Source: a virus. From it: 64,000 bases of DNA. How positions within the stretch are numbered: position 1 is the first letter of the stretch; every line of letters begins with the position of its first letter. Location: UHGV virus genome UHGV-1383976. The stretch is one strand, 5' to 3'. The notes under the pieces were generated by a model. That model was not told the DNA's origin, made no database searches, and saw only the letters and a list, made by a program, of their open reading frames with translations. Positions 1 through 64,000 of this stretch are shown piece by piece. Position numbers and translations under genes: made by a program.

Positions 1-523
1 TCAATACCTCTTTATTAGGAGTAAATCTAAAAGTAGAACCGGTAGTTAATATATCTCGAACTTTCTGGCTTTTAGGAGAAGCAGGAATACCATCATTAAA
101 TTTTAAATAATATTCTGCGCCTTCTCTTCGACTCCATACTTCAAATATACTTGAACAAACGCAAACCGCCGATGTCCCAATTCCATGACAACCGCGTACC
201 TTTTTGTAATTTATCGTATCAAATTTACCTGAGCTGTGCGCGGAACTGAAAAGTTCAATAAGAACTTCCTCACAGTCCTTATTTGGTCCCCTAGGGACTC
301 CCGCCCCACTATCTACACACATTAAAGTATTGCAATCATCAGAAAGAGTAATTTCAATTTTATTTCCTCGGCCCATCATTGCTTCATCACAAGCATTATT
401 CAAGACTTCAAGAAAACAATTGAACGCCGCATCTTGCGCGGTTGCACCTAAGTACATACCCGGAGTTGAGCGGCAGGCCGTTCTGAAGTCTCTTACTTGG
501 ATAGAATTAGCATCATAACTCAT
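1..523 (-). CDS. Type II topoisomerase ATPase subunit (GyrB/ParE/T4 gp39-like), N-terminal part. The gene runs out of the window at its 3' end.
   Basis: Minus-strand ORF from the ATG at 521-523 (complement). The translation MSYDANSIQVRDF...CFLEVLNNACDEAMMG...DSGAGVPRG...SSGKFD...GCHGIGTSAVCV carries GHKL ATPase motifs. SD gaggtaaaaaaa lies upstream. Confidence 0.65.
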   Translation of the reverse strand, partial: MSYDANSIQVRDFRTACRSTPGMYLGATAQDAAFNCFLEVLNNACDEAMMGRGNKIEITLSDDCNTLMCVDSGAGVPRGPNKDCEEVLIELFSSAHSSGKFDTINYKKVRGCHGIGTSAVCVCSSIFEVWSRREGAEYYLKFNDGIPASPKSQKVRDILTTGSTFRFTPNKEVL

Positions 524-535
524 TTTTTTACCTCA

Positions 536-1255
536 TCATTCTAACTCTAAATCTTCCCATATAACATCTCGTCCTCTTTGATAATAAACACATAAAAGCG
601 GAATATTATTTTTCTTACAATATTCTTCTTTCATTTTATCGTGTTTTATCAATTCATCACTAAAAAATCCATTAGAGGGCTGGGTATGTTGTTCCCCTTG
701 AAATTCAATTAATTTTATTAGTTCTCTATTGTTATTAAAAATGGCGAAATCAAAGCGAAGCGACAACTGATCTTTCAAATCATCAAAAATATATTCTTTC
801 TCATATAAAATTCCGTGTTTTTTCAAAAGCGTTTCTATTTGAAATTCTCCTTTTGATCGCATACAACCACAAGACGTAGTGTCTCCAATAGCAAGATAAG
901 TATGTTGAACACGGCAATAATTTCCACAATCGCACAGACACTTATATATCCGATTTCTTTTTCCATTTGGTTTTACAATAAATCCATCTTCAGACAGCAC
1001 TTGTAATTTTCCAATTTTTTGGCCAACTAAAGAACCGCCGCGTTTTAGATTCGACTCAACAGCTCTTTGCTTTTGATAACACCCGCAAGATTTTGTGTTG
1101 CCACTTCTAAGATGCTTCCCCAGAACGACAACCCCATTGCCACATCTACAACGGCATTTCCAACGTGCCCTTCTATCTTTAGAATTTTCGGCTCTTCCTA
1201 TTACTTCCAAATAGCCATATTGATTACCTATTTCATTTATTACGGTGCTTCCCAT
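536..1255 (-). CDS. Cys-rich protein with duplicated zinc-binding modules (YKCxCxCGN...SCGC repeated); function unknown, possibly homing-endonuclease-associated
   Basis: 239-aa ORF. Two repeats: KCRCRCGNGVVVLGKHLRSGNTKSCGC and KCLCDCGNYCRVQHTYLAIGDTTSCGC. Confidence 0.45.
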   Translation of the reverse strand: MGSTVINEIGNQYGYLEVIGRAENSKDRRARWKCRCRCGNGVVVLGKHLRSGNTKSCGCYQKQRAVESNLKRGGSLVGQKIGKLQVLSEDGFIVKPNGKRNRIYKCLCDCGNYCRVQHTYLAIGDTTSCGCMRSKGEFQIETLLKKHGILYEKEYIFDDLKDQLSLRFDFAIFNNNRELIKLIEFQGEQHTQPSNGFFSDELIKHDKMKEEYCKKNNIPLLCVYYQRGRDVIWEDLELE

Positions 1256-1319
1256 TTATAGCTATTTCATCTCCAATCTTATTTTTCTTTTTTAATTATA
1301 ACAAAAATTGAGGAAGAAA

Positions 1320-1547
1320 TCAAATTTCTTCCTCTAAATTCATTTTGTCGATTTGTCTTTTATCTCTTGGTGAATGGTCAACGGCTGCACCATAGGCCCC
1401 TTTATGTCGATATGATGCGTGACCATTTTTGGCTTTAGTTTTCTTTGATTTTCCTGCTGTTATGTATTTACTTATTTCACCGCTATTGGCAAAATAGCCG
1501 TCCTTTACATCGACAGCGCGCCCAGCATGATCAAGATGAGATAACAA
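1320..1547 (-). CDS. hypothetical small basic protein
   Basis: 75-aa ORF filling the gap between flanking minus-strand genes. Lys-rich. No strong RBS seen. Confidence 0.3.
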   Translation of the reverse strand: MLSHLDHAGRAVDVKDGYFANSGEISKYITAGKSKKTKAKNGHASYRHKGAYGAAVDHSPRDKRQIDKMNLEEEI

Positions 1548-1597
1548 ATGGCGGCGGCGTTCAATTTTTCTTTTTGCGAGCTTTGCGCATTTCTTCT

Positions 1598-2014
1598 TTA
1601 GTTCGACTCATTTCCTATTTCAACTCTCATTAGTTCATTATTCCCAAAAGGAATTCCACTAAAAGAAATATTTGTTGTCAATCCTTTTTCAAATGTCTCT
1701 CTTAGTATTGTCAAATTACCTCGTCCTCCAGTAATATCATTTGTCGAATAAGACTGTTCAATTGTTGTTAATTTTGGTTTTACAAATTGTGTAATATAGC
1801 AATTAAAACCTTTATATTTTGTCTTTATCTTTAAATAAAAAGGCTTTTCGTTTTCAAAATCAATACAGCTCATATCAAAATAAGTAGTTCCGCAATATGG
1901 GCATTTATTTAGTTCGGGTTCGATTGGAGCCGCGCAATTAGGACAGTTTATTTTCAAGGCTTTTCTTCCTCCCAATTTGGTGGAACAAAATTTGTTGCAA
2001 AATCCCAAACCCAC
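1598..2014 (-). CDS. zinc-ribbon protein (CPNC...CPYC)
   Basis: 138-aa ORF with a GTG start. A 46-aa ORF with ATG and a strong SD (aaaaggtggtggaatgaATG at 2121) overlaps upstream in the -1 frame, so the 5' part may be frameshifted. Confidence 0.45.
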   Translation of the reverse strand: MGLGFCNKFCSTKLGGRKALKINCPNCAAPIEPELNKCPYCGTTYFDMSCIDFENEKPFYLKIKTKYKGFNCYITQFVKPKLTTIEQSYSTNDITGGRGNLTILRETFEKGLTTNISFSGIPFGNNELMRVEIGNESN

Positions 2015-2233
2015 TTACCACGCCATACAAGAAAAAAGGTAGTGCCGCACGTATTATCAACATAAGTATCCAAAATGGGTTCAATTTTTTGTGTTTTTAT
2101 ATTCTTTGCTTTGAACATTCATTCCACCACCTTTTATTTTATTATATTATATCAAAATTTCTTTTCAAAATCAAATTTGTAGAGTTTCGGTTATATTAGC
2201 CTACTTATATAAGTCAAAGGAGGGATGATATCT

Positions 2234-2410
2234 ATGGCTGATACCAAAAAAGCCCATGAATGCCGTAATAGAATTATGGCATATGTTGCAAATAAACGCA
2301 TTAATTATCGTGTATTAGAAACTCTGTTGGACAATCTCGAAGCGGCTATTATTACTGATAATAAAACCGAAGAAACACCGATTCAACCGGAAGGCCCTTC
2401 AGAGGGATAA
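2234..2410 (+). CDS. small hypothetical protein (58 aa)
   Basis: SD aaggaggg lies 9 nt before the ATG at 2234. It is the only plus-strand gene in a minus-strand block and is followed by a bidirectional terminator. Confidence 0.45.
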   Translation: MADTKKAHECRNRIMAYVANKRINYRVLETLLDNLEAAIITDNKTEETPIQPEGPSEG

Positions 2411-2415
2411 ATTAT

Positions 2416-2448
2416 GCGCCAGTCTTTTAATAAGACTGGCGTTTTTTA
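2416..2448. terminator. bidirectional intrinsic terminator between convergent genes
   Basis: Hairpin gcgccagtctt-ttaataa-gactggcg followed by a T6 run. The complement has an A/T run too. Confidence 0.6.
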
Positions 2449-2685
2449 TTTATCTTCAGAACTCCATTTGTTAAGAGTTTTTTGATCAACTCGCAAAATG
2501 TATAAATCATCATCCTCTCCATTTTTCTGAATGAGAAGTGTATTGATGCCAAATCTATTTAAATGCGGCATAAACAAATATAGTCCTTCCAAAGTAGTGC
2601 CACAGAAGTTCATATTACGCAGATTATGATAAATAAACTGGCGTGTTGTTTCGTTTTCTCTTTCCCAATCTATTCTTTCTATCAT
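2446..2685 (-). CDS. hypothetical protein (79 aa)
   Basis: Internal ATG at 2685 with SD aggag. ATGA start/stop overlap with the upstream helicase gene suggests translational coupling. The ORF-track start at 2742 lies inside the helicase gene. Confidence 0.5.
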   Translation of the reverse strand: MIERIDWERENETTRQFIYHNLRNMNFCGTTLEGLYLFMPHLNRFGINTLLIQKNGEDDDLYILRVDQKTLNKWSSEDK

Positions 2686-3791
2686 TCCCAACTCCTGAAT
2701 TTTTGTTCTTGTTCTTTCTTGACGCGACGGCGTTTTACCCATAAAAGAAAGTCCTGAGCACGTGTAATAGCAACATAAGCAAGACGTCCTTCTTCGACCA
2801 TACCAAGCGGCGCTCTGTGAGTATAATAGTTCGGCTCAGGAATTGTTGCGCCTATTACAACGACTTTCTTTTGTTGAAGTCCTTTTGAAGAATGTATTGT
2901 GAGGACTTTAACGGTATTCTGTTTCATTTTTTCTTGGAGTTGCCCAAGATTTACTTCCTTTTGCTTGAAAGTATCGCAAAAAATGCCGCGGCTTTCAAGA
3001 TAAGATTTGACAGTTTCAAGCTGTGCATTAGTGCGAGTCAATACAAACCATTCACCAAATTTACCATCTTGAAGTATATAATTTGCAACCGTTTCCAAAT
3101 TGTAAAGAATTGTAATCTTTTTCCCCATTTCATCTCGCATTAGAGTAGAATTGTCATAATAGCCACAATTCATCCGCTCAATAGCCCATTTTCCAAATTC
3201 GTGAATAACGCGCGCATTGCGGAAATTTTCAGATAGCTTATAAGTTGCTACTCCATCAGTTTGGCTCAAATTTACAATAAGGTCAGGATTACTGCCTGCA
3301 AATGCATATATCGTTTGCTTCTCGTCCCCTAATATTGTAAATCGTTTTGGATTTACCATTTCCAGAATAAATTCAAACTGATGGTTATTACTATCCTGCG
3401 CCTCGTCAAGCAGCAAATGATCAACAGGAAAATTACTTACACAGCGCGGGTTTTGTTTTACTAAATTGAATAGTTCATCAAAATCCTCACTTTCAATCGT
3501 CTCTCTGGTTGCAATTTGTTCAGTATGAAGTAAAAAGTTTGCAAATGAATGAACAGTGCCGCAAAATCCAATTTGTAAAGGTTCAAGGCGATTTATAATT
3601 TCTTGCGCCGCATTATTTGTAAATGTAATAGCCACAATATGTGAGGGCAATGTTCCCTGAGATACAAGCCACTTTATGCGTTCAATAAGACAAAAAGTCT
3701 TTGAAGTACCCGCGCTAGACATTACGACAACCTTGTCTTCTGGTGCGGTTATTATTCTACGCTGTTGTTCTGTTATTTTTATTTCATTCAT
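2682..3791 (-). CDS. UvrD/PcrA-like superfamily 1 DNA helicase (short form)
   Basis: Walker A-like VMSSAGTSKT. Motif Ia AITFTNNAAQEIINRL. LLLDEAQD (motif II-like). 369 aa. Confidence 0.75.
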   Translation of the reverse strand: MNEIKITEQQRRIITAPEDKVVVMSSAGTSKTFCLIERIKWLVSQGTLPSHIVAITFTNNAAQEIINRLEPLQIGFCGTVHSFANFLLHTEQIATRETIESEDFDELFNLVKQNPRCVSNFPVDHLLLDEAQDSNNHQFEFILEMVNPKRFTILGDEKQTIYAFAGSNPDLIVNLSQTDGVATYKLSENFRNARVIHEFGKWAIERMNCGYYDNSTLMRDEMGKKITILYNLETVANYILQDGKFGEWFVLTRTNAQLETVKSYLESRGIFCDTFKQKEVNLGQLQEKMKQNTVKVLTIHSSKGLQQKKVVVIGATIPEPNYYTHRAPLGMVEEGRLAYVAITRAQDFLLWVKRRRVKKEQEQKFRSWE

Positions 3792-4603
3792 TATCCTACT
3801 CTCTCATTCAATCCAAATTTTTTTGTATCATAAAATTCAGTCCAATATTTTTCGCGTTCAGTTAGCTTATCTTTTGAAACTTTTTCCAGCAATTCAAAAG
3901 TAAAGTTTTCAATCCCATCTTCCTCCATTATGGTATGAAGGCGCGAATGACTGATGGTGCCACAATGATAGGCAGACTTAGCGTGTTGAACCCAACGGTC
4001 GCGCACATTTGTGGATTTGCCTATATAAATTTCGCCTGTTTTTTCACGTGTGATTTTATAGATGCCACTTGGTTGTTCTCCGTTTAAGACACGGCGTGTC
4101 ATTTCAAGGACAGGTTTAGCACAATAAGTATCATAAATCATCTTGTCAATATCAATTCGACGATTGAGCCGTGGAGCAATTTCTCGCAAAACTTGTATAT
4201 CACTTAACGCTTCAGGAGACAAATTGATTTTGAAGAAGGTTTGTTCTTCGATTTTCTTTTTTTCACGACGTATATCTTCATTTAGAACTTCGCGGCGTTC
4301 ACGCAAAGCGTCAAGAGTCTTTTGGACAATATCACATTGATATTGCGCGTCTTGCGTTTCTTGACTTATTTGTTCCATTCGAGCGTTATGTTGAAGTTCA
4401 ACCTCATCAAGCTCTTGTCGATATTTTTCTCTTACTTCTAAGACATTGCGCGCTGCTTCGTCTATAATTTCTTTTTCTTTTCGTAAAACTAAATTTCTTT
4501 TATAATAGTGAATGTATATAAAGTTAACAATTATCAGAGCAGCTATTATGAATATGGCCATCACAATTCCTCCTATATTTCTTACTATATATAAGTATAA
4601 CAT
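3791..4603 (-). CDS. GIY-YIG nuclease with N-terminal transmembrane helix and coiled-coil region
   Basis: C-terminal GIYKITREKTGEIYIGKSTNVRDRWVQH matches the GIY-YIG signature. The N-terminus IVMAIFIIAALIIVNFIYI is hydrophobic. The middle is rich in E/R/K heptads. Confidence 0.7.
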   Translation of the reverse strand: MLYLYIVRNIGGIVMAIFIIAALIIVNFIYIHYYKRNLVLRKEKEIIDEAARNVLEVREKYRQELDEVELQHNARMEQISQETQDAQYQCDIVQKTLDALRERREVLNEDIRREKKKIEEQTFFKINLSPEALSDIQVLREIAPRLNRRIDIDKMIYDTYCAKPVLEMTRRVLNGEQPSGIYKITREKTGEIYIGKSTNVRDRWVQHAKSAYHCGTISHSRLHTIMEEDGIENFTFELLEKVSKDKLTEREKYWTEFYDTKKFGLNERVG

Positions 4604-4622
4604 AAAAAAGGCTGGAAGTCAA
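4580..4622 (-). promoter_or_regulatory. class I sigma70-type promoter on the minus strand, overlapping an upstream terminator hairpin
   Basis: Read on the minus strand: TTGACT(in the terminator stem)-17-TATACT, then tATATATAGTAAGAAA and SD AGGAGG, then the ATG of 3791..4603. Confidence 0.5.
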
Positions 4623-4645
4623 ATTTTTGACTTCCAGCTTATATT

Positions 4646-5203
4646 TTATGGGTTGGGTTCATCCTCTAATACTTGCCAACACGACATTCGTGTATAATAT
4701 TTGTCTATATAACTATTACCTTTGAGCTTTTTATAGTCTTTATAAAGAGTATCCAATTGTTCTTTTACAGACATAGGAAAAATTCTTACATCTCGATAGG
4801 CATGATATATATCCATTATATTCGCGCGCAAGATATTCTTTTGGCTAATGGCTAGTAAATTTATTTGTTCGCTTTGTCGAGTATTGGTTTCTTCAATTCT
4901 ATCTAAGCGTTCATCAATCCCGTCAAGCCGAGTATCAATATTACCCAACTGTTTTTGTATAGGGGCGAGTTTCTTTTCAATTTCTTTTCCGACTTCTCCT
5001 GCTCGTCTCTGTTTTATTTTACTCCAAAGACCTTGAAAGAAGCCAAATTTTTTACAAATTTTTTCAAATCCATCGGCGACAAGGTAAATAGCTATAACTA
5101 CGCCACCGATAAGTTCTGGTGAAAGTTCCATTCGCTCACCTCCTCGTCTTATAGAAGTAGCAATTAGAGCATTTATTATACAGAATTTTGATGCTCTCTC
5201 CAA
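4646..5203 (-). CDS. hypothetical coiled-coil protein
   Basis: 185-aa ORF. N-terminal hydrophobic segment, then a region rich in E/K/R/L. Its stop is followed by the terminator hairpin gctggaagtcaaaaatttgacttccagcc plus a T-run. Confidence 0.5.
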   Translation of the reverse strand: MERASKFCIINALIATSIRRGGERMELSPELIGGVVIAIYLVADGFEKICKKFGFFQGLWSKIKQRRAGEVGKEIEKKLAPIQKQLGNIDTRLDGIDERLDRIEETNTRQSEQINLLAISQKNILRANIMDIYHAYRDVRIFPMSVKEQLDTLYKDYKKLKGNSYIDKYYTRMSCWQVLEDEPNP

Positions 5204-5553
5204 ACTTCATCATTATGCCAACGAGATTTCGCGCGATATTTATCCTGAAATAGTTCGTGCGCATTAGTAAGCGAATAAATATCCCAAAATGGGATGATAT
5301 ACAAGGGAATACAATTGGCTAGTGCATAACTGATTTTTCGGCGATCATGCTCTTGTTGTTTCAGTAAGCCACTACGACCGCCAAAGACTTCATAATAATG
5401 TTGTTGACCATTTACTTCGATAAGGCCGTGCGGCGTTGAAAAATCATAACGGAACCGACCGCCGCGCAAATCCGTGTAAGATACTTCTTTTTGATAATCA
5501 ATATGAGATTTTTGAAGTAAATCGCTTATAAAATTTTCATAATGGCTAGCCAT
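5176..5553 (-). CDS. Vsr/DUF559-like PD-(D/E)xK endonuclease (putative)
   Basis: RFRYDFSTPHGLIEVNGQQHY resembles the Vsr-family core. The start is taken as the ATG at 5553, overlapping the ligase stop as TAATG (coupled). Confidence 0.4.
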   Translation of the reverse strand: MASHYENFISDLLQKSHIDYQKEVSYTDLRGGRFRYDFSTPHGLIEVNGQQHYYEVFGGRSGLLKQQEHDRRKISYALANCIPLYIIPFWDIYSLTNAHELFQDKYRAKSRWHNDEVWREHQNSV

Positions 5554-6662
5554 TATATTTCCTCTATTTGACGCCACAAGCACTCAGATTTGTCTTTGTC
5601 ATCACGGAAGCGCACAAATTTAGGATGTCGCAACATTTTATCATCCGTTAGCTGCATTGCGCTTACTTCAATAACACGGCCAGCATAAGATTCGGGATGA
5701 GACTTTATTTCTTCAGTAAGGCCACTAAGAAAACCAATAGGATGAATCTTATCATTATTATACACCGCGATTTCAAGACTGCCGGCCATTCCATAAAAGA
5801 ATGATTTTGTGACAGGTTCATACTGCGCGCCTTTTGAAAATTCTTTATAAAAATTGCCTTTCTTGAACTCGTTAGTTTTAGTATCAAGCCAATACTCCCA
5901 CGTTTCAATCTCTTTGCCAATATAAGTGCGGGTTGGCTTTGTATAGCGTCCAGTAAAGAAACAATCAATTGTGTCTTCAAGTTCCTTCTTTATTTTGAGG
6001 GAAATCTTAGTTGAACGTTTGCCCGGCTGGTAGATACCATTCTCATTTAGAATAACACCACCCTCACCGCCAGCCGCAAGAGTGTCAGCTATCATATTCC
6101 ACAGTTCCTGTCCCCAATAAAACCTTGCGGCAGTTGCATAGAGATAATGATTATCTTTTACTATATCATCAATATGCGCTAAATAAGACATACGAACTTT
6201 TGCTGGTTGATTCATAAGAGATATGCCATCCCAAGCCAGTATATCAAAAGCATAAAAATGAAGCTTATCATTTTTCTGGCGTGCGATTGCCTTGTCGGTA
6301 AGAGCGCCCATTACTTTGGTGACTTCGCTAGATCCTTCGTGTGTTGGAAAATAAATTTCACCAAGAATACAGGTTCCAATCGGCAAGGCATCAAAAAATG
6401 ATTGAAGTTGTGGGACGTGGTCGAGTTTATCAGCAAAATCGCCACTTACACCACGAGAGCGACTAAGTAGCATCATATTGTTATCTTCATCTTTTACAAA
6501 TTTAGAGAAGTAGCCATCCATCTTACGAGCACCCATCCATTCACCAGAAAAGACGCGCTTACGTGCCTCTTCTTTTGGATCACCTTTATAGGACTTTGGA
6601 TGAGCGTAATAACGCATTGGTTCCATCTCTTTGAAATTAAATCCATCTATATAGCCAAGCAT
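5553..6662 (-). CDS. ATP-dependent DNA (or RNA) ligase
   Basis: Motif I KMDGY (KxDG). Motif IV-like GGEGGVIL. Motif V KISLKIKK. 369 aa. Confidence 0.65.
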   Translation of the reverse strand: MLGYIDGFNFKEMEPMRYYAHPKSYKGDPKEEARKRVFSGEWMGARKMDGYFSKFVKDEDNNMMLLSRSRGVSGDFADKLDHVPQLQSFFDALPIGTCILGEIYFPTHEGSSEVTKVMGALTDKAIARQKNDKLHFYAFDILAWDGISLMNQPAKVRMSYLAHIDDIVKDNHYLYATAARFYWGQELWNMIADTLAAGGEGGVILNENGIYQPGKRSTKISLKIKKELEDTIDCFFTGRYTKPTRTYIGKEIETWEYWLDTKTNEFKKGNFYKEFSKGAQYEPVTKSFFYGMAGSLEIAVYNNDKIHPIGFLSGLTEEIKSHPESYAGRVIEVSAMQLTDDKMLRHPKFVRFRDDKDKSECLWRQIEEI

Positions 6663-6734
6663 TTTGTGGCCTCCTATCTTTTCTTTTTTAGAAACATTCT
6701 TTTTGTTTATTTTTCTTGAAGTAATTTTTTCTTT

Positions 6735-6800
6735 TCTTAACTTATAAGTATTACTTATAAGTAAGACACATACATATCTTACTTATAAGTACAACTTACA
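6735..6800. repeat. mini-cluster of 3 ACTTATAAGT palindromic iterons in the leader and promoter region of the leftward ligase operon
   Basis: cttataagtattacttataagtaagacacatacatatcttacttataagtacaac. The same 10-bp palindrome forms the large array at 53.3-53.8 kb. Confidence 0.55.
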
Positions 6801-6832
6801 TTTTATATTATATATTTATAATACGCTTTGGC

Positions 6833-7402
6833 TTACGTGTTTACTATACCAGAATTTTGGAAAGAAGTCAAATTTTTGATAAATCGCTTTGCTTCAACTT
6901 CTAAGTCCTCAAAAGTTTGATTGTTGTCTATTATATAGTCATATTCATAGTTAAGGACATTTGCATCAGCATGATTTGATGCCTTTGAAGCCTCCGCTGA
7001 ATCGCGCCGTATAAGTAAGGTCGTACCATTTGTGGCCTTCTTGAGCTTGTCAATTTCGGCAGGTTCGCGCACATCTACAAAAATAAAACCTTTTCGCGGA
7101 TCGATTTGATAGGACAGCAATTCATCTTCAAACTCGCGCACGTATTTCATTATATCACGGAAAGGCGCATTGTTGTATGCACTCATTAGATCTTTTAAGT
7201 CTGACAGAAATTTACGATCACGTGGTTCTTTTACACCTTGCCAACCAACTTTCGCGGCAACCTCTTTTACCAGATCTACGCTACTACGCGCCCTATAATA
7301 TGGGCCGAGAATAAAGCTACACATTTGTTCAAACGTAGTTTTGCCACTACTGGGCGCACCATTTACTATAACCACATTTACGTGATTTTCAGCTATTTCC
7401 AT
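6833..7402 (-). CDS. P-loop kinase (dNMP kinase or polynucleotide kinase-like)
   Basis: Walker A VVIVNGAPSSGKTT. 189 aa. Confidence 0.5.
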   Translation of the reverse strand: MEIAENHVNVVIVNGAPSSGKTTFEQMCSFILGPYYRARSSVDLVKEVAAKVGWQGVKEPRDRKFLSDLKDLMSAYNNAPFRDIMKYVREFEDELLSYQIDPRKGFIFVDVREPAEIDKLKKATNGTTLLIRRDSAEASKASNHADANVLNYEYDYIIDNNQTFEDLEVEAKRFIKNLTSFQNSGIVNT

Positions 7403-7922
7403 TTACCATTTCTCCTTCAATTTTTTTTCGAGCCTTGACGGCAAGCTTATCAACTCGCTCATTATAATCTATTCCTATGTGCCCGCGCACTTTTTTCCAT
7501 TGAATGCGAGCGTTTTCAAAGTAAGGAATAAGTTCTAGCCAAAGGCCCTTATTTGCAACAGGCTTTTTTTGTGAGTTCAACCAATTGTATCTCTGCCACG
7601 ACTTGTACCATTTCTGTTCATAACAATTATGAATGTAGGCGCTGTCAGTAAATATCACACATTCATCGAAGCCAGTAAAAGGCGTTTGTTCTGTTAGATA
7701 TTTCAGCCCTTCAATAATGCCGCGCATCTCCATTTGGTTGTTGGTTGCGCCAACCTCACCGCCGCTTTGTTCAGCGATTATTCCTTTGCCTTTCTGAATC
7801 AATACAAAGCCCCAACCGCCAATAGCGCCATCCTTGCCATTTTTACTACAAGCGCCATCAGCCCAAAGCTCATACGTCATAAATCGTTGCCCCTTTCGCA
7901 AAATATGTATCATAAATGTCAC
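7389..7922 (-). CDS. ribonuclease H (RNase HI family)
   Basis: WADGAC...TNNQMEMRGIIEGLKYL...FTDSAYIHN...NKGLW match RNase H catalytic motifs. 177 aa. Confidence 0.85.
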   Translation of the reverse strand: MTFMIHILRKGQRFMTYELWADGACSKNGKDGAIGGWGFVLIQKGKGIIAEQSGGEVGATNNQMEMRGIIEGLKYLTEQTPFTGFDECVIFTDSAYIHNCYEQKWYKSWQRYNWLNSQKKPVANKGLWLELIPYFENARIQWKKVRGHIGIDYNERVDKLAVKARKKIEGEMVNGNS

Positions 7923-8337
7923 TAAAAATATTTACATTGCTTACTCGATTAGAGTGAAGTTCAAAAGCAATTAGATCAAGCGGGTCAATTTTGACATCAC
8001 CGCGTGGTTTAGCAAATGCACCAGCATAGCGGAAGTAATGGAATGACTTAGGCCCAAACTCCTTCCAAACAAATTTGACAAATGCAAACCAATTTTTTGC
8101 GGGCAAATAAATTTTGCTATCTTTTGAGAAGATTACAGTTTTAAGCGCAAGGTGTACTATAGCTTTGTAATTATTGTCAGCCGTGTCTACATTTACAGTG
8201 AACTGTATGTCACCACCCTGTATGTAATGCGAAAAATTTAGATAAGTAATCTGACAAAGGTAATCATAATAGTTATACTTATCATTTATGTCAGCAAATT
8301 CATCAGAGCGATCTTCTCCTGTTTTGAAATCATACAT
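7870..8337 (-). CDS. hypothetical protein (155 aa)
   Basis: SD ggaaaaggagg before the ATG at 8337. First gene of the leftward operon. Confidence 0.5.
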   Translation of the reverse strand: MYDFKTGEDRSDEFADINDKYNYYDYLCQITYLNFSHYIQGGDIQFTVNVDTADNNYKAIVHLALKTVIFSKDSKIYLPAKNWFAFVKFVWKEFGPKSFHYFRYAGAFAKPRGDVKIDPLDLIAFELHSNRVSNVNIFSDIYDTYFAKGATIYDV

Positions 8338-8354
8338 AATAGAAACCTCCTTTT

Positions 8355-8400
8355 CCTATTTTACTATATATAGTATAGCATAAAACTGCTAAAATTTCAA
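8355..8400 (-). promoter_or_regulatory. class I sigma70-type promoter on the minus strand, driving the leftward operon
   Basis: Read on the minus strand: TTGAAA-17-TATACT, then ATATATAGTAAAATAGGAAAAGGAGG. Confidence 0.5.
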
Positions 8401-8487
8401 GTTTCCCCTCTTTTTTGTAAAGTAAGTCTTATAAATTTACTTCTATATGAATAGAGATATTCAAATAATTTTGGGAGGTTTGACATA

Positions 8488-8772
8488 ATGGATATGTTAG
8501 CTCTTCTGCTTGCCGTTTCTATGATTGAGTGGTATATTATCGACAGAGCCAAGTCCGCAATTTGGGACCAGCTTTCTTTTGGTAAATACATCACTATGGC
8601 GGTCAGCCTGATTGCGTCCTTCTGCCTTGCCTTTGCTTTCAAGCTTGATGTGCTTGTTGCTGTTGGCCTTGTTGAGGAAGTTTCCAATGCGGGTATTATC
8701 CTGACTGGTTTTGCACTGTCTAGCGGTAGTTCTGCTATCGCTGAGATTGTTGGCGGAATTAGCGGTAAGTGA
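8488..8772 (+). CDS. small membrane protein, holin-like (94 aa, 2-3 transmembrane segments)
   Basis: SD gggagg lies 8 nt upstream. Hydrophobic segments LALLLAVSMIEWYII, ITMAVSLIASFCLAFAF and GIILTGFALSSGSSAIAEIVGGI. The overlapping minus-strand ORFs at 8397-8823 were judged spurious. Confidence 0.45.
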   Translation: MDMLALLLAVSMIEWYIIDRAKSAIWDQLSFGKYITMAVSLIASFCLAFAFKLDVLVAVGLVEEVSNAGIILTGFALSSGSSAIAEIVGGISGK

Positions 8773-8782
8773 TATAACAAGT

Positions 8783-8814
8783 GGGAGTAGAATTTTTCTA
8801 CTCCCAATTTTTTC
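8783..8814 (+). terminator. intrinsic terminator
   Basis: gggagtagaatttttctactccc followed by aatttttt. Confidence 0.6.
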
Positions 8815-8934
8815 TATCCACACCTTTTATTATAATTATATAAAATATTTTGGGTTACGCTTTTAGCATAATCCAATTTTTTTATTTTTTCAAGTTTTTG
8901 AAATTGCTTATCCATTGGATTTTATGAAAAAAAT

Positions 8935-8975
8935 TTGATTTTTCAAAAAAATGATGATATAATAAATATATAAAA
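8935..8975 (+). promoter_or_regulatory. class I promoter
   Basis: TTGATT-17-TATAAT, then aaatatataaaatgag, then SD aaaggag. Confidence 0.6.
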
Positions 8976-8988
8976 TGAGAAAGGAGAT

Positions 8989-10347
8989 ATGTCAATGGTC
9001 AAAGTAGGATTGCGTTTTCTTGATAAAAATAATGACATTGGTAATAAAACATATTGGTATATTGTAAAAGATAAAAAGGTTTGGGCAGACTTAAACAAAG
9101 CTGCAATGGTAAGCATTTCGACTCAAAATTCAACAGCATTTAAAATCACAAACGAGACTGGATATGGATATAGAGATGCTTGGGTTGTTTGGGTTGATAT
9201 TGATACAGTAAAAGAGGGTGATGATAAAGAACTTGTTGTCATAAGCGAAATTAGAGGATATGATGACACAAGACCCAGAAAGAAGGTTTCTTTTCCTGTT
9301 TGGGGGATTTGTGGAATAAATAGGCCTGAGTGTTATGATAGTTATTTTTCCGAGCCTATATCGTATAACTTTGATGCTGGTTTGGATCTCACTGTAAACA
9401 ATGGCGCATTTTATCTTAATACTTCTGACGGTTATAAGCCGCTCAAGGTTTCGTTTGATGGTTCAATGTCTAATATGACGAACACTTGTGAGTCAGAGAA
9501 TTCTAAACTTCAATCTCTTTTCGGTAGCTCTGAAAATATTACTCATACATTAACTGATACTCTCACTACGTCTAATTTTGAAGACTTGAAAAATTTGATT
9601 TATGAAAAAAATTCATCTATAATAAATACACAAAATAAAAAGGAGAAAAATGAAATGAATATGAAAATTTTTGACACTCAGTTCGGCAAAGTTGATGATG
9701 TAGCAATGTCTATCTATGGCGCGACTTTCAAGACCGTAGGTACTGATGGCCTTGCGCGCTCTATCGCATATGACCCTAATACTCAGGAGTATATCGACGT
9801 CCCCAATGAGATGATTATCGCAAAAGGCTCTTATTGTTATGCCATGCCTTGCACTGCCGATAATCTTCATATTGGTGAGTATATTCGTCATAATGGAGCA
9901 TGGGCACGTGTAATTGATGTTGATGATGCTGCGCGACTTGTAATTGAAAAGATATCGACTCGTGAGGTAGCGACTATTCTGCCTGTACGTTCTATGTTTG
10001 GCTATTCTTTCTATACTAAGCTCATTACTCCATTCCAGAGTGGCTTTACGACTGCTGATGCGGCTCATCCTTTTGGCGATATGCTTCCCTTCCTTATGAT
10101 GGACGATGAAAAGATGGATGATATGCTTCCTCTTATATTGATGATGGGTCAGAACGGTGCGGCGCAGTTTGATATGTCAAATCCTATGATGCTTATGATG
10201 CTTATGAATGAAAAAGATGGCAAGGATTCTGATGTATTCAAAATGATGGCAATGATGTCTATGTTCAATCAGGCAAAGCCTGTTGTTAAGACCGATGCCC
10301 GCCACTGTGAGTGTGATTGTTGCGACACTGAAAGGAAGTCTTACTAA
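8989..10347 (+). CDS. hypothetical protein with Met-rich and Cys-cluster C-terminus
   Basis: 452 aa. The C-terminal 100 aa read MLPFLMMDD...MLPLILMMGQ...MSNPMMLMMLMNE...FKMMAMMSMF...HCECDCCD. Confidence 0.6.
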   Translation: MSMVKVGLRFLDKNNDIGNKTYWYIVKDKKVWADLNKAAMVSISTQNSTAFKITNETGYGYRDAWVVWVDIDTVKEGDDKELVVISEIRGYDDTRPRKKVSFPVWGICGINRPECYDSYFSEPISYNFDAGLDLTVNNGAFYLNTSDGYKPLKVSFDGSMSNMTNTCESENSKLQSLFGSSENITHTLTDTLTTSNFEDLKNLIYEKNSSIINTQNKKEKNEMNMKIFDTQFGKVDDVAMSIYGATFKTVGTDGLARSIAYDPNTQEYIDVPNEMIIAKGSYCYAMPCTADNLHIGEYIRHNGAWARVIDVDDAARLVIEKISTREVATILPVRSMFGYSFYTKLITPFQSGFTTADAAHPFGDMLPFLMMDDEKMDDMLPLILMMGQNGAAQFDMSNPMMLMMLMNEKDGKDSDVFKMMAMMSMFNQAKPVVKTDARHCECDCCDTERKSY

Positions 10348-10802
10348 TGGATAGTCGTATTCAGTATTCGGTTGATTATGAAAATGGGGTTGTGCTGGCT
10401 TGGTTCAACCCCGACGAGATAATGAGCGACCTTATTGAGGAAACTATACATCTTGCTGATAAGATGCAGAATTCAACTTTGCGTTGGGGCGTTGTGTTTG
10501 AGCAGTTTGAAAAGTTTAGAAAGCAGAATAAGACTGCTCTTGGCAATCTGTGCGGTAAGGCAAAGTGTAATATGGATGCGGGAGACAAGTTCGACGTTAA
10601 GATAGGTGAAGAGCTTGCCAAACGCCGTTTGCTTATAAAGGTAGCAAGCCTTCGCTCTCGTTGGTTTTGGAAGCTTGAGTTTATGGTGATGGATGATATG
10701 TTTCGTTTTATCGATCGGCAGTGTCATCATCAGAAGATCGCTTGTGATTATGATGAAGAACTTATAAACTATGCCCCGTTTGGCAGTCAATCTTTACATT
10801 GA
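10347..10802 (+). CDS. hypothetical protein (151 aa)
   Basis: ATGA overlap with the upstream gene. Uninterrupted ORF. Confidence 0.5.
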   Translation: MDSRIQYSVDYENGVVLAWFNPDEIMSDLIEETIHLADKMQNSTLRWGVVFEQFEKFRKQNKTALGNLCGKAKCNMDAGDKFDVKIGEELAKRRLLIKVASLRSRWFWKLEFMVMDDMFRFIDRQCHHQKIACDYDEELINYAPFGSQSLH

Positions 10803-10811
10803 ATTGAAATT

Positions 10812-11369
10812 TTGAAAGGGGCGAGTGCTACGCGAATTGCAAAGAATTTAGATAACTATGACTATACAAATCGGCTCAAAACCCGCAATCTTGATAATAC
10901 TGATATGCTCGATTTCAACTGCGGTGGAGCCGCGCTAATGACGTTTGACGGATTTGTTCCTGACCATGAGCGTGATTCATATGAAGAAGGTATAGATGAA
11001 GATATCGAGGCCGGACTTGCGTCTTGGGAAATTATTGATAGGCTTCTTTGGCGTGATGTTGATGAGATGCTTCATCTATTTGCAGGACGTCTTCGATTGG
11101 CTGATGCGGGAGAACAACCACGAGAAAATGAACGTCTTATTGCGTATCGGGTAGCACTTTCTTATGAAAAAGATGGCGATACAGGCGCACCGTTTGATAC
11201 CGACTTTCATTTCAAATATATGGATAGTGATGGGCAGTGGTATGAGAAAAGAGGGTTTTTCAATCCTATTGAGAAGTGCGATCTTTCTGCCGATTCAATT
11301 TGGGAATGTGGGCCTTTTTGCCCGCCTTATACATCAGATATTGTGTTTATGATGCTTACGAAAATTTGA
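10812..11369 (+). CDS. hypothetical protein; start uncertain (TTG at 10812 or internal ATG)
   Basis: 185-aa ORF. Acidic. Confidence 0.4.
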   Translation: MKGASATRIAKNLDNYDYTNRLKTRNLDNTDMLDFNCGGAALMTFDGFVPDHERDSYEEGIDEDIEAGLASWEIIDRLLWRDVDEMLHLFAGRLRLADAGEQPRENERLIAYRVALSYEKDGDTGAPFDTDFHFKYMDSDGQWYEKRGFFNPIEKCDLSADSIWECGPFCPPYTSDIVFMMLTKI

Positions 11370-11410
11370 TTTTCTTTCAGATTTTTTATATAATATATAT
11401 AGAAAGTTGA
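11366..11410 (+). promoter_or_regulatory. class I promoter
   Basis: TTGATT-17-TATAAT, then ATATATAGAAAGTTGAGAGAGAGGAG. Confidence 0.6.
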
Positions 11411-11427
11411 GAGAGAGGAGCTTGAAA

Positions 11428-11721
11428 ATGGCTAATCGTATAACCCCCGAACAGATAAAACAAATCAATTTAGCTTATCTTTCGTGCCACACATATAGTG
11501 GTGCGGCAAAAGCAGCGGGTGTTAGCCCGTCAACAGCAAAGAAATATATCGATCCAAATTTTCAAGCTCCGGATGCGAATATTGTAGCTAAAGTAGTAGA
11601 GCCGCTACCTATGAATACAATCAATCCGTTTGTGTGCGCGAGTGAAATTTTTGAAGCAACTCAGTTATCTGACGCAGAAAAATCTGAAATGCCATTGTTT
11701 TGGAAGGAGATTTTGATATGA
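11428..11721 (+). CDS. hypothetical protein (97 aa)
   Basis: ATG at 11428 after SD gagagagg. The track start at 11407 includes the SD. Confidence 0.55.
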   Translation: MANRITPEQIKQINLAYLSCHTYSGAAKAAGVSPSTAKKYIDPNFQAPDANIVAKVVEPLPMNTINPFVCASEIFEATQLSDAEKSEMPLFWKEILI

Positions 11722-11999
11722 AAACTTGGTTTATGTATCGAGAGAATCCAGACGGGAAATTTACAATAGTTCCTATTTATAAAAACTTTGGTGAAGATTG
11801 GAAAATAATGGGATCTTGGGCGGTGCTTCCCGCACGGCTGTTTGGATTGAGTTGGGCCGACTATTTACGTTATTGTAGGCAGTGTGGCGCCGATGTGCGA
11901 GGTAAGACGCATCAGTATCCCATTATTGCGTGGAATGAAAAGAATAATGAATTTTTAAATGAATTGAATAAACGCGCGAATCAGTTAATTAAAATTTGA
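11718..11999 (+). CDS. hypothetical protein (93 aa)
   Basis: SD aaggag then the ATG at 11718, overlapping the upstream stop (ATGA). Confidence 0.55.
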   Translation: MKTWFMYRENPDGKFTIVPIYKNFGEDWKIMGSWAVLPARLFGLSWADYLRYCRQCGADVRGKTHQYPIIAWNEKNNEFLNELNKRANQLIKI

Positions 12000-12040
12000 T
12001 TTTTCTAAAAAATTTGTATATAATATATATACAAAATAAG
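11996..12040 (+). promoter_or_regulatory. class I promoter driving tRNA-Leu
   Basis: TTGATT-17-TATAAT, then atatatacaaaataag, then the tRNA at +20. Confidence 0.55.
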
Positions 12041-12044
12041 AAAT

Positions 12045-12130
12045 GCGGGTGTGTCGGAATGGGTAGACGATATGGACTTAAAATCCATTGGCGGGATGCT
12101 GTACGGGTTCGAGTCCCGTCACCCGTACCA
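12045..12130 (+). tRNA. tRNA-Leu(TAA), type II, CCA encoded
   Basis: Acceptor gcgggtg/cacccgt. Anticodon arm atgga-cttaaaa-tccat. Long variable arm. T-arm gggttcgagtccc. Confidence 0.8.
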
Positions 12131-12313
12131 AATGATAATAAGTAGTGCAGTGAATTCTTCCTAAGCCAATGTGTATGGTAGGCCAATCAAGATAATTAGG
12201 GTTAAGTATTCATGGGTCATGCACGGCTCTGCTTATTATCATTACCAACTGTCGTTCTCAATAGCGACTTAGAAGCAATTCTCAAAAAGTATCAAAAAGA
12301 AAGGAGAAAAGGG

Positions 12314-13216
12314 ATGTCATTTTTCGTAAGGACAGCAACTGATCGGTATGGGGATACAAATAGTTATCCTCGTTGGGGCAGAATAGTGGGATGCGCTATA
12401 GGAGCACTACTTGTTCTGATTATAATTCTCTCTTGTTTCACCAAAGTTCCTACTGGTAATACTGGTATCGTCACTACATTTGGTAAGGTTGAGAATTATA
12501 CGCTGGATTCAGGTTTTCATCTAAAGGCTCCATGGCAGAAGATAGTTAAGATGGATAATCGCGTTCAGAAGCAGAGTATTGATTTGATGTGTTTTTCTTC
12601 TGATATTCAGGAAGTATCTATGACTTATACAATTAACTTCCAGATTAGTAAGAGTGATGCAATGACGATTTATTCTACCATCGGAACTCATTATTATGAA
12701 ACCGTTATTATGCCTTGTATTACTGAGTCAGTTAAGACAGTTTGCGCACGATATACCGCTGAAGAGTTAGTGGGCATGAGAAGTGAACTTGCTTCAGCAA
12801 TAGAGGCAGATCTTTCTGAGAAGCTAATTAATTACAACATAGAGCTTGTTTCTACCTCTGTTGAGAACATGGATTTTACTGATGTCTTTACTGATGCTGT
12901 TGAAGCAAAGCAGGTTGCAGCACAGAATAAGCTCACTGCACAGACTCGTGCCGAGCAGGAAGTTATTGAAGCCGAAGCGGCGGCTAAGGTTCAGGTAATT
13001 CAGGCACAGGCTGATGCAGATGCCATGGTTGCTAAGGCCCAAGCCGAGGCAGAAGCAACTCGGATTCGTGCAGAAGCTGAAGCAGAAGCCAATGCAAAGG
13101 TCGCAGCGTCTCTAACAAATGCACTAATTGATTATACTTATGCGCAGCATTGGGATGGTAAGTATCCTACCTATTATGGTGGTAACGGTACAACTCCTGT
13201 TATCGATCTTAGATAA
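12314..13216 (+). CDS. SPFH/band-7 (prohibitin/HflK-like) membrane protein
   Basis: N-terminal transmembrane segment CAIGALLVLIIILSCF. SPFH core ...TGIVTTFGKVENYTLDSGFHLKAPWQKIV.... Ala/Glu-rich coiled-coil tail. Start taken at the ATG at 12314 with SD aaaggag. Confidence 0.7.
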   Translation: MSFFVRTATDRYGDTNSYPRWGRIVGCAIGALLVLIIILSCFTKVPTGNTGIVTTFGKVENYTLDSGFHLKAPWQKIVKMDNRVQKQSIDLMCFSSDIQEVSMTYTINFQISKSDAMTIYSTIGTHYYETVIMPCITESVKTVCARYTAEELVGMRSELASAIEADLSEKLINYNIELVSTSVENMDFTDVFTDAVEAKQVAAQNKLTAQTRAEQEVIEAEAAAKVQVIQAQADADAMVAKAQAEAEATRIRAEAEAEANAKVAASLTNALIDYTYAQHWDGKYPTYYGGNGTTPVIDLR

Positions 13217-13254
13217 ATAAATGAGCTGGCATCTCAATAAACTGCCATTAATAT

Positions 13255-13330
13255 GCCCAGATAGCTCAGCAGGTAGAGCAGAGGATTGAAGATCCCCGTG
13301 TCGCTAGTTCGATTCTGGCTCTGGGCACCA
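13255..13330 (+). tRNA. tRNA-Phe(GAA), CCA encoded
   Basis: Acceptor gcccaga/tctgggc. Anticodon loop ttGAAga. T-arm gctagttcgattctggc. One A-C mismatch in the anticodon stem. Confidence 0.7.
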
Positions 13331-13358
13331 TTTGGGATTGTTTACTGTTTCTTGTTCC

Positions 13359-13398
13359 CTTAATTGCAAAAGTGCATGAGTAGCAATTAAAAAACATC
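13359..13398 (+). terminator. intrinsic terminator after tRNA-Phe
   Basis: taattgcaaaagtgcatgagtagcaattaaaaaaca. Confidence 0.5.
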
Positions 13399-13501
13399 TA
13401 AGCGGCGTGTATCGTTGGTCATTCGAGGGCTATGTCAAGGCTTAAAAGACCACAGTCGATTGGGGTTGGTAAACCTCCTGCGGGGAAGCTTCCATTATTA
13501 T

Positions 13502-13584
13502 GGGCGAGTGGTGGAACTGGTAGACACAGTAGCCTTAGGAGCTACCACTTCAGTGTAGGGGTTCGAGTCCCCTCCCGCCCACCA
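13502..13584 (+). tRNA. tRNA-Leu(TAG), type II, CCA encoded
   Basis: Anticodon arm gtagc-cttagga-gctac. T-arm aggggttcgagtcccct. Acceptor has one A-C mismatch. Confidence 0.7.
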
Positions 13585-13704
13585 TAAGTCTCCAAGAGGA
13601 TGGATTCCGGCTAAACTACCACCGGCGCACAATGTGTGATATGTGGCTTTGTCATTTGTGGAGACTATAATAAATAAAAACGAAAGTAAGCCGTTTTGAA
13701 ATAT

Positions 13705-13789
13705 GGGGGATTGGTGAAATAGGTAGACACGTGGCACTCAAAATGCTATGGCGAGAGCCGTATCAGTTCAAATCTGATATCCCCTACCA
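13705..13789 (+). tRNA. tRNA-Leu(CAA), type II, CCA encoded
   Basis: Acceptor gggggat/atcccct. Anticodon arm tggca-ctcaaaa-tgcta. T-arm atcagttcaaatctgat. Confidence 0.7.
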
Positions 13790-13812
13790 TTTACACAATA
13801 AAAGGAGATAAA

Positions 13813-14397
13813 ATGTCAAAGAATTTTTACATTAGTGACACCCATTTTGGACACGCTAACATTCTGAGATTTGATAGACGCCCATTCAATTCTGTTGAAG
13901 AAATGAACGCCGCGCTCATCAAGAATTGGAATGACGCAGTTGACCCGAATGACAATATTTACATACTGGGCGATTTTTGCTGGGGCAAGTCTGATGAATG
14001 GATTGATATTTTGTCTCAGCTCCAAGGCAACAAATATCTTATTGCAGGCAACCATGACTTGCGTAATCCTCCTTCTACTGTGCGGCGGTTCTTTCAGGAT
14101 TGGCGCGACTACAAAGAAATTTCTAACAACGATCGTAAGGTTATAATGTGTCATTATCCGATTCCATTTTACAAGTCAGATTACAACTCAAACACTTATA
14201 TGTTATTTGGTCATTTGCATACAACATTTGAGAATGAATATCTGGAAAATTTGCGATATCAAATAGAAAATGATCCTTATGAGCGGCCAGCCAAAAATCT
14301 TTGTCAGTTTTATAACGTCGGCTGTATGATGCCGTGGATGGACTATACACCGCGCACATTGGATGAAATTGTAGATGGATTTGCTAAGTTCCATTGA
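13813..14397 (+). CDS. calcineurin-like metallophosphoesterase
   Basis: ISDTHFGH...YILGDF...GNHD motifs. 194 aa. Confidence 0.7.
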   Translation: MSKNFYISDTHFGHANILRFDRRPFNSVEEMNAALIKNWNDAVDPNDNIYILGDFCWGKSDEWIDILSQLQGNKYLIAGNHDLRNPPSTVRRFFQDWRDYKEISNNDRKVIMCHYPIPFYKSDYNSNTYMLFGHLHTTFENEYLENLRYQIENDPYERPAKNLCQFYNVGCMMPWMDYTPRTLDEIVDGFAKFH

Positions 14398-14409
14398 AGG
14401 GGAATAGGC

Positions 14410-14961
14410 ATGGCAGTAAATAAAGGATATTTAACAGCAAAAACAGATAAAGAGTCTGATGAAGTATATACACCAGCATATGCTGTTCGACCTTTGGTTA
14501 AGTATTTGCGATTTTTTGAAAAAATAAAGGGGCATCCAATAAAAATTTGGTGTCCTTTTGATACGCAAAGCTCGCAATATGTTCAAGTGTTTAGAGAAGC
14601 TGGTTTTGAGGTTATTCACTCTCATATTGAGGAAGGGAAAAATTTCTTTTTCTACGAACCCGATGAACGGTATGATATTATTATTTCGAATCCACCTTTT
14701 TCACAAAAGGACAATGTTTTGAAACGTTTGTTTGAGTTAAACAAGCCATATGCGATGTTATTGCCAATTCCAGCCTTGCAAGGGCAAAAGCGTTTCCCTT
14801 ATATAAAAGATGGACTACAATATCTTGGTTTTGATAAGAGAATTAATTATTATACTAATGCAGATTTTTCTCAAGTGCAAAAAGGGGTTTCTTTTGGTTC
14901 TTGTTATTTGTGTAAGCAATTTCTTCCAAGAGATTTAATTCTTGAAGAGTTGGAAGCGTAA
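14410..14961 (+). CDS. small NPPF-motif protein, phage Dam-like N6-adenine DNA methyltransferase candidate
   Basis: DIIISNPPFSQKDNVLKRL resembles MTase motif IV. Paralog of 16582..17358. Confidence 0.45.
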   Translation: MAVNKGYLTAKTDKESDEVYTPAYAVRPLVKYLRFFEKIKGHPIKIWCPFDTQSSQYVQVFREAGFEVIHSHIEEGKNFFFYEPDERYDIIISNPPFSQKDNVLKRLFELNKPYAMLLPIPALQGQKRFPYIKDGLQYLGFDKRINYYTNADFSQVQKGVSFGSCYLCKQFLPRDLILEELEA

Positions 14962-14966
14962 AAAAT

Positions 14967-15054
14967 GCGGGATGAACTCAGACGGCTCTGAAACCGGTCT
15001 TGAAAACCGTGGGCAGGCAAAACCTGTGGGGATCGACACCTCCGTCCCGCGCCA
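14967..15054 (+). tRNA. tRNA-Ser(TGA), type II, CCA encoded
   Basis: Acceptor gcgggat/gtcccgc. Anticodon arm ccggt-cttgaaa-accgt. Variable arm gggcaggcaaaacctgtgg. Atypical T-loop. Confidence 0.6.
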
Positions 15055-15058
15055 ATAT

Positions 15059-15144
15059 GCGGAGTAAATTTAGAAGGTCTAAAGCTCCCCTGCTAAGGGA
15101 TGCGTGGTGAAAACCATGGGGTTCGCGTCCTCTGCTCCGCGCCA
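15059..15144 (+). tRNA. tRNA-Ser(GCT), type II, CCA encoded
   Basis: Acceptor gcggagt/gctccgc. Anticodon loop ctGCTaa. Variable arm tgcgtggtgaaaaccatg. Confidence 0.6.
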
Positions 15145-15232
15145 GCCCCATCTTCAGTTCTATAGCTGGTGAAGATGGATAGGCGATGAAGTATAGCAAT
15201 AATATGGCATGAGAACTATGATAGTGTTTCAT

Positions 15233-15322
15233 GAGAGCGTAACTCAGTCGGTAGAGTTTTATAGCGTGAAGGGATATGCTATTGAATGCCCTTAGTCGCC
15301 AGTTCGAATCTGGCCGCTCTCA
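15233..15322 (+). tRNA. tRNA-like gene with oversized anticodon region (pseudo-tRNA or insert-containing tRNA); no encoded CCA
   Basis: Perfect acceptor gagagcg/cgctctc, D-arm and T-arm gccagttcgaatctggc. A 40-nt stretch between them contains the stem aaggg/ccctt around a 15-nt loop, atatgctattgaatg. Confidence 0.4.
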
Positions 15323-15350
15323 TTAAAAATATATATGAAGAGGAATAGTT

Positions 15351-15605
15351 ATGGCAATTAATATCATTAGTAAAGGAATAGATTTAAATAATCCTACCTA
15401 TGAAACACAGTGTCCTCATTGTAAATGTGTGTTTACCTATCAAGATTCTGATACTACTCAAAAACCTACTGGTAGATATTATAAAGATTTTGAGGAGTAT
15501 TTCATTAAGATGGATGATTGCAATAGGAAAGAAATTGCTGTGTATATTGATTGCCCTTGGTGCCATGAAAGAAACCATGTGAAAGATAAATATGTAAAAA
15601 TATAA
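15351..15605 (+). CDS. zinc-finger protein (84 aa)
   Basis: CPHCKC...CPWCHERNH. SD agaggaatagttATG. Confidence 0.55.
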   Translation: MAINIISKGIDLNNPTYETQCPHCKCVFTYQDSDTTQKPTGRYYKDFEEYFIKMDDCNRKEIAVYIDCPWCHERNHVKDKYVKI

Positions 15606-15610
15606 TAAAT

Positions 15611-15643
15611 GGCTCAGTAGCTCAGAGGCAGAGCGTGCGGCTG
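15611..15643 (+). other. truncated tRNA 5' fragment (acceptor 5' strand plus D-arm only)
   Basis: ggctcag-ta-gctcagaggcagagc is a canonical tRNA 5' third. No anticodon arm, T-arm or 3' acceptor follows. The PD-(D/E)xK-like gene at 15667 is inserted immediately downstream. Confidence 0.45.
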
Positions 15644-15666
15644 TTTACTTGACCTTATCATTCTTT

Positions 15667-16098
15667 ATGAAAAAGATAATGAATAGTAAGCAAAAAGGAA
15701 ACATTACAGAACTTGAAACAATGTTAGCATTTCTAAAACTTGGTTATAATGTTTTAACTCCATATGGAGATTGTGAGAGATATGACTTTGTTGTAGATGT
15801 TAATGGAAAATTTATTCGAGTTCAAGCTAAAACATCAAATACTGAAGATGATGGTGCATCATTTAAATTTTCTTGTAGAAGTTGCAATAGAAAAGATGGT
15901 AAAATTGTGCATCATATATATTTAAGCGAAGAAATTGATTACTTCGTAACTACTTTTAATGGAAAATGTTATTTAATTCCAGTTGAAGAGTGCGGAGCTG
16001 ATAAAAGACTTCGTATTCTTCCAACAAAAAATGGACAGGTAAGAGGTATTACTTGGGCAAAAGATTATGAATTGGAGGAAGTAGTAAAGAATTGGTAA
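15667..16098 (+). CDS. PD-(D/E)xK-like nuclease family protein (paralog of 17599..17958), possible homing-type endonuclease in the tRNA island
   Basis: GDCERYDFVVDVNGKFIRVQAKTSN is a D...(E/Q)xK-like core. Start at the ATG at 15667 (MKKIMN). Confidence 0.45.
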   Translation: MKKIMNSKQKGNITELETMLAFLKLGYNVLTPYGDCERYDFVVDVNGKFIRVQAKTSNTEDDGASFKFSCRSCNRKDGKIVHHIYLSEEIDYFVTTFNGKCYLIPVEECGADKRLRILPTKNGQVRGITWAKDYELEEVVKNW

Positions 16099-16158
16099 GC
16101 TGATGTGTAAGCAACCGCAAGGTCGAGATATCGTAATTCTCCTGAGCCTCCATATTAT

Positions 16159-16234
16159 GCGCCATTAGCTCAGTTGGTAGAGCATGGCACTTTTAATGCT
16201 GGGGTCTGCGGTTCAAGTCCGCAATGGCGCACCA
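16159..16234 (+). tRNA. tRNA-Lys(TTT), CCA encoded
   Basis: Acceptor gcgccat/atggcgc. Anticodon loop ctTTTaa. T-arm tgcggttcaagtccgca. Confidence 0.8.
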
Positions 16235-16254
16235 TAAATTTTGGAGGAAGTAAA

Positions 16255-16515
16255 ATGAAGCTGACAGAGAAAGGGACAATTGTATTTGCCGCTGCGTTAG
16301 AGCATTGTCCCAATGAACCTTTTACAGCGGCCAGTTTATCAACAAAGTGTGGCCTTCCTATTTCTGCAGCTACACTCAATGGTATCACCAATCAGGGACT
16401 TATGACTCGACTTGGCGGTTCGCCCGTTAAGTTTGAGTTAGTTTCTAACGCGAAAGACTTGTATAACAAGGCGCGCGAAGGCAAATCGGCGAATGAAAAT
16501 TTAAATAAAGCGTAG
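16255..16515 (+). CDS. hypothetical protein (86 aa)
   Basis: SD ggaggaagtaaaATG at 16255. The track ORF start at 16174 overlaps the tRNA. Confidence 0.5.
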   Translation: MKLTEKGTIVFAAALEHCPNEPFTAASLSTKCGLPISAATLNGITNQGLMTRLGGSPVKFELVSNAKDLYNKAREGKSANENLNKA

Positions 16516-16581
16516 GTTGCGAAAAATGATGAGTTTTATACTCAATATCAAGACATTGAAAAAGAGATTCTGCAGTATGAC

Positions 16582-17358
16582 TTGCGTGGTAAAAAGGTTT
16601 TATGTAATTGTAATGATGGTTTGACAAGTGAGTTCTTAAATTATTTTGTCAATAATTTTGATTGTCTTGAACTTGATGAACTTGTTTGTTTGACTTATAA
16701 TAAAGATGGAAAGGCATATAAGTATACCAAGCGTCCTAAAGTTGACCTTATGGTTGAACCACTCATCGGTTCTGGTGCATTTGATTCACAGGAAGGCCGA
16801 GATGCTCTTGCCGCTTGTGATATTGTTATAACAAATCCTCCCTTTAGTCAATTTCGAGATTTTGTCAATTTGATTTTGTCTTACAAAAAAGATTTTTTGA
16901 TAATTGGCAGTAAAAATGCTATTACCTACAAAGAATTTTTTCCACTTTTAATGAGTGGTAAAGTTCATATTGGCAATTTCAATGTTTCTACTTTTAAACA
17001 GCCAGATGGTACTGATAAAAAATTTGGTAATATCGGTTGGTTTACGACTCTTTCTGTTGTAAAAGCGGCACAACCAATTCCTTTAACAGCAACCTATGAT
17101 CCGCAAAATTATCCTACTTATGATAACTTCCGTGCAATTGAAGTAAGTCGCACAGCTAATATTCCTAAGGACTATGATGGCGTAATGGGGGTTCCTATTT
17201 CATTTCTGGACAAATTTTGTCCTACTCAATTTAAAATTGTTGGATGGAGTCGTCATAATGACGAAGGAATGGATGGCGGATACTGGACGGGTGGTTGTGC
17301 TGATGCTACTATAAATGGTAAGCAAGTTTATCGCAGAATTTTGATTCAGAAAATTTGA
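16582..17358 (+). CDS. NPPF-motif protein, Dam-like DNA methyltransferase candidate (paralog of 14410..14961)
   Basis: DIVITNPPFSQFRDFVNLI. 258 aa. Confidence 0.45.
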   Translation: MRGKKVLCNCNDGLTSEFLNYFVNNFDCLELDELVCLTYNKDGKAYKYTKRPKVDLMVEPLIGSGAFDSQEGRDALAACDIVITNPPFSQFRDFVNLILSYKKDFLIIGSKNAITYKEFFPLLMSGKVHIGNFNVSTFKQPDGTDKKFGNIGWFTTLSVVKAAQPIPLTATYDPQNYPTYDNFRAIEVSRTANIPKDYDGVMGVPISFLDKFCPTQFKIVGWSRHNDEGMDGGYWTGGCADATINGKQVYRRILIQKI

Positions 17359-17400
17359 TTTTTATTAAAATTTTCGATATAATATATATAGAAAGTTGAG
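17355..17400 (+). promoter_or_regulatory. class I promoter
   Basis: TTGATT-17-TATAAT, then ATATATAGAAAGTTGAGAGAGAAAC. Confidence 0.6.
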
Positions 17401-17598
17401 AGAGAAACTTCCAGAGGTTGCGAATTAGCTATTCAATACAAAATCTCTCAAAATGATAAGGTTTTCGGTGTTTTACTTATCGGTTTTCTATGCAAAATGG
17501 TTCTAACAAGCCAGCGTGCGCGCGAGTAAAAGTTGTTAATAAGCGGTTGGCATACGTGATAAGCCGTTGCCCCAGCGAGAAGATTTAATAAATCTTCT

Positions 17599-17958
17599 TT
17601 GTTGGTGGTGTTTAATAAAAATGCGTCAGTAGCAACCCAGTGGTATGATTTGATTATAGAAAAAGATGATAAATTTGAAACAGTACAATGTAAGTGTACT
17701 GGTTCTCAGAACAACGTCATTAGTCTAAAGTCTTGTGGCGGTACAAAAGGTGAAGCTTATGACAATGTTCTTAATCATTCTGGGCTTGATAAATTATTTT
17801 GCGTGGATATAAATGGTAATATGTACGTGATCCCGATGTCAGAGGTTGTGGCATCTGGAAATACTAAGCAAATTACTTTACGTACTGAACCCACAGCAAA
17901 TAATCAAGGTTTTCAAACTCATAAATTTCGAGTTCAATTCTCGTTTCAAGCGTCGTAA
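17599..17958 (+). CDS. PD-(D/E)xK-like nuclease paralog, N-terminally shortened; GTG or TTG start, possible pseudogene
   Basis: WYDLIIEKDDKFETVQCKCTG aligns with YDFVVDVNGKFIRVQAKTS of 15667..16098. No in-frame ATG near the 5' end. Confidence 0.4.
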   Translation: MLVVFNKNASVATQWYDLIIEKDDKFETVQCKCTGSQNNVISLKSCGGTKGEAYDNVLNHSGLDKLFCVDINGNMYVIPMSEVVASGNTKQITLRTEPTANNQGFQTHKFRVQFSFQAS

Positions 17959-18008
17959 ACCCGTTTCCTTCGAGAGTAACTGGATCGACACCAGTCTGAC
18001 GCACCATT

Positions 18009-18082
18009 TCGGGAATGTGGTGTAATGGTAGCACACTTGATTTGGGGTCAAGGAGAGTGGTTCGAATCCAACATTTCCGACC
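18009..18082 (+). tRNA. tRNA-Pro(TGG), CCA encoded
   Basis: Acceptor cgggaat/atttccg. Anticodon arm cttga-tttgggg-tcaag. Weak T-stem (3 bp). Confidence 0.55.
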
Positions 18083-18086
18083 AAGA

Positions 18087-18174
18087 TGCTGAGTTCCCAT
18101 AGTGGTCGATTGGAGCGGTCTTGTAAGCCGCAGACTTCGTGTCCGCATCAGTTCGAATCTGATACTCAGCTCCA
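18087..18174 (+). tRNA. type II tRNA, Tyr-like (GTA), with an apparent 8-nt anticodon loop CTTTGTAA
   Basis: Acceptor gctgagt/actcagc. Anticodon stem gcggt/gccgc flanking an 8-nt loop. Variable arm agacttcgtgtccgc. T-arm atcagttcgaatctgat. Confidence 0.55.
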
Positions 18175-18178
18175 CTAT

Positions 18179-18254
18179 AAGGGAGTAGCCCAATAGGTAA
18201 GGCAGCAGTCTCCAAAACTGAAGATTAAAGGTTCGAGTCCTTTCTCTCTTGCCA
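18179..18254 (+). tRNA. tRNA-Trp(CCA), CCA encoded
   Basis: Anticodon loop ctCCAaa. T-arm aaaggttcgagtccttt. Acceptor aagggag/ctctctt with G-U pairs. Confidence 0.65.
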
Positions 18255-18288
18255 ATAATTTCATTTTTCAAATTTCCTTTCTTAAAAT

Positions 18289-18335
18289 TTGACTTTTTCA
18301 AAAAATCTTGATATAATATATACATAAGATAAAGA
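18289..18335 (+). promoter_or_regulatory. class I promoter (variant) driving a 13-codon leader ORF and a structured RNA region
   Basis: TTGACT-17-TATAAT, then atatacataagataaagaaaagaaaaag, then SD aaaggagg, then ATGctagtgccacctacacgtggtgtcctctgttttcgcTAA. Confidence 0.55.
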
Positions 18336-18359
18336 AAAGAAAAAGTCAAAAGGAGGACA

Positions 18360-19060
18360 ATGCTAGTGCCACCTACACGTGGTGTCCTCTGTTTTCGCTA
18401 AGAGCGCTGGCATATATCCAATTAAATAATACTAACTCAGTGAAGACGGAATTCGATGTTCCGGCTGAGAAATTCCAGCTAGCACAGCAGAAACGAAACA
18501 AGGATACTTGTGGATACTGGACTGAGAGGCCATCGAGAGATGAGCCGAAGTAGAGCGGTCGCTCAAGTGGGAAGAAGAGCAGGAATTGTGCTGAGTGAAT
18601 CGCAAGCAAACGCAGCCGTGGAGTGGCGAGCGCAATAGACAGCTTGGTGAATAGCCAAGCCGAACCCAAGTTAGGTCTTAGTTGGTGCCTGTGGCAATCC
18701 TTGGGAAAACCAATAAGCTCGTTCCGTTGAGACGACAGGGAATGTGAAATCTGTCTTTGACACTCTACAGCATCCGAGTAGCGGAACACAACGGGGACTT
18801 ATAGAAAAGATGGTCAGTAATAATAGAAATTGCTATTTTATCTTTCTGAACATCCCGTGAAAGGTAGAGGTAATCAACCCTCTGGCGGATTAGGCGACAT
18901 TAGACACTTGGGCTATCCAAGAGTAACAAGTCAATGTTGTTGCTGGGGTAAGAAGTGTATGGGCGACGGCCTGTATGCTCAGACTTATCTCCCGCGTGGC
19001 AGAATATGCTTGAAGGTTTATCGAGGTAGGGCGAAGGCCCAGTAATATTTAGTTGGATTT
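18360..19060 (+). ncRNA. GC-rich ORF-free structured region (candidate large ncRNA) downstream of a strong promoter
   Basis: About 700 nt with stops in all frames of all three codon types and visibly higher GC than its surroundings. Only spurious minus-strand ORFs in the track. Confidence 0.35.
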
Positions 19061-19064
19061 ATAT

Positions 19065-19137
19065 GGCAGGACGAGAAGGTTCTCCATTTGGCCTCATAAG
19101 CCAGATTTCGTGGGTTCGATTCCCACTCCTGCATCCA
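19065..19137 (+). tRNA. tRNA-Met(CAT), CCA encoded
   Basis: Anticodon arm ttggc-ctCATaa-gccag. T-arm gtgggttcgattcccac. G-A mismatch at acceptor position 1-72. Confidence 0.6.
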
Positions 19138-19140
19138 TAT

Positions 19141-19215
19141 GTCGTATTGGTGTTAGTGGCAGCACGATAGCCTTCCAAGCTATATGGAGGAGTTCGAGTC
19201 TCCTATACGACTCCA
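19141..19215 (+). tRNA. tRNA-Gly(TCC), CCA encoded
   Basis: Acceptor gtcgtat/atacgac. Anticodon arm atagc-cttccaa-gctat. T-arm ggagttcgagtctcc. Confidence 0.8.
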
Positions 19216-19361
19216 TTTTAGAAATGTCTTGAACGACAGGAGGTTTTGCTTATGGATATAACAAAATCTAATGAGGACTGCGGTCCAACGAACAGGACAA
19301 AGAGTTGGGCCTCTCTATAAAAAGGCCCTCGTAAGAAAATTTGGAAAGGAAGTAAAGTAAA

Positions 19362-19775
19362 ATGAAGTATTATAGTGATGTTCTTCATACGCTGTTTGAT
19401 ACTCAGGATGCGCTTGAGGAAGCCGAAGCGAAGAAAACCGCGGCAGATGCTGAGAAAGTACATGCAAAAGAAACGGCTAGAAAACGTAGAGAAGAAGATA
19501 AAGAACGTTTCCTTGAGTTGAGAAAGAAGTTCAATAAGATCAGCACTGAGTATGACAAGACATCTAAAGAGTATATGGACTATGCTGATAAGATGATGCA
19601 GGAGTATTCATTAGATGCTGTGCTGGATTGGCTTTCTGATGCTTTTCTTTATGATTGTGCCACAGCTAAGACGAAAGCAGATGCATCATCTACCACAACT
19701 GCTACCACGAAAACTGCGCGGGAGCCTGAAAACTTGGGAGAAATTCTTGCCCGTATTTTTGAGGATATGCGCTGA
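19362..19775 (+). CDS. hypothetical acidic coiled-coil protein (scaffold-like?)
   Basis: 137 aa, rich in E/K/A. SD gaaaggaagtaaagtaaaATG. Confidence 0.55.
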   Translation: MKYYSDVLHTLFDTQDALEEAEAKKTAADAEKVHAKETARKRREEDKERFLELRKKFNKISTEYDKTSKEYMDYADKMMQEYSLDAVLDWLSDAFLYDCATAKTKADASSTTTATTKTAREPENLGEILARIFEDMR

Positions 19776-19789
19776 GAATTTTGAATAAA

Positions 19790-20330
19790 TTGGCGCGATT
19801 GATTATCAAATCGTCCCACGGAGTTGAAGCTAAAACGTTAGCGGTGAATATGGCCATTCCCGCAAGCTCGGCGGTTTGTTAGGCAACCGCGCGGATGTAA
19901 ATTATTGATAGGAAACTTTGGTTTAATTTACTCACTGAAGTTCTCCAAAAGTCGAACTAGAGCCTAAACTGAGTTCGCAGTGCTGAGGCCGGCATACGCT
20001 CGGAGAGGATGCGTTATTGAGCTAATTGGATTAGTGTCAATGTGAGGCAACGGTGGCCAACTCTTAGAGAGCCACGCGACAGAGTTATGCTAAAAGGCAA
20101 TGCCCAGTATCGGTGCCACTAGGGTTGATAGACAAGTAGTAAAAGTCAGGTGAAGACAATACCGGCTGACATAATTGGGACGTAGTCATAGGCGTAGGCC
20201 GTGCCAAAACTAAAAATCAAAGTGTGCGGCACACGAAACCCAAGTCAGATGCGGGCGATTGAAACGGCGCCCTCAACCCATATAAGGTTTTACAAGAGAT
20301 TTTCCTTGTGTTAGACTAAAAAATCTCTTT
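19790..20330. ncRNA. second GC-rich ORF-free structured region (candidate ncRNA or degenerate tRNA-like array)
   Basis: About 540 nt with no ORF. Contains an anticodon-arm-like hairpin gcggtt-tgttaggc-aaccgc. Confidence 0.3.
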
Positions 20331-20343
20331 TTTGTATAAATTT

Positions 20344-20418
20344 AGAGGTATAGTGTAATTGGCAACACATCGGCCTTTGACGCCGTATTTATAGGTTCGA
20401 GTCCTGTTACCTCTGCCA
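20344..20418 (+). tRNA. tRNA-Gln(TTG), CCA encoded
   Basis: Acceptor agaggta/tacctct. D-arm gtgtaattggcaacac. Anticodon loop ctTTGac. T-arm ataggttcgagtcctgt. Confidence 0.65.
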
Positions 20419-20525
20419 ACAGTTCCACATTAGAAAAACCTAATGTGGACTTTTTTATATATATCAGCTACAAAAAATCTACTTAGAAATGCGGGCAACC
20501 GCAAAACACATCAAAGGAGGAGCCT

Positions 20526-21149
20526 ATGGAAGAATTAGGTCTGTTTTTGGGTTTGGGAGATGATGCTAACTATCAGCTTGCTAATCCAAGCCTGTTAGCG
20601 TATTACAAAGAACTCAATGAGCGTCGTCTCTGGCTCGATTGCGAGGTAGATGATGAAGCGATAGGTGATATGTGCCGCCAGATTATTCGCTGGAATAAGG
20701 AGGATGACGCAATAGAACCTTCGAAGAGGAAAAAGATTATTATCTATTTTGTCAGCCCCGGTGGCAGTTTAGACAGCTATCTATGGCTCAAAGACGTAAT
20801 AAATCTGAGTATTACTCCGATAGTTGGTATTATGATGAGCCGCACAGCTAGCGCGGCTGCTCTGATATATCTTCATTGCCACGAACGCTATGCTCTTGAG
20901 AGTTCAAAAATCTTGTTCCATTATGGTTCGATTTCTCTCGCACAAGACGCCGCAAATGCGATTGAGGCGGTAAAAAATTATGAGCAGGAAATCAAAAAGT
21001 TTGTTGACGTAATTCGTGAGCACTCTGACTTTTCAGATGATTATATTCGTGATAAGTTGGTCAAGGATTGGGAACTTACGGCTGACGAAGCTCTCGAACA
21101 TGGCATTGTTCAAAAAATAATAAGCGATATCAGCGAACTCTGGAACTAA
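20526..21149 (+). CDS. ClpP-like serine protease (prohead protease candidate)
   Basis: IIYFVSPGGSLDSYLWL and MSRTASAAALIY resemble ClpP/S14 motifs. SD aaaggagg. Confidence 0.6.
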   Translation: MEELGLFLGLGDDANYQLANPSLLAYYKELNERRLWLDCEVDDEAIGDMCRQIIRWNKEDDAIEPSKRKKIIIYFVSPGGSLDSYLWLKDVINLSITPIVGIMMSRTASAAALIYLHCHERYALESSKILFHYGSISLAQDAANAIEAVKNYEQEIKKFVDVIREHSDFSDDYIRDKLVKDWELTADEALEHGIVQKIISDISELWN

Positions 21150-21160
21150 GGAGGTTTGTT

Positions 21161-21481
21161 ATGGATAAATATACTGGCTATTATGAGTGGCATCCATCAG
21201 AACAAGGACTTGAGGATTTTTATTCTGGCCTTTTTACACCTGCAGGGATGGGCTTGGTTGAAAACCAGTATTTGATTATCTATGACTCCGAAGATAAGGT
21301 TATAGATAAATATTTTTGTAAGAACAATGAATTTGAAAAGGTTCATTATATGGCGCTTCAAAGCGATTACTGTGGGGTTATCAAACCACGCAATGTATAT
21401 CAGGAATTGGCTATTCATTCCCTTATGGATAGACGTGTTCCCGTAAAAGTTTTGGGTGGCGTCTTTGGCTCGGGTAAATAA
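21161..21481 (+). CDS. phoH: phoH-like ATPase, exon 1 (N-terminal part, ending inside the Walker A motif)
   Basis: ORF ends ...VKVLGGVFGSGK then a stop, so the P-loop is cut after GK. The C-terminal PhoH homology resumes at 22412-22942. Confidence 0.55.
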   Translation: MDKYTGYYEWHPSEQGLEDFYSGLFTPAGMGLVENQYLIIYDSEDKVIDKYFCKNNEFEKVHYMALQSDYCGVIKPRNVYQELAIHSLMDRRVPVKVLGGVFGSGK

Positions 21482-22426
21482 CTTGCCCCTTCTTAGGGCG
21501 ACCTAAGAATGAAAATCGCGTGAATTGCTGGAAGCCTAAGCCGCAAGGTATGGTAATCAGCAGCCAAGCCGTTTTAGCAACGGAAGGTTCAACGACTATC
21601 CCGGCAGGGAGTAGGGAGCAATCCCGAAGCGCGCGACAACTTTTGTTTTGTTTTTATTTTAATAAAGGAGGTGAGGTTATAAATAAGTGGACAGATGAAC
21701 AAAAAGCAGAAATTATTGATGATTATACCAAAAAAGGTATGACTTTGGCAGAGATTGGAAAAAAATTTCATTCTAAAGGAGATACAATTAGTAAATATCT
21801 AAAGTCTTGGGATATTCCCATCAATCGTAGAAAGAAAAATCGGCTTATGAATGAAAAGTTTTTTTCTATAATTGACTCAGCTGAAAAGAGTTATTTTCTG
21901 GGCTTGTTATTCGCTGATGGTTCAGTTGTTTTAAATAGCGAGCGGGCGCCATATGTTTCTTTAGAATTAGTAGAAAAGGACAAAGAAATATTAGAAATTT
22001 TCCGTTCATTATTAAATTGTCAAAATGACTTATACTACAATAAGCGAGATAATCGGAAGAATGGAACATATACTTTTGGAGTAAGAAGTCAATTACTAGC
22101 TGATGATTTAGCTAAATTTAATATCATTCCAAATAAAACTTATGAAACAACCCAAGTAATTTTCCCAGAAAATTTTCTTATTGATTTTCTAAGAGGGTAT
22201 ATTGATGGCGATGGCTCTATTTATCAAAATGTTTATAAGGCCGTTTGGAATGGACAAGATGCTAAACGAATTATAAACATTCTCTATTTAAAGAACGATG
22301 GCATTGCGCTCTCTCGAAAACGAGAACGAGCTAAGTTAGCTCAACAAAACAAAAGTTGATGATATAGTCTAATCCCTTTTTAAAAATATCGGGAAACCGA
22401 GGGTATAAATGAAGGATCTTCTAATG
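21476..22426 (+). mobile_element. group I intron (boundaries approximate) carrying a LAGLIDADG homing endonuclease gene and splitting the phoH-like gene
   Basis: GC-rich structured 5' part: ggaagcctaagccgcaaggtatggtaatcagcagccaagcc...gttcaacgacta...atcccgaagcg. It is homologous to the 5' part of the second intron at 34.4 kb. Candidate 5' splice sites fall after U21475 or A21478. Candidate 3' ends fall at G22411 or G22426. Confidence 0.5.
21680..22359 (+). CDS. LAGLIDADG homing endonuclease (two-motif) with N-terminal HTH; start uncertain
   Basis: LGLLFADGSV and LRGYIDGDGSI motifs. The ORF is open from 21520, but no canonical start follows the SD aaaggaggtgagg at about 21662. The first ATG is at 21742. 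Confidence 0.7.
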
Positions 22427-22942
22427 AGCGGGGCTTGTTTTAGCTTTATCGAAAAAGGTATTTTTGAAAAACTTGTTTATATACGCCCCAATATCACGCT
22501 TGAAGGAGTGCCTGATATTGGCTACCTCAAAGGCGGAATGGACGAAAAGCTTGAATGGACTTTAGCTCCATTATGGGATAAGTTCGGTGGCCGCGAAGCT
22601 ACTCAAAATCTTGTTGCTTCTGGCAAGATTGAGCTTGTAGCCTTACCTTTTATCAAAGGTCGCAGTTTTGAAAACAGCATTATTTATGTCAGTGAAGGCC
22701 AGAACATTACTCGTAAAGTCGCTGGCAATATTATTAGTCGCGCTGGTGAGGGCACTGAAATTTGGATAAATGGCGACTATCACAGTCAGACCGATCGCAG
22801 AATGTTTGAGGTTGATAATGGTATGCGTGCGATGGAGGAAACCCTGAAAGGCAATGCGCTCTATGAAACTATTTATCTTCCTATTACAGAGCGTTCTGCT
22901 GTAGCTCAACTTGCTGGAATTGTTTGTAACACTGAAAATTGA
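22412..22942 (+). CDS. phoH: phoH-like ATPase, exon 2
   Basis: IRP...LGYL...VALPFIKGRSFENSIIYVSEGQN...IWINGDYHSQTD parallels E. coli PhoH TRP...[24 protein letters not shown]...VITGDVTQIDL. Confidence 0.6.
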   Translation, partial: KDLLMSGACFSFIEKGIFEKLVYIRPNITLEGVPDIGYLKGGMDEKLEWTLAPLWDKFGGREATQNLVASGKIELVALPFIKGRSFENSIIYVSEGQNITRKVAGNIISRAGEGTEIWINGDYHSQTDRRMFEVDNGMRAMEETLKGNALYETIYLPITERSAVAQLAGIVCNTEN

Positions 22943-23097
22943 GCAACTCTTTTTTAGAATGAAGTTTCACTAAATCTACTTACTATTGCCACAGGTCAGT
23001 TAGTTCCGTAGTGGCAGCGGCATTGAAAGACTAACTGTTTATATATCGTGAGGGGCAATCGCCCCTCTTTTTTTATATCTAAAAGGAGGGCTTGTAG

Positions 23098-24789
23098 ATG
23101 GGAACGGTTTATAATGATGTATTACATACTTATTCGCCTTACGGCCCGAATAATTATATGCCGCGCACAGGTCGCTACAAATTTAACCAGCGGCACAATT
23201 ATGAGAACAATATAAAAGCTTTGCGAGAAAAAGAGAATACTTTTTATAGCGCCATACTAGGGACAACGGTTTCTTCTTTTGGAGAATTTGTGCGGCAAGT
23301 CAAAGAAAAACTGTCAAAATTTCAGCAAGATACAAATGCTTTGCGGCAATTAGATAACGATAGGCTTACTCAAGCGCTTTACCGTAAATATGGTTTTTCT
23401 ACAAAAGGGCAATGGGATCAAGACGCTACTTTTTCTCGTCTTGTCGTTAAATTGGACGCTTCTGTTGCTGAGAACACCTTGAATACTTATATTAAAGAGA
23501 TAGAAAAAACTGTTATTGCTGAACTCCAAAAGATAGGCCAAGTTGGGAAGGCTGATTTAAAGCTATCAGTTAGTGGCAATTTGAAGGCTGGCACACTTAC
23601 TATAGATTTTGGTCTTGACAAGGGCGCAATTGAGAAAAAACTAGACGAAACTGGCTTGCTAAAAGGTGTTGTCAATGCCGCAATGGGTCGTAAGTTGAAA
23701 GTCGAAGCACAAAGTCTTGAATGGTTTAAAAACCAAATTTTGAATGATCCAAATTTGATAAGCTTGACAACTAATAAAAAAGAATTTGTTTGGGAAGCTA
23801 ATTCAAAACTTAGGACAAAAGATAGAGAAGGCAATGCGAATCCTTTTGCGATAAGTAAAAAAGGCTTAGCAAAAAAGAATATTAGTCAACAGCAACAAAT
23901 TGAGGAAGAAATCAAATCTTTTATAATGGCTACAATTGGCTATGGTCAGACATCGCAAGATTTTCAAAATGTTTTTCAAGAAGCTTGGCGCACACAAATC
24001 TCTAGCCGGAAATTAGGTATTGCAGGATATACTTGGAATGGTGCAATAGCTAATATAGTTGGCGCTTTTGGTGAGTTTCAAACTTATGTTTTATTCCAAT
24101 ACATCTCACATTTGTTTGGGGGAAAAGCGCAAGGTAAAATAGCTGACGCTTTTGCTAGTGGCGAACAAATGAAAGCCGATATCCAGTTTTTCCAAGGGTT
24201 TGGCATCCAAGTAAAAAATTATTCTGGCTATGGTTCTGAACTAAAGGAACTTAAATTTAATATTCATCCAAATAAACTTATTCAATATCCGCAAATCAGC
24301 GAATGGATTGGTTCAAGTTTTTCAGAATATATTGCAAATTACTACTTCAATAAAGATATCAATCGCACGCCATTTGCGAGCATTATTGATGGACTAAAGC
24401 GAGCTTTTGCTGAAATAGCTTCAATGGGAACAACAGATGATGTGCCTGACACCGTTTGTCTTTATAATTTAGGTGGTGGTTATCTAATTCCAGCGTCAGA
24501 TTTACTTGAGCAAGTTTATTTACGGTCTTATCGCTTAGACGATACTCAAGTTGCGATTACATCCGCTTTTGAAGGCTCTACAAATAAAGAGTTTCATAAA
24601 AAGAAAAAAGGAAAGGATGGAAAACAACAAGAGCCAACTTTTTTGAAATACTGGGAAAGAGATGGAGAAAGCTGGAAGCCAAAAGATGAAAACAGAAACC
24701 TCTACGCACAAATGCTCAATTCAAAAATTTCAATCCGCGCGGTAGTTCCTTATGAACAATTTCTCCGTGAGGGTTATAAATTATGGTGA
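23098..24789 (+). CDS. large virion structural protein candidate (portal or major capsid?), function unknown
   Basis: 563 aa. SD aaaggagg. Sits within the structural block after the protease gene. Confidence 0.5.
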   Translation: MGTVYNDVLHTYSPYGPNNYMPRTGRYKFNQRHNYENNIKALREKENTFYSAILGTTVSSFGEFVRQVKEKLSKFQQDTNALRQLDNDRLTQALYRKYGFSTKGQWDQDATFSRLVVKLDASVAENTLNTYIKEIEKTVIAELQKIGQVGKADLKLSVSGNLKAGTLTIDFGLDKGAIEKKLDETGLLKGVVNAAMGRKLKVEAQSLEWFKNQILNDPNLISLTTNKKEFVWEANSKLRTKDREGNANPFAISKKGLAKKNISQQQQIEEEIKSFIMATIGYGQTSQDFQNVFQEAWRTQISSRKLGIAGYTWNGAIANIVGAFGEFQTYVLFQYISHLFGGKAQGKIADAFASGEQMKADIQFFQGFGIQVKNYSGYGSELKELKFNIHPNKLIQYPQISEWIGSSFSEYIANYYFNKDINRTPFASIIDGLKRAFAEIASMGTTDDVPDTVCLYNLGGGYLIPASDLLEQVYLRSYRLDDTQVAITSAFEGSTNKEFHKKKKGKDGKQQEPTFLKYWERDGESWKPKDENRNLYAQMLNSKISIRAVVPYEQFLREGYKLW

Positions 24790-24795
24790 TTCAAA

Positions 24796-25050
24796 ATGCT
24801 CTATTTTGCGCAATGCGGCGACCCTATCAATTATGAATCCTTTATTGTCGATGCCGAAAGTCTTTCGGATGTTGTAGAATGGATAAAGGACTTTTCTTCA
24901 ATTGATGAGGAGCCGCAAGACGAAGACCAAACATATGCTTCTGCTATATCTGGACATTTGTGGTATAACATTGAACAGTTTGACTCTCGTAATGAGGAAC
25001 ATTCTGATGTCTTATCACAAATGAATGGAATCCCACTCTGTATAGAGTAA
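24796..25050 (+). CDS. hypothetical protein (84 aa)
   Basis: ORF immediately after the preceding stop. Confidence 0.45.
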   Translation: MLYFAQCGDPINYESFIVDAESLSDVVEWIKDFSSIDEEPQDEDQTYASAISGHLWYNIEQFDSRNEEHSDVLSQMNGIPLCIE

Positions 25051-25054
25051 AAAC

Positions 25055-25095
25055 TTGATTTTCGACGAAATTTTCGTTATAATAAATTGTAAAAA
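25055..25095 (+). promoter_or_regulatory. class I-like promoter (degenerate downstream motif)
   Basis: TTGATT-17-TATAAT, then aaattgtaaaaag. Confidence 0.45.
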
Positions 25096-25116
25096 GTTTT
25101 ACTGGGAGAGATACAT

Positions 25117-25443
25117 ATGGAAGCTAAAAAAGACATAAACGTTTCAATATCCAAAGAAGACTTTATCGGCTTATTGATTTCAGCCGTTGAATATGACGAT
25201 TGGATAGATATGTTGGATAAAAATGGAATTTCTTTCAACGCTCCTGCGCTCGATGGCGTAACTCGTAAGATAATAGACTTCTTCGAGAGAGTGCTGGATG
25301 ACGATGAGGGGGTAATAAAATACTACCTTTGGGGTATTGCTGGTGGGCATTATAAATCTGAAAAGAGAATGATAACTCGCACAGGCAAACCCATACTTAT
25401 TGAAAGTGCGGAAGATGTTTGGGACTATCTTACAAATAAATAA
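25117..25443 (+). CDS. hypothetical protein (108 aa)
   Basis: SD gggagag 7 nt before the ATG. Confidence 0.5.
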   Translation: MEAKKDINVSISKEDFIGLLISAVEYDDWIDMLDKNGISFNAPALDGVTRKIIDFFERVLDDDEGVIKYYLWGIAGGHYKSEKRMITRTGKPILIESAEDVWDYLTNK

Positions 25444-25540
25444 GACATTTACAGTCGTGAGAAATCACGGCCTGTTTTTATTGGACTAAAGAACGGTTTT
25501 AGCTACTTTACAGAAGAGAAAATCTGTGAGGTGAGAAACA

Positions 25541-25870
25541 ATGGTTCGTGGTGGCACACACCGTCATAATTTCTATATTCCATTCGACGCGGCGCAAATT
25601 GAAAAAGTATTTGTGTCTTATTCTCAGAATGGAGAAGTAGTTTTAGAAAAATCAACAGATGATTGCGTATTCAACTCTACCAAAAATTGCCTTCAAGTTG
25701 ATTTATCTCAAGAGGATACTTTGTCTTTTGCCGCGCCCGGAATTATTACGACACCAGAACGGAGCCTCGTGATTATTCAACTCAGAGTCTTATTGGCAAA
25801 TGGACACAGTTATGTATCCGCACCAATCAAAGAGAGATTGTTTGATGTTCTGAAAGGAGGACAAATCTAA
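25541..25870 (+). CDS. hypothetical protein (109 aa)
   Basis: SD gaggtgag. Confidence 0.5.
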   Translation: MVRGGTHRHNFYIPFDAAQIEKVFVSYSQNGEVVLEKSTDDCVFNSTKNCLQVDLSQEDTLSFAAPGIITTPERSLVIIQLRVLLANGHSYVSAPIKERLFDVLKGGQI

Positions 25871-26037
25871 TGCTTAGAACTATTGATGAAATAGAGCACA
25901 TTAGTGAGGACTATCAAGTCAAGTTCTATGATTATGAGAAGACTTTCTATGGTTCAACCTCCAATCCTGATGAATCCGATGATAACGTCATTATATATGA
26001 TGGCGGCGGCGTCTCTGGCTGGACGAAGGAGAAATGA
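25870..26037 (+). CDS. small hypothetical protein (55 aa), not in the ORF track
   Basis: Strong SD gaaaggagg then ATG overlapping the previous stop (TAATG). Ends in ATGA overlap with the next gene. The track ORF 25904..26089 in another frame was judged spurious. Confidence 0.5.
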   Translation: MLRTIDEIEHISEDYQVKFYDYEKTFYGSTSNPDESDDNVIIYDGGGVSGWTKEK

Positions 26038-26417
26038 TGGCAAGAGTAATAAAAATCACATTTCAACTGCGCCGCGGCCTGCACGATAAATGGATTGAAG
26101 AGAATCCAATACTCAGTGAAGGAGAGCCGGCCTTTGAGACAGATACCTTCCGTCTGAAAATTGGCGATGGCAAAACCGCGTATCAGGCTTTACCTTATAT
26201 TGGTGGAGATGGGAGTGAGGATGACGCCCGCGTGGTAAATGCGGATACTCACTATGATTTTCCATCTATAGGCAAAGCCAATACGATATATAAGGCGGAC
26301 AAAGAAAGAACTCTCTATCAATGGGACGAAGAAACATTGACTTATGTTTCACTAAATTCTTTTGAAAATGTAAAAATTATCCACGGAGGGAACGCTGATG
26401 GCTACGACTACATTTAA
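26034..26417 (+). CDS. tail-fibre N-terminal-module protein (127 aa)
   Basis: RRGLHDKWIEENPILSEGEPAFETDTFRLKIGDGKTAYQALPY is the same module that opens the next four fibre genes. Confidence 0.55.
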   Translation: MMARVIKITFQLRRGLHDKWIEENPILSEGEPAFETDTFRLKIGDGKTAYQALPYIGGDGSEDDARVVNADTHYDFPSIGKANTIYKADKERTLYQWDEETLTYVSLNSFENVKIIHGGNADGYDYI

Positions 26418-27651
26418 CACTCGCATAGTCCTGCGCAATGATAGCACAGCAAAATGGCTTGAGAACAAAGATCAAGTTTTACTCAAGGGCGAACTTGGTG
26501 TCGAATTCGAAGCTGATGGCGGTGTCAAGATAAAAATTGGCGACGGTGCAAAAACTTGGGAACAGCTCGAATATTTTGGTGGGGCAAGCGCCGCGCAAGT
26601 ATTTCAGGCCGAGTCTGCAAACGCTGCAGGCGACCTTGCTGCTATTACTACCGCAGTAGGCAGTGCAAAACTTCAATCTGGCGATTTCGCTATTGTGAGC
26701 CATGATATTGATGGCACGCATAAATCTTATACAGCCTATGTTTATGATGGTGAAAGCTGGAAAGCAATGGACGGCAACTATGATGCGTCCAATGTTTATT
26801 TCGGCGATAACATTACAATGGCTGGTTCTTACAGCCAAATCGGTAATTTGACCAAAACTCAAAATGGTACAGCAACTTTTGCTGTCAAAGGTAAGTCTGT
26901 TGCTGAAGCTTTTACTCAAATCTTCTCTAAGAGACTTCAGCCCGGTGCTCCTACTCAGCCGTCTGTTAGCTTGACCTTTAGCCAAGCAAAAGCTTATGAA
27001 GTCGGTACTACTGTCACTCCGACTTGGAGCGCGACTTTGAGCACTGGTTCTTATACTTACGGCCCTGCTACTGGTATTACTGCTATGGCTTGGGAAATTA
27101 GTGATACGGCTGGCAACACCGCTACCACAGCAAGCGGCTCTTTTGATGCTATTACTGTTGCTGATGGTACCAACTACAAGATAACTGCTAAAGCAACTCA
27201 TGGAGCCGGCGCGGTTGCAAATGATAACCTTGGTAGCCCGTCTAGTCCAGAAGTCAAAATTGCGGCTGGTTCTAAGAGTAAAACTTCTGATGCAATCACT
27301 GGCTACCGCAATACTTTCTATGGTACTAAAACTACAAAGGATGCACTTGATAGTGCGGCGATTCGTAGCTTGTCTAACAAATCCAATACTGCTTGGGCCA
27401 ATGGCAAGTCTTTTACCGTGCAAATTCCTGTTGGTGCAGTTCGTGTTGTTTTTGCTTATCCTGCGACGCTGCGTGATGTCAACTCCGTAAAGGATGTTAA
27501 CGGTTTGAACGCGGAGATCAAGAGCGCATTTGCTAAATCCACTATTGCTGTTGAAGGTGCAAATGGTGCAACTGCAATTGACTATAAGGTTTATACGACT
27601 GATTTCGCTGAGCCTGTCGCAAAGGCAAACAGCTACACTATCACAATTTGA
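26398..27651 (+). CDS. tail fibre protein paralog 1
   Basis: N-terminal TRIVLRNDSTAKWLENKDQVLLKGELGVEFE...KIGDGAKTWEQLEY module. Confidence 0.6.
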   Translation: MATTTFNTRIVLRNDSTAKWLENKDQVLLKGELGVEFEADGGVKIKIGDGAKTWEQLEYFGGASAAQVFQAESANAAGDLAAITTAVGSAKLQSGDFAIVSHDIDGTHKSYTAYVYDGESWKAMDGNYDASNVYFGDNITMAGSYSQIGNLTKTQNGTATFAVKGKSVAEAFTQIFSKRLQPGAPTQPSVSLTFSQAKAYEVGTTVTPTWSATLSTGSYTYGPATGITAMAWEISDTAGNTATTASGSFDAITVADGTNYKITAKATHGAGAVANDNLGSPSSPEVKIAAGSKSKTSDAITGYRNTFYGTKTTKDALDSAAIRSLSNKSNTAWANGKSFTVQIPVGAVRVVFAYPATLRDVNSVKDVNGLNAEIKSAFAKSTIAVEGANGATAIDYKVYTTDFAEPVAKANSYTITI

Positions 27652-27669
27652 TAAAGGAGGGAAAATATA

Positions 27670-28965
27670 ATGGCACTGACATTTGGTACTCTTGATTTTG
27701 CTGTTGCTTTTAGCCGTCAGACGGCATTCCCTCTGGACGCTAAAAGTTATTTTGAAAGTTTAGAACTTGCTCAAGCAGCCGCGGCAACTGCGCAAGAAGC
27801 GGGCAGTTCTGAAACCGTTTATTATTTCGGTCAAACTATCGCTGTTGTTGAGAACAGTGTTGCGACTCTTTATGTAATACAACCAGACAAAACCTTGAAA
27901 GAGGTTGGCGGTAATATTGCCATCAATGAGAATGTATTTGTCAAGAGCGACGACAAGCTCGATCTCGTTGGTTTTTCGAGTGCTGTCGCTGGCGCACAAC
28001 TTGTCAAAGGTGCCGATGGTAGACTTAGTTGGGTAAAGCCTGATACTACTACTGTTGAAGGCCTTTCAACAAGCGTAACGGCCCTTGAACATACTGTCAA
28101 TGGTTATACTGATGATGGTGGCGTTGTTCACGAGGGGCTTGGCTCTAAGGTTTCTACTTTGGAAACCAAGGTGGGCAATATCTATACAAAAGCCGAAGTC
28201 GATGCAAAAGTTTCCAGCGTTATGCGCTATAAGGGTAGTAAAGACACTTATGCAGAGCTGCCTTCTGAAGGAAATGAAATCGGCGATGTTTGGAACGTTG
28301 TAGGCGCTGATGCTGCAAATGGCGTGCGCGCCGGTGATAATTTTGCTTGGAATGGTACTGGCTGGGATAATCTTGGTGGCGCGGTTGTTCTTGATGGCTA
28401 TGCAACCAAAGATGACCTCAATGGGAAAGTTGACAAGGTTGAAGGCTCTCGTTTGATGACTTCAGCTGAGGGCGAAAAACTTGCTGGTATAGCGACCGGC
28501 GCGGAAGTCAATGTTGTAAAGTCTGTTGATGATGTAGAATTTACACTTGATGAGAACGGTAAGCTCAACATCAAGGCTCTTGGTCAAGACAAAATAACAG
28601 GTCTGGCTGATGCGCTCGCTGGTAAGGTTTCTACCGAAACTGGCAAAGGGTTGTCCTCTAATGACTATACCGATGCTGAAAAGGAAAAATTAGGGGCAAT
28701 TGAGGCTGGCTCTCAAGCAAACATCCTTGAGGCTATTTCCATTGGCGGCACTGATGCTCCGATTAGCGAAAAGAAAGTCGATATTCCTGTTGCTACTGCT
28801 GAGAAACTTGGCGTTGTCAAGAGTTCTTCCGCGAAAGACCAAATTGCGGTTGGTGCAGACGGCATTATGTCTATCAATACGGTAAGTCTTTCTAAGATAG
28901 TTCAAGCAGCTGATGAAACTCTCATCATAAATGGCGGTAATAGTGGCCTTACTATAGGGGAGTGA
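27670..28965 (+). CDS. tail fibre protein paralog 2
   Basis: GKGLSSNDYTDAEKEKLGAIEAG repeat (phage tail-fibre repeat). Gly/Ala/Val-rich beta-type sequence. Confidence 0.6.
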   Translation: MALTFGTLDFAVAFSRQTAFPLDAKSYFESLELAQAAAATAQEAGSSETVYYFGQTIAVVENSVATLYVIQPDKTLKEVGGNIAINENVFVKSDDKLDLVGFSSAVAGAQLVKGADGRLSWVKPDTTTVEGLSTSVTALEHTVNGYTDDGGVVHEGLGSKVSTLETKVGNIYTKAEVDAKVSSVMRYKGSKDTYAELPSEGNEIGDVWNVVGADAANGVRAGDNFAWNGTGWDNLGGAVVLDGYATKDDLNGKVDKVEGSRLMTSAEGEKLAGIATGAEVNVVKSVDDVEFTLDENGKLNIKALGQDKITGLADALAGKVSTETGKGLSSNDYTDAEKEKLGAIEAGSQANILEAISIGGTDAPISEKKVDIPVATAEKLGVVKSSSAKDQIAVGADGIMSINTVSLSKIVQAADETLIINGGNSGLTIGE

Positions 28966-28970
28966 TATAA

Positions 28971-30446
28971 ATGGCAAACACTACATTCAATACAAGAATA
29001 CAGAATAAAATAGACACTTTTGCAAATTGGCAAACCAACAACCCTAAGTTGTTGAATGGCGAAATTGCAATTGTTGTCGTCCCAGCAAAAGCTGGTGCCG
29101 TTGCCCAAGAGCCGGCCATTTTGTTCAAGGTTGGCGATGGCGTAAAGTTATTCAAAGAATTGGGCTGGGCAAGCGGTATTGCGGCTGATGTTTATGATTG
29201 GGCGAAAGCCGCCAGTAAGCCATCCTATAGTGCGGACGAAATTGACGGTTTGGAAGGTTATATTGCTGGCCAGATTCAGGACACTGACACTCAATATAAG
29301 ATTGAGGTTGATGCGGATGATCCTCATAAGTATTACCTATACTCTAAGAGCAAAGGTGGTGCTTGGGGGACTACTCCTATAAGCACCATTACCATTCCTG
29401 CCGATAAGGTTTATACCCTTGTTGAAGGTACGGCTAACGGTACGGTAAAGTTCGATGGAACCGATGTAAAAGTTCATGGCCTTGGCTCTGCAGCTTATAC
29501 TGATTCTACAGCATATGACGCGAAAGGCGCGGCAGATACGGCATTAGAAGCTGCGAAAGAGTATGCTAATGGCAAAGACGTATCTATTGCTGAAGCTAAA
29601 GCGGCTGGTGATAATGCAAAAGCAGCTGTCGATGCTCTGAGCGAAAAAGTTGGTACTGTTCCTAGTGATAAGACTGTCGTTCAAATGATTGCAGATGCGA
29701 AAACTGCTGCAACTTATGATGACACTGCAATCAAAGCATCAATCAAGACAAATACTGACGCCATTACTAAGTTAAATGGTGCGGATACTGTTGAAGGTTC
29801 TGTTGATAAGAAGATAAAAGATGCAATCAATAAGTTTGCAACTGATGTTAGCGATAATAGTACAATCGACACATTCAAAGAGCTGATTGATTATGCGGCT
29901 AGCCATCAAGGTGAGTATTCTACCCTGTCTGCTGAAGTTCAAAAGAACACGACCGCAATAGCAACTTTGAATGGTGATGGCGCGGGTTCTGTCACTAAGG
30001 CCATCAGCGATGCAGTTGATGCTGCGAAAACTGAACTGCAGACCAGCATTGGCGGTAAGGTCGATAAGGAAGAAGGCAAAGGGCTTTCTACTAATGACTA
30101 TACGACAACTGAGAAGACTAAGCTTTCTAAAATCGCTGAAGGCGCACAAGTCAATGTCATTGAAGAAATTCAAGTCAATGGAACAAAAGTCGCTCCTTCT
30201 GGTAAGAAAGTCAATATTTCTGTCCCGACTGGCGCGCTGGCAAGTAAGAGTGAAGTGGCTAAAACGGACTTGGCCGCGGCTCTTAAAACTGAAATTGAAG
30301 GGAAGGTCAATTCAGCCGATTGTGGCGATATTATTTCTCATAACGCAAGTGAGTTTGCTGTCGCTAATCACAATCACAAAATTGAAGACTTAACTCAAAC
30401 AGATTATATAATTTTTAACTGCGGTTCTTCTTCTACGGTAATATAA
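28971..30446 (+). CDS. tail fibre protein paralog 3
   Basis: N-terminal module TRIQNKIDTFANWQTNNPKLLNGEIAIV. Repeat GKGLSTNDYTTTEKTKLSKIAEG. Confidence 0.6.
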   Translation: MANTTFNTRIQNKIDTFANWQTNNPKLLNGEIAIVVVPAKAGAVAQEPAILFKVGDGVKLFKELGWASGIAADVYDWAKAASKPSYSADEIDGLEGYIAGQIQDTDTQYKIEVDADDPHKYYLYSKSKGGAWGTTPISTITIPADKVYTLVEGTANGTVKFDGTDVKVHGLGSAAYTDSTAYDAKGAADTALEAAKEYANGKDVSIAEAKAAGDNAKAAVDALSEKVGTVPSDKTVVQMIADAKTAATYDDTAIKASIKTNTDAITKLNGADTVEGSVDKKIKDAINKFATDVSDNSTIDTFKELIDYAASHQGEYSTLSAEVQKNTTAIATLNGDGAGSVTKAISDAVDAAKTELQTSIGGKVDKEEGKGLSTNDYTTTEKTKLSKIAEGAQVNVIEEIQVNGTKVAPSGKKVNISVPTGALASKSEVAKTDLAAALKTEIEGKVNSADCGDIISHNASEFAVANHNHKIEDLTQTDYIIFNCGSSSTVI

Positions 30447-30454
30447 ATCTATGA

Positions 30455-30500
30455 AAACCCGCCTCGTTTTTAAAACGAACGGGGCGGGTGTTTCTATTTT
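30455..30500 (+). terminator. intrinsic terminator between tail-fibre genes
   Basis: aaaacccgcctcgtttttaaaacgaacggggcgggtgttt followed by ctatttt. Confidence 0.55.
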
Positions 30501-30513
30501 AGGAGGTTTTTCA

Positions 30514-31398
30514 ATGGCTCGTGAATTTCTTTCAAGAATACAAAATAAACGAGACACTAGTGCAAACTGGACAAAAAATAATCCTGTAATTCTCAATGGC
30601 GAAATTATTCTGGTTGATACAGCGGAAGGCGAACTTCGCGCGAAAATTGGTGATGGGACTAAAACTTATACACAGTTGCCGTTTTCTGACGAGGCATTGA
30701 AAAGCCTCATAAATACGGTAGCGCAAAATGTAGCGGATAATACAACGGCGAGGCATAGTCATAGTAATAAAGATGTGTTGGATAAAATTACAGGAATTGT
30801 TACGAAAGATAATGTTAACAAGCCCGCGCATACTAGTGATCTTGTTGACTATTCAGGGTTTCAAGCTGGAAGCCAGCAAATTATAAATCAGATTCCTACT
30901 AAAACAAGTGATATTACTAATGATAGTGGGTTTACAACTGAAACTTATGTAAACACCAAAGTAGCTGGTATTGTAAATTCCGCACCTGAAACTCTCGACA
31001 CTCTAAACGAACTTGCGGAAGCCCTTGGTAATGACCCAAATTTTGCAACTACGATGGCAACTGAGCTGGGCAAAAAGGTTAATGCTGAAACAGGCAAGGG
31101 CTTATCTACAAATGACCTAACTACGACCCTCAAATCACATTATGATACAGCTTACACGCATAGCCAAACCGCGCACGCGCCTTCAAATGCGGAGCGTAAC
31201 GTAATTGTCGGTATTCAGAAGAATGGAACAGATATTAGTGTAAATGCCTCTACTCGTAAGGTAAATATCACCGTTCCAACAAAGACATCTGAGCTAACTA
31301 ATGACAGCAGTTTTATCAAAGGCCCTTTTCTAACAGAGGGTGAGATCGATACGATTTGCGGAACGGCTGTGGCAAATGCATCTAATTTGACTTACTAA
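30514..31398 (+). CDS. tail fibre protein paralog 4
   Basis: N-terminal module SRIQNKRDTSANWTKNNPVILNGEIILVDTAEGELRAKIGDGTKTYTQLPF. Repeat GKGLSTNDLTTT. ATG at 30514 after SD aggagg. Confidence 0.6.
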   Translation: MAREFLSRIQNKRDTSANWTKNNPVILNGEIILVDTAEGELRAKIGDGTKTYTQLPFSDEALKSLINTVAQNVADNTTARHSHSNKDVLDKITGIVTKDNVNKPAHTSDLVDYSGFQAGSQQIINQIPTKTSDITNDSGFTTETYVNTKVAGIVNSAPETLDTLNELAEALGNDPNFATTMATELGKKVNAETGKGLSTNDLTTTLKSHYDTAYTHSQTAHAPSNAERNVIVGIQKNGTDISVNASTRKVNITVPTKTSELTNDSSFIKGPFLTEGEIDTICGTAVANASNLTY

Positions 31399-31420
31399 TT
31401 GGAGTAAAGGAGGAATATAA

Positions 31421-32284
31421 ATGGCACAAACTGAGAAACCTTTAGGCACGACAGGCGCAGCACGCCTATGGCATAATTTTATACAAAAATTAAATACTGT
31501 AAAAACTGAGCTTCAGGCAGATATTGACAATAAGGTTGATAAAGAAACTGGCAAAGGATTGTCTTCTAATGATTATACGTCTGGAGAGAAATCCAAACTT
31601 GCTGGTATTGCCGCGAATGCAAACAATTATAGTCTGCCCAAAGCAGGGAGCTCTCTTGGTGGTGTTCAAAGTGGTGGTGACGTGTCTATTGCAAATGGCT
31701 TAATTTCTTATGAGTCTACAATGCCTATAGCAAAAGGCGGTACTGGAGCGACAAACGCTGCGCAAGCCTGTACGAATTTGGGGGCTTTACCTACGGCTGG
31801 TGGTACAATGACTGGCCCACTCAAGTTGACCAAAGATGTTCACTATGGTGCGACTGAACCTTCTCATCCAACCACTGGTCAAATGTTCTTGAAAGAAGTC
31901 AATGTTGCACAGCTTGTCTATCCGGTTGGTGCGATTTATATGTCAACTGTTGCAACTAATCCAAGTACGCTGTTTGGATTCGGCACGTGGGAGCAAATCA
32001 AGGACACATTTCTACTTGCGGCTGGTAACACCTATACAGGCGGTTCAACAGGCGGTGAAGCGGCGGTAACACTAACAACAAAGCAAATACCTTCACACAA
32101 CCACGCAATCTTTTATCCTAATGCAGGCGCTGGAAATAATTATGCCCCGATTGGATACCCGAACGTAGGTAGTAAAAGTACCTTTTGGGCAGTCGGTTCC
32201 TATACAGGAGATGTTGGCGGTGGAGAAGCCCATAACAATATGCCTCCTTATTTGGCAGTTTATGTTTGGAAGAGAACGGCATAA
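31421..32284 (+). CDS. tail fibre protein paralog 5 (Gly-rich C-terminus)
   Basis: GKGLSSNDYTSGEKSKLAGIAANANNYSLP repeat. Confidence 0.6.
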   Translation: MAQTEKPLGTTGAARLWHNFIQKLNTVKTELQADIDNKVDKETGKGLSSNDYTSGEKSKLAGIAANANNYSLPKAGSSLGGVQSGGDVSIANGLISYESTMPIAKGGTGATNAAQACTNLGALPTAGGTMTGPLKLTKDVHYGATEPSHPTTGQMFLKEVNVAQLVYPVGAIYMSTVATNPSTLFGFGTWEQIKDTFLLAAGNTYTGGSTGGEAAVTLTTKQIPSHNHAIFYPNAGAGNNYAPIGYPNVGSKSTFWAVGSYTGDVGGGEAHNNMPPYLAVYVWKRTA

Positions 32285-32298
32285 GGTAGGTGTTCTAA

Positions 32299-33354
32299 AT
32301 GGCACAGATATCTTACCGTGTTGAAAATACGATTTATAGTTGGAGCACAACATCATATCTAAACTATACAACATCATATAATTCATTAACAAATCAAACT
32401 ACAGTTACTTTTGAAAGTTGCGATCAGTCCTATTGGGGCACAGCGAACTATGGTACAAGTGTCACGACAAATATTACAGTCACAGCGGTTGATAATGCTT
32501 CTAGTGTGGAGACTTCTTATCTTAAAATTGATGGATATACAAACGGCGGTACGAAACAATTTATTGGAACCCCATCTCCTGCTTCTGTCGTGGTGACGCA
32601 CTCATCAGCAAGTGGTGCGAAACGGGTCAAGATTGATGTTTCTACAGCAATTTTCGTAGCAATGAGCGGCCGTATCCAGAAAACGGCAAATGGTTCTGGC
32701 ACAGCAACCGTCACTTCTGGCACTCACTATCCTGAGCGAATTTTATCAATTAGTGCTGAAAATGCAACTGTAACTTGTCAACGTACAAGTTCGCCTGCCG
32801 GCGCAGGAACTGGCATATTAACAAATGGCGCAACGATTTATGACAGCGATGTTTTGAAATTTACCTTTACGCCAGCAGCTAATTATACAATTAAGACACA
32901 CACTGTAAATGGAGCTATATTTACATCTGGCCATTCGCATACTGTTAATGGCAATGTCACTGTTGTAGTAGTTGCTGAACCGTCAATTTTTACATTATCT
33001 CTCAACCATGATAACGGTGTAAATTTAACGGTCAAACGAAATGGCACAGTCTTAGCAAATGGAGCGGTATTGAATAAAGGAGAGGTTTTGACTGTTACTT
33101 ATAGTTTAAAAGATGGTAACACGACCTCTATTCAAGAAGCGACCTTAAACGGTTCCCCAATTTCGTCTGGTGCAACTCATACTGTCAATGGCAGTGTTGT
33201 TATTCGAGTTTATTCCCAAATGAAACAAACTCAATGTATGGTTTATCAGGCTGAAGTGTATAATGGCTCAAACTGGGCAAATGTGGGTTTAGTTGAATTC
33301 TATGACTCGAAGTGGAAATATTATGGATACTTGGGTGCCGGGTCCGGTGTGTGA
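32299..33354 (+). CDS. tail fibre or receptor-binding protein with repeated beta/Ig-like segments
   Basis: 351 aa, rich in T/V/N/G, with repeated HTVNG motifs. Confidence 0.5.
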   Translation: MAQISYRVENTIYSWSTTSYLNYTTSYNSLTNQTTVTFESCDQSYWGTANYGTSVTTNITVTAVDNASSVETSYLKIDGYTNGGTKQFIGTPSPASVVVTHSSASGAKRVKIDVSTAIFVAMSGRIQKTANGSGTATVTSGTHYPERILSISAENATVTCQRTSSPAGAGTGILTNGATIYDSDVLKFTFTPAANYTIKTHTVNGAIFTSGHSHTVNGNVTVVVVAEPSIFTLSLNHDNGVNLTVKRNGTVLANGAVLNKGEVLTVTYSLKDGNTTSIQEATLNGSPISSGATHTVNGSVVIRVYSQMKQTQCMVYQAEVYNGSNWANVGLVEFYDSKWKYYGYLGAGSGV

Positions 33355-33401
33355 ATAAAAATATAAGATAATTGAGATTTTACAAAAGGAGATCAATTCA
33401 A

Positions 33402-34389
33402 ATGATAGGCGTAGACCTAAATCAATATCGTAATCTACCTGATTACGCACAACTTAAAAAGGATGGTTATGAGTTCGCCATTATAAAACTGGCAACTGGT
33501 GTAACCTTTACTAACCCGCTTTTTCAAACCCAGTTTAGTGGTTGTAAGTCAGCCGGCCTAAACATCGGCGTTTATACTCGTGCCGACAAGCAACCTACAA
33601 GCGGCGCACAGGAAGCTGCCTATGCACTCAACATACTAGGTAATCGTCATGTAGATTTCCCCATCTACTATGACGTAGAGGGAGAAACACTAAATCTTTC
33701 AAAAGACAAGCTGACTCAGCTGGCTCTTGATTTTGGTAAAGCAATAAAACGCGCAGGATATCGCTGGGGTATTTATACATCCCGCGCACATTTCAAATGC
33801 TTTGACCTTGACAGGCTGAAAGAAGCTGGCGCATCTATATGGTGCGCCGCCTATGATAATCAAGCTGGTATGGAGTGCGACATTTGGCAAAAGTCAGATA
33901 AAGGCTCTATTACAGGATATTCTGGACCAGTTGATGTAGATGTTTTATATAATGAAAGCATAATACAGAAGGAGGAAAATAAAATGAGTTTGAATTTGAT
34001 AAAATGTTTTCAAACACAAGGCGCGTGGTATAATCAAACCACAAATGGAACTCCTGTTGGGGTATGTTGGCACGATACCGGCGCTGGTAACCCAACATTG
34101 AAGCGCTATGTCCAGCCATCTACTAATGACCCCGATTATAATTATTTTATAAACCTTATCGGCAAGAACAATAATGGCAATCACTGGAATCGTATGGCCG
34201 CAAATCAGGCAGGATTGAACGCTTGGATTGGTCAACTCGCGGATGGCAGTGTTGCTACTGTTCAGGCTGGCCCTTGGGAAAAGCGTCCTTGGGGTGTTGG
34301 CTCTGGCAGATACGGTTCACTTAATGGTGATAAGAATGTGCCTAATGATAAGTTTTGGATCCAGTTTGAGATTACATCGTTGCTAGTCT
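33402..34389 (+). CDS. endolysin exon 1: GH25 muramidase domain plus N-terminal half of an amidase_2 (PGRP-type) domain
   Basis: GH25 motifs MIGVDLNQY...FAIIKLATG...GVYTRA.... Then VCWHDTGAGN...AWIGQLADGSVATVQAGPWEKRPWGVGSG...IQFEI matches the first half of amidase_2. Unspliced, the ORF runs to the stop at 34397. Confidence 0.6.
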
Positions 34390-35469
34390 CCGCGTAAAGC
34401 GATTTGCGTGTAAAAATACATATCGAATTGCTGGAAAACCGTAAAGCTATTCTTGCTACAACGTAAGGATGAAACAAGCCTAAGCGTGAAAGCCGCGAAA
34501 GCAGAAAGAAAAGAATAGATGGCGTATGGTTAAATCCTAAGCGCTATATAATTGGCAATCAGCAGCTAAGCCTTGAATAAAGGAAAGTTCAACGACTAAG
34601 TGCCTTGCAAGCGATTGGCAAGGACAGTGGTATGCGGCTCATTGAGCCGAAGATATAGTCTGTGCTTCGAGAGAAATCCGAAGGAGCGAAAGCTCAGTGC
34701 GGGGTAGCGCCCAAAAAGTTTATTTTGAATGGAGAAAGAAATGACTTATAAAGAATTTATTGACAATATTTTAGAAGAACGAGGACGTTTTTCGTGTGGA
34801 GAGGAATATCACGAGAGGCATCACATTCTTCCTAAGTGCAAAGGCGGCACAGATGATAAAGAAAATTTGATTGACTTATTTGCTAAAGAGCATTTTATTG
34901 CGCATAAATTGTTAGCTGAAGAAAATCCTGAAGATATAAGTTTGGTTAGGGCTTATCAATGCATGACAATAGCTAGAAATCCAAAAACTGCACGATATAT
35001 TGCTTCTTCTGAAGAGTATGAGGAAGCAAGAAAAATGTTTTCAGAAGCTCTCAAAGAATTATATAAAGACAAAACAAAGCATCCAAGCTATGGCAAACAT
35101 ATTAGTGAAGAAAGAAAACAACGAATTAGTGAAGCCAATAAAGGAAATAAGTATTGCGTTGGCCGGAAAGTTTCAGAAGAAACACGCAAGAAAATAAGTG
35201 AAGCCAATTCGAACCCTTCCGCCGAAACGCGTGAAAAAATGAGTCAATCTCAAAAGAAGCTCGCACGGTGGGATGGAGCAAAGAATCCTAAAGCTCGAAA
35301 AGTTGTTCGTCTTTCTGATGGGAAAGTTTATGATTGTATTAAATATGCCGCCGAAGAAAATAATATTCCTCTCTCCACTTTCAAAAGTAGATTACACAAA
35401 GGCAAAGGCGATTTTGTGTATTTCGAAGACTATCAAAATAAACAGCACTAAACACAAACAGATGTGACG
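34390..35469 (+). mobile_element. group I intron (boundaries approximate) carrying an HNH homing endonuclease gene and splitting the endolysin within its amidase_2 domain
   Basis: The 5' portion ggcaatcagcagctaagcc...gttcaacgacta...atccgaaggagcgaaagctcag is homologous to the phoH intron core. The amidase_2 reading frame reopens at 35442 and continues in frame into the PG-binding and SH3b domains. Confidence 0.5.
34729..35451 (+). CDS. HNH homing endonuclease with NUMOD3-like C-terminal repeats
   Basis: HHILPKCKGGTDDKENLIDLFAKEHFIAH is an HNH core. Repeats SEERKQRISEANKGN, SEETRKKISEANS and SAETREKMSQSQK. Confidence 0.75.
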   Translation: MEKEMTYKEFIDNILEERGRFSCGEEYHERHHILPKCKGGTDDKENLIDLFAKEHFIAHKLLAEENPEDISLVRAYQCMTIARNPKTARYIASSEEYEEARKMFSEALKELYKDKTKHPSYGKHISEERKQRISEANKGNKYCVGRKVSEETRKKISEANSNPSAETREKMSQSQKKLARWDGAKNPKARKVVRLSDGKVYDCIKYAAEENNIPLSTFKSRLHKGKGDFVYFEDYQNKQH

Positions 35470-36524
35470 ATTACGCACACAACCAACCTTGTCGCAGATC
35501 TTATTTTGAACAAGCCTATCAGCAAGCTGTCGAATTTACTGCCTACATTTGCCAACTCTATAACATAGACCCGTTTGGCACCGCCAATTACCGTGGCCAC
35601 GATATTCCGACAATTTGTTGCCACTATGATAGCTATAAGTTTGGTTTTGGTTCCAATCACAATGATGTCTATCAATGGTTCAATCGTTTTGGTAAAACTA
35701 TGGATGATGTCAGACGCGATGTTGGCGCACTAATGGGTAAGGTTGTCGTTCCTGATACTCCCGACCCTGTCATTCCTTCTCAGCCATCTCGGCCTTCTAA
35801 CCCTTATCCGACACTTAGGGTTAGCGCACATGGCGTTGCCGTCAAAACTGCGCAACAACGTCTTATCGCACACGGTTATGATGTTGGTTCCGCTGGTGCT
35901 GATGGCTGGTTTGGTGAAGGTACTCTCAAGGCCGTCAAGAGGTTTCAGTCTGATAAGGGTCTTACTGTTGATGGCATAATTGGCTCTGCTACTTGGACAG
36001 CGCTAAACAAAGAGCCAGAGAAGAAAGAAGAACCAGTGCAGCCTGTGCAACCAAGTGAGCCAGCTAAGCCTATCCAACCATCCACTAATCGTCCGACAAT
36101 CGGCGTTGGTGATAGTGGAGCTTACGTAAAAGAAGCCCAAACAATGCTGAAAAAGCTGGGCTATAACATTGGCTCCTATGGTGCGGATGGTGTGTTCGGC
36201 AACTCTACCAAAGGTGCAGTTCTCAATTTCCAAAAGAAGAGCAACCTCGATGCTGATGGCATTGTTGGCCCGAACACTTGGGCCAAACTCGATAAACAAA
36301 TTGCCGCGCTATCTGATAATTCGACTAGCTCTAGTGGAGTTCCATTCCTTGTTCGAGTCAATTCAAATGCCCTTAACATTCGTAAAGGCCCCGGTACTAA
36401 TTATGCTATTGCTCGTACTATAACCGACCGTGGCACCTACACAATAGTTGAAGTATCTGGTGATTGGGGCAAACTCAAGAGCGGCGCAGGCTGGATAAAT
36501 CTGAATTATACTACCAGAGTTTGA
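35470..36524 (+). CDS. endolysin exon 2: C-terminal half of amidase_2, two PG_binding_1 repeats and an SH3b domain
   Basis: YFEQAYQQAVEFTAYICQLY...YRGHDIPTICCH is the amidase_2 C-half with zinc ligands. GVAVKTAQQRLIAHGY...DGWFGEGTLKAVKRFQ occurs twice. The C-terminus ALNIRKGPGTNYAIARTITDRGTYTIVEVSGDWGKLKSGAGWINLNYT is SH3b-like. Confidence 0.6.
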
Positions 36525-36527
36525 TAC

Positions 36528-36562
36528 ACGACACTCCTGTTTATCAGGAGTGTCTTTTTTTG
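36528..36562 (+). terminator. intrinsic terminator after the endolysin
   Basis: acgacactcctgtttatcaggagtgtc followed by ttttttt. Confidence 0.6.
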
Positions 36563-36570
36563 AATGAAAT

Positions 36571-36615
36571 TTGATTTTTTTAAAATAGTATGCTATAATA
36601 TATATAGAAAATGAG
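36571..36615 (+). promoter_or_regulatory. class I promoter
   Basis: TTGATT-17-TATAAT, then ATATATAGAAAATGAGAAAAGGAG. Confidence 0.6.
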
Positions 36616-36631
36616 AAAAGGAGCTAATGAA

Positions 36632-36883
36632 ATGACTTCAAAAGAATTGGTAATAAAGGTGCTTGATAATCATGGCTGTCAGGATGTATATGCTATTGCG
36701 CGCGATGCCAAAAGATTATTCAAGGAAGACATAACTCCTTCTTCCGCTGGCGCGGCCCTCCGTTCGTTGGCAAAAGAAGGTGAGGTTGGCTCCTCACGAG
36801 ATGGCAATGGCCGCACAATTTATTGGCTGGCCCGCACAAATAAGTACCATTGGGATGGGTATCTAAAGGGGGAGAATGAGTAA
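36632..36883 (+). CDS. winged-helix DNA-binding protein (83 aa)
   Basis: SAGAALRSLAKEGEVGSSRDGNGRTIYWLA shows a helix-turn-helix plus wing pattern. Confidence 0.5.
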   Translation: MTSKELVIKVLDNHGCQDVYAIARDAKRLFKEDITPSSAGAALRSLAKEGEVGSSRDGNGRTIYWLARTNKYHWDGYLKGENE

Positions 36884-37255
36884 GTGAATTACAAGAATCG
36901 CGGTTATGATGTTTGGGAAAATGGCAAGATAATTTATAATGATGTTCAGATGGATTTTGTTGTTAAACTGATGCAGGAAAATGGTGCACCACTGGTAGTA
37001 ACGCCGCACAGTGAACTGGTTGATCTTGGGACTGGACGATGGCCGCACAACCTATCGAATGAAGAGCTGATTCAGGAAAATTCTTCTCTCCTTGATGATC
37101 TAATGAAGGCTCAAGACGATCTGGCTGATACTAACGCACAGTTAAGCGAAGCACAGGCCGCTCTTCATTATATGAGACACCTTTATGAGCAGCTAGAAAG
37201 TAAGTATGCGGAAGTCAAGCGTGTATATAAACAAATGGAGGAGGCACTAAAATGA
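36884..37255 (+). CDS. hypothetical coiled-coil protein (123 aa)
   Basis: GTG start as listed in the track. C-terminal heptad-rich region. Confidence 0.45.
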   Translation: MNYKNRGYDVWENGKIIYNDVQMDFVVKLMQENGAPLVVTPHSELVDLGTGRWPHNLSNEELIQENSSLLDDLMKAQDDLADTNAQLSEAQAALHYMRHLYEQLESKYAEVKRVYKQMEEALK

Positions 37256-37608
37256 GAACGTTGAATCGCAAGAAGGCATTACGAAAAGTAAATAAAGTTG
37301 TGCGTGAACTCAATGAAGGAATGAGACGAGATAATCTGTGGCGTGGCCGCTTTTGGATTAGACAAAAAGAATTTTATGCTAAGCCTTATCCTGATAATTC
37401 TGGGCTTCAAGGCGTTGTTGTTCTTGAATTCCACGACCTCAAGACAGGATACGTTAGTGATAAGATTTTTGACTTGATAAATTTTGAAGCCCCTTTTACG
37501 TGGCATATATGGCGCGATCTCAATACATTTATAACAGAAGAATGTGATGTATGGCGAAAGGAAGGTCGTGAAGCACTTTACTCTGATACGACTATATATA
37601 GAAAGTGA
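37252..37608 (+). CDS. hypothetical protein (118 aa)
   Basis: ATGA overlap with the upstream gene. Confidence 0.5.
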   Translation: MRTLNRKKALRKVNKVVRELNEGMRRDNLWRGRFWIRQKEFYAKPYPDNSGLQGVVVLEFHDLKTGYVSDKIFDLINFEAPFTWHIWRDLNTFITEECDVWRKEGREALYSDTTIYRK

Positions 37609-37617
37609 GAAGATGAA

Positions 37618-38823
37618 ATGCTTGATGTAAAAATTTTTGCACGTTGTATTGAACAGACCGCTGAAGAGCAAATATACGATTTAGCCGCCTCGTCGATAGG
37701 AGAAAACGCGCACATACGAATAATGCCGGATGCGCACGCTGGTAAGGGATGCGTAATTGGAACTACTATGTTAGTAAAAGATAAGATTTGCCCTAATATT
37801 GTTGGCGTTGACATTGGATGCGGAGTTACTGCTGCAAAAATTAACTGTCCTTTGATCATGGATGAGTTAATGTTTTTGCGCGAACGCCTTGTAGATGGCG
37901 CAATACCATCAGGAAGCACTATATACAACGAATTTAGAGATTGGGATCCTTTTTTTGAACTTGGCGCAACTATCCTTCGTAAGTTGAGATGTAAGGAAAT
38001 TTACAATAAGTGTGAAATTGATTATTTTGCTAAGTCTATGGGAACACTCGGAGGCGGAAATCATTTCATTGAAATAGACGAAGACTCCGATGGCAATCAT
38101 TGGATTGTTGTACATACTGGCTCGCGCAATTTGGGCCTTCAGGTAGCAAAGTATTATCAAAACAGAGCAGAAATGCGAATTCTTGAAGAATATACTCACA
38201 AGCGTAATGCAGCTATCACTACGCTGAAAGAGGAAGGCCGCCAGCGTGAAATTTCAGAGGTATTAGCCTCTATCAAAAAAGATGCGCCATCTAAGTTTGA
38301 TTATTTAGTAGATAATGACTATAATAACTATCTTCGCGATATGGCACTTTGTCAGAAGTGGGCAAAATATAACCGAGCAAATATTATTTATAACATTGCT
38401 GCAATTTTAAATCGCAAAGTTACAATGACAGTTGAGTCAGTTCATAACTATATAGATTTTTCAACTCAAACACCTATCCTCCGCAAGGGCGCAATTTCGG
38501 CTAAGTATGACGAGATTTGTCTTATTCCACTCAATATGCGGGATGGTACGCTACTGTGCCGTGGAAAAGGTAACTCTGATTGGAACTTATCAGCTCCACA
38601 TGGAGCCGGACGACTTATGTCTCGCGCTCAGGCAAGAAAAGAATTATCTTTAGACGAGTTTGAAAAATCAATGGACGGCATTGTGTCAAACGTTTGTGCA
38701 GAAACCATTGATGAAGCACCTTTCGCTTACAAGAATTGGGAAGAGATTGAAGAAGCTGTGCGGCCTACCGTTGAAATTATTGACCACTGGAAGCCAATTT
38801 TCAATTTTAAGGCGATGTCTTAA
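37618..38823 (+). CDS. rtcB: RtcB-family RNA ligase (3'-phosphate/5'-hydroxyl)
   Basis: MPDAHAGKG, GVDIGCGV, GGGNHFIEID and HTGSRNLG are RtcB signature motifs. 401 aa. Confidence 0.85.
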   Translation: MLDVKIFARCIEQTAEEQIYDLAASSIGENAHIRIMPDAHAGKGCVIGTTMLVKDKICPNIVGVDIGCGVTAAKINCPLIMDELMFLRERLVDGAIPSGSTIYNEFRDWDPFFELGATILRKLRCKEIYNKCEIDYFAKSMGTLGGGNHFIEIDEDSDGNHWIVVHTGSRNLGLQVAKYYQNRAEMRILEEYTHKRNAAITTLKEEGRQREISEVLASIKKDAPSKFDYLVDNDYNNYLRDMALCQKWAKYNRANIIYNIAAILNRKVTMTVESVHNYIDFSTQTPILRKGAISAKYDEICLIPLNMRDGTLLCRGKGNSDWNLSAPHGAGRLMSRAQARKELSLDEFEKSMDGIVSNVCAETIDEAPFAYKNWEEIEEAVRPTVEIIDHWKPIFNFKAMS

Positions 38824-38828
38824 AAAAT

Positions 38829-38880
38829 TTGATTTTTTATAAAAATTAAGCTATAATATATATAGAAAATGAAAGTGAGG
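38829..38880 (+). promoter_or_regulatory. class I promoter
   Basis: TTGATT-18-TATAAT, then ATATATAGAAAATGAAAGTGAGGG. Confidence 0.6.
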
Positions 38881-38888
38881 GAAAGAAA

Positions 38889-39233
38889 ATGAAAAAAATT
38901 CTGATACTTACAGCCGAAGGCGCAACTCAGTATTTTATTCGTCAGAGTGCGACTGTGCGGCGGTGTGATAAAAGTGAGGTTCTTTCTCTTATGCTCAAGC
39001 CGCACTTGTTTAAAGTTGAAAGACGCCGCGTCAATGGAGGAGACTTGTGTGCGAATGTCTCACGTGATGTAGATAAATCATCTAAAAGACATTTCGATAA
39101 GACGTGGTATGCGGCATATGTATTGACTTGTTTCAATTGTTTGTTCCTTGGTTTCAACAATTCGCTTCCCGACGAAGATTGTGAGCATTTTGATACGTTA
39201 TGGGAGTATGCTAAAACAGGTAAAGTGTCATAA
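38889..39233 (+). CDS. hypothetical protein (114 aa)
   Basis: ORF after the promoter. Cys-containing. Confidence 0.5.
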   Translation: MKKILILTAEGATQYFIRQSATVRRCDKSEVLSLMLKPHLFKVERRRVNGGDLCANVSRDVDKSSKRHFDKTWYAAYVLTCFNCLFLGFNNSLPDEDCEHFDTLWEYAKTGKVS

Positions 39234-39247
39234 AGGAGGTATATCTA

Positions 39248-39490
39248 ATGAGTAAAAGTCCAGCACTTGTGCATCAAATATTACGCGACTGGCGCGAGGA
39301 AAGTAAAAGTCCTCCTTTTTCATATAGTTTTAATTGGGCAAAAGGTCAGATCGATATTTACACAGCGCGGCCCGGCCTTTTGATTGGCAAGGGTGGTTCA
39401 TTGGCTGAGAAGTATATTGGAAAAATGAAAGCCGCATACCCTTCTTTTAATATTCGACTTCATGAACTTGAATTGCATTATGTTAAATAA
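39248..39490 (+). CDS. hypothetical protein (80 aa)
   Basis: SD aaaggagg. Confidence 0.5.
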   Translation: MSKSPALVHQILRDWREESKSPPFSYSFNWAKGQIDIYTARPGLLIGKGGSLAEKYIGKMKAAYPSFNIRLHELELHYVK

Positions 39491-39505
39491 GAAAGGAGTA
39501 TATCA

Positions 39506-40342
39506 ATGATAAATCCGCAGGAATATGTAAATAAGGCATATCAGCTTGGCGAAAAGGTTTATGGTAATCGTCTTATATTCGCCGCACATTACGGCTCTTT
39601 CAATTATGGCCTTGCCGATGAGGAAAGCGATTGTGATGTCGCTCTTATTGTAATGCCATCAATGGAGGAAATTGTAAGGTGTGAAAGCTCCAACACTCCA
39701 TTGAAGCACGTTCCTGAAGGCGACATTGATGTAATTGATGTTCGCACTTTTGTTAGACGATTGGCTAACGCTGAGCTTAATTCTCTTCAGTATCTTTATG
39801 CGCCTTATCACAAGTGGAATGAATATTGGAATGATACTTTCGCGTCTCTTCACGGCAAGTTTCTTTGGGATATTGCTATGATAAATCCGTATGAACTTTT
39901 CTATAATATGCGGGGTGTAATAGCCCGCGCAAGTAAGCGAATGGATAATGTTAGTGAGAAAAATCCCTTTAGTCCATCTTGCTCTAAAGCTATTTATAAT
40001 GCAATGCGAATGATCGACCTTGCGAACGCATTCGCTGATGATATTGAGGAAAATGGTCTTGGCACTTATAACGACATCAATATATTTTCTTGGGAGTATG
40101 GTGTTCATAGTAGGAAGGACTTGATGGCAATGAAACGCGGTTTATATTCATACACAACCGCCCGCGATTGTATTGATTCGTGTATGAAAGAAATTGATAA
40201 GTTCCATGATATATTTATCAATGAGGACAATGAAACCATAGCTTTGGATAATCGTGCGGTACAGCGTCTTGAGCGAATGATTGAAGGCGCTCTCATTAAA
40301 CTTTACTTCAATGAAGCGGCTACACCAAAATTTTGGTCATAA
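39506..40342 (+). CDS. nucleotidyltransferase-fold protein (Pol-beta superfamily); possible tRNA or RNA end-modifying enzyme
   Basis: YGSFNYGLADEESDCDVALIV matches the hG[GS]x9-13Dh[DE]h NTase signature. SD aaaggag. Confidence 0.55.
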   Translation: MINPQEYVNKAYQLGEKVYGNRLIFAAHYGSFNYGLADEESDCDVALIVMPSMEEIVRCESSNTPLKHVPEGDIDVIDVRTFVRRLANAELNSLQYLYAPYHKWNEYWNDTFASLHGKFLWDIAMINPYELFYNMRGVIARASKRMDNVSEKNPFSPSCSKAIYNAMRMIDLANAFADDIEENGLGTYNDINIFSWEYGVHSRKDLMAMKRGLYSYTTARDCIDSCMKEIDKFHDIFINEDNETIALDNRAVQRLERMIEGALIKLYFNEAATPKFWS

Positions 40343-40346
40343 AAAT

Positions 40347-40395
40347 TTGATTTTTTCTCGAATTTTCGATATAATATATATAGAAAGTGAGAGAG
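40347..40395 (+). promoter_or_regulatory. class I promoter driving the tRNA-like element
   Basis: TTGATT-17-TATAAT, then ATATATAGAAAGTGAGAGAG. Confidence 0.6.
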
Positions 40396-40401
40396 AAATA
40401 T

Positions 40402-40480
40402 GGGCCGGATAACTCAGATGGTAGAGAACCAGTGCGGTTAGGCGCTGGAGGAGGCGGTGGTTCGAATCCACCTCGGCCCA
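40402..40480 (+). tRNA. atypical tRNA-like gene (79 nt, no encoded CCA) with a 6-bp anticodon stem and an 8-nt loop cgGTTAgg
   Basis: Acceptor gggccgg/tcggccc. Perfect T-arm ggtggttcgaatccacc. Anticodon region ccagtg-cggttagg-cgctgg. Confidence 0.4.
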
Positions 40481-41330
40481 ATTAGATATGAAGGCGACAT
40501 ACAGTTATTATAGTCGCCGGACGTACTGCTCCGTCCATTACGAACAGAGCAGCCCCGCAAAACGAGGGTGAGAGTTGAGTTTGTTGGTTTTACTTGAAAC
40601 CGCCGTCGGGGTAAGTGGCGTTACATCTTACCAAAAAAATCCGTCTGACTGCAGTAAGGGCGGTTGGTTTGTAGGTTTGCCAATAGGTATAAGTCTAGAT
40701 ACCAATAAAATACTTACCAAAGAGGAGTAATATGGCTGAAGTCCTCCAGCGTGGTTGATATGTTGAAATGCCTAGGCCACGCACATATGTCAGTTTAGTT
40801 TAACGAGGGAAAACAACGCCCGTCAAGGCGTAATTTCGGGTTCGAGTCCCGAAACTGTCCTTGGTTTGACAGGCCAAGAAATTTGTCAGGTGCGGCCCTT
40901 TGTCGCCGGTCGAGACTCCGTCCGGAAATGAGCTACGTCTAAGTAAGAAGCGTGAACTTAGCGCTGATGTGCGTGATGCATCGGTTGCGTGTCCAAAACA
41001 CGACAGGTTTGGTTGAGTTTTCTACACAAAATTCAATTGGGTCAGGCCGCCCACAGGATGGCCGCGGGTTCCACTCCCCGAACGAAAAACAATCGGGAAA
41101 TCTCTTGTTTTTCTCAATTTTGTTAGTAGTTAGTCGCATTGATGAAATTGCTTTTTGGAGTAAAGTTGTGAGTAGCTAAAGAAATGACAATTCTTTTTCT
41201 ACTCAAAAAGCCAAGTATCCGCCTCTGCTTGGACATCCGCGCGAGGTTGCGTGTTGATGAAAAGCGTGGAAGGCAGTTATATAATGGGGACTGCCGCATA
41301 GTTGGTTTAGGAGAGTTGCCAGCTACGGAA
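40481..41330. ncRNA. third GC-rich ORF-free region with embedded tRNA-like fragments
   Basis: About 850 nt with no ORF. Contains tRNA-like gtcagtt...acgcc-cgtcaa-ggcgt...tcgggttcgagtcccga-aactgtc (6-nt anticodon loop, no CCA). Confidence 0.3.
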
Positions 41331-41332
41331 AT

Positions 41333-41409
41333 GGCGCATTGGACGAACTGGTAGAGTCACCACCCTTTCAAGGTGGAACTTAGGGGTTCAAGCCCCCTAT
41401 GCGTCACCA
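41333..41409 (+). tRNA. tRNA-Glu(TTC), CCA encoded
   Basis: Acceptor ggcgcat/atgcgtc. Anticodon arm ccacc-ctttcaa-ggtgg. T-arm aggggttcaagccccct. Confidence 0.65.
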
Positions 41410-41469
41410 ATAATTTTCATTTTTATATTCCCTTTTCTTAGAGTCCCGCGTAGATTAGCTACGCGGGAT

Positions 41470-41520
41470 TTGATTTTTTAAGAATTTTTATTATAATATA
41501 TATAGAAAGTGAAAAGAAAG
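41470..41520 (+). promoter_or_regulatory. class I promoter overlapping a terminator hairpin
   Basis: cccgcgtagattagctacgcggg hairpin, then aTTTGATT-16-TATAAT, then ATATATAGAAAGTGAAAAG. Confidence 0.55.
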
Positions 41521-41531
41521 GAATTTTAAAA

Positions 41532-41828
41532 ATGATAAAAGCAATTATTCTTGATGATGGTTATCATTCCAACGATGTGGTAATAAAGTTTGGGGAAAAT
41601 TATAAGAGTGTTTCTCTTGTATATTTTTTGAATCTGCTCTGTAAGCGTCATGACTCTGATTATGAAGTAAAAACCATTCATTTTGAGGATATTGGGGATG
41701 ATGCCGTGGCGGAATGGTTTGAAATTCTAAATAATATGAGCTATTGTTCGTCTACTGTTCAGTCTTGCGAGGAGTTTGAGAAGCTTTGGGAGTCTGACGA
41801 GGTTGTAGATGGAATAGATGTGTATTGA
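41532..41828 (+). CDS. hypothetical protein (98 aa)
   Basis: SD aaaggaattttaaaaATG. Confidence 0.5.
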   Translation: MIKAIILDDGYHSNDVVIKFGENYKSVSLVYFLNLLCKRHDSDYEVKTIHFEDIGDDAVAEWFEILNNMSYCSSTVQSCEEFEKLWESDEVVDGIDVY

Positions 41829-41843
41829 GAAAGGAGAACTCCA

Positions 41844-42161
41844 ATGAATCTTTGGGTTGATGATATTAGAACTCCGCCCTTTGATAGCTATGTGTGGGCA
41901 CGTTCTGTAAATGAAGCCATTACCGCTATCAAATCCTATGAGAGAAATTTCACTGGCGGCGACACTATTTTTATTAGTCTCGATCATGATGCTGGCGATT
42001 TTGCGAAAGATGGCGGAGATTATATTCATATTTTAAACTGGCTTGAGCGAGAAAAAATCGTAGACACTGGATATTTTTTTCATCTTCATACTATGAATCC
42101 TGTGGGAAGAGAAAATATGGAGAGAATTATTAGAAAAAATGGATGGAGGTTAGTGAAGTAA
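41844..42161 (+). CDS. hypothetical protein (105 aa)
   Basis: SD aaaggag. Confidence 0.5.
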   Translation: MNLWVDDIRTPPFDSYVWARSVNEAITAIKSYERNFTGGDTIFISLDHDAGDFAKDGGDYIHILNWLEREKIVDTGYFFHLHTMNPVGRENMERIIRKNGWRLVK

Positions 42162-42508
42162 TGGATGCTTTGGAATTTTTTCGTGAGAGAAGACGTATGT
42201 GTGTGTCTTTTGGCAACGTTTGCTCTAGTTGTCCTGCTAATGCAGAGGGTTATTGTATAGCCTTTGATGAGGATGAGGAAGCTGTCCCTATTGTTGAAAA
42301 GTGGTCTGCTGAACACCCACGCAAAACAAGACAAAGTGAGTTTTTAAAAATATATCCTCACGTTTTGATAAATAAAATTGATGGATTTATAGAAATATGC
42401 CCAGCAGATTTGATACCTGATTATAGGGATGATACCGGACATTGCAATAGACGTAATATTTATTGTATAGATTGTCGCCGCGAGTTTTGGCTACAGGAGA
42501 TAGAGTGA
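42143..42508 (+). CDS. hypothetical Cys-rich protein (121 aa)
   Basis: Overlaps the upstream gene end. CxxC pairs present. Confidence 0.45.
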   Translation: MEVSEVMDALEFFRERRRMCVSFGNVCSSCPANAEGYCIAFDEDEEAVPIVEKWSAEHPRKTRQSEFLKIYPHVLINKIDGFIEICPADLIPDYRDDTGHCNRRNIYCIDCRREFWLQEIE

Positions 42509-42509
42509 T

Positions 42510-43034
42510 ATGGAAACAGTAAATTGTCTTCGCTGTGATTTTCGTCATAAGGATAATGGAAACTGTACTGCTGTCTGGGGATTTTGTACCGCGGTAGCGG
42601 CTGCACACTGCCCGATGTTGCGGAAATATTTAGATACGGGATTGACCCCAGAGCAGTGTGAAAGCGCAAAGGCTATCATTAAATCTGCCTTTAGCGATGA
42701 TTCATCAAAGGAAGAGCGAATTCGTGAGCTACTAAAGGCCGACAAGGACGGGCGCATAGAGGTGCTGCCGTGCAAGGATTGGCTCAACATTGTTTTTGGG
42801 GATCAAGTTTTGTTTTGGGGAATTGATAAGGACTACATGAAGAACCCAATTCGTGAGATTTCCGTATATGGCGCTGAACGCATCGGGTGGTATGACGGCT
42901 ATGAAACCGTATATTTGAAAGGAACGGACGAAAACGGAGAAGCATGGGAGTTTTATCCAGAAGACATTGGAAAGACCGTATTCCTGACCTACAAGGACGC
43001 GAAGAAAGCATTGGAGGAGATGAAGGATGATTGA
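42510..43034 (+). CDS. hypothetical protein (174 aa)
   Basis: Uninterrupted ORF. N-terminal Cys-rich segment. Confidence 0.5.
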   Translation: METVNCLRCDFRHKDNGNCTAVWGFCTAVAAAHCPMLRKYLDTGLTPEQCESAKAIIKSAFSDDSSKEERIRELLKADKDGRIEVLPCKDWLNIVFGDQVLFWGIDKDYMKNPIREISVYGAERIGWYDGYETVYLKGTDENGEAWEFYPEDIGKTVFLTYKDAKKALEEMKDD

Positions 43035-43218
43035 ATTAATACCTTGCCCGTTCTGCGGCGGTAAGGCAGAATGGGATAAGGGCAAAGCGCCTCAGTGTTC
43101 ACAGTGTAAAGCGACAATACCATCTGCTGGGGGTGTATTTCGAAAATATTTTGATAAGAATTATAGATACCGCCAATATATGGCTGGGCTTTGGAACAGG
43201 AGGGTTGACAATGGCTGA
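43027..43218 (+). CDS. zinc-ribbon protein (63 aa)
   Basis: CPFCGG...CSQCK. Confidence 0.45.
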   Translation: MIELIPCPFCGGKAEWDKGKAPQCSQCKATIPSAGGVFRKYFDKNYRYRQYMAGLWNRRVDNG

Positions 43219-43420
43219 CTATATTGAACGTGAAGTTGTTAAGGGGCTACTCAATATTAACTATGGTGGCTATCTTGATGCCGTAGATCGTATCCCTGCT
43301 GCAGACGTTGCCCGGTGGTGCATGGGCGGTGGATTACGTGGGAGGCGGCAGGTAACGACATACCTTCGCCACACAGACATGAATGCTCGGTCTGCCACGA
43401 CGCTGCGCAGGTGCTTATAA
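43211..43420 (+). CDS. hypothetical protein (69 aa)
   Basis: SD aggaggg before the ATG at 43211. Confidence 0.45.
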   Translation: MADYIEREVVKGLLNINYGGYLDAVDRIPAADVARWCMGGGLRGRRQVTTYLRHTDMNARSATTLRRCL

Positions 43421-43677
43421 ACGGTATTGAACTGCTCTCTGATTACTGCCCTAACTGCGGTGCGAAGATGGATGGTGACGCGAAATGATATGCCTTATAG
43501 TTTTTGCCGCACTTGCTTGTGCAGTAGGGGCGACACCACCAGCAACGGCCGCTGACATGATGGCGATAGGCGTGTAGGTGCTGTGCGACATTGAATTGCT
43601 CAAGCTGATTTTTGGGAGAAGTTAATGGTGAGAGCCTAGTATGAATTCCCGGACATTATGAAAGAAAGGATTAAAAT

Positions 43678-43947
43678 ATGATTATTTGTGCAGCGATTAA
43701 AGATACACGAACTGGTGCGATCTTTGGAGGAATTCGTCGTGGCAGCATTTATTCTGCGATGCATGATGCAGGCATAATCCCTCCTCATGCAGCCGCAATT
43801 GAGGGATTCCTTGATGAGAGGGGAACTTTTTATGATAGATATGAAGCATATATTGTAGCTATGAATAATGGTCAAATGAGTGCTACGACTCGTCAGCACA
43901 AATGTGATAAAGGTGAGAAAGAATTATATTCGGAGGACTTATATTGA
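43678..43947 (+). CDS. hypothetical protein (89 aa)
   Basis: SD aaaggattaaaatATG. Confidence 0.5.
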   Translation: MIICAAIKDTRTGAIFGGIRRGSIYSAMHDAGIIPPHAAAIEGFLDERGTFYDRYEAYIVAMNNGQMSATTRQHKCDKGEKELYSEDLY

Positions 43948-43983
43948 TGGCAAGGATAGATTTATGGGACTAAAGGGGACAAA

Positions 43984-44289
43984 ATGAGTAAATGTAATTG
44001 TTATCACGAAAGATCAGAGCGTAGATATATTTTTAATACTTTTACTGGGATGCCAGAAACCTCATATCTTAGCACATATGGAGTCTGCTATGGCACAAAA
44101 GAATGTGATGTATGTGGTTGTGAGGGTGATGAAACTAGATGCAGTTTCTATCCCGAAAAGCGCGAAAAAGCCATTCAAGCCAATATTATGGCTTTTGAGA
44201 AACCAGCTTGTATTGACTGCCCATCTAATCCTAAGAATGGTGGAAATGGAATTTGCGCCTGCATCTTAGGGCAGGATGTAATTTATTGA
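43984..44289 (+). CDS. hypothetical Cys-rich protein (101 aa)
   Basis: Several CxC and CxxC motifs. Confidence 0.5.
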   Translation: MSKCNCYHERSERRYIFNTFTGMPETSYLSTYGVCYGTKECDVCGCEGDETRCSFYPEKREKAIQANIMAFEKPACIDCPSNPKNGGNGICACILGQDVIY

Positions 44290-44298
44290 GGTAAGAAT

Positions 44299-44499
44299 AT
44301 GAAACAAACAATTGAGTTAAATGCAAAAGATATCGAGCGGCTAATTGCAAAAGAGTTTGACGTTAAAGAAGAACAAGTAATTGTCTCGCTCAGCAAAGTA
44401 TATAGTGGATATGGAATTGGCGAGAATAAGGATTATGAGATCTGTGCTCTGATAAATATGGGTGAAAATTATGACAGGAACAATAAATTGTATATATGA
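44299..44499 (+). CDS. hypothetical protein (66 aa)
   Basis: SD gaggtaagaatATG. Confidence 0.45.
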   Translation: MKQTIELNAKDIERLIAKEFDVKEEQVIVSLSKVYSGYGIGENKDYEICALINMGENYDRNNKLYI

Positions 44500-44781
44500 A
44501 ACCCCATGTGATGGTGTTCAAAGTGGGATAAGAAGTGTGATAAAAAGACGCCAGAGCGGGGACAAAGAGTTAAGTGCCATCCTATTGATGATGCGTTTAC
44601 TAATAAAATGTGTCAATCAGAATCCGACCATGAGTGGGAATGTATTGGAATATCTACAATAGGGACGGATTATATATGTAGAAAATGTTTTGCTCGAAAA
44701 AATGTCCCATATGAATCAATATAAAACTAAGGTTCCACGCATAATAAGTTGAATTTATCAATTGACTTAGAAGCGTGGAAC

Positions 44782-44830
44782 TTGTTTTTTTATAAAAATT
44801 GAGTTATAATATATATAGAAAATGAGAAAA
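44782..44830 (+). promoter_or_regulatory. class I promoter overlapping a terminator hairpin
   Basis: ggttccacgc...gcgtggaac hairpin, then TTGTTT-17-TATAAT, then ATATATAGAAAATGAGAAAAGGAG. Confidence 0.55.
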
Positions 44831-44842
44831 GGAGAATATAAA

Positions 44843-45199
44843 ATGAGAGAAAATTTGGAATATATGATAAGTGCAATCAATGCAGCCACGATAAGTGCGG
44901 TTGCACATAGGTCCAATGGACTGATAGATAACAATTATGACCGTGCGCAAGAAATTAAGTTTCATCTTTGGTCTGTATGCGATCGTATAAATAGAGATGA
45001 GGGTGAAATAGTAGCTTGGGTTGGATTTGTTCCTGTTTATGAGATAACCTTTTTTTCTATGCGGGATAGTTCTTTTGGTAATACATTAATACATAATCGT
45101 TCTAAGATTTATCTTGGAGAAGTTCCTCTTATCAGATTTGATAATGACGGTATCGAGAAACCGACGACTATTTTTAGATATAAGGGAGAACTTATGTGA
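44843..45199 (+). CDS. hypothetical protein, paralog of 46192..46527
   Basis: MRENLEYMISAINAATISAVAHRSNG...FGNT...PLIRFDNDGI aligns with MNEHLENIIYSINHAVAKAAIHRSNG...FGNT...PLIRYENDGI. Confidence 0.55.
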   Translation: MRENLEYMISAINAATISAVAHRSNGLIDNNYDRAQEIKFHLWSVCDRINRDEGEIVAWVGFVPVYEITFFSMRDSSFGNTLIHNRSKIYLGEVPLIRFDNDGIEKPTTIFRYKGELM

Positions 45200-45229
45200 A
45201 TTTTAAAGCGGAGAATGGAGGAACAATAG

Positions 45230-45754
45230 ATGGCGGCTATAAAATTTGAGATTGATGGAAAGACTTATGATTTTACTTCGGAGAATTTTTGGGAGAAGTT
45301 TGTAATTGATAGCAATGGTAATATTATTCTGAAGCCAAAGGCGGAGATAAGAAATCCTTTTGAAAGAGTCGGAGAAGATAATAAAAAAGTCTTCTATGCT
45401 ATGGATTGCTATGGTGGAGTTGCAAAACTTCGAGAGGGTGTTGCATGTATCGCGCCAGCCCTTTATGAAGTAGCTAATTATTGTACTGATGATAAACTTC
45501 TTCGACGGCGCGCTCTCTACGAAAAGCTTGAACGGTGTTTGTGGCGTTTTTCTATGGAGAATGGTGGAAGCGGAGATTATTATCCTGTTTTGAATAGAGA
45601 AACTCGTGAATGGTCTATTACTTATACGGAAATTCAAAGATTTGGGCCTTCTTTTAAGACTTATGAGGTTTGTGGGCGTGCAATAGATGAAGTAATAAAA
45701 CCGACATTAGATGGAATTGCCGAAGAGGAAATCTTTTCTTGGAAAGGGATATAA
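45230..45754 (+). CDS. hypothetical protein (174 aa)
   Basis: SD ggagg before the ATG. Confidence 0.5.
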   Translation: MAAIKFEIDGKTYDFTSENFWEKFVIDSNGNIILKPKAEIRNPFERVGEDNKKVFYAMDCYGGVAKLREGVACIAPALYEVANYCTDDKLLRRRALYEKLERCLWRFSMENGGSGDYYPVLNRETREWSITYTEIQRFGPSFKTYEVCGRAIDEVIKPTLDGIAEEEIFSWKGI

Positions 45755-45759
45755 TCTAT

Positions 45760-46026
45760 ATGTATCATTGTGAAGTATGTAGACATCATATCAACTTAGA
45801 TTTAGATGCAGTGCCTACAAGGTGTGTTGACCCTGTAGCAAAATATTGTCAGGGTTGCAAATATGGCTGGATAAAATATCCAGATTGGGTTGAAACAAGA
45901 GAAGATCTCGATGGATGTTATTTCGATTCTAGCTGTATCTATGGGTTAGAAGGCACTCAGCCTACAGAAGAAGAGCTGGAAGAGTTCTATAGATGGTGGG
46001 ATGAATGGAATGAGGCACAGCTATGA
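45760..46026 (+). CDS. hypothetical Cys-rich protein
   Basis: ATG at 45760 (MYHCEVCRHH...). Confidence 0.45.
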   Translation: MYHCEVCRHHINLDLDAVPTRCVDPVAKYCQGCKYGWIKYPDWVETREDLDGCYFDSSCIYGLEGTQPTEEELEEFYRWWDEWNEAQL

Positions 46027-46191
46027 AAGTTAGAGAGCTAATTGAAAAATTAGAATCGTATGCTAATAAATATGGAGATGATATTCCTGTTCGTACATTT
46101 GATTTAAATAGAGATATGTGCGATATAGATGAGGTTGAATTTAATCAGGGTTATGACTTAGAATATTATATTTATTTAGGAGCTTAAAATT

Positions 46192-46527
46192 ATGAACGAA
46201 CATTTGGAAAACATTATATATTCAATTAATCACGCAGTGGCTAAAGCGGCGATTCATCGGTCGAATGGAATATGGGATATAGAAAAAACTTACCATCGTG
46301 GGATAGATATCGCATTTGACCTTCGTTCAATATGCGAAATTATCAATAAAGATGTTGGCGAAGAACTTGTGGGAATAGAGACAACAAAGGTTTATGAGGT
46401 AGAATTTTTCGATATGCACGACGATTCTTTCGGTAATACAATTCAAGGCAATAAATCTACTATTTGTATTGGAATGCTGCCACTTATTAGATATGAGAAT
46501 GATGGAATACGTGGCGCGTGGGCATAA
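46192..46527 (+). CDS. hypothetical protein, paralog of 44843..45199
   Basis: See the alignment above. SD ggagcttaaaattATG. Confidence 0.55.
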   Translation: MNEHLENIIYSINHAVAKAAIHRSNGIWDIEKTYHRGIDIAFDLRSICEIINKDVGEELVGIETTKVYEVEFFDMHDDSFGNTIQGNKSTICIGMLPLIRYENDGIRGAWA

Positions 46528-47182
46528 GCACGGGTATAAGTTTGATGACCTTTATAATACTGATGAACAGCGTTATTTTTCGAAGCTCCGCAATTTTTTG
46601 ACAAATTATAATCTCAAAACTGGCACGTATCCAACTGTCATAATTACAGGAGAGTGCGATCCATCTCAGAATATGAGATGGGCAACTAAAGTAGCCAATG
46701 AGTGTAGTAATTTAGGTTGTAAAGTTGAGTTCCAGACGCACAATCTCTCCCTGAAAGAATGCGATATACCGCGCGCGATTGATGTTTTGTCTTACTCCAT
46801 AACGGATGCCCGTGAATATCTGTCGGCTTGGCGTTATGCAAAGCCCGGCTGGTGTCTCAACCGTATGGTAATGATTCTGCGTGATGGCTTTGAATTTTTG
46901 AATAAGGATAACTTTTCTCCGATGGGCTTTGACCAGATTACGTTCAAAGCACTGAATTACGGTGAGAGCGATGCTATCAATAAGTGGATTGATGAACACA
47001 CCCCAGCATCTATTGATAATTTTTATGAGATAATGGAAAGCCGCAATGGTTCTACTCTTTCTGTGCGAGTTGATACTACCTGCCAGAAGGCTGAGGGGCG
47101 CTATTATGTCTTCCGTAGCGATGGCTATGTCTATGACAGTTGGGAAGCGACGATTCCTCTTGCGGATTGTAATATCCATTAA
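46493..47182 (+). CDS. hypothetical protein; start uncertain, overlaps the 3' end of the previous gene
   Basis: 237-aa ORF from a TTG at 46469. Candidate ATGs at 46493, 46499 and 46502. Confidence 0.4.
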   Translation: MRMMEYVARGHKHGYKFDDLYNTDEQRYFSKLRNFLTNYNLKTGTYPTVIITGECDPSQNMRWATKVANECSNLGCKVEFQTHNLSLKECDIPRAIDVLSYSITDAREYLSAWRYAKPGWCLNRMVMILRDGFEFLNKDNFSPMGFDQITFKALNYGESDAINKWIDEHTPASIDNFYEIMESRNGSTLSVRVDTTCQKAEGRYYVFRSDGYVYDSWEATIPLADCNIH

Positions 47183-47203
47183 AAGCAATAAGAACATTTA
47201 AAT

Positions 47204-47250
47204 TTGAAAATCCTCAAAATTTTTGCTATAATTATTATAGAAAATAAGGA
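47204..47250 (+). promoter_or_regulatory. class I promoter (variant)
   Basis: TTGAAA-17-TATAAT, then tattatagaaaataaggaaaggaaatataaaATG. Confidence 0.5.
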
Positions 47251-47263
47251 AAGGAAATATAAA

Positions 47264-47503
47264 ATGGACAAGAATGATTGGATTCGATATCAAAAGGCGC
47301 AGCCGCTAAATGGAGAAAGAGTTTGGGTTTTACCTTATAGCCCCTATGTTCCGTGGCCATATCTTGATCTGGTAGAGCTGTGTGAATATCAGTGGAACCA
47401 GTTGGTATGTGATTTTGAGTGGGTAGTTCTCCGTACTGGAGAGAGGTTGAAAACAAGTGAAATGGATTATTGGTGCACGGTTAGTGTGCCAGAAAGGTGG
47501 TAA
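47264..47503 (+). CDS. hypothetical protein (79 aa)
   Basis: ATG at 47264 after SD aaggaaagg. Confidence 0.5.
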   Translation: MDKNDWIRYQKAQPLNGERVWVLPYSPYVPWPYLDLVELCEYQWNQLVCDFEWVVLRTGERLKTSEMDYWCTVSVPERW

Positions 47504-47507
47504 AATA

Positions 47508-47756
47508 ATGCTGAGATTCAAGGCAACTTATTGGGATGAATTTATGGGTGAGAGTGGCGATGAGCATACTGTCTGGGGCGTTTGCGAGGGGCCGTCTTTC
47601 TTTGAAGCAACAAAGCGCATTGAGGACGCGTTTGGCAAGGATCTCCTGAGTGTTGAGGTTATGGCTGGGGACGATTATGAAGATGAGATTTTTCTGATTG
47701 ATTCTGACAATGAAGGCTGGCTCAGGGCGGCGCTTTCAAACATCCAAGAGAGATAA
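47508..47756 (+). CDS. hypothetical acidic protein (82 aa)
   Basis: SD ggtggtaaaataATG. Confidence 0.5.
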   Translation: MLRFKATYWDEFMGESGDEHTVWGVCEGPSFFEATKRIEDAFGKDLLSVEVMAGDDYEDEIFLIDSDNEGWLRAALSNIQER

Positions 47757-47796
47757 GTAAAACGAATACAAAACAAAATTGAAAGGAATTTGTAAG

Positions 47797-48249
47797 ATGA
47801 AGAAGATTATATCCACAATTTGTCTAATTCTTTTGTGTGCAGTTATGCTTGCACTGATGACTGGTTGCGGTGCGACCGCCGCACAGACTATTGAAACGGA
47901 AAGCGCGGCAACGCCCGTTCCTATGACTCCAGAGCCGACGCCTTCTACCACGCTTAAATCCATCAATGATCCTATTGCTGGCGATTGGATTATGTATCAG
48001 GCTGAGGTAAATGGTGTCGCTGTTGGCCCTGAAATAATTGTTGATTGGGGCTATACTTTGACAATTGATTCTGATGGTTATGCGGTTCTTATAACAAGTG
48101 ATGATACCATTTATAGTGTTGCTGAATATACAAAGAGTGATGGCCAGTTTGATTGGTATGATATTGGCGCGATGGCTATTATTTATGATACTAAGAATGA
48201 TGTGCTTGCACTAACTAACTACTCTGATATATTTTATTACGCTAGATAA
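47797..48249 (+). CDS. lipoprotein (signal peptide with lipobox LMTGC)
   Basis: MKKIISTICLILLCAVMLALMTGCGA. Confidence 0.55.
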   Translation: MKKIISTICLILLCAVMLALMTGCGATAAQTIETESAATPVPMTPEPTPSTTLKSINDPIAGDWIMYQAEVNGVAVGPEIIVDWGYTLTIDSDGYAVLITSDDTIYSVAEYTKSDGQFDWYDIGAMAIIYDTKNDVLALTNYSDIFYYAR

Positions 48250-48307
48250 TTTCTTCATATGGTTCCCGCACAAGTAAGTCTTTTCGTAAGACAGAAAGTG
48301 CGGGAAC

Positions 48308-48355
48308 TTGTTTTTTTATAAAAATTGAGTTATAATATATATAGAAAATGAGGAG
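48308..48355 (+). promoter_or_regulatory. class I promoter overlapping a terminator hairpin
   Basis: ttcccgcac...gtgcgggaac hairpin, then TTGTTT-17-TATAAT, then ATATATAGAAAATGAGGAGGG. Confidence 0.55.
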
Positions 48356-48365
48356 GGAAAATAAA

Positions 48366-48593
48366 ATGAAATATAGAATGACAGTGTATGATAGGGAAGG
48401 CAAGTTCTATACATCTACTATCTTGCACCCTAATATTGGAACGCTTGGTCAGTATTATACATTTAGAGAGCTGGTTGAGAACGAAACGATACGCACTATT
48501 TGCCCTAAGATGATGCGTGTTTTTACACCGATTAGTGATGAGGGATATGATAAGATTGAAGAATCGTTCGTGCTGATGCCAAAGGAGGATTGA
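48366..48593 (+). CDS. hypothetical protein (75 aa)
   Basis: ATG at 48366 after SD gaggaggg. Confidence 0.5.
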   Translation: MKYRMTVYDREGKFYTSTILHPNIGTLGQYYTFRELVENETIRTICPKMMRVFTPISDEGYDKIEESFVLMPKED

Positions 48594-48594
48594 A

Positions 48595-48834
48595 ATGAAA
48601 GAAGGATGGATTTGCCCTAAGTGTGGGCACGTTTGGAGTCCTGATATATGGGGCTGTCAGGATTGTAATAAGGCGTCTGTTGGGCGGGTAAAAATATCGG
48701 CCTCGTGCAAACATCACTTTATATGGGATGGTCCGGATGGCGATGGTTGGACGTGTTCAATATGTGGGGCGCATACAACTTATATACCTCTTACTTGTGA
48801 AGGGTGGGATGAACTTGAAAGAGAACTCTCCTAA
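48595..48834 (+). CDS. zinc-finger protein (79 aa)
   Basis: CPKCGH...CQDCN...CSICGAH. Confidence 0.5.
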   Translation: MKEGWICPKCGHVWSPDIWGCQDCNKASVGRVKISASCKHHFIWDGPDGDGWTCSICGAHTTYIPLTCEGWDELERELS

Positions 48835-48966
48835 GTCTGAAACAGCAATGCTGCACGACCAGTTAGCTCAGTGGTGCGCGCTCCGTAAGAAATGCCAGAA
48901 ATTCACAAACAAGAAAACTTACACGCGGAAAGAGAAACATCGTAAGCGAATTGAAGATAGCGAAGC

Positions 48967-49015
48967 TTGAAAAAATAAAAAAATCTTGATATAATATATA
49001 TAGAAAGTGAGGGAA
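48967..49015 (+). promoter_or_regulatory. class I promoter
   Basis: TTGAAA-17-TATAAT, then ATATATAGAAAGTGAGGGAAG. Confidence 0.55.
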
Positions 49016-49019
49016 GAGA

Positions 49020-49574
49020 ATGAAACATTACAAGATTTACGGCGCGACTTGCTACAGCTTTGAAGCTCCAGTAGGCAAAGACCAGATTGTCAGAATTGAG
49101 TTTATGCCGGAGGAGGACGATACGGAGGACGTTTCGACTTTCTATATTGGACTGCTTGTTTATGATAAGCGTAAACGTAATCATGCTCTCAATCGCTGGA
49201 TTGGCCTTGTCAATTTGGATGAGGATGGGTATGTGCGTGGTGATGAGTATCCAATAACTGGTAAGCATCAGCTTGAAACCTTTGCTATCGCGCGCAAGTT
49301 ATTTCTTGAAGGGATTGAAGCCGTGCGGAGTGTGTATTGTTCTTCTTCTCTTACCTTTATTGTTGAAGCAAGCGAGGAAAAGCGCGCACGAGTATATGAT
49401 AGATTTTTGAGCCGTTATGGGTGGCGGGCGCATGGCGCCAATGATTACGCCGCTCAGATTGGATGTAGTTTGAAATGGAGTAAGTATTATCTCCCCAAAG
49501 ACTGGGACGAGCTTTTGGAACGTGAAAGCAGTTTTGCTAAAAAGGAGAATGAGTATGTCGAACTCGAATATTGA
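49020..49574 (+). CDS. hypothetical protein (184 aa)
   Basis: ATG 9 nt after gagggaag. Confidence 0.55.
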   Translation: MKHYKIYGATCYSFEAPVGKDQIVRIEFMPEEDDTEDVSTFYIGLLVYDKRKRNHALNRWIGLVNLDEDGYVRGDEYPITGKHQLETFAIARKLFLEGIEAVRSVYCSSSLTFIVEASEEKRARVYDRFLSRYGWRAHGANDYAAQIGCSLKWSKYYLPKDWDELLERESSFAKKENEYVELEY

Positions 49575-49701
49575 TTGGTACATTAGTGTTAGTTCGCTCA
49601 AGGATGTATTGGATGAACTAGCCATTGATTACGCTATGTATGATGACGCTTTACAGGCAATATGCGATCTTTCTGACCGGATAGACGCCATGCTTGAGTG
49701 A
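49555..49701 (+). CDS. small hypothetical protein (48 aa), not in the ORF track
   Basis: SD aaaaggagaatgagtATG. Acidic. Confidence 0.35.
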   Translation: MSNSNIDWYISVSSLKDVLDELAIDYAMYDDALQAICDLSDRIDAMLE

Positions 49702-49721
49702 GATAAGATTGGAGTGGTAAG

Positions 49722-50042
49722 ATGATAAATGAGTCTGAAAGATGTTATACAGCGGCTGAAGTTGGTAATATGATTTCTACCGTTGAATATCATTATGGTG
49801 ATGAGTGGGGACCGAATGGAATTACGGCACTGGAGGATATGCTAGGTATTGATCATTTTGGTGATGAAGTAGCCGAATGGGCACACACTGACCACTTGCC
49901 GCAAGGTTATATTAGTATCAGTGAATTGCTCAAAAAGATGATAGAAATTAAACAGCAAGATTTGAATGTAAAAAACTTTGTAAAAATATTGACGACTTGG
50001 GTTCTAACAAACCAAAATAATACGGTGGTGATAATGAAATGA
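49722..50042 (+). CDS. hypothetical protein (106 aa)
   Basis: SD ggagtggtaagATG. Confidence 0.5.
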   Translation: MINESERCYTAAEVGNMISTVEYHYGDEWGPNGITALEDMLGIDHFGDEVAEWAHTDHLPQGYISISELLKKMIEIKQQDLNVKNFVKILTTWVLTNQNNTVVIMK

Positions 50043-50497
50043 CAAAGGAAGTCCGGGAAGTCCTCGCGGAAGTCTTCGCAATCGCATCTGCATTATTGCT
50101 ATTTTCTGCCCTTGCAGCTTGTCTAATACTGACAAGTTGCGGCGGGCAGCCTGAAGAAAAGAATTGGCTTGTTCAGTCGTGGGCGCAGATTCAGGGCGTT
50201 TGGGAAAGTGAATCTTACACTGACCAGAATGGTGAGATACATTCATTGGTTTATAGTGAAATGCATGAACTAATGATAAGCGGGGATTCAATTGTTTCAA
50301 CTTATTGTGGCAGCTCAAACACTGGCCGCATTTGGCTATGGGCGATTGACGATGAAACATATATTTATCACACGACTATTGGTTTGACGATTGGATTTAC
50401 GGAAGACACTTTCGGCGCGACGCCTGATGGTAGGAATGTTGTATGGTATTGCCGCGCAAGTGAGTCAGAAACTGGATTCGAAATGTTTAATAAGTAA
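50039..50497 (+). CDS. lipoprotein (lipobox LTSC)
   Basis: AIASALLLFSALAACLILTSCGG. ATGA overlap with the upstream gene. Confidence 0.5.
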   Translation: MTKEVREVLAEVFAIASALLLFSALAACLILTSCGGQPEEKNWLVQSWAQIQGVWESESYTDQNGEIHSLVYSEMHELMISGDSIVSTYCGSSNTGRIWLWAIDDETYIYHTTIGLTIGFTEDTFGATPDGRNVVWYCRASESETGFEMFNK

Positions 50498-50538
50498 AGC
50501 GGGCCATGAATTCCAAGTAAAAATTATAAGTTGAAAAT

Positions 50539-50590
50539 TTGATTTTTCCTCAAATTTTCGCTATAATATATATGTAAGATAAAGAAAGAA
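50539..50590 (+). promoter_or_regulatory. class I promoter (variant with taagataaagaaag downstream)
   Basis: TTGATT-18-TATAAT, then atatatgtaagataaagaaagaaac. Confidence 0.55.
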
Positions 50591-50644
50591 ACAAAACAAA
50601 ATTAAATGGCGCGTGCGGCCATACCGACGAGAAGGAGAAAGAAA

Positions 50645-51019
50645 ATGACTACTAGAGAGCTTTATGTTGCAGTTATCAATGGTGAGATGAATGACGAGAT
50701 GGTTGAGAAGGCTACCGCTCTTCTGGCTACTATGGACAAGGCAAAGGAAACCGCGAAGAATAAGCCCAGCAAGGCCGCTCTTGCCAATGAGAAGTATCTG
50801 ACCTATCTCAAGGCAAATGTGCTGACCAATGAGGGCAAGATTGGTTCCGAGCTGGCCGATGCGCTTACCGCGGCTTTTGCAGAGGACTTCAGCGAGAAGC
50901 CCTGCTCCGCTACTAAGGTTGCGAGCATCCTCAAGGCCAGTGTCGCTGACGGCACTGTCGTCAAGGAGAAGACCAAGATCGACAAGAGCGAGCGCACCAC
51001 TTACGCGCTGGCTGAGTAA
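50645..51019 (+). CDS. GC-rich gene for a small protein, paralog of 60654..61025 (putative winged-helix or DNA-binding)
   Basis: MTTRELYVAVINGEMNDEMVEKATALLATMDKAKE...VADGTVVKEKTKIDKSERTTYAL aligns with MTAREFYTTMMEKYDLTDELNAYCVEALASLDRRND...VKDGLISVEERKFPKVGKRKVYF. Local GC is clearly above its neighbours. Confidence 0.55.
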   Translation: MTTRELYVAVINGEMNDEMVEKATALLATMDKAKETAKNKPSKAALANEKYLTYLKANVLTNEGKIGSELADALTAAFAEDFSEKPCSATKVASILKASVADGTVVKEKTKIDKSERTTYALAE

Positions 51020-51229
51020 GACCAGTAGCACCTATAAGTGCAATTGCCTTAGAAAGTAAATAGAATACGCGCTCTGTCAATTTGACAGGGCGCTTTTCTT
51101 ATAGGGGAAGGCAAGGCCGCACAAACTAGTGGACGCACGTATAGGTTCGAGAGGAGTCGTCGCTAGGAGCCACGAAAAATTTGAGAAAAACGTATGTGTG
51201 AAGAACTATATTCTAGGAGGGATTTTGAA

Positions 51230-51580
51230 ATGAATTTGATTACAATTAGTAAAGCTGGAGACAATGAAGAACTTTGGACAGATAACTTAGATACATTTGA
51301 AATGTTTTATGGATTGCATATTCCAAAAAATACAAATTGGATTGAAGCTGCAAATGAACTGACTTATGATGCTTTCAAAGTCTGGATGTATTGCGCGGCT
51401 TATCCTTTTGATAAAGAATTGGATGAAGGAATTACAAAATGGTTGTTCAATATGGATAGAGAAGATTTTTGTGCGGCAATCAATGAGTTATCTTATAAAG
51501 GTTATTTGAGAATGGATATTGGTGGTTTTCAATTTAGCCGTGATGGAAGTTGGAAATTTGCTCAGGATTCTGAACATTGA
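51230..51580 (+). CDS. hypothetical protein (116 aa)
   Basis: SD taggaggg before the ATG at 51230. Confidence 0.5.
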   Translation: MNLITISKAGDNEELWTDNLDTFEMFYGLHIPKNTNWIEAANELTYDAFKVWMYCAAYPFDKELDEGITKWLFNMDREDFCAAINELSYKGYLRMDIGGFQFSRDGSWKFAQDSEH

Positions 51581-51678
51581 TATTTGTGTTCGGAAATCCG
51601 CACATGAAAGAAGGTGAAGCTTAGGGAACGTGTTTGTGCCAAGTGTAAAGTTTATAGTTTATAGTTTATGAGGTGTCT

Positions 51679-51888
51679 ATGAAAATGGATGATATAAAAG
51701 ATAAGGTGAGGAGTAAGACTAAGTTATTCAAATGTTATAGTTCAGATTTAGCGGGGTATTTATGTCTAAAAGGGTTCAAAATAATATCTACATCACCAAA
51801 TAAAACAAAACCACAATATAATACTTTTTCTTTTTTTGATACACCTGAACTGCACTCAACAATAGATGATTATATGAATAACAGATAA
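51679..51888 (+). CDS. hypothetical protein (69 aa)
   Basis: SD gaggtg then an ATG. Confidence 0.45.
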   Translation: MKMDDIKDKVRSKTKLFKCYSSDLAGYLCLKGFKIISTSPNKTKPQYNTFSFFDTPELHSTIDDYMNNR

Positions 51889-51938
51889 ATGTTTTACTTT
51901 GTGCCAAGTACCAAGTACCAAGTGCAGGAGGTTTACCC

Positions 51939-52700
51939 TTGGAATATGATTTTGAAAGCCGCAAGAAAGATACGGCTATTGTGAATTTGACAGATGCTTT
52001 GAATGTAATAGATCTTTATGAGGATGGAGATTTAGAAAAAGCTCTTGAATTAGCTATTGGTTTATTAGCCCTAGGATTTGGGGCGTCATTTGAAACAGAT
52101 GACAGAGAAATACAAAGGTTATTACGTAGTCGAGAATATACATCTGCGCGGGATAACCAAAAATATTTGAATGTAAAGAATACCAACGCCGCGCGTCAAA
52201 GAAATAAGCTTCAGGTTGATGAAATTCTTGATATGCTTAGTAATGGTGCGAAGCAATCAGTTATGGCTGATTCATTAGCTATACCTTTGGCTACTTTGAA
52301 GTATCGAATAAGAGTGATAAAGGAAAAATATCCCGAAGAATATAATGAAGCAATAGAAAAGTGTAAAAAGTATAAAAAGTATAATGAAGTATCAAAAGGT
52401 TGGCGGAATGATAAGGTAAATGATAATGATAAGGATAATGATAAGGTAAATGATAAAGATAATGAAAAAGAAGAAGTAGTTGATTCTGGTTATTTTATCA
52501 ATGGCGATGGTTATATAGAAAGTTTAGGTTTTTATCTTGGAGAAAAGTATAATAAACTTTGGACTGATTCAGAAAAAATTCGTACAGCTTATTTGAAAAG
52601 TCATTTTGATTTTACCGATGAGCAAATTGCTGACATAAATGAGATGGTTGAAGAAGAGAATGAATATCAACGCAATGGGGCTGTTGATTTAGGATTGTAA
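51939..52700 (+). CDS. HTH-containing protein (sigma-70 region 4 or LuxR-like helix) with Asn/Asp/Lys repeat linker; possible transcription regulator
   Basis: TTG start after SD gcaggagg. VDEILDMLSNGAKQSVMADSLAIPLATLKYRIRV resembles a DNA-binding HTH. The NDKVNDNDKDNDKVNDKDNEK segment is encoded by a tandem DNA repeat. Confidence 0.45.
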   Translation: MEYDFESRKKDTAIVNLTDALNVIDLYEDGDLEKALELAIGLLALGFGASFETDDREIQRLLRSREYTSARDNQKYLNVKNTNAARQRNKLQVDEILDMLSNGAKQSVMADSLAIPLATLKYRIRVIKEKYPEEYNEAIEKCKKYKKYNEVSKGWRNDKVNDNDKDNDKVNDKDNEKEEVVDSGYFINGDGYIESLGFYLGEKYNKLWTDSEKIRTAYLKSHFDFTDEQIADINEMVEEENEYQRNGAVDLGL

Positions 52701-52879
52701 AAAAAGTATAAAAAGTATAAAAAAGATAGCTTTGTGATTTTTTAGTTTTTTTATATGCTTACTCAAAGGTGCGGCCGCTGTGTAAGTTGAATTTTCCAAA
52801 AATTTGGAATGGGTATAAGTCTAACTTACCGTGATGACCTTGCGCGATGGCAACGCTGCACCTGTAAATAAGGCAATTG

Positions 52880-52962
52880 TGCAAGTCAAGTCAAATGTCA
52901 AGTCGCTTGTTTCATTTGACATTTGACTTGACACATTTGACATTTGACTTGACAGTGTTGTT
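52880..52962. repeat. inverted plus direct repeat of TTGACATTTGACTTGAC
   Basis: gtcaagtcaaatgtcaagtc-gcttgtttcat-ttgacatttgacttgac-acatttgacatttgacttgac gives a stem of about 17 bp plus a third direct copy, each holding TTGACA boxes. Confidence 0.6.
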
Positions 52963-53269
52963 TGGTTTTGATATTTACCTTACTTACAATCTTACCTACA
53001 CGTGTGTCTTCACCAATTTTGGTAGGAACGCCGCCCTGTAAGTAAGGTAGGAATTTTGGGATGTTAGAATTTTCCAGAAATTCGGTAAGTGCGGCGTGTT
53101 AGAAAAATTCTAGAAATTTTGGGACGTTGAAATTTTCCAAAAATTTCACCGTTGATGGAGTAAGAAAAATTGTGAAAAATTTGTGAATTTTTCAATTGGA
53201 CGAAATTTTTAGGACTGCGAATTTTAGGAGAGTAAGTAAGTCTCCTACACTTTATATTGTAAGTAAGGC

Positions 53270-53830
53270 AGATAAGTTAACTTATAAGTAAAATATATAA
53301 GTAAGACTTATAAGTAAGACTTATAAGTTAACTGTGTGTTCTACTTATAAGTTAATTGTATGTCCTACTTATAAGTTAACTGACAGCCCAACCTATAAGT
53401 TAACCTAGCGACAAACGGACCCAAGTCCGCCTCGCGGGAGGGAGTACAAGCTCCACCTATAAGTCAACTGAATTCCAAACCGCGCGCCCTACTTATAAGT
53501 TAACGGGAGGGCATTGTGTGCGGGAAAGCAACTGAGCCAGCGTGTGTGTGTTGTTGTACTGTAGCTCTCAACTGCGTAGCCAACCTATAAGTTAGCGAAC
53601 ACGTAAGCGAACGCCCACTCCACAACGCTTGGAAACCTAATGGTCGAGGCCTTGTGCGGGGTATGGGGAGGCGTTTTTATGACAAAAAAGGGATGGTAGT
53701 GCAAACTTTTATACAAAATCAAGTTTTTGATTTCACTATCCCAACACAATATCTTGTGGTCGACGGTTAGACGGTCGAACAGTTAGCTAACCTATAAGTA
53801 ATACTTATAAGTAGGGCCTACTTAACCTTT
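53270..53830. repeat. iteron array: at least 12 copies of the palindrome (C)CTTATAAGT(T/A)AAC, a candidate replication origin or protein-binding array
   Basis: cttataagtaaaatatataagtaagacttataagtaagacttataagttaactg...ctacttataagttaattg...ctacttataagttaactg...cctataagttaacc...cctataagtcaactg...ctacttataagttaacgg...cctataagttagcg...cctataagtaatacttataagtaggg. Confidence 0.6.
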
Positions 53831-54329
53831 TCTCCAATTTTTGGGGAAATTTTTTTATGTCAAATTTTGGAAACAAAATGGCGCGGCACGATTGGTTCAT
53901 CAAAAATATTCTTGCCAGAAATTACCCGTAATTCCACAATTCAACTTATTAATAGTCTTGTTCGCGCACGTGTTGCCAAAACTTTTCTAGAGTCCAATCC
54001 TTCTCTCAAAAAATTTTTCGTGGCTCAGAACGAATAAAATCAGTCGTGATGGTGCGGCAACGTTCCAGATGGGGCTTACAGGCGCGCCTTGGAAAATTTT
54101 ACCAGCCGTGGTAAATTTTGGGAAATTTGTAAAATTTTGGGAACAGCTGCTAGACTGGCCGGTCGCCGCGATTCGTATCTCGCGTCATCTTTGTGCGGCC
54201 AACTCAATGGTCAGAAAAGTTGCTTTTTTTTACAATGTAGCGTTTTGTGATTTGTCATACAATAAAAACAGAAATCGCGTATGGAAAATTTTGGAAGCAC
54301 CGCACAATTATTTCCAGCTTTTCGTTTTA

Positions 54330-54480
54330 GCTGTTGGGTATATGAAAAATTTGGCGGCCTCGGTTTTAGGCGGTCTGGCTTTTCCAGCTTTCTCCAGCTT
54401 CTTCCAAATTTCCAAAATTTTCCAGCTTATGGTTCAGCTTTTCCAGCCGCTACAGCTGCAGCTTTTTCAGCTTTTTGACG
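54330..54480. repeat. TTCCAGC(T) microsatellite-like repeat tract
   Basis: ttttccagctttctccagcttcttccaaatttccaaaattttccagcttatggttcagcttttccagccgctacagctgcagctttttcagc. Confidence 0.5.
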
Positions 54481-54589
54481 TCGGCCCTTACGTATCGCCA
54501 CAGGTGCGGCCACACAAGTAGGTATGGCCTCGCCACGGGATTACGCGCGATTGGTAAATTCTGTAAGAAATGGTAAAATTTGGAAGCCG

Positions 54590-54700
54590 TGGTACTTATT
54601 GGATGAATTGTCAAATTCTGGACGAATTGTCAAATTCTGGTAAAAGAATTACCAAATTTTGGTAAAAAGAATTGTCAAATTCTGGTAAAACTTGAAAATA
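54590..54700. repeat. three direct copies of GAATTGTCAAATTCTGG(T/A) with GGTAAAA spacers
   Basis: gaattgtcaaattctggacgaattgtcaaattctggtaaaagaattaccaaattttggtaaaaagaattgtcaaattctggtaaaa. Confidence 0.55.
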
Positions 54701-54761
54701 AAAATTTAGACTACGTTAGTCTAAAACAAAAAAACAAAAGGAAGATTTTTCAATCTCCCTT

Positions 54762-54953
54762 TCATTTCTCATATCTTTCATAACCTATAACTTGAATTTC
54801 TTCATCTTCACCATTCACGCGTTTTATATAATAAATATTATTTTCATATTTTACAAGCATAATTCTTACATAATCAGCATCTTCGGCGCAAGTTGAAAAA
54901 AGTCTTTCATCTTTTATAATTTCACCGTATCTAATAATTTCGTGTGAATCCAT
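54762..54953 (-). CDS. early small protein E1 (63 aa)
   Basis: Leader aaaaggagaatttaaaaATG. Promoter TTGACA-16-TATAAT with the palindrome 6 nt upstream of the -35. The track ORF start at 55016 lies inside the promoter. Confidence 0.55.
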   Translation of the reverse strand: MDSHEIIRYGEIIKDERLFSTCAEDADYVRIMLVKYENNIYYIKRVNGEDEEIQVIGYERYEK

Positions 54954-55060
54954 TTTTAAATTCTCCTTTTCATTTAGTAATTGTATTATACACCAAAATT
55001 CTAAAATGTCAAGCATTATTTTAGACTAACATAGTCTAAAAACAAAAAAAGGAAGATTTT

Positions 55061-55426
55061 TCAATCTTCCTCGCTCTCGTCTTTCTTCTTTGCTTCACGC
55101 TCGGCGGCTTTCGCTTCACGGCGTGCCTTATCGCGTGCTATCTTCTTCTCTTTCTCCGCGGCTTTCGCGGCGGCCTTCTCCGTCTTTTCAGCAAGTTTGA
55201 GCGCGTAGCCCTCGCGCCGTGCGTAGCAGTCGTCTCCATCCTCATCCTTCGGAATTTTTATGACTACCTGCACACAACCTTCTTCCCCATCATCGGCAAC
55301 GACAGGGAAACTAAATACACTTGCCCCTTCAAGTCCTACATCTTCGCCCATTTTCTGCGCATAGCTCATAAAAAATTCTACAAACTTCGCACGAAGAACA
55401 TTAGCATTTTTAACAGTCATTTTCAA
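55061..55426 (-). CDS. early protein with folded N-domain and histone-H1-like Lys/Ala-rich tail (copy A)
   Basis: MKMTVKNANVLRAKFVEFFMSYAQ...FSFPVVADDGEEG...IKIPKDEDGDDCY, then KAAAKAAEKEKKIARDKARREAKAAEREAKKK. Promoter TTGACT-17-TATACT. Terminator ggaagattgaaaaatcttcc plus T7. Confidence 0.6.
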   Translation of the reverse strand: MKMTVKNANVLRAKFVEFFMSYAQKMGEDVGLEGASVFSFPVVADDGEEGCVQVVIKIPKDEDGDDCYARREGYALKLAEKTEKAAAKAAEKEKKIARDKARREAKAAEREAKKKDESEED

Positions 55427-55546
55427 ATTCTCCTTTTCTTATTTTGTGAGTAAAGTATATCACCATTTTCTATAAAAGTCAATAGTTATTTTTTCAATAA
55501 TGCCGCGCGATTAGACTACCGTAGTCTAACTTTTATAAAGCAGGAA

Positions 55547-55792
55547 TTACTCCTGCTCAGTCATTTCATCCTCGGCAGTATCTTCTCTCCAATAAGAGCA
55601 TTCCCCATCGAATTCGGCTTCTTCAAGGATATAAACCAAACCATCTCTTGCTTCTCGAAAATCCTTTTCCCATTTGCCATCTTCCTGACTGTATGCATAC
55701 AGATTATCAAGAATCTTTGCGGCGTGCTTCAAGGCTTCTTCTTCTTCCGAACTAAGAACATACTTCTTTGAAATGCAAGTGCGAACTATCAT
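55547..55792 (-). CDS. early small acidic protein (copy A), 81 aa
   Basis: MIVRTCISKKYVLSSEEEEALKHAAKILDNLYAYSQEDGKWEKDFREA...EDEMTEQE. Leader aaaaggagattttaaaaATG. Promoter TTGACT-17-TATAAT. Confidence 0.55.
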   Translation of the reverse strand: MIVRTCISKKYVLSSEEEEALKHAAKILDNLYAYSQEDGKWEKDFREARDGLVYILEEAEFDGECSYWREDTAEDEMTEQE

Positions 55793-55942
55793 TTTTAAAA
55801 TCTCCTTTTCATAATTTCTGAATAAATTATAACACAAATTTTTTGAAAAGTCAAGTTTTATTTCTTTTGATTTTAGACTAAGTTAGTCTAATTATGGGAT
55901 TTTGTGAAAAATTTCACAAGTTGAGTCAAAAAAGGAAACGTT

Positions 55943-56815
55943 TTACAACGTTTCCATTTTATTCAAGAAGGCTTCAACTGTTCCAAGTTCGCGGAAGGGA
56001 AAATATATAATTCCTATTTCATATTTGCCTTTTGTCCGTTTGTGAATTTCCGCGAAAATTTTGCTTTCAATTTCTGCGTCAGAAAGTGCGGTATGCTCTT
56101 CATCAAAATCAAAATTATTTTCCAAAAAGCGAAAAGATGTTTCTGCACTTGTCTTGAAATATTTCCCGCTTGCCGTTATCCAATCATTATTGACACAAGC
56201 CTGCTTGTATTCATCATTATTGAGTAAGTGCCGCGCCGACAAGCCCCACAAATCAAACAAAGGATAGGCAACGCCATGAAAACGGAAAACTTCGCTTTCA
56301 AATTCTTTGCGGCTTTCGTATCTTCTGCCATTTGCGATATACTCACAAGTGCGCTCTTGCAGGGCAAGCCAAGAATGAAACTGCGCGGAATAAAGATTAT
56401 TTATGTAAAGCTCTGTAAATGGAATTGCTTTCTTGAAGTCAAACATTGAATTATACGCGCCTACGGCGGAAACTTCGGACAAATCGCGCTCAAGAACTGA
56501 TACCGCGCGCTTCCAGTCGGTTAGCTCAATTTCGTCGCGCTCCAGCCGTTCAAGATAAATCGGGCGTTTGCTTGCATAGTATGCGGTATCAAAAACGGCA
56601 GGAACGCTGAAAATCTCACTTATCAGAAAACTGCGGCGGCGATATACATTTCCTTTTGCGTCAATTATCTGCCATCCTAAATCATAAATAAGCGGCTTCG
56701 CAATAGCAACTTTCTGCTTCGCGTCGGCGGGCAGGTCTGCGGCGCATGGTAGTGTAGCAGTTTCACAGTCAAGAATCATGTAGTATTTGCGGCGGCGGTC
56801 GAGTCTCTTTTCCAT
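55943..56815 (-). CDS. DEDD-family 3'-5' exonuclease (DnaQ-like)
   Basis: Exo I YYMILDCETATL. Exo II YNSMFDFKKA. Exo III HTALSDAEIESKIF. Start taken at the ATG at 56815 (MEKRLD) with a leader like the other units. The track start at 56869 is a TTG inside the promoter TTGACT-17-TATAAT. Confidence 0.7.
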   Translation of the reverse strand: MEKRLDRRRKYYMILDCETATLPCAADLPADAKQKVAIAKPLIYDLGWQIIDAKGNVYRRRSFLISEIFSVPAVFDTAYYASKRPIYLERLERDEIELTDWKRAVSVLERDLSEVSAVGAYNSMFDFKKAIPFTELYINNLYSAQFHSWLALQERTCEYIANGRRYESRKEFESEVFRFHGVAYPLFDLWGLSARHLLNNDEYKQACVNNDWITASGKYFKTSAETSFRFLENNFDFDEEHTALSDAEIESKIFAEIHKRTKGKYEIGIIYFPFRELGTVEAFLNKMETL

Positions 56816-56975
56816 TTTTTTCAATTCCTTTTCATATGTTGTCAAGGGTTCGTCTTCGCTCCCTTGCAAGTATTATTATAGCACCACCGCGCAAGAAAGT
56901 CAATCGTTAGTTTTTTCACAAGCCCCAATTTTTAGACTAACTTAGTCTAAAAAATCCATAAAAAAGGGAACTTTT

Positions 56976-57317
56976 TCAAGTCCCCTTTTCGGCCTTTTCG
57001 GCCTTCTTCGCTTCGCGGCGCGCTTCATCCTTGGCAATTTTCTTCGCCTTTTCGGCGGCCTTCTCTTTGGCCTTCTGTGCTTTCTTCTCCTGATTCATGG
57101 CGTACTCTTTACGGCGGCTGTAGCAGTCGTCTCCATCCTCATCCTTCGGAATTTTTATGACTACCTGCACGCTTCCTTCCTCTCCGTCATCAGCGACAAC
57201 GGGGAAGCTGAAAATATTTGTGGCTTCAAGGCCAACATCTTCACCGCTTTCCTGTGCATACTCCATAAAAAACTTTATAAACTTTGCCCGCATTGCATTA
57301 GCATTTTTTACAGTCAT
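56976..57317 (-). CDS. early protein with histone-H1-like Lys/Ala-rich tail (copy B)
   Basis: MTVKNANAMRAKFIKFFMEYAQ...FSFPVVADDGEEG...IKIPKDEDGDDCY, then KKAQKAKEKAAEKAKKIAKDEARREAKKAEKAEK. Paralog of 55061..55426. Confidence 0.6.
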   Translation of the reverse strand: MTVKNANAMRAKFIKFFMEYAQESGEDVGLEATNIFSFPVVADDGEEGSVQVVIKIPKDEDGDDCYSRRKEYAMNQEKKAQKAKEKAAEKAKKIAKDEARREAKKAEKAEKGT

Positions 57318-57448
57318 TTTTCAAGTCTCCTTTTCATTTAGTAATTGTATTATATCAAAAGCCGCGCTAATTGTCAATAGTTTTTTTCTGTAAATTTAGA
57401 CTAAGTTAGTCTAAAAAATATAAAAGCGGGATTCTCCCGCACTTAGGG

Positions 57449-57685
57449 CTAGTTAATTGAAGTATAATTTTCTTCCCAGAAAGTTCCCATATCATTCTGC
57501 TTTAACTCGTTTATAAGATAGTGGATACTATCGTTCGCTTCCTGAAAGTCGCCTTCATACTCTCCATGTTCTTCACTCTTATTATAAAGATTGTCAAGAA
57601 GCTCTGCGGCCTTGTGGAGTGTGTTTATATCTTCATCTGAAAGAAAATAGCGTTTAGTAGAGTAAGTCTTGATAATCATTTTCAA
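57449..57685 (-). CDS. early small acidic protein (copy B), 78 aa
   Basis: MKMIIKTYSTKRYFLSDEDINTLHKAAELLDNLYNKSEEHGEYEGDFQEA. Paralog of 55547..55792. Promoter TTGACT-18-TATACT. Confidence 0.55.
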   Translation of the reverse strand: MKMIIKTYSTKRYFLSDEDINTLHKAAELLDNLYNKSEEHGEYEGDFQEANDSIHYLINELKQNDMGTFWEENYTSIN

Positions 57686-57807
57686 AATCCTCTTTTCTTA
57701 TTTTGTAAGTAAAGTATAGCACAATTTTTTTAAAAAGTCAAGTTTCTTTTGCTTGTGGATTTAGACTAACTTAGTCTAAACGCATATAAAAAGACTGACG
57801 TTTTCTG

Positions 57808-58035
57808 TCAGTCAATTTCAAATACTCCGTCAATGGGAATTACTTCATGAAGTTCATTGAATGTTGTAATATCTCCATCACAAAGGCGAACTGCGTTCCA
57901 TTCATTATAGTCGCTATCTTCAATAGAACTTATTTTCATATAGATACTATCTATTTCATCAGAAAGAGCGAAGCAATCTCCGCGATTAATCATTCTATAT
58001 TCTACGGACTTATTGAACTTTCTACGAATTTCCAT
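57808..58035 (-). CDS. early small protein (75 aa)
   Basis: ATG at 58035 (MEIRRKF) after aaaggggaaataaaaATG. Promoter TTGACA-17-TATTAT. Terminator gactgacagaaaacgtcagtc plus T5. Confidence 0.5.
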   Translation of the reverse strand: MEIRRKFNKSVEYRMINRGDCFALSDEIDSIYMKISSIEDSDYNEWNAVRLCDGDITTFNELHEVIPIDGVFEID

Positions 58036-58153
58036 TTTTATTTCCCCTTTCGTTTTGTAAATATATAATACCATATGCCGCACGATTTGTCAACAAGTAA
58101 TTCAATCTGTTTTAGACTACAGTAGTCTAACATTAAAAAGACGCCTTATGGCG

Positions 58154-58468
58154 TCATCGCATTATTTGTTCAAAAGATTCAGTATGCCCACATTCATTAC
58201 AAGTGTAATAATATGTTGTACTCATTGCTGACTTTGCCGCGGCTGTAAATTCATAAGTGCCGCCACATTCACAAATCCCTTCGTTCCATCGTTCTGCTTG
58301 TCCCTCGTTTTGATGACAAAGTGCAAGAGAGATTCCAAGAGCAAGCGCAAGAGCAAGAATTATACTAAGAATTTTCCCTATAATAGTATTACAATTTAAA
58401 ACCATAATTGGGGCAATACAAATAAAGAGAAGCCCCCAAAGAATATAAAAGTAGATACTTTGAAACAT
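58154..58468 (-). CDS. early membrane protein with two transmembrane helices and a C-terminal zinc ribbon
   Basis: FYILWGLLFICIAPIMVL and ILSIILALALALGISLAL. CECGG...CNECGH. Promoter TTGACA-17-TATAAT. Confidence 0.55.
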   Translation of the reverse strand: MFQSIYFYILWGLLFICIAPIMVLNCNTIIGKILSIILALALALGISLALCHQNEGQAERWNEGICECGGTYEFTAAAKSAMSTTYYYTCNECGHTESFEQIMR

Positions 58469-58575
58469 TGAATCAATTCCTTTCTTAATTTTGTAATTGG
58501 ATTATAACATAAAATTGCGCGCTTGTCAATCCCCCCCTTTAGACTACATTAGTCTAAAAAGAAAAAGAGGAAGTT

Positions 58576-58779
58576 TTATTCTTCCTCGTCAAAAATACAT
58601 TCAGCAATAATTTGATGGTAATACCTCATTTTGGATTGCCAAGTGAAATATAAATCACTAATGCGTTGAAGCTCTTTACTATCTTCTTCATCTAAAATAT
58701 TTTTTCGTGCGCGGTGTAAATCAGCCGAAAGAGAAAGCAAATCATCTGCAATTTTTTCTATGCGTTCAGAATATTTCAT
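58576..58779 (-). CDS. early small protein (67 aa)
   Basis: Leader aagaaaaggaagtattaaaataATG. Promoter -10 TATACT. Terminator gaggaagaataaaacttcctc plus a T-run. Confidence 0.5.
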   Translation of the reverse strand: MKYSERIEKIADDLLSLSADLHRARKNILDEEDSKELQRISDLYFTWQSKMRYYHQIIAECIFDEEE

Positions 58780-58885
58780 TATTTTAATACTTCCTTTTCT
58801 TATTGTGCCTAAAGTATATCATAAATCAAAAAAAATGTCAAGTCTTATTTTAGACTAACTTAGTCTAAAACCCGAAACGGAAAAG

Positions 58886-59353
58886 TCAATTTGACTTTCC
58901 CAAAATTTTCAGAATTTCTAACATTTCCTTTTCACTGAATGAATTTTCTCCCCATTCTTCACGATTGCGCGCTTCATCATCGAAAAGAATTGCATTTTCG
59001 TCATAGAATGAACATACAGTTGACTTCGGTGTTCCATAAGGAACAACACAAATTTCATCAAAGTGAACACTTTTCAAATGGACAGAAAGCCATTTCTTTT
59101 TTGCCGTCTCAATTTCTGCAAGGTATGCCGCGCTTGCTGTCTTGCTTCCCCAAGAAACAATACAAAGTTTATATCCCATCTTCTTCAATTTGTTCAACTG
59201 TCGCGCGAGTATGCGCATATTGCCGAGTGGGTCTGCGTGCAGATAAGGGCCGACTAATTTCATTTGCAAATTGTCAAGCCAATTAGGGAACGAATAAAAA
59301 TCAACTATTGTACCATCCATATCGAAATAAAGTGCAGGCTTGCGATTATACAT
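58886..59353 (-). CDS. HAD-superfamily phosphatase (5'-nucleotidase-like)
   Basis: LYFDMDGTIVDF is HAD motif I (DxDGT). 155 aa. Promoter TTGACA-17-TATACT. Confidence 0.6.
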   Translation of the reverse strand: MYNRKPALYFDMDGTIVDFYSFPNWLDNLQMKLVGPYLHADPLGNMRILARQLNKLKKMGYKLCIVSWGSKTASAAYLAEIETAKKKWLSVHLKSVHFDEICVVPYGTPKSTVCSFYDENAILFDDEARNREEWGENSFSEKEMLEILKILGKSN

Positions 59354-59512
59354 AAAACATAATTTCCTTTCTTATTTTGTAAAATAAGTATAACATAATT
59401 ATGCGGTTTTGTCAAGTTGCTTTTGCTTGTGATTTTAGACTATCTTAGTCTAAATTTATTCAAAAAAAATGGGCGGATTCCCCGCCCGATTTTCATTTTT
59501 ATTTTTCCTTTC

Positions 59513-59785
59513 TTAAATTTCTACAGAAACTTTTTCATATCCATCGGCGTCGAAATCATCCCATGCGACGTCTTCCATTTCTTTCATAAAGTCAGCGCGA
59601 ACGCCTTTCTTTTCGTCTTCACTCATGTAAAACAAGCAAAGATGAGAATAATTTTCAAAAAGCCAATCGCTAAAATTATCGTCGCTTACCGTGTTAGGGT
59701 AGTATTCATTTTCTATGGTTTCTTGCGCTTGCTTTTCATTGAGAATTATACCTTTCTCCCAATTCACATAAAGATTAGCTAACAT
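59513..59785 (-). CDS. early small acidic protein (90 aa)
   Basis: Uninterrupted ORF with the usual promoter and leader arrangement. Confidence 0.5.
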   Translation of the reverse strand: MLANLYVNWEKGIILNEKQAQETIENEYYPNTVSDDNFSDWLFENYSHLCLFYMSEDEKKGVRADFMKEMEDVAWDDFDADGYEKVSVEI

Positions 59786-59984
59786 TTTATCAATTCCTTT
59801 CTTGTTTTCTGTGTCTATTATACTATATGATTTTTAGTTTGTCAATAAGTTTTTCTTTCTGTTTTAGACTAAAGTAGTCTAATTTTATAAAAAATCTAAA
59901 AGGCGGGAGTCCGTCCTTTAGTTTTAAGTTTATTAAAATTTCTTAAATTCTTTTTAGCAAATGCCAAGAACCAATACGGAAAAC

Positions 59985-60089
59985 TACGCGATAAATGCGG
60001 CGTCCAATGCGAACCCATTCGTTTCTTCGGAATTTATTGTTTAATGCTCCACCGAAATCCCAACCGCAGTAACCGAAAATTTCATTCAT
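59985..60089 (-). CDS. tiny basic ORF (34 aa) in its own promoter, palindrome and terminator unit; could instead be a small RNA unit
   Basis: Promoter TTGACA-17-TATAAT, then gtaatcaagaaaaggaagtgaacgcaATG. MNEIFGYCGWDFGGALNNKFRRNEWVRIGRAFIA. Confidence 0.3.
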
Positions 60090-60203
60090 TGCGTTCACTT
60101 CCTTTTCTTGATTACATTATATCACATTTTTAGAGAATGTCAATAATTATTTTTTGATATATTAGACTAACTTAGTCTAAATTTTTAAAAAAGGGAAGAT
60201 TTT

Positions 60204-60509
60204 TTAATCTCCCCTTTTATCATAACGGAGCACAAGTTCAAAATCATCATAACTGTCTATATAGTGTGCAGTTTGTGGTTCAATTCCAAAGTCCTCGCAT
60301 ACATCCACGGCGGGGGTATCTTCAAAATAATAACAGGTGTCGTGGAAGCTGCTAGTTATATCAATAACAGGAAGTTTATTATTCTCGCCAACTTGACTAC
60401 CAACAATAAGAAATTTCGGCTCACCTGTTTCATTGCTTCCATGAATTGCATAAAGATTTTTTATTCCAGTCCGTCCATTTATTACTTTATTAACTTCAAA
60501 TCTAACCAT
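60204..60509 (-). CDS. early small protein (101 aa)
   Basis: ATG at 60509 (MVRFEV) after aaaaggagatttgaaaATG. Promoter TTGACA-17-TATTAT. Confidence 0.5.
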   Translation of the reverse strand: MVRFEVNKVINGRTGIKNLYAIHGSNETGEPKFLIVGSQVGENNKLPVIDITSSFHDTCYYFEDTPAVDVCEDFGIEPQTAHYIDSYDDFELVLRYDKRGD

Positions 60510-60653
60510 TTTCAAATCTCCTTTTCGTTTTGTGAGTATATAATATCATATATTGTATAGTTTGTCAATAGAATTTTCAGAAATTTTTAGACTAACTTAG
60601 TCTAACTTTCCCCCTAAAAAAAGAAATGGGATTATCTCCCATTTCTCTTCGGT

Positions 60654-61025
60654 TTACTTCTCAACGAAATAAACCTTGCGCTTGCCCACCTTCGGGAACT
60701 TGCGCTCTTCCACGCTGATAAGGCCGTCCTTCACAAGTCCACGCGCAATCGCGCCCGCCTTGTTGTGCGTGACTTCAAGAGCTTCGCCGAGTTCGGTTTC
60801 CGTCAGACCGTCACAGCCATCAGCCGACAGTGCTTCGATAATGCCCGCGCGGATAGGCGCGTTCTCAGTTGCGGACTTCTCGGCGGCCTTGCTCTTGCGC
60901 GTATCGTTCCGGCGGTCGAGACTTGCGAGAGCTTCCACGCAATATGCGTTCAGCTCGTCAGTCAGGTCGTACTTCTCCATCATGGTGGTGTAGAATTCGC
61001 GTGCAGTCATCTTCTTGTCGTTCAT
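60654..61025 (-). CDS. GC-rich gene for a winged-helix-like protein (paralog of 50645..51019) with a long structured GC-rich leader
   Basis: LTETELGEALEVTHNKAGAIARGLVKDGLISVEERKFPKVGKRKVYF shows an HTH plus wing pattern. Promoter TTGACT-17-TATAAT, then a leader of about 95 nt with hairpins gtgaaggggag...gtccctcac and ggcggcgacc...gcgcc. Confidence 0.55.
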   Translation of the reverse strand: MNDKKMTAREFYTTMMEKYDLTDELNAYCVEALASLDRRNDTRKSKAAEKSATENAPIRAGIIEALSADGCDGLTETELGEALEVTHNKAGAIARGLVKDGLISVEERKFPKVGKRKVYFVEK

Positions 61026-61195
61026 GGTATTTCCTTTCTTAATGGCGCTAAGGTCGCCGCCCTTATTAGTGAGGGACTTTATCTCCCCTTCACGATTATT
61101 ATTATATCACAATATCGCGGAAAGTCAACAATTATTTTTCTGGGATTTAGACTAACTTAGTCTAAATTTTATACAAAAAAGAGCGGGTTCCCCGC

Positions 61196-61417
61196 TCATT
61201 CTTCGATTATAAGTTTATGTTTTACTTCGCAACATATTTCATTGTTATCGACAAAAAACAGTTCTCCATTGTCAAGATACATAGCATTGCCTTCATCTGT
61301 TGTATCAGTTTTTATGAAAAATTCATTAGGATCGATTTTCTTTACAAGAACAGTCCCGCGCGGAAAGTAGTCAAATGTTTTATTCTTCTTTTCATTGCGC
61401 AAATCTTCAATTATCAT
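61196..61417 (-). CDS. early small protein (73 aa)
   Basis: ATG at 61417 (MIIEDL) after gaaggagaataaaaaaATG. Promoter TTGACA-17-TATTAT. Confidence 0.5.
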   Translation of the reverse strand: MIIEDLRNEKKNKTFDYFPRGTVLVKKIDPNEFFIKTDTTDEGNAMYLDNGELFFVDNNEICCEVKHKLIIEE

Positions 61418-61556
61418 TTTTTTATTCTCCTTCAAAAATTTATTTATTTTTTACTGTGCTTATATAATATCATATATAATGTAATTTGTCAATAAAATTT
61501 TCAGAAATTTTTAGACTAACTTAGTCTAAAATTCCAGAAAAACCAAAAGGTGGAAA

Positions 61557-61946
61557 TTACTTTCCACCAATTGGGCACACGGTTAAGCCGTGTTCTTTAA
61601 GGTATTGAATTGCTTTTTCTCCGTCATGGTATTCAAGAATTTGTTGAATTGATGGATGTGCTTCATCATATTCATTAACTACTACAATATCAATTTCGGG
61701 ATTTTTCTTTTCTGTTGCAATAGGAAGAAGGCTATCATAATAGCCAAAACGTCGAAGACCTTTTCTATTAGTTTCTACCGCAACATCGTTTGTCAAACAG
61801 TTATGATGTGCCCATTCGAGCAAATCCCAACTACCGTATTTTATAGATTCTTCTGGAATTTCATCGGCAAGTTGGAAATTCGTGCGGCGATTGCACAAAA
61901 TTTCTTTATTGTAAAAGATAGTTATAAACCGGTAGAACGCTTTCAT
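61557..61946 (-). CDS. early protein (129 aa), translationally coupled to the upstream membrane peptide
   Basis: ATGA overlap at 61943-61946. Begins MKAFYRFITIFYNKEILCNRR. Confidence 0.5.
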   Translation of the reverse strand: MKAFYRFITIFYNKEILCNRRTNFQLADEIPEESIKYGSWDLLEWAHHNCLTNDVAVETNRKGLRRFGYYDSLLPIATEKKNPEIDIVVVNEYDEAHPSIQQILEYHDGEKAIQYLKEHGLTVCPIGGK

Positions 61947-62164
61947 TTCGTTGCTTCCTTTCCAATGCCAAATATAAGCTTTACAAGCCACAAAACAAGC
62001 CACATCAAAAATGCGGTTTTGGCGCTGAAGGCGAACGCGATAACGCCCAGCTTAGTGAGCGCCCACCACAGCACCCAAATAAGCCCCAAGGTGATACCTG
62101 CGCTAATTGCAGACAAAAGCGTAACAATGAGAATTCCAAGAATTACAGCAATCGTTTTATTCAT
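61943..62164 (-). CDS. early small membrane protein (73 aa, 2 transmembrane segments)
   Basis: MNKTIAVILGILIVTLLSAISAGITLGLIWVLWWALTKLGVIAFAFSAKTAFLMWLVLWLVKLIFGIG. Promoter TTGACA-17-TATACT. Confidence 0.55.
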   Translation of the reverse strand: MNKTIAVILGILIVTLLSAISAGITLGLIWVLWWALTKLGVIAFAFSAKTAFLMWLVLWLVKLIFGIGKEATK

Positions 62165-62279
62165 TTTATTAATTCCTTTCCGGTTTTGTGAGTCAAGTAT
62201 AACACATAAATTTTGGTTTGTCAATAGATTTTGGAAGAAAGGTTAGACTAAGGTAGTCTAAATTTTGAGCGGGAACTTT

Positions 62280-62591
62280 TCAGTTCCCTTTGTTCCAATC
62301 TTCAGAAATGCGATCAAAGACTTCTTCAGACGTAAGCCAACCCTCAACAGAATCGCCATTGCGAGTCAGGCCCATTATTTCGAGAAGCCCTTCTTCATGC
62401 CCATAACTGCCGCTATGGCAAACTGCGTCACAAATCAATTCATCTCCGTGGCCGTAATACCGCACAGAGGGCATCCCCCAAATATATTCTATTCGATAGG
62501 GAATTTTTGCCTCTTGCAGAAACCACTCAAGCTTGCCCATTTCAATATATTCTATTTCAATTCCATACGAGTCCTTCTTTATTAATTCCAT
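62280..62591 (-). CDS. early small protein (103 aa)
   Basis: ATG at 62591 (MELIKK) after aagaaaaggagattttcaaaaATG. Promoter TTGATT-17-TATTAT. Confidence 0.5.
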   Translation of the reverse strand: MELIKKDSYGIEIEYIEMGKLEWFLQEAKIPYRIEYIWGMPSVRYYGHGDELICDAVCHSGSYGHEEGLLEIMGLTRNGDSVEGWLTSEEVFDRISEDWNKGN

Positions 62592-62719
62592 TTTTGAAAA
62601 TCTCCTTTTCTTATTGTATTTATATAATATCACAAAATTTTTCGTAAATCAACCCACAAAAATTTCCAATTTAGACTAAGATAGTCTAAAAACTCTGAAA
62701 AAGTTTGAGCTTCATCGGC

Positions 62720-62899
62720 TCAAACAAATTCTGCAAAAGAGCGTTCCACAGCTCCTGCATCTTCACGGCAGCACTCAATCCTTATCAGGTTATCGCCTAG
62801 GTGCTCTACAAAGCAGGGGATGTTAGCTTCCAGCAGATTCATTGCTCGAATAAATTCGGGCGCGTTCGCATCTTCAACATAAATTTCCTTTATATACAT
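62720..62899 (-). CDS. early small protein (59 aa), not in the ORF track
   Basis: Promoter TTGACA-17-TATAAT. Leader gagagaaaggaattgattaccaaATG. MYIKEIYVEDANAPEFIRAMNLLEANIPCFVEHLGDNLIRIECCREDAGAVERSFAEFV. Terminator tttgagccgatgaagctcaaa plus T5. Confidence 0.45.
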   Translation of the reverse strand: MYIKEIYVEDANAPEFIRAMNLLEANIPCFVEHLGDNLIRIECCREDAGAVERSFAEFV

Positions 62900-63042
62900 T
62901 TGGTAATCAATTCCTTTCTCTCAATTTCTGTATTCATTATATCACAAATTTTCTATAATGTCAAATCCATTTTCTTTCCAATTTAGACTATGATAGTCTA
63001 AAACAAAATTTTTGTAAAAAAATGAGCGGGAGTCAATCCCGC

Positions 63043-63324
63043 TCAATTCCAGCCGCGCATTTTCCAGCACAGAGCATTGCCCGGCTGCCCGTAGCAGATG
63101 TTCGGATGCAGGATAACCTCGCCTTCGAGGATTCCGAGCTTTTCGTAGAATTCCTCAATCAGCACATCGGTAGCCTCAATGCGCGCCTGCTCCAGCGTGT
63201 CGGCTGATGGAGCTTCCAGCTCTCCCCAGCTAATAAGGATACTATTCACAATCGGCGGCAGGCGGTGAGCGTTCGCGGCAACGTAGGCGCAGAGTTCGTT
63301 GTAGTTTATGGCGGTAGTAGTCAT
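63043..63324 (-). CDS. early small protein (93 aa), relatively GC-rich
   Basis: Promoter TTGACC-17-TAGAAT. Leader gaaaaggggattttccaATG. Terminator gagcgggattgactcccgctc plus T7. Confidence 0.5.
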   Translation of the reverse strand: MTTTAINYNELCAYVAANAHRLPPIVNSILISWGELEAPSADTLEQARIEATDVLIEEFYEKLGILEGEVILHPNICYGQPGNALCWKMRGWN

Positions 63325-63468
63325 TGGAAAATCCCCTTTTCAAGTATGCCTAATTCTACCACACATTTGCGGAAAGGTCAATGGCAGAAAATTTCCAATT
63401 TAGACTATCATAGTCTAAATCGCTAGTTTGTGAAATAACTAACGAACTTTTCCAAGAAAAAGGAACGG

Positions 63469-63801
63469 TCAAATGACCGCTCCGATTTTCCCCATTTTCT
63501 GCCATTTTGTAATTGTTTTCCAGTTTTCTGACGCTTGCCGCACAAGCGATAAAGGCGCGTTTTTGTCGTGCGCGCTGTATATGTCATTGATTTGTTTGAC
63601 TGTCGCAGGATAGAACGTTATCAAAATACCGCGTTTCCCGCGCACAAACACTATTGCGCGGTCGGTAATGTCAACAGTTGCGCGGCGTTCGCTGTCATAG
63701 AATGATTCATACGTCTGCCCGATACCAAGTTCAGATATGAGAAGCGCGCGGTCGGCACGCTCTGAACTAACGTGCCGACTTGCGCGCCGTGCTTTATACA
63801 T
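63469..63801 (-). CDS. early protein (110 aa), GC-rich, coupled to the upstream membrane peptide
   Basis: Its ATG overlaps the TAA of the upstream 31-aa ORF. Terminator ggagcggtcatttgaccgttcc plus T5. Confidence 0.5.
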   Translation of the reverse strand: MYKARRASRHVSSERADRALLISELGIGQTYESFYDSERRATVDITDRAIVFVRGKRGILITFYPATVKQINDIYSAHDKNAPLSLVRQASENWKTITKWQKMGKIGAVI

Positions 63802-63889
63802 TGTGCGTTTGGTCGTAGAGCATACCGCCTATTAAGCCGACAGCTCCAAGGAAGGCAAGGATAGCGAAACCAAGTGTAAAGTACATCAT
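63794..63889 (-). CDS. 31-aa single-transmembrane peptide, not in the ORF track
   Basis: Strong SD gaaggaggg then ATGATG. MMYFTLGFAILAFLGAVGLIGGMLYDQTHNV. ATGA overlap with the stop of the upstream partial gene. Confidence 0.4.
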   Translation of the reverse strand: MMYFTLGFAILAFLGAVGLIGGMLYDQTHNV

Positions 63890-64000
63890 TCGCCCTCCTT
63901 CAGCATTTGGAACTTGTCATACAAGTCCCAGCTTACATACACGACCAGTTCAGGCCAACGGGGGCTATCATAGCTCAAGCGGGCGCTCAAGCTTGCGACT
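63886..64000 (-). CDS. 3' end of a minus-strand gene that enters from beyond the window
   Basis: Open frame ...WDLYDKFQMLKEGE and a TGA overlapping the next start codon. Confidence 0.35.
   Translation of the reverse strand, partial: VASLSARLSYDSPRWPELVVYVSWDLYDKFQMLKEGE

Follow-up and report, generated by a model that had tools for sequence, protein, structure and literature searches.

The locus raises the question of why, inside an island of phage tRNA genes, a tRNA 5' half directly abuts a nuclease gene. The window, i.e. the whole analysed stretch of 64,000 nt from virus genome UHGV-1383976, is part of a 129-kb phage contig. A first-pass annotation had counted about 16 tRNA or tRNA-like genes in two islands, which agrees well with the 15 tRNAs found by ARAGORN, all on the + strand (12 in 12045-20418 and three in 40401-41409), and the 14 backed by Rfam at gathering score. 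A permissive scan added a candidate at 15233-15322 (44 bits) and a tRNA-Ser-like gene at 14966-15051, and inspection by eye together with folding a further tRNA-Ser(GCU) at about 15059-15146. The island also contains a ROOL RNA adjoining tRNA-Met (19060), which had been overlooked.

12045..20418, + strand: tRNA island (ARAGORN, Rfam, permissive scan, eye and folding) with Leu-UAA, Phe-GAA, Leu-UAG, Leu-CAA, Ser-UGA, Ser-GCU, an odd tRNA (15233-15322), split Asn, Lys-UUU, dead Tyr, Pro, Thr, Trp, ROOL, Met, Gly and Gln
18412..19059, + strand: full-length ROOL RNA (RF03087, 271.8 bits against a gathering score of 99.1)

A mobile element in the anticodon loop of tRNA-Asn

The 5' fragment, previously placed at 15611-15643 and described as a truncated tRNA, is real, but it extends to 15645 and belongs to a gene that is split rather than truncated: the 3' half of the tRNA-Asn lies directly 3' of the nuclease ORF. 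Alignment to tRNAs of relatives gave an exact match to an uninterrupted tRNA-Asn of another phage (L005). Since both exons are base-for-base those of this empty site, the boundaries of the insert, which begins with UAC and finishes with AGC, are unambiguous. When introns were allowed, ARAGORN called one tRNA over 15611-16152.

15611..15645, + strand: tRNA-Asn(GUU) 5' exon, nt 1-36, with anticodon GTT at its end (exact match in L005)
15646..16112, + strand: intervening sequence of 467 nt between nt 36 and 37 (empty site in L005)
15667..16098, + strand: homing endonuclease gene, 143 aa, PD-(D/E)xK, I-Ssp6803I family (PF11645 PDDEXK_5, E 1.3e-30)
16113..16152, + strand: tRNA-Asn 3' exon, nt 37-76 including CCA (identical in L005)

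The locus is a mobile element inserted exactly between positions 36 and 37 of the anticodon loop of tRNA-Asn(GUU), the sole such gene seen in the window. The T arm of the 3' exon is unusual (GAGAU-AUCGUAA-UUCUC) and recurs in L001 and L002 with a compensated acceptor stem. Apart from the 143-aa endonuclease gene, the insert consists of 35 non-coding bases (21 + 14). The endonuclease, which has 34 viral relatives, aligns with PDB 2OST (I-Ssp6803I; E 6.9e-9) including the YD...D...VQxK motif, a catalytic motif of the metal-dependent DNA-cutting type.

The earlier proposals that the island holds two paralogous PD-(D/E)xK-like nuclease genes, and that homing elements have invaded its tRNA genes, are borne out as to family and history: both ORFs match PF11645 and are 29% identical over 92 aa, the intact copy matches 2OST, and the insertion at 36/37 of tRNA-Asn, the empty sites and the I-Ssp6803I family membership all fit invasion by homing. 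Only the gene at 15667 is intact, however. ORF 17599-17958 matches PF11645 (E 7.7e-8) over profile positions 33-125 only, and in BLASTP it aligns with residues 39-124 of the intact copy only. Its endonuclease-derived part, from which about 38 codons at the N-terminal and about 20 at the C-terminal end are missing, stands in place of nt 14-33 of a tRNA-Tyr, as comparison with L087 revealed, and the junction between the two falls exactly at 33/34. These alignments show the second ORF to be what was left when an invasion failed and the tRNA-Tyr gene was destroyed by it.

17623..17635, + strand: tRNA-Tyr(GUA) remnant, nt 1-13 (collinear with the intact 85-nt tRNA-Tyr of L087)
17636..17954, + strand: PF11645 endonuclease gene fragment of 319 nt, corresponding to ORF 17599-17958 (Pfam, BLASTP, L087 comparison)
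17955..18006, + strand: tRNA-Tyr(GUA) remnant from nt 34 to CCA, variable arm damaged (L087 comparison)

Inserts 83-88% identical to that of the window are flanked by exons with only 68-75% identity, and empty insertion sites are present in other phages. Among about 30 cultured Enterococcus Schiekvirus phages, EFP01 alone carries the insert; in the others the annotated tRNA-Asn at this position is uninterrupted. Spread of the element between phage tRNA genes by homing is well supported by these genome comparisons. ARAGORN accepts the joined exons as a tRNA in 32 of the 35 cases examined (window and L006-L039); the exceptions are L019 and L033 with damaged 5' exons, and L039, which lacks the 5' flank. 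Moreover, another tRNA with the same anticodon lies nearby in only one of 32 loci. The valid joined exons and the near absence of duplicate anticodons hint that the tRNA may still matter.

A long hairpin at the ends of the insert

Across 27 distinct relatives, the 5' UTR measures 3-36 nt in all but one (75 nt in L032) and the 3' UTR 0-15 nt, and the inserts finish in C or A, never in G. No Rfam intron match was obtained over the window insert at E<=1, and RF00028 had no match over the inserts of the window or 10 loci even at permissive thresholds; the same model does detect two other group I introns in the window and one in the tRNA-Leu of L013. Nor did any Rfam ribozyme or intron match any of these inserts (window and 10 loci). 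Synonymous-site diversity is even along the endonuclease ORF (0.23-0.48). As judged from sequence, these data show an element without a ribozyme. The first-pass annotation had missed both the 3' exon and this lack of room for a ribozyme.

About 40 related inserts in seven tRNA species follow a common pairing rule: the three terminal bases of the insert are complementary to the anticodon, from which the helix extends into the insert. The anticodon/insert-terminal trinucleotide combinations are GUU/AGC, GAU/AUC, UUG/CAA, UUU/AAA, UGU/AUA, CCA/UGG and UUA/UAA. Over 26 distinct junctions the six pairs of this helix, Pa, are 97.4% canonical (paired in 26, 25, 26, 26, 26 and 23 of 26), compared to 38-53% in slid controls and 67 +/- 3% after column shuffling, where none of 2000 shuffles reached the observed value. 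In all lineages the helix begins exactly at nt 34 and finishes exactly at the 3' junction, with the 5' junction 3 bp within it. Because G-U wobbles occur, the pairing is in the sense-strand RNA and is not a DNA repeat. A second helix, Pb, cofolds in nearly all loci and shows compensatory changes, e.g. CUCAC/GUGAG in L013. The internal loop between the helices has a motif kept in the Asn/Lys group only; the Ile group lacks it and has loops of 1-2 x 2-3 nt, and the Gln group differs.

15643..15648, + strand: helix Pa 5' strand, anticodon G34 U35 U36 plus insert nt 1-3 (covariation)
15649..15653, + strand: internal loop 5' strand, UUGAC (YUGAC kept in the Asn/Lys group only)
15654..15668, + strand: helix Pb 5' strand, 5' UTR up to the endonuclease start codon (cofold predictions)
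16084..16099, + strand: helix Pb 3' strand, last codons and stop of the endonuclease gene (cofold predictions)
16100..16106, + strand: internal loop 3' strand, CUGAUGU (kept in the Asn/Lys group only)
16107..16112, + strand: helix Pa 3' strand, last six insert nt GUAAGC with the 3' junction at the end (covariation)

Altogether, these data show that the insert ends form a long hairpin in the transcript, consisting of Pa, the internal loop and Pb with the ORF in the terminal loop. Each strand of this one helix carries one of the two junctions; a 3-bp stagger, with a 3' overhang, separates them, and they face each other across the minor groove.

Possible fates of the insert in RNA

The explanation that best accommodates the whole, which we hold tentatively and at slightly less than even confidence, is that the insert is a mobile, protein-dependent tRNA intron without a ribozyme. 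Conservation of the structure suggests its excision from RNA and ligation of the exons. A dimeric endoribonuclease of host or phage would cut both junctions with a 3-bp stagger, the anticodon stem and tRNA body would keep the two exon ends together, and an RNA ligase would rejoin them. RtcB joins 3'-phosphate or 2',3'-cyclic phosphate to 5'-OH ends, and the phage RtcB would be the obvious candidate if the cuts leave 2',3'-cyclic phosphate and 5'-OH. The RtcB and the Pol-beta-fold nucleotidyltransferase noted before at 37618 and 39506 are confirmed by Pfam.

37618..38823, + strand: RtcB RNA ligase (PF01139, E 3.4e-58)
39506..40342, + strand: RlaP-type Pol-beta nucleotidyltransferase (PF10127, 26.6 bits, cut-off 23)
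41844..42161, + strand: cREC_REC cyclic-phosphate-processing receiver domain protein (PF20274, E 8.9e-21)

RtcB occurs in all three checkable intron carriers (the window, contig 158127 and Enterococcus phage EFP01), but it is common in phages (643 records, including 23 of Enterococcus phages), so that specificity to insert carriers is not implied. A Pfam scan of about 90 window ORFs, most of them without a match, gave no candidate splicing endonuclease; it covered phage ORFs from about half the genome. Against splicing, the 5' junction is embedded in a continuous helix without a bulge, unlike the substrates of known tRNA-splicing endonucleases, and RNase III, the obvious helix cutter, gives 2-nt overhangs and ends that RtcB cannot join.

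Alternatively, the insert may remain in the tRNA transcript, the element being a purely selfish cassette for a homing endonuclease whose insertion knocks out a non-essential phage tRNA gene. The hairpin would then serve the element, either as an RNase III-type processing or stabilising stem through which the endonuclease mRNA is released from a polycistronic transcript of the tRNAs, or by controlling translation of the endonuclease. We consider this somewhat unlikely, but it has several observations in its favour. The insert is sporadic, in one of about 30 cultured Schiekvirus phages, and since phage tRNAs are dispensable, a selfish insertion could survive without being spliced; the destroyed tRNA-Tyr of the same window shows that such sister elements do kill tRNA genes, and the 5' exons of L019 and L033 are damaged. 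Furthermore, the bases immediately 5' of the start codon are tied up in Pb, no Shine-Dalgarno sequence is found, and the scan of window ORFs identified no splicing enzyme. However, an mRNA stem would need neither 3 bp of exon nor re-tuning for each new tRNA species, yet seven anticodons are tracked, with exact helix limits at nt 34 and the 3' junction in all lineages. Most exons also remain valid tRNAs, and the interrupted gene is normally the island's only one for its anticodon.

Earlier, the tRNAs, nucleases, methyltransferases, RtcB and nucleotidyltransferase had been read as one repair arsenal against host anticodon nucleases. Part of this is plausible and already known, as phage tRNAs, RtcB and RlaP form a described phage RNA-repair set (PMC7824862), RlaP-type nucleotidyltransferases function in RNA 3'-end repair (PMC12776372), and the cREC domain gene and a metallophosphatase in the window would suit end-healing. 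No observation connects the nucleases or the methyltransferases with tRNA repair. The former, being DNA homing endonucleases, leave tRNA genes interrupted or destroyed; the latter, called small NPPF-motif methyltransferase-like paralogs before, belong to an adenine DNA methylase family (PF13651) and have the NPPF block in common at 29% identity. ORF 14410-14961 matches this family only weakly and below the curated cut-off.

16582-17358: EcoRI-methylase-like ORF (PF13651 EcoRI_methylase, E 2.3e-70)

As RtcB moreover lies 22 kb from the first island, and the split gene and conserved hairpin are left unexplained, a single arsenal is improbable.

For the element to splice itself, the terminal helices and internal loop (YUGAC / CUGAUGU) would have to make up a ribozyme that is very small or goes unrecognised, or the ORF would have to conceal the necessary RNA structure; in a variant, self-cleavage to 2',3'-cyclic phosphate and 5'-OH ends would be followed by RtcB joining. 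Small self-cleaving ribozymes leave such RtcB-compatible ends, the Asn/Lys group keeps its internal loop sequences, with covariation in the helices on either side, and ribozyme-like matches (HDV-like, twister-like) lie beside tRNAs in related loci. Nevertheless, the loop motif is missing or different in the Ile and Gln groups, Rfam finds no ribozyme or intron over any insert, the synonymous sites of the ORF are unconstrained, and two precise cuts would need two catalytic centres in 35 non-coding bases. We give this possibility little credence.

Just as doubtful is that the intron-encoded PD-(D/E)xK protein itself is the splicing nuclease. On this reading the hairpin copies the left half and centre of its DNA target (anticodon stem, U33-A37, anticodon paired to the insert 3' end), and a dimer making a staggered cut in the intron-less gene would cut the RNA at equivalent positions. 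I-Ssp6803I leaves 3-nt 3' overhangs; the RNA junctions, after nt 36 and opposite 33/34, suit such a cut centred on nt 35, and the fragment in tRNA-Tyr finishes at 33/34, its other edge. The tRNA-splicing endonuclease itself has a PD-(D/E)xK fold (PMC3424549). However, the metal-dependent DNA-cutting motif would give 3'-OH and 5'-phosphate ends that RtcB does not join, the window yielded no RNA ligase of the Rnl type, and the insert does not mimic the right half of the DNA site. To our knowledge, the PF11645 family is not known to cleave A-form RNA.

Relation to known elements

The endonuclease family PF11645 and the anticodon-loop target are shared with the mobile group I intron of Synechocystis tRNA-fMet (I-Ssp6803I) and with PF11645-bearing group I introns in tRNA-Arg(UCU) of Bacteroidota and Campylobacterota, as is a homing-type presence/absence polymorphism. 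Those introns are 655 nt or otherwise >500 nt long with a full self-splicing core (PMC1995217; PMC13011429). The insert, in contrast, has 467 nt with 35 non-coding nt, no core and no terminal G, its terminal helix pairs with the anticodon, and it occupies site 36/37 instead of 33/34.

Archaeal bulge-helix-bulge introns, some with homing endonuclease ORFs, are cut by EndA and joined by RtcB. Like the insert they have no ribozyme, an ORF looped from an intron-end helix, an anticodon region paired with the intron, and a 3' site nearer the anticodon stem than the 5' site, the two sites lying on different strands of the helix with a few bp between them; both also have an RtcB at their disposal. The insert differs in having no 3-nt bulges, its sites being 3 bp apart in a continuous helix rather than 4 bp between two bulges, in its bacterial virus setting with no EndA homologue found among the window ORFs, and in encoding a PD-(D/E)xK instead of a LAGLIDADG protein. 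Intervening sequences of bacterial 23S rRNA are excised by RNase III without re-ligation. They too are non-ribozyme inserts in stable-RNA genes whose ends form a long helix, but rRNA stays functional when fragmented, whereas a nick in the anticodon loop would disable a tRNA and make ligation necessary; the junction stagger of the insert is 3 nt, while RNase III leaves 2 nt.

In animals, the SOS splicing of DNA transposons out of mRNAs is likewise reported to remove an element from RNA via paired inverted ends with RTCB involved, but is eukaryotic, acts on mRNA, is imprecise, and uses unrelated elements and an unrelated recognition factor (PMC12779559). The free-standing homing endonuclease SegB of T4/T6 is likewise a selfish nuclease among phage tRNA genes (PMC13096335), and PF11645 homologues of Pectobacterium phage My1 and Kuttervirus phages are located between tRNA genes. 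Lying between genes, these need no RNA removal, whereas the insert sits inside an anticodon loop and forms an RNA structure that involves the exon. The lack of a ribozyme and the constant pairing of the insert ends with the anticodon suggest a type of tRNA intron that has not been described in bacteria and their viruses.

Split tRNA-Asn gene and mobility of its insert

Nucleotides 15611-15645 comprise the acceptor stem, D arm and anticodon stem of a tRNA followed by CUGUU, and 16113-16152, just past the stop codon of a nuclease ORF, comprises AA, the complementary anticodon-stem strand, variable loop, T arm, acceptor strand and CCA. The first-pass annotation had reported a truncated tRNA at this place; the fragment is real, but it belongs to a split gene whose 3' half (16113-16152) follows the nuclease ORF. 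Alignment to tRNAs of relatives showed both halves contiguous and identical in L005, a contig retrieved by searching a viral contig collection with both halves, which reads uninterrupted ...GGCTGTT AACCGCAAGG.... Because this empty site matches the exons exactly, the insert is assigned in unambiguous register to 15646-16112 (467 nt), at the junction between tRNA nt 36 and 37 (36|37). A second phage (L003/L006) carries the interrupted allele with identical exons and a 98% identical insert. With long introns allowed, ARAGORN calls a tRNA at 15611-16152, misnamed as Asp because the junction is placed one base off. The T arm of this tRNA-Asn(GUU) is unusual (GAGAU-AUCGUAA-UUCUC, with U53/U61 replacing G-C and A54...U58 replacing U54...A58), and is kept in several phages (16113-16152; L001, L002, L005, L033) despite compensatory acceptor-stem differences.

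The proposal of a homing element inside a tRNA gene was borne out by the intact copy in tRNA-Asn, whose ORF (15667-16098, 143 aa) encodes a full-length PF11645 protein of the I-Ssp6803I type (106.7 bits against a cut-off of 26.1). Its sole relative of solved structure is 2OST (I-Ssp6803I), to which the YD...D...VQxK block aligns, and E15, D40, Q53 and K55 are invariant in five diverse relatives. Judged from its sequence, the protein belongs to the I-Ssp6803I-type homing endonucleases, with DNA cleavage as its predicted activity. In Synechocystis, I-Ssp6803I is the homing endonuclease encoded by a group I intron of 655 nt that interrupts tRNA-fMet (PMC1995217); other PF11645 genes have been reported from group I introns, each exceeding 500 nt, in tRNA-fMet and tRNA-Arg(UCU) genes (PMC13011429).

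Inserts of different phages are 83-88% identical to that of the window, whereas the surrounding tRNA-Asn exons share only 68-75% identity. Since the inserts are more alike than their exons, the element has passed from one tRNA-Asn gene to another, diverged one. The polymorphism typical of homing, with one target occupied in some phages and empty in others, was found for the window and L003 versus L005, and for the cultured Enterococcus phage EFP01 versus about 29 Schiekvirus phages. EFP01 (KY549443.1, 105242-105777) has a split tRNA-Asn, with the insert at 105278-105740; the record lists only a hypothetical protein there and leaves the tRNA unannotated. The flanks of this locus match about 29 Enterococcus Schiekvirus relatives at 94-98% (97-98% in most), where an intact tRNA-Asn is annotated.

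The second proposed nuclease ORF (17599-17958) likewise matches PF11645 as a distant paralogue of the first and lies in a tRNA gene, but the match covers mid-profile only and the ORF is a dead fragment. The sequence after it is the 3' portion of a tRNA, and L087, a syntenic phage contig found by pattern search, has an intact 85-nt tRNA-Tyr(GUA) at that place. In the window tRNA-Tyr, nt 14-33 are replaced by a 319-nt endonuclease-gene fragment (17636-17954) whose right-hand border is exactly 33|34, and the variable arm has decayed. By this comparison, the region is a dead tRNA-Tyr together with a dead endonuclease, explained most simply by failed repair after cleavage. I-Ssp6803I leaves 3-nt 3' overhangs; if the enzyme here does likewise, with the overhang centred on nt 35, 33|34 is the expected second-strand cut.

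Insert family and anticodon-tuned helix

A protein-guided scan of viral contigs identified 34 loci with the endonuclease (41-97% identity), nearly all with tRNA halves on both sides and with inserts of 462-484 nt. Extra copies were found within these loci, on two MAG contigs and in EFP01. The host tRNAs are mostly Asn(GUU), besides Ile(GAU), Gln(UUG), Lys(UUU), Thr(UGU), Trp(CCA) and one with anticodon UUA, and the insertion point is constant, directly after nt 36. In every lineage the anticodon is complementary to the terminal trinucleotide of the insert (GUU/AGC, GAU/AUC, UUG/CAA, UUU/AAA, UGU/AUA, CCA/UGG, UUA/UAA). The resulting helix, termed Pa, extends into the insert, where nt 1, 2 and 3 pair with nt -4, -5 and -6 counted back from its 3' end. 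Its six pairs are canonical in 26, 25, 26, 26, 26 and 23 of 26 distinct junctions (97.4%), and as many as five pair types occur at one position. When the partner was shifted by 1-3 nt, this value fell to 38-53%, and column shuffles gave 67 +/- 3%, with 0 of 2000 shuffles reaching the observed value, a statistic that is inflated by sequence relatedness. The switches of anticodon that are matched by switches of the terminal trinucleotide are independent events, for which relatedness is no explanation. Pairs were counted (Python) on ungapped, junction-anchored sequences because a MAFFT alignment of the junctions misaligned the Gln and L029 rows.

The U35-G(-2) wobble is constant in Asn hosts, which shows that Pa pairing is selected in the sense-strand RNA and is not a DNA repeat. 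A DNA-level source of the terminal complementarity, such as target-site duplication or cut-and-paste, was rejected because it would predict direct repeats, or exact AAC instead of AGC, and zero G-U pairs. Beyond an internal loop, which is conserved (YUGAC / CUGAUGU) in the Asn/Lys group only, a second helix (Pb) of 10-16 bp pairs the 5' UTR as far as the start codon with the final ORF codons and shows compensatory changes. A 9-bp pairing of insert nt 3-11 with the variable/T region of the 3' exon, drawn from a single sequence, was unsupported in loci with other exons, and the TTGAC motif was discarded as a promoter -35 box because of wrong spacing and position relative to the start codon. The joined loop of the insert host in L029 (about 2950-3500), UUUUAAA with anticodon UUA, would read the UAA stop codon; its register is ambiguous in this AT-rich, palindromic region.

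In the predicted precursor, the tRNA body and anticodon stem are as usual, and a 2x2 loop (nt 32, 33 versus 37, 38) leads from the stem into a long hairpin that loops out the ORF. The base of this hairpin, on its 3' strand, holds the 3' junction, whereas the 5' junction is found 3 bp up on the 5' strand. In the modelled helix, the predicted scissile bonds are on opposite strands with a 3-nt 3' stagger and face each other across the minor groove, which is the pattern of a dimeric nuclease. RNase III was excluded as a candidate since, with cuts staggered by 2 nt, the anticodon loop would keep one surplus base, which misfits exact restoration of the tRNA, and its ends are unsuited to RtcB. The hairpin was also considered as a tRNA mimic for RNase P or RNase Z and rejected in that role: the helix begins at nt 34 and not at insert base 1, the 3' tail is AACC and not NCCA, and the cut positions do not fit.

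The tRNA island, RNA-repair genes and phage

All components listed in the first-pass annotation (tRNAs, nuclease and methyltransferase-like ORFs, RtcB and a nucleotidyltransferase) were identified. ARAGORN detected 12 tRNA genes in 12045-20418 and 3 in 40401-41409, with Rfam concurring for 14, and the two methyltransferase-like ORFs are distant paralogues that match PF13651, one strongly and one weakly. RtcB is encoded at 37618-38823 (PF01139, E 3.4e-58), and the nucleotidyltransferase at 39506-40342 is of the RlaP/Pol-beta type. These two genes lie together near tRNA genes, followed by tRNA-like genes from 40401 and, right after the second tRNA cluster, by a small protein at 41844-42161 (+) with a PF20274 cyclic-phosphate-processing receiver domain (cREC, E 8.9e-21) that enlarges the RNA-end-processing gene set. 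The suggested tRNA repair arsenal is reasonable as far as the tRNA island with RtcB and RlaP is concerned, a described large-phage feature and RNA-repair module (PMC7824862) in which RlaP adds nucleotides to damaged RNA 3' ends (PMC12776372); the nucleases and DNA-methylase-like genes fall outside it. An RtcB homologue with 40% identity is encoded, unannotated, at 140254-141456 of EFP01.

A permissive Rfam scan added a tRNA-Ser-like gene (14966-15051) and an odd 90-nt tRNA (15233-15322), and a further tRNA-Ser(GCU) at about 15059-15146 was seen in the sequence and folds into a cloverleaf. Both tRNA-Ser-like genes (+) have long variable arms, an encoded CCA and unusual D arms, with loops CUUGAAA and CUGCUAA, respectively; both escape ARAGORN, and 14966-15051 scores 41 bits against the tRNA-Sec model. 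The odd tRNA (+; Rfam 44 bits, labelled Phe-GAA by ARAGORN) has 35 nt in place of the 17-nt anticodon arm, with mutually exclusive stems AUAGC/GCUAU and AAGGG/CCCUU that place a GAA triplet in either loop. Its counterpart in L006 (about 2572-2665) shows a compensatory acceptor-stem change from A2-U to G2-C, which argues for selection of the odd tRNA as RNA. For a small intron in this tRNA, a brute-force deletion scan returned many equally valid solutions and singled out none. Among the tRNA-like genes beside RtcB/RlaP, 40401-40481 and 40789-40860 (+) have abnormal anticodon arms, one with a 7-bp stem and the 6-nt loop GGUUAG, the other with a 6-nt loop. The stretches 40482-40788 and 40861-41332, up to tRNA-Glu, comprise about 780 nt that are ORF-free and have no Rfam match.

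The island also contains a ROOL RNA at 18412-19059 (+), matching RF03087 over its full length (model positions 1-574) at 271.8 bits, above the gathering score, with its 3' end directly before tRNA-Met (19060). ROOL is present in the L027 tRNA island as well (4623-5247), and its location near tRNAs and in phages has been described (PMC5737381). A promoter-like TTGATATAATATATA lies upstream of the ROOL RNA at about 18309-18323, and a promoter-like repeat TTTGATTTTT...TTCGATATAATATATATAGAAAG precedes each RNA-gene cluster (about 17358-17395, 18290-18330, 40340-40390 and 41470-41515, +). The 200-nt leader at 17400-17600 is without ORF and is conserved in L087.

In related islands, short anticodon-loop inserts of about 47-67 nt as delimited interrupt other tRNAs at 32|33, 34|35 or 35|36 (L005, minus strand, 379-519 and 4785-4916; L019, 4081-4202 and 4899-5032). 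Each resembles a tRNA minihelix in having a helix of 6-7 bp, a hairpin like a T arm whose 7-nt loop is GGCAGYA in three of four, and the 3' end ACCA. In one case the host tRNA would carry CUA, an amber-suppressor anticodon. Too small for a ribozyme, these inserts may represent a second class of non-self-splicing phage tRNA intron. Sub-threshold Rfam matches were an HDV-like ribozyme immediately 3' of the split tRNA-Asn of L021 (3482-3549, 38 bits), a twister-P1-like element just upstream of a tRNA in L008 (6052-6110, 40 bits) and Y-RNA-like (YrlA) elements next to tRNAs in L021 (1214-1327 and 2044-2160).

The endonuclease of the split tRNA-Asn is encoded on ENA metagenome contig ERZ27261302:k119_164321 (129,281 bp), and in that sample the phage is represented by the interrupted allele only. 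The gene content of the window is that of a large tailed phage (tail-fibre, baseplate, GH25 lysin, ClpP, PhoH, UvrD-type helicase and DNA ligase), and megablast of the island found no close relative at the DNA level among 50,697 deposited phage genomes. Since kindred elements sit in MAGs labelled Clostridium and Ruminococcus and in one cultured Enterococcus phage, the host is probably a gut or rumen Firmicute. The window also contains two ordinary group I introns, and for the lysin gene the second exon is probably the cell-wall-binding part at 35700-36524.

Group I introns of the window and associated ORFs
21466-21741, + strand: group I intron (RF00028) that appears to split the PhoH gene (exons about 21161-21465 and 22409-22942)
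21520-22359, + strand: LAGLIDADG ORF, after the first group I intron
34334-34683, + strand: group I intron (RF00028) after the GH25 domain of the lysin gene (33372-34397)
34729-35451, + strand: HNH/NUMOD3 ORF carried by the second group I intron

Intron class and possible removal of the insert

The genomic evidence tentatively points to protein-dependent splicing of the tRNA-Asn insert, a reading that we hold with reserve, in which the two junctions 3 bp apart would be cut and the exons resealed by RtcB-type ligation. In favour of removal, the helix matches the exon in all lineages, and its ends coincide exactly with the two junctions. Moreover, the joined exons form a valid tRNA in 32 of 35 cases (window and L006-L039), and the interrupted gene is the only one for its anticodon in 31 of 32 loci, within the part of the island covered. 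RtcB is present in all three carriers checked (window, contig 158127 and EFP01), and the window also encodes RlaP, the cREC protein and a metallophosphatase beside the island. A peptide-pattern scan for RtcB co-occurrence returned one shared contig; it missed the EFP01 RtcB and hence is uninformative. Against this stands the rather unlikely alternative that the insert stays in the RNA. A Pfam scan of about 90 window ORFs, the majority of them without any match, revealed neither an EndA/Sen-family endonuclease nor any other splicing nuclease; phages commonly encode RtcB whether or not they carry such inserts; and phage tRNAs are dispensable, the element being plainly able to kill tRNA genes.

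Excision by a cryptic ribozyme is improbable. The insert has 21 nt of non-coding sequence upstream and 14 nt downstream of the ORF (across 27 distinct relatives, 0-15 nt downstream and 3-36 nt upstream, the exception being L032 with 75 nt upstream), in contrast to the about 200 nt or more of a group I ribozyme. The RF00028 group I core (P3-P9) gave no match over 15646-16112 at E<=1, nor at E<=0.1 in 10 related loci over their inserts; the same model detected the two introns elsewhere in the window and one in the L013 tRNA-Leu(UAA). In place of the terminal guanosine of group I introns, the insert ends with C (Asn, Ile) or A (Gln, Lys, Thr), and with G only in Trp, the base being set by pairing with nt 34. 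Also lacking is the 5' splice site of group I introns, which follows a U in a U-G pair with a guide sequence close to the intron's 5' end: position 36 is occupied by G in tRNA-Gln hosts and by A in tRNA-Trp hosts, and this nucleotide pairs with insert nt -3, mostly as U-A. Synonymous diversity is flat along the endonuclease ORF (0.23-0.48), which argues against a ribozyme hidden there, since one should suppress synonymous change. A group I intron was therefore rejected (no RF00028 match, no terminal G rule, 35 non-coding nt, flat synonymous diversity), as was a group II intron, given the insufficient length of the insert, its lack of an initial GUGYG and the absence of an Rfam match. From these sequence features we conclude that the insert is neither a group I nor a group II intron.

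Archaeal and eukaryal bulge-helix-bulge introns have two 3-nt bulges with the cleavage sites and a 4-bp helix between them. Here, the 5' junction lies in a continuous covarying helix and the 3' junction at a 2x2 internal loop, offset by 3 bp, and a hand drawing of the canonical structure failed because the covarying pairs leave zero bulges. The RtcB-type ligase on which this pathway depends is encoded in the window and also in EFP01. By descent, the insert is nearest to group I introns with PF11645 endonucleases in bacterial tRNA genes, and by architecture to archaeal protein-spliced introns with endonuclease ORFs; it departs from both in their defining features. That the endonuclease, predicted to cleave DNA, would itself act on the RNA is likewise improbable.

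Altogether, the element is, as far as its sequence and predicted structure indicate, a mobile endonuclease-bearing tRNA intron without ribozyme, whose RNA structure is tuned to each host anticodon. In the literature searched, bacterial and phage tRNA introns are all self-splicing group I, rarely group II (PMC13011429). Inserts of this kind, with an endonuclease gene but no ribozyme inside a phage tRNA gene, are not described in this full-text literature, which excludes most subscription journals, such that an earlier report may exist. It is conceivable, though less assured than splicing of the insert as such, that large Firmicute phages are home to a family of mobile tRNA introns, the first in the bacterial world to be spliced by protein and not by ribozyme, defined by the helix of anticodon and 3' end, cut 3 bp apart and resealed by RtcB-type ligation.

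Standard tRNA finders overlook such genes in either case, as illustrated by the unannotated tRNA-Asn of EFP01, and this cultured carrier, set against about 29 insert-free sister phages such as EFDG1, makes the question directly testable. If the insert is unspliced, it is a clear case of a homing endonuclease persisting in a stable-RNA gene without any splicing element. If splicing were shown, it would be categorically new for bacteria and phages, constituting a protein-based tRNA splicing pathway in bacteria or their viruses and bearing on how archaeal-type introns could have come from ribozyme introns, or the reverse. It would also bear on the long-standing puzzle of the role of RtcB in bacteria and phages: their RtcB would gain a native splicing role, and tRNA splicing by endonuclease plus ligase would not be confined to archaea and eukaryotes.

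Follow-up and report, generated by a model that had tools for sequence, protein, structure and literature searches.

All three of the ORF-free segments analyzed here (regions 1, 2 and 3) are very probably genes for stable structured non-coding RNAs that lie within the tRNA operons of an uncultivated human-gut phage of approximately 130 kb, of which a stretch of 64,000 nucleotides (the window) was studied. A sequence-only reading of this DNA had offered large structured non-coding RNAs as one explanation for the 3 segments, and this option is the right one: region 1 matches the ROOL RNA family, and regions 2 and 3 are supported by conservation and covariation.

The window bears genes of phage type, and viral contigs from IMG/VR make up its relatives. 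Searching the GenBank phages (INPHARED) by blastn with positions 17900-20500 and with region 3 returned tRNA fragments only, or nothing, and tblastn of the same collection with a 491-aa window protein gave a single 12% partial match; the phage is therefore one without a cultured relative. The adjacent ClpP-like gene, used as a probe for more distant syntenic phages, retrieved near-identical homologues only, and a sequence-pattern search of viral contigs returned the 3 known relatives and mostly chance matches. The 3 segments are all located in tRNA islands, as had been proposed. They were also said to be free of ORFs, which stands insofar as none of them contains a credible one (over all frames, stop-free runs reach at most 43 codons in region 2 and at most 78 codons in region 3). 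It does not hold literally, because the minus strand of region 1 carries a 138-aa ORF that starts with GTG (18373-18789, 129 stop-free codons). Since this ORF overlaps the 272-bit ROOL match described below, it is almost certainly spurious. The G+C content of the segments (45-47%, about the 95th percentile among 600-nt windows) is indeed elevated, over a whole-window value of 39.6% and not the approximately 35% stated before. An extra RNA candidate at 16235-16580, which is GC-rich and follows tRNA-Lys, was rejected because the stretch is occupied by an 86-aa ORF that has a good ribosome-binding site.

The Infernal comparison with Rfam that the earlier reading had proposed identified region 1 at once as a ROOL RNA. 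The locus consists of the following features:

18289..18317, + strand: sigma-70-type promoter with extended -10 (TTGACT, 17 nt, TG-n-TATAAT)
18353..18411, + strand: structured 5' leader of the ROOL transcript (covariation in the relatives' alignment)
18353-18358 pairing with 18384-18389, + strand: leader helix A, enclosing an inner hairpin (18370-18372 with 18379-18381)
18362-18369 pairing with 18404-18411, + strand: leader helix B, which crosses helix A
18390-18395, + strand: U-rich run of the leader, after helix A
18412..19059, + strand: full-length ROOL RNA gene (Rfam RF03087 covariance model)
19060-19137, + strand: tRNA-Met-like gene (29.1 bits, a marginal score for a tRNA; a G1.A72 mismatch is seen by eye)
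19141-19215, + strand: tRNA-Gly, the second tRNA after ROOL (tRNA scan)

The ROOL match scores 271.8 bits, well above the gathering score of 99.1 (E 4.4e-61), and covers model positions 1-574 of 574 without truncation, and with them every helix and multistem junction, in a phage and tRNA-adjacent context; a minority of pairs is marked as non-standard in the alignment to the model. Because Rfam identifies this RNA, region 1 belongs to a known class and not to an unknown one, and these coordinates hold a further instance of the ROOL family. Orthologues in 3 relatives (L001, L002, and L003) score 271-277 bits and a second, paralogous copy in L003 scores 304 bits. Among relatives the ROOL sequence is 93.5-95% identical, compared with approximately 80% at 4-fold synonymous sites. 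ROOL RNAs are known to have tRNAs as neighbours in both phages and prophages (Weinberg et al. 2017, PMC5737381) and to form an octameric nanocage, as determined by cryo-EM (Kretsch et al. 2025, PMC12286853). The window copy resembles the family in that the whole model is matched, in its location in a phage tRNA island, and in having a tRNA directly 3'. It is longer (648 nt, against a family average of 581 nt), with approximately 70 extra nt in variable loops, and unlike the family it is preceded by a clade-specific leader of approximately 60 nt with 2 crossing helices, which lies outside the Rfam model. By homology with the ROOL RNAs solved by cryo-EM, it would be expected to assemble into a homo-octameric cage without protein. 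To our knowledge, only 2 natural RNAs build closed RNA-only cages, ROOL among them.

The strong promoter previously noticed before region 1 is real. It matches 11 of 12 consensus positions with a 17-nt spacer, is the sole match of this strength within 17500-20700, is kept in relatives, and represents one copy of a cassette that nhmmer detected at about 10 sites of the window. Genes for tRNA-Pro, tRNA-Thr, and tRNA-Trp lie upstream of ROOL, and the tRNA-Met/tRNA-Gly block abuts the ROOL 3' end with a gap of 0-6 nt. This arrangement is common: in 48 of 66 other ROOL-bearing viral contigs (those sharing a 30-nt ROOL motif with the window copy), a same-strand tRNA starts at most 30 nt from the 3' end expected for ROOL, and this suggests that RNase P makes this end. 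Transcription would begin at the strong host-type promoter, proceed through the leader and ROOL, and read through into tRNA-Met and tRNA-Gly, and cleavage by RNase P at the tRNA 5' end would, judging from the arrangement, release the ROOL 3' end. One terminator-like hairpin separates the promoter from ROOL and another separates region 2 from tRNA-Gln, which makes co-transcription across these points uncertain.

The leader had been said to look like an attenuator. In an attenuator with a leader peptide, translation of a 13-codon ORF (MLVPPTRGVLCFR, 18361-18402) would control a terminator hairpin and with it the downstream RNA. A Shine-Dalgarno-like AAAGGAGG located 5 nt before the ATG and the hairpin and U-run that then follow agree with this interpretation, and the region was indeed scored as terminator-like in a terminator scan. 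However, in relatives L101, L085/L086, and L092 the place of the ATG is taken by ACG or AAG, and no conserved translatable leader ORF upstream of a terminator was found. In these same relatives GGAGGAC changes to GGAGAGC while its pairing partner is altered in step, and because of this co-change the GGAGG stretch is to be read as the 5' strand of a compensated helix and not as a ribosome-binding site. Moreover, the paralogous ROOL copy of L003 has the same promoter and lacks the leader entirely. Control by a leader peptide is thus very unlikely. In the alignment of the leader, 99.2% of cells are paired and each of the crossing helices contains 2 compensatory pairs, whereas slid controls contain 0. 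As judged from the aligned sequences, the leader is a structured non-coding RNA and not an ORF. Attenuation that is independent of translation, by partial termination at the leader hairpin and U-run, may nevertheless occur.

Region 2 follows downstream of the ROOL-tRNA block and is composed of 2 parts that differ in their distribution:

19362..19775, + strand: gene for a fast-evolving 137-aa hypothetical protein, between the ROOL-tRNA block and region 2
19790..20117, + strand: 5' part of region 2, a clamp hairpin and then a multi-helix domain of approximately 300 nt (covariation)
19790-19818, + strand: the variable clamp hairpin at the 5' start of region 2
20118..20283, + strand: tRNA-shaped element, the 3' part of region 2 (family covariance model, 116.8 bits, E 1e-29)
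20294..20334, + strand: intrinsic-terminator-like hairpin closing region 2 (AAGAGAUUUU ... AAAAUCUCUU, then UUUUU; read from sequence)
20344-20418, + strand: tRNA-Gln(UUG) (tRNA scan)
20424-20449, + strand: terminator after tRNA-Gln (terminator scan)

The gene for the 137-aa protein, for which no Pfam family was found and whose homologues (48-100% identical) all come from gut metagenome assemblies, was used as bait to collect the loci of relatives. The terminator-like stem is kept in all of them, including the divergent L085, L092, and L101. In Rfam, regions 2 and 3 gave only tRNA matches and noise at E<=10. The minimum free energy of the whole region 2 segment was unexceptional when compared with shuffled sequences (z = -0.5 on the + strand and -1.7 on the - strand); because these z-scores are uninformative, the structure of region 2 is argued from covariation and not from folding energy. 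When nhmmer profiles of regions 2, 3a, and 3b (the 2 spacers of region 3, below) were run against 70 other ROOL contigs and 38 further loci, the 3' domain of region 2 was the only one detected. The 5' domain gave no match in these 108 other phage loci and was encountered in this clade only.

Region 3 is a single tRNA operon in which 2 conserved structured spacers (3a and 3b) flank a tRNA-like element:

40347-40375, + strand: promoter of the region 3 operon (TTGATT, 17 nt, TATAAT)
40401-40481, + strand: first tRNA slot, an aberrant tRNA with an 8-nt anticodon loop (tRNA scans)
40482..40788, + strand: structured spacer RNA 3a, approximately 307 nt (covariation; conservation)
40789..40860, + strand: embedded tRNA-like element with a 6-nt anticodon loop (42.9 bits)
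40861..41332, + strand: structured spacer RNA 3b, approximately 472 nt, containing a T-loop-like GGGUUCCACUCCC (covariation)
41333-41409, + strand: tRNA-Glu(UUC) (tRNA scan)
41445-41479, + strand: intrinsic terminator at the end of the operon (terminator scan)

The decayed tRNA-like pieces that had been noticed in this segment correspond to the 2 elements with aberrant anticodon loops. In relatives the first slot is occupied by an ordinary tRNA-Phe or tRNA-Ser, and of 6 relatives examined, 5 retain the odd 6-nt loop of the embedded element. Spacer 3a is 76-96% identical across relatives. Spacer 3b, for which a match was found neither in Rfam nor in the GenBank phages, is 85-95% identical, and in 4 more distant relatives its identity is 85-89%, compared with 76-78% for the adjoining RlaP gene. 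Both spacers exceed the neighbouring true tRNAs in conservation.

The sequence-only reading had held that a lack of conservation and of a stable RNA would leave these segments as junk or tRNA-gene debris, and had suggested covariation analysis across related phages. Regions 2 and 3 are conserved in related gut phage contigs of approximately 130 kb (for region 2 the identity is 0.86-0.92, against 0.935-0.95 for ROOL and approximately 0.80 at 4-fold sites), and compensatory pairs exceeded those of all 500 column shuffles in regions 2, 3a, and 3b. Region 2 has 17 pairs in which both sides have changed, compared with 7.8 in shuffles, a value above 500 of 500 shuffles and all slid controls. Fifteen of these 17 are located in helices 1-16 of the 5' part, 6 of them in the helix at alignment columns 249-288. 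For 3a, 9 such pairs were obtained against 2.9+-1.3 in shuffles, and for 3b 15 against 5.9+-1.6; in both cases 0 of 500 shuffles reached as high and slid controls gave at most 3. These shuffles do not correct for shared ancestry, and as the alignments of the region 2 5' domain, 3a, and 3b comprise 7-14 distinct sequences from one closely knit clade, each compensatory change may represent one or two events. The most conserved stretches are invariant and therefore uninformative on pairing. The many G-U pairs on the + strand fit this strand being the transcribed one. Common ancestry of ROOL, region 2, 3a, and 3b was considered and rejected, as local alignments between them were no better than shuffles; for this reason, the likeness of ROOL and region 2 in GUGAAGA...CCGGCUGA, visible by eye, is not evidence of homology.

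The 3' domain of region 2, which occurs as a single copy in the window, belongs to a much wider family. Its parts are a closing stem of 7 bp, UA, a stem of 3 bp that carries an 11-nt loop, a short stem capped by the 7-nt loop AAGACAA, a long variable arm, the linker GAUGC, and a hairpin of 5+3 bp. The first member outside the clade was found in L140, and the family model then confirmed 27 further viral contigs and 73 of 80 metagenome loci (more than 100 instances in all). Most members are located inside phage tRNA islands, generally no more than a few hundred nt away from tRNAs, and about half of them lie 1-13 nt from a tRNA, in loci that contain as many as 26 tRNAs. Covariation in the family is very strong (values of 0.41 and 0.60 in two analyses, where shuffles gave 0.13 and 0.18); it supports the 7-bp acceptor stem and the cloverleaf-like junction, and each of the 7 pairs of the closing stem occurs as 3-5 pair types. 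The structure is 91.7% paired across members, compared with 26-40% in slid controls, percentages that are somewhat inflated by the use of model-fitted alignments. In GTDB genomes, 7 of 8 pattern matches were unconfirmed by the family model and the eighth scored 24.9 bits only.

Despite its shape, the element was not recognized as a tRNA: ARAGORN called none at 20118-20283, and the tRNA model RF00005 gave no match with the window element or the 98-nt minimal member from L140 (both E<=10) or with 5 members (E<=5). Like class II tRNAs, the family has a closing stem of 7 bp with UA after it, an 11-nt loop on a 3-bp stem, a long extra arm, and a place in tRNA arrays beside tRNAs, and equivalents of the core residues U8, A9, G10, A14, G15, A21, G26, and C48 can be read by eye in its consensus. 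Unlike class II tRNAs, its anticodon arm has 2-4 bp instead of a 5-bp stem and carries an invariant loop (AAGAnAA) in place of U33 and a variable anticodon, its D-loop lacks GG, no CCA is encoded, and the variable arm ranges from approximately 16 to approximately 150 nt. Where class II tRNAs have a T-psi-C loop, the last hairpin of the family is 5+3 bp with an AAA loop (consensus GuGuG-A-UuG-AAA-CuG-CaCaC). The family would thus keep a tRNA-like core and acceptor stem and have lost the anticodon function. Because a degenerate anticodon-arm equivalent is not expected to decode, the element would more likely be a tRNA mimic than an adaptor.

Bacterial and phage YrlA Y RNAs are also tRNA mimics; they have canonical D- and T-arms and a GNCGAAN0-1G Ro60-binding motif, and at least one of them, with a 7-bp acceptor-like stem, is cleaved by RNase P and acquires CCA (Chen et al. 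2014, PMC4201824). Both YrlA and the tRNA-shaped family are non-coding RNAs of approximately 100-200 nt with a tRNA-like module, but the D- and T-arms and the GNCGAAN0-1G motif are absent from the family consensus, and the Rfam Y-RNA models did not match the window element or the members scanned. In some bacteria, YrlA genes are linked to RtcB RNA-repair loci. Rfam 15 as a whole gave no match for the window element and the members scanned, and literature searches did not return a named description of the family, which may be new. Unnamed phage RNA candidates, 29-151 nt in length and in part tRNA-like, have been reported by the thousand (Fremin et al. 2023, PMC10690425) and, judged by their description, parts of the family could be among them. 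Our tentative reading, to which we give somewhat less than an even chance, is that the element represents a previously unnamed, widespread class of tRNA-shaped RNAs from tRNA arrays in large phages, possibly mimics, and that the region 2 5' domain, 3a, and 3b are possible new RNAs of the ROOL/GOLLD kind.

The possibility that regions 2 and 3 are relics, namely non-functional tRNA and spacer debris that appears conserved through the close kinship of the sampled phages, has to be weighed against these results. Aberrant tRNA-like pieces do occur in region 3, the relatives are 84-96% identical overall, and in the loci searched outside the clade no homologue of the region 2 5' domain, 3a, or 3b was detected. 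However, the spacers are better conserved than 4-fold sites and adjoining genes, those of region 3 also better than the neighbouring true tRNAs, compensating substitutions are far commoner than in shuffled or slid controls, and many unrelated phage contigs carry the 3' domain of region 2 in conserved form. We therefore reject the junk interpretation, and debris is improbable. Less probable still is that the conserved elements act as DNA, for instance as a replication origin, a packaging site, or a recombination hotspot, something their conservation, their non-coding nature, and the repeated promoter cassettes nearby might suggest: compensation preserves Watson-Crick and G-U pairs on the + strand, many conserved G-U pairs would be A-C mismatches on the other strand, the tRNA transcription units that contain the elements are delimited by promoters and terminators, and region 1 is a known RNA family.

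A different question is whether region 3 as a whole (3a, the tRNA-like element, and 3b, approximately 850 nt) is one highly divergent cage-forming RNA of the GOLLD type. GOLLD RNAs exceed 800 nt, occur near phage tRNAs, sometimes have tRNAs in their linker, and are more conserved in their 3' than in their 5' region (PMC12286853). Region 3 resembles them in size and architecture, with a tRNA-like element placed between its variable 5' and conserved 3' parts and with 3b more conserved than 3a. Yet the GOLLD model (RF01998) gave no match at E<=10 in 19200-20450 or 40300-41500, permissive filters included for the latter, and region 3 shows no sequence similarity to ROOL or region 2, so that the likeness is architectural only. 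We consider this unlikely; 3a and 3b would more probably be 2 separate conserved structured RNAs.

The ends, stability, and processing of the ROOL, region 2, and region 3 RNAs are inferred from the layout of these loci. A tRNA or tRNA-like element abuts the 3' end of each RNA except in region 2, where it lies 64 nt further on. This anatomy is compatible with the suggestion that the segments are processed tRNA-precursor spacers, which accounts for how the ends are made and not for why the spacers are conserved. Region 2 probably shares a transcription unit with ROOL upstream, and its transcript would comprise the clade-specific domain of approximately 300 nt, the 160-nt tRNA-shaped module, the terminator hairpin, and tRNA-Gln. 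The module is most likely recognized and trimmed like a tRNA and, more speculatively, could serve as a tRNA mimic, either a decoy or a binding platform; as a decoy it might, for example, divert host tRNA-targeting defences or tRNA-handling enzymes. In region 3, where the order is promoter, variable tRNA, 3a, tRNA-like element, 3b, tRNA-Glu, and terminator, the tRNA-like units would serve to punctuate processing and so set 3a and 3b free. The stable RNAs C and D (species 1 and 2) of phage T4 are located in the T4 tRNA cluster, co-transcribed with it, and freed by tRNA-processing enzymes. By description, the co-transcription with tRNAs and release by processing proposed here for regions 2 and 3 would be alike, although the T4 RNAs are only approximately 120-140 nt long and thus shorter.

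Altogether, this locus provides a clean natural context for a ROOL RNA, with a strong promoter, a conserved pseudoknotted leader, and a tRNA at the 3' end. The tRNA-abutting arrangement ties ROOL expression to that of the phage tRNAs, and our best guess is that the role of ROOL is linked to phage tRNA or translation during infection. At least 4 more conserved structured RNAs are present in tRNA operons of the same phage. Phage tRNA islands currently draw attention as a means of countering host defences directed against tRNAs, and the tRNA-shaped family, if truly undescribed, would be a new player in these islands. Its members are compact and well-covarying targets of approximately 100-200 nt for structural and biochemical work.

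An Rfam 15 search of the full window (gathering thresholds), of the kind that the sequence-only reading had proposed, returned one large RNA other than tRNA, a ROOL RNA (RF03087) on the + strand at 18412–19059, where that reading had flagged a strong promoter, a 13-codon leader ORF and a 700-nt GC-rich ORF-free region. The match covers model positions 1–574 of 574 with a score of 271.8 bits (gathering score, 99.1; E = 4.4e-61). This ORF-free region is therefore a ROOL RNA gene, another member of a known RNA class. ROOL ('Rumen-Originating, Ornate, Large'; mean length 581 nt) is carried by phages and prophages, typically with tRNAs adjacent (PMC5737381, Weinberg et al. 2017), and forms a homo-octameric cage without protein, as determined by cryo-EM (PMC12286853, Kretsch et al. 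2025); the ROOL of the window would presumably do the same. The other two flagged segments lie in region 2 (19790–20334) and region 3 (40347–41479), and all three are indeed GC-rich, at 45–47% G+C (around the 95th percentile among 600-nt windows), although the background is 39.6% for the window and not about 35%. Regions 2 and 3 do lack ORFs in every frame (longest stop-free runs, 43 and 78 codons), but this is not strictly true of region 1 (promoter, leader and ROOL, 18289–19059), where a 138-aa GTG ORF, which we consider spurious, runs antisense to ROOL. The features adjoining ROOL and those of regions 2 and 3 are the following:

19060–19137 (ARAGORN) or 19066–19133 (Rfam), + strand: tRNA-Met-like gene, marginal (29.1 bits), with a G1·A72 mismatch
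20294–20334, + strand: conserved terminator-like hairpin at the end of region 2, with tRNA-Gln 9 nt further on
Start of region 3, + strand: promoter cassette
40401–40481, + strand: first tRNA slot, occupied in the window by an aberrant tRNA whose anticodon loop has 8 nt, and in relatives by an ordinary tRNA-Phe or tRNA-Ser
40482–40788, + strand: spacer 3a
40789–40860, + strand: conserved tRNA-like element with a 6-nt anticodon loop
40861–41332, + strand: spacer 3b
After 3b, to 41479, + strand: tRNA-Glu, then a terminator

Relatives were retrieved through the neighbouring 137-aa ORF, which led to three IMG/VR contigs of 75–132 kb and to many human-gut metagenome assemblies, including Hadza samples; a search of the GenBank phage collection gave none. 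ROOL is kept in all relatives (271–277 bits) and is 93.5–95% identical to relatives whose 4-fold synonymous sites are approximately 80% identical to the window.

The 3' end of ROOL lies 0–6 nt from the tRNA-Met-like gene. We compared 70 other IMG/VR viral contigs (L106–L175), chosen by a common 30-nt ROOL motif. Sufficient flanking sequence was present in 66 of them, many probably related to each other; 48 of these have a same-strand tRNA that begins no more than 30 nt from where ROOL should end (mostly at an offset of −5 to +5), and in 31 of the 48 it is tRNA-Ser(GCU). The pattern supports the idea that RNase P would make the 3' end by cutting a joint ROOL-tRNA precursor, and the comparison suggests that RNase P sets this end generally. 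Other tRNAs of the window are also odd, namely an 87-nt 'tRNA-Thr(UGU)' with a long variable arm (18088–18174) and a tRNA-Phe of 92 nt (15232–15323). The window also holds 2 group I introns (RF00028), at 21466–21741 (66.7 bits) and 34334–34683 (71.2 bits), the first overlapping a 279-aa LAGLIDADG-type ORF (21520–22359) and flanked by ClpP-like and PhoH-like genes.

The strong promoter proposed upstream of ROOL is real (18289–18317; TTGACT, 17-nt spacer, TG-n-TATAAT; 11 of 12 consensus positions), and is one copy of a cassette found about 10 times in the window. This cassette of approximately 55 nt (AAATTTGAyTTTTTc...GATATAATATATAyAGAAAG) occurs at about 11361, 11991, 17350, 18285, 36568, 38824, 40341, 48306, 48984 and 50534. 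The leader that follows (18353–18411) had been described as attenuator-like, and its hairpin and U-run do resemble a terminator. The 13-codon ORF (18361–18402) is not a gene, since its start is ACG or AAG in four more divergent related loci, and its Shine-Dalgarno-like GGAGGAC becomes GGAGAGC in relatives jointly with its partner (GUCCUC to GCUCUC), which led us to reject the peptide-attenuator reading. Two crossing helices are predicted instead (18353–18358 with 18384–18389, and 18362–18369 with 18404–18411), the second stopping one base short of the start of the ROOL model. In an alignment of seven distinct leader sequences, 99.2% of cells were paired and each helix showed two compensatory pairs (none in slid controls), although these sequences represent two lineages only and each pair may be a single event. 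On this evidence the leader is a non-coding structured RNA specific to the clade, which would either be pseudoknotted or switch between two states. One relative (L003) carries two ROOL genes (78–672 and 5108–5754; approximately 72% identity in the best blastn segment), and the extra copy is the higher-scoring of the two (304 bits), is followed 11 nt downstream by a tRNA-Met, and lacks the leader despite the same promoter type.

Large structured non-coding RNA, junk and tRNA-gene debris had all been considered for the flagged segments. Region 2 gave no Rfam match at E ≤ 10. Folding 14 distinct sequences with RNAalifold produced 171 pairs with 98.2% of cells paired, and the frequent G-U pairs agree with transcription of the + strand. 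In 17 pairs both partners had changed, versus 7.8 ± 1.8 in 500 column shuffles (none as high) and at most 5 in slid controls. These changes fall mostly in the 5' two-thirds, homologues of which were found in none of 108 other phage loci (0.9 Mb in total). Among seven sequences of region 3, pairs changed on both sides were 9 in 3a (2.9 ± 1.3 shuffled) and 15 in 3b (5.9 ± 1.6 shuffled), with no shuffle of 500 as high and at most 3 in slid controls; for both spacers, as for the 5' part of region 2, this evidence comes from one narrow clade and the shuffles ignore phylogeny. The core of region 2 is 86–92% identical to relatives with approximately 80% identity at 4-fold sites, the region 3 spacers are better conserved than the surrounding tRNAs, and 3b shows 85–89% identity versus 76–78% for the adjacent RlaP gene in four more distant relatives. 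Such conservation and compensation reject the junk reading, and we predict that region 2, 3a and 3b are conserved structured RNAs, as ROOL is a large structured RNA in region 1.

Region 3 reads as one transcription unit, and co-transcription would link the RNA and tRNA units. Its layout is GOLLD-like (approximately 850 nt, embedded tRNA, better conserved 3' part); because the GOLLD model gave no match, we do not assign it to GOLLD despite this layout. Directly upstream lie RNA-repair genes, an RtcB RNA ligase (37618–38823) and an RlaP-type nucleotidyltransferase (39506–40342), in an order kept in relatives L102–L104. Relative L105 has no RtcB call and carries, in the slot of the 6-nt-loop element, a tRNA-like gene interrupted by a long insertion (about 4276–4410).

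The 3' part of region 2 (20118–20283) is nearly invariant within the clade. A covariance model built from it and run on other ROOL-bearing contigs found a first outside member in an unrelated viral contig, L140 (106-nt match, 98-nt core; E ~4e-8), where the closing helix is completely re-paired and the element stands one nt past tRNA-Gln in a 24-tRNA island. The promoter cassette of the window recurs there, after the element, and the contig has a tRNA (7884–7958) whose CUA anticodon reads amber. A wider search of viral, metagenome and GTDB contigs with a 21-base pattern from the common loops matched 34 viral contigs (30 new), at least 120 metagenome contigs and 8 GTDB contigs; among the matches listed, those upheld by the family models were 27 more viral loci, 73 of 80 from metagenomes and, weakly, only one of the 8 from GTDB. 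The window has a single copy (116.8 bits). The family consensus is as follows:

5' half: 7-bp stem, UA, GgC-AAGuAUUAAAA-GcC, G, 2–4 bp stem with loop AAGAnAA
3' half: variable arm of about 16–150 nt, GAUGC, 5+3-bp hairpin, 3' strand of the closing stem

Covariation was very strong, with scores of 0.41 (0.13 shuffled) for 28 distinct sequences and 0.60 (0.18 shuffled) for 73 sequences, at most 0.10 in slid controls, and 3–5 pair types at all seven closing-stem pairs; the alignments were fitted to the model, so that pairing percentages lean high. No Rfam match was obtained at gathering thresholds (20 loci), at E ≤ 5 (five loci) or at E ≤ 10 (minimal member). Family loci hold up to 26 tRNAs, and about half of the members have a tRNA 1–13 nt away, on one side or on both. 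In contig L181, the Rfam match of a phage tmRNA (2019–2334) overlaps the 5' end of the element's model match by 4 nt.

The consensus is arranged like a class II tRNA, with counterparts, by our reading, of U8, A9, G10, A14, G15, A21, G26 and C48 of the tRNA core, but lacks a usable anticodon arm, the D-loop GG, the T-psi-C loop and an encoded CCA. We conclude that the family is a predicted tRNA-shaped RNA that cannot decode. It probably enters tRNA-processing pathways and, more speculatively, could act as a decoy or binding platform. Lists of unnamed phage RNA candidates exist (PMC10690425), and the family's novelty stands relative to Rfam 15 only. In the L140 island, the 100–250-nt spacers that separate tRNAs at 5340–5995 (minus strand) are also ORF-poor and several are G+C-rich. 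Such tRNA islands may hold more unclassified structured RNAs, and the tRNA-shaped family within them, outside Rfam 15, is the most interesting lead.

Follow-up and report, generated by a model that had tools for sequence, protein, structure and literature searches.

A predicted self-splicing group I intron with a decaying LAGLIDADG endonuclease gene at the Walker A codons of a phage phoH-like gene

The td, nrdB, and sunY introns of phage T4 belong to group IA2, and what defines subgroup IA is the presence of two further helices, P7.1 and P7.2, lying between P7 and P3'. Phage introns mostly carry endonucleases of the GIY-YIG, HNH, PD-(D/E)xK, or EDxHD types (review, PMC3984707). Among the introns of Bastillevirinae phages, one contains a LAGLIDADG open reading frame (ORF) and is located in a DNA polymerase gene (PMC11878797, NAR 2025). 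In Staphylococcus Kayvirus/Twort-like phages (812, SA11, fRuSau02), the gene for a RecA-like recombinase contains an intron with I-MsaII, the product being annotated as an "intron-encoded putative endonuclease" (PMC5618024). For phoH, an intein was found in Campylobacter phage vB_CcoM-IBB_35 (PMC3322345). The open-access literature searched yielded no description of a phoH group I intron, which is absence of evidence only.

The window analyzed here is a 64,000-nt stretch of a ~129-kb phage genome (UHGV-1383976). As judged from sequence comparison and structure prediction, its phoH-like gene very probably contains a self-splicing IA-type intron, inserted by homing, with an intact ribozyme and a decaying endonuclease gene that is late in the homing cycle. 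All features of the locus given below are on the plus strand. Exon 1 (21161–21475; 105 codons, M1 to G-S-G105) is colinear with positions 10001–10315 of the intron-less locus L001 and has tblastn and Pfam PhoH matches. Exon 2 (22412–22942) contains 176 codons and a TGA stop, and its first codon, AAG, encodes Lys106 of the Walker A motif (GSG|KD). The sequence-only reading had placed the resumption of PhoH homology in the ORF at 22409, and the profile matches agree: ORF 22409–22942 on its own matches Pfam PhoH (PF02562) with 80.7 bits, and the joined exons match it with 97.3 bits (gathering score, 27; profile positions 2–186 of 205). Removal of the intron yields an 846-nt ORF for a 281-aa PhoH-like protein. 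The P-loop of this protein, GVFGSGKD, differs from the canonical Walker A motif GxxxxGK[S/T]; GK[D/E] was found in 115 of 120 PhoH homologs, the acidic residue being a trait of the clade, and phoH genes farther away that also contain an intron have GKS or GKT instead. Strong purifying selection acts on both exons (dN/dS 0.02–0.05). A megablast search of the INPHARED phages with positions 21100–23000 gave no match and no close cultured relative of the phage; the best PhoH matches belong to Lactococcus 949-group phages (38–42% amino-acid identity). A terminator-like hairpin at 23050–23067 closes the clpP-phoH transcription unit, and a matching one is located upstream of the unit at 20424–20449, both being known from a consensus scan only.

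The intron occupies positions 21476–22411 (936 nt) and is inserted in phase 0 between the codons for Gly105 and Lys106. Its boundaries are fixed because the intron-less allele aligns colinearly with the joined exons. Intron-less alleles are present in ~95%-identical phages, and comparison with them, as suggested in the sequence-only reading, showed that the joined exons are colinear base for base. The joined exons have the same length as the allele L001:10001–10846, with no indels; the 46 mismatches are mostly synonymous, and amino-acid identity is 99%. Around the junction, the empty site reads TTTGGTTCAGGT|AAAGATCTTCTAATG, the intron-less L001 site being TTTGGTTCAGGTAAAGATCTTCTAATG. The 5' splice site follows GGT (U21475), not AAA, and the exon-1 reading frame reaches a TAA stop at 21479–21481 inside the intron. 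Exon 1 had been described as ending in ...GSGK; this holds for the end of ORF 21161–21481, which reads ...GGVFGSGK*, and not for the exon, the terminal K being intron-encoded and the genuine Lys106 codon being AAG at 22412–22414. The ligated junction is expected to be GGU|AAG, giving the read ...GGCTCGGGT|AAGGATCTT.... The predicted spliced P-loop is therefore GSGKD, not GSGKS, and the junction, earlier considered ambiguous between the two, is unambiguous at the protein level on this alignment; GSGKS would lose the conserved D-x-L-M segment.

The Rfam model Intron_gpI (RF00028) matched positions 21466–21741 with 66.7 bits (gathering score, 50; E = 1e-14) and the relatives L007, L008, L012, L013, L015, L016, and L017 with 52–70 bits. 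Within the core, the Rfam alignment reaches no farther than the 5' two-thirds, the ~700 nt in L8 having blocked alignment of the 3' core, and the 3' half (P8', P7', P9, and ωG) rests on manual structure and covariation. In the P1 hairpin (21472–21488), GGGU, the last four bases of exon 1, and intron AA (21472–21477) pair with UUGCCC (21483–21488), with a U21475-G21485 wobble at the 5' splice site. P10 in turn forms between exon-2 AAG and the internal guide sequence CUUGCCC (21482–21488). The P1 pair at −4 covaries with the exon (G-C to U-A in L012/L013), and P10 is AAG/CUU in the window and AAA/UUU in L010, L012, L013, and L015. The 5' catalytic core (21490–21636), delineated by the Rfam match, covariation, and minimum free energy (MFE) fold, comprises P2 (21490–97/21502–09), P3 (21516–22 with 21630–36), P4 (21526–31/21557–62), P5 and P5a (21534–54), P6 and P6a (21563–88), the 5' strand of P7 (21594–99), P7.1 (21600–09; CCC-GGCA-GGG), and P7.2 (21614–25; GGGA-GCAA-UCCC, in which two pairs covary). 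With P7.1 and P7.2 present between P7 and P3', the intron is subgroup IA-like. The 5' strand of P8, CAACUUUUGUUUUG (21637–21650), forms an exact inverted repeat of 14 bp with 22345–22358, and P8 covaries among the relatives. The 3' core (22345–22411) contains the 3' strands of P8 (22345–58) and P7 (AUAGUC, 22364–69), P9 (22374–77/22400–03), P9a (22390–92/22397–99, with a GAAA loop), and ωG, the last base of the intron (22411), which lies directly 5' of the Lys codon in 9/9 complete same-site introns.

Folded without the ORF, the RNA has an MFE structure (−81 kcal/mol) with P2–P6a, P7.1, P7.2, P8, and P9a. RNAfold recovers the nested helices, and all P3–P8 core helices, including the P3/P7 pseudoknot and J6/7, can be placed. 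In an alignment of the seven closer same-site introns (A4), 96.9% of cells were paired in the hand-drawn structure versus 34–46% when it was slid, a structure that was derived from the window sequence and is for this reason favoured over the slid controls. In the same test, 21 pairs were changed on both sides, a value reached in 0 of 500 shuffles; covariation was counted on these seven introns only, and a MAFFT alignment of all nine complete introns (A3) was dropped because the distant L016–L019 were misaligned at P7.1–P3'. P7 (GACUAU/AUAGUC) is invariant, which fits the fold and gives no covariation support. On these comparisons, the ribozyme of the window copy is predicted to be intact. The original reading of a group I intron in the Walker A codons of phoH is thus upheld by the covariance-model match, the seven-intron covariation, and the exact exon colinearity, and P1–P9 could be placed as it had anticipated, the 3' half manually. 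Its GC-rich, structured 5' part was also found, GC content being 47.6% in the 5' core versus 39.6% in the window and 31.3% in the endonuclease ORF.

The degenerate homing-endonuclease ORF (21679–22359; 226 codons; start ATA, stop TGA) lies in the loop of P8, and its last codons overlap the 3' strand of this helix. It encodes an N-terminal helix-turn-helix (HTH; 21694–21807) and two LAGLIDADG motifs, LLFADGSV (21904–21927) and YIDGDGSI (22198–22221). D80, G81, D178, and G179 are invariant in the endonuclease family. PF14528 (LAGLIDADG_3) matched the ORF with 35.6–36.4 bits (threshold, 22.5), and phrog_4645 matched the protein with E = 2e-43 over residues 3–185 only. A PDB sequence search gave only marginal matches (I-Tsp061I, E = 0.06). 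The Shine-Dalgarno (SD) sequence AAAGGAGGTGA (21664–21674) has the same position and spacing as in ATG-starting relatives, and 7 nt after GGAGG there is ATA, not ATG, GTG, or TTG. The lack of a canonical start after the SD, noticed previously, is located at the conserved ATG position of the family, the homologs of which all begin M-x-(x)-R/K-x-W; this codon is ATA in the window and L007 and ATG in L008 and L009. Judged by these alignments, ATA arose from ATG at the conserved start and can serve at best as a weak near-cognate start. The upstream candidates GTG 21520, ATG 21550, and a TTG in P8 were rejected, being in paired core RNA without an SD; moreover, a 5-nt TTTTG insertion puts the L007 ORF out of frame with the sequence 5' of it. 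Of the 60 closest family members, about 40 have their start 3–6 residues ahead of the conserved aromatic position; most of the remainder escaped the search pattern used for starts, and only P0121, P0122, and P0131 have upstream extensions.

Full-length endonucleases are carried by relatives (L008, ATG, 270 aa; L007, ATA, 266 aa). Compared with L007 and L008, the window copy has an in-frame deletion of 120 nt (40 codons) with its junction at 22221/22222 and a flanking direct repeat TATCAA; the deletion takes strands β1–β3 and helix α2 of domain 2. The model of the full-length relative P0123 (pLDDT 95.5) contains the HTH and two complete αββαββα domains; the model of the window protein has no strands after LAGLIDADG helix 2, and its pLDDT is below 50 at residues 183–187. 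An AlphaFold model cannot prove loss of activity; the window protein has very probably lost nuclease activity because the β-sheet of its second domain is gone. Thus, the two-motif LAGLIDADG endonuclease of the sequence-only reading retains both motifs and is internally deleted, with 40 residues and the domain-2 β-sheet missing. Between the window and L007, both with ATA, 17 synonymous and 3 non-synonymous differences were found (dN/dS 0.04), the ATA-bearing ORF being kept under strong purifying selection. Because of this selection, the ATA copy was probably translated until recently, and "dead" holds securely for the deletion only, not for ATA.

Introns at the same site were found in L007–L019, with PhoH identity from 99% to ~28%, and in uncultivated phages at least 10 diverged loci have an intron between the Walker A Gly and Lys codons of phoH. 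Members of this endonuclease family also use other sites in phoH. The order of clpP, phoH, and a gene for a 563-aa protein is identical with and without the intron. The deleted allele is identical on 5 contigs, and in L093 and L094, which come from two separate samples, 3.8 kb of sequence is the same as in the window at every base. In the intron region 5' of the ORF (21476–21678), the window and L007 have 99% identity, in exon 1 only 91%. Near the junction, the L007 exons resemble intron-less L001, with −19, −4, and +3 as the only differences within 50 nt; at −4 and +3, L007 has the window's states, which pair with the guide sequence. In this mosaic, the ATA-bearing intron appears to have recently entered an L001-like empty allele. 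The window's own variants are concentrated within ±155 nt of the insertion site. Because of the presence/absence polymorphism and the mosaic exon flanks, these sequences indicate recent homing of the intron. In a second lineage (L015/P0131, 86 members), ATT occupies the homologous start. The TAG-recoded phages L013 and L014 also carry the intron family, and their endonuclease ORF uses TAG as a sense codon; no suppressor tRNA was found among the 15 tRNAs of the window. Near-identical genomes contain an empty site, an intron with a full-length ATG-starting ORF, one with a full-length ATA-starting ORF, or one with ATA and the deletion, and this allele set shows successive stages of the homing cycle.

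Two related introns were previously proposed to have invaded phoH and the endolysin gene. The endolysin intron core (34334–34683) has three short segments of 12–17 nt in common with the phoH intron (blastn-short E 0.19–0.77), all of them generic group I core (P4'/P6, J6/7-P7) present in the Rfam consensus too. A specific kinship was rejected, since a global core alignment showed similarity in the universal core only, and what remains is the common intron class. The endolysin intron ORF is of the HNH type and is placed after the core; the phoH intron ORF is of the LAGLIDADG type and is in L8. No further intron was found in the endolysin region at E ≤ 1.

Alternative explanations were weighed for both the splicing and the endonuclease. 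Splicing with AAA 21478 as the last exon-1 codon and G22426 as the last intron base (cDNA GGTAAAAGCGGG) would yield GSGKS, a textbook GK[S/T]. Its probability is practically negligible: it puts A in place of U at the 5' splice site, has no guide-sequence pairing, and deletes D107-L-L-M110, where M110 is invariant and D107 nearly so, whereas the intron-less alleles read GSGKDLLM and 115/120 homologs have GK[D/E]. Partial coverage of the core by the Rfam alignment would also fit a phoH pseudogene with a non-splicing insertion and a relic ribozyme, but this is highly improbable given the purifying selection on both exons, the intact core helices with compensatory changes across lineages, the presence of the U-G pair, ωG, and P10, and the persistence of the arrangement in phages with PhoH only 28–56% identical.

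An intact intron with a still functional and mobile endonuclease, in which AUA is a deliberately weak start and the 40-residue deletion is tolerated, is unlikely. It would agree with the dN/dS of 0.04 between the two ATA-bearing copies, the strong and correctly spaced SD, the ATT of the second lineage, retention of both catalytic Asp motifs, and initiation at AUA, AUU, and AUC at ~1–2% of AUG in E. coli (bioRxiv 10.1101/063800). However, the deletion strips β1–β3 and α2 from domain 2, leaving the model without a sheet there, the PHROG match ends at residue 185, and the window, L093, and L094 are DNA-identical, so that no post-deletion selection is demonstrable. Retention of the truncated protein for another role, as a maturase or a WhiA-like DNA-binding regulator (HTH and degenerate scaffold), is less probable still. 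The best structural matches do include bifunctional I-AniI and bI3 maturase, weak homolog matches to LAGLIDADG_WhiA were found, and the ORF is open and in frame after the deletion; yet an in-frame outcome has a chance of ~1 in 3 for any deletion, the deleted allele has no diverged copies in which selection could be tested, and the fold of the ribozyme seems to need no helper and persists in lineages with a very different endonuclease. A proposal to which the selection on the ATA-bearing ORF and the L007 mosaic are relevant is that the endonuclease is made from near-cognate AUA (AUU in the second lineage), a trickle sufficing for homing. This is tentative and rather doubtful; if true, intron endonucleases would repeatedly have used weak non-AUG starts to keep their own expression low.

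The preferred reading is thus an intact ribozyme with a decaying endonuclease gene. The comparisons establish the boundaries of the intron, its covarying fold, the deletion, the altered start codon, and the presence/absence polymorphism; splicing, nuclease activity in relatives, and its loss in the window copy are inferred from sequence. The intron would have been inserted by homing between the Walker A Gly and Lys codons. After transcription of the clpP-phoH unit, CUUGCCC would pair with GGGU of exon 1 and AAG of exon 2, and guanosine-initiated transesterification at U21475, then at ωG22411, would ligate the exons. The spliced mRNA would encode the 281-aa protein with a clade-typical P-loop. 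In relatives, the L8 enzyme presumably cuts intron-less phoH at this site, the intron spreading by double-strand-break repair. The window gene would have undergone ATG to ATA and then a 120-nt slippage deletion.

The case is clean and well documented, an ordinary example of a known element type, and leaves unchanged how such elements are thought to work. Gene callers split phoH into 106-aa and 177-aa ORFs, which recognition of the intron restores to one protein, and let the endonuclease ORF begin within the ribozyme core (P0121, from ATG 21550). The Gly|Lys junction is a recurrent homing site, and phoH is a marker gene for phage diversity, so that introns could disturb PCR- or ORF-based surveys. 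The set of near-identical genomes provides a compact view of the homing cycle.

Among known systems, the Kayvirus intron has the closest annotated endonuclease relative (~38% identity over 99% of the ~270-aa protein). Both introns are in a conserved enzyme gene of a large Firmicutes-type lytic phage, but the Kayvirus host gene is a recombinase gene, and its endonuclease is full length; the comparison covers the endonucleases. As in the T4 introns, an IA-type core with P7.1 and P7.2 has a free-standing ORF looped from a peripheral helix, at a highly conserved enzyme-gene site, with presence/absence polymorphism among close relatives and flanking-exon co-conversion; T4 uses GIY-YIG or HNH rather than LAGLIDADG endonucleases, with ORFs in P6a or P9.1, not L8. 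The main text on the Bastillevirinae introns does not name phoH as a host gene (PMC11878797). The vB_CcoM-IBB_35 intein is also a selfish splicing element in a phage phoH, but splices protein, not RNA. In Foldseek, the best PDB matches of the full-length relative's model were I-AniI (1p8k), I-Tsp061I (2dch), and bI3 maturase (2ab5), with E from 6e-9 to 1e-8. All have two pseudo-symmetric domains with one acidic residue per motif; identity is 14–21%, the phage family has a further three-helix HTH at its N terminus, and the window copy lacks the domain-2 sheet.

The phoH gene of the window consists of two exons (21161-21475 and 22412-22942) separated by a sequence that the sequence-only reading had taken for a group I intron with a LAGLIDADG ORF. 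This assignment was borne out by three matches: the Rfam group I intron model at 21466-21741 (66.7 bits; gathering score 50), Pfam PhoH in the ORF at 22409-22942 (80.7 bits), and LAGLIDADG_3 in the 279-codon ORF between the exons. Given these matches, the observation is real and well beyond chance. The 21161 ORF ends in ...VKVLGGVFGSGK, with stop codon TAA at 21479-21481. In P1, GCCC of the intron pairs with GGGU at the 5' exon end, with U21475 as the U-G wobble partner; CUU of the guide sequence, adjacent to the P1 strand, pairs with AAG 22412-22414, immediately 3' of G22411. Thus, the 936-nt intron (21476-22411) separates the codons for Gly105 and Lys106 (phase 0), and we infer that it splices out of the phoH transcript.

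Comparison with intron-less relatives, proposed in the same reading, showed the joined exons to be colinear with an uninterrupted phoH. A database search identified protein P0001 (281 aa, 99% identity to the joined exons), whose gene is intron-less on six fetched contigs and lies in the clpP-phoH-563-aa-gene order of the window. In the DNA comparison, the joined exons (846 nt) have the length of the intron-less allele L001:10001-10846, with 46 substitutions and no indels. The splice position is ambiguous by 2 nt, as the intron and exon 2 both begin with two A's. The product is the same in either case (GGU AAG GAU, giving GSGKD), so the earlier claim that the junction decides between GSGKS and GSGKD does not hold. 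A GSGKS junction was rejected, since it would cost the conserved D-x-L-M segment. The Asp after the P-loop Lys is almost invariant in the PhoH clade: GxxGxGK[D/E] was found in 115 of the 120 closest homologs (protein alignment A1; window 21476-22414), an acidic residue replacing the Walker A Ser/Thr. GKS or GKT is kept in more distant intron-bearing phoH genes.

Helices P1-P9a were drawn on the window sequence, and pairs were then counted over seven same-site introns (alignment A4). In total, 96.9% of cells were paired, vs. 34-46% in slid controls, and compensatory changes were found in 21 pairs, a value reached by none of 500 shuffles. Covariation was found in 7 of 8 pairs of P2 and also in pairs of P3, P5a, P6a, P7.2, P8, and P9a. 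In P1, the pair at exon position -4 changes from G-C to U-A in step with the exon codon, and P10 likewise follows the exon (AAG/CUU in the window, AAA/UUU in L010, L012, L013, and L015). When the RNA was folded by MFE without the ORF and without constraints, the same nested helices resulted. The intron is IA-like because P7.1 and P7.2 are present.

Related loci were fetched by searching with the endonuclease protein. In phoH, this Gly|Lys site is also occupied by an intron in close relatives (L007, L008, and L009), in another ~129-kb phage with PhoH ~45-56% identical (L010 and L011), in IMG/VR contigs (L012-L015), and in a more distant subgroup (L016-L019) whose PhoH is ~28-35% identical and has a P-loop of the canonical form (GKS/GKT). 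In every complete same-site copy, the G immediately 5' of the Lys codon is the last intron base and the ORF lies within the P8 loop. A second phoH site (residue ~146, near the GYLKG motif) is interrupted by the same endonuclease family in L053, L075, L084, and L085; the one phoH gene of L016 is split by two group I introns (2269-3354 and ~3500-4700). In L013 (IMGVR_UViG_3300011005_000052, 1495-5893) and L014 (187-3423), the ORFs are open only with TAG as sense. In-frame TAGs number 4 in the endonuclease, with Gln at comparable homolog positions (e.g., MQRQW), 1-2 per phoH exon, and 17-20 in a 617-aa downstream ORF. Both look like TAG-recoded phages whose recoding extends to the intron-encoded endonuclease.

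Intron presence is polymorphic among close relatives: the window and intron-less L001 are ~94-95% identical over ~16 kb aligning in blocks. Between the window and intron-bearing L007, identity is 99% in the 5' part of the intron that precedes the ORF (21476-21678), 100% in the 3' core, and only 91% in exon 1; dS is 0.13 in the endonuclease ORF and 0.31 in phoH. The intron is therefore younger than the split of its two host genes. Near the junction, the L007 exons are L001-like: within 50 nt, just three positions differ (-19, -4, and +3). At -4 and +3, the two that pair with the guide sequence, L007 has the bases of the window. Of the window's own variants, 26/32 lie no more than 155 nt from the insertion site on either side. 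The L007 mosaic and this cluster look like co-conversion tracts from homing.

The endonuclease homologs are ~270 aa long, with N-terminus M-x-(x)-R/K-x-W. The lack of a canonical start codon after the SD, pointed out earlier, was confirmed: the family's start codon is ATA in the window and L007 and ATG in L008 and L009, with SD and spacing unchanged. Upstream starts picked by gene callers were rejected, as they lie within paired core RNA and are out of frame in L007, whose P8 has gained 5 nt. In a second lineage (L015/P0131), the family's start codon is ATT. In E. coli, initiation at AUA and AUU reaches ~1-2% of the AUG level (bioRxiv 10.1101/063800). The two ATA copies differ by 17 synonymous and 3 non-synonymous changes (dN/dS 0.04); purifying selection therefore acted on the ORF after ATG loss.

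The effect of the ATA change is less clear-cut than that of a deletion: the window copy lacks 120 nt (40 codons) directly after the second LAGLIDADG motif, between TATCAA direct repeats. This allele was found in five contigs; the two fetched, L093 and L094, from two different samples, equal the window over 3.8 kb. The confident model of full-length relative P0123 (pLDDT 95.5) contains a three-helix HTH and two alpha-beta-beta-alpha-beta-beta-alpha domains, with I-AniI, I-Tsp061I, and the bI3 maturase as closest structural matches. In the window protein model, domain 2 is devoid of beta-strands; domain 1, the two LAGLIDADG helices, and the HTH are retained. Thus, of the two-motif endonuclease proposed earlier, both motifs stand but the complete enzyme does not, and the modeled protein is very probably no longer a nuclease. 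In most family members, the codons for the C-terminal V-E/D-D-I-V-stop span the 3' strand of P8, J8/7, and the 3' strand of P7 (GUUGAAGAUAUAGUCUAA; L008/L009 ~4790-4813, ...EDIV-stop), so this conserved peptide is dual-coded with the catalytic core. Because of a frame difference, the ORF ends earlier in the window (TGA 22357-22359) and in L007.

The second Rfam match, at 34334-34683 (71.2 bits), is the endolysin intron (34334-~35470); within the endolysin region, it interrupts the amidase part. Its P5 region contains a large insertion, and its ORF, of the HNH type (34729-35451, phrog_655), is downstream of the ribozyme core, outside L8. Similarity between the two introns is limited to three 12-17-nt segments (E 0.19-0.77), corresponding to J3/4-P4, P4'-P6, and J6/7-P7 and found in the Rfam consensus too. 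The suggestion that two related introns invaded two genes thus stands for the class; judged from these core segments and from HNH vs. LAGLIDADG, a recent common origin is not demonstrable. The endolysin region at 33372-34397 is one unbroken ORF, with an internal SD and ATG (~33969-33987) ahead of a second part with the amidase-like motif CWHDTGAGN; it may encode a lysin formed by fusion of two domains, or translation may also begin inside the gene.

Other RNAs in the window include a full-length ROOL RNA (18412-19059, 271.8 bits), located within a tRNA gene cluster and conserved in L007 and L008. ARAGORN found 15 tRNA genes in the window. It also gave irregular anticodon loops (4-base "gtta" and 2-base "tc") in tRNA-like genes at 40401-40481 and 40789-40860, which Rfam labels tRNA (32.5 and 42.9 bits). 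The window also encodes an RtcB-type RNA ligase (37618-38823).

The value of this case lies mainly in a clean series of homing-cycle stages, a non-AUG start kept under selection, and the Walker A motif of phoH as a recurrent homing site. Group I introns in phoH are evidently common among metagenomic phages; no report of one was found in the open-access literature. A phage phoH gene with an intein is on record (PMC3322345). Most endonucleases of phage introns belong to families other than LAGLIDADG (PMC3984707), but LAGLIDADG enzymes are already known from phage introns (PMC11878797). The nearest annotated relatives of the window endonuclease, at 38% identity, are I-MsaII of Staphylococcus Kayvirus, described as "intron-encoded putative endonucleases" in a RecA-like recombinase gene (PMC5618024).
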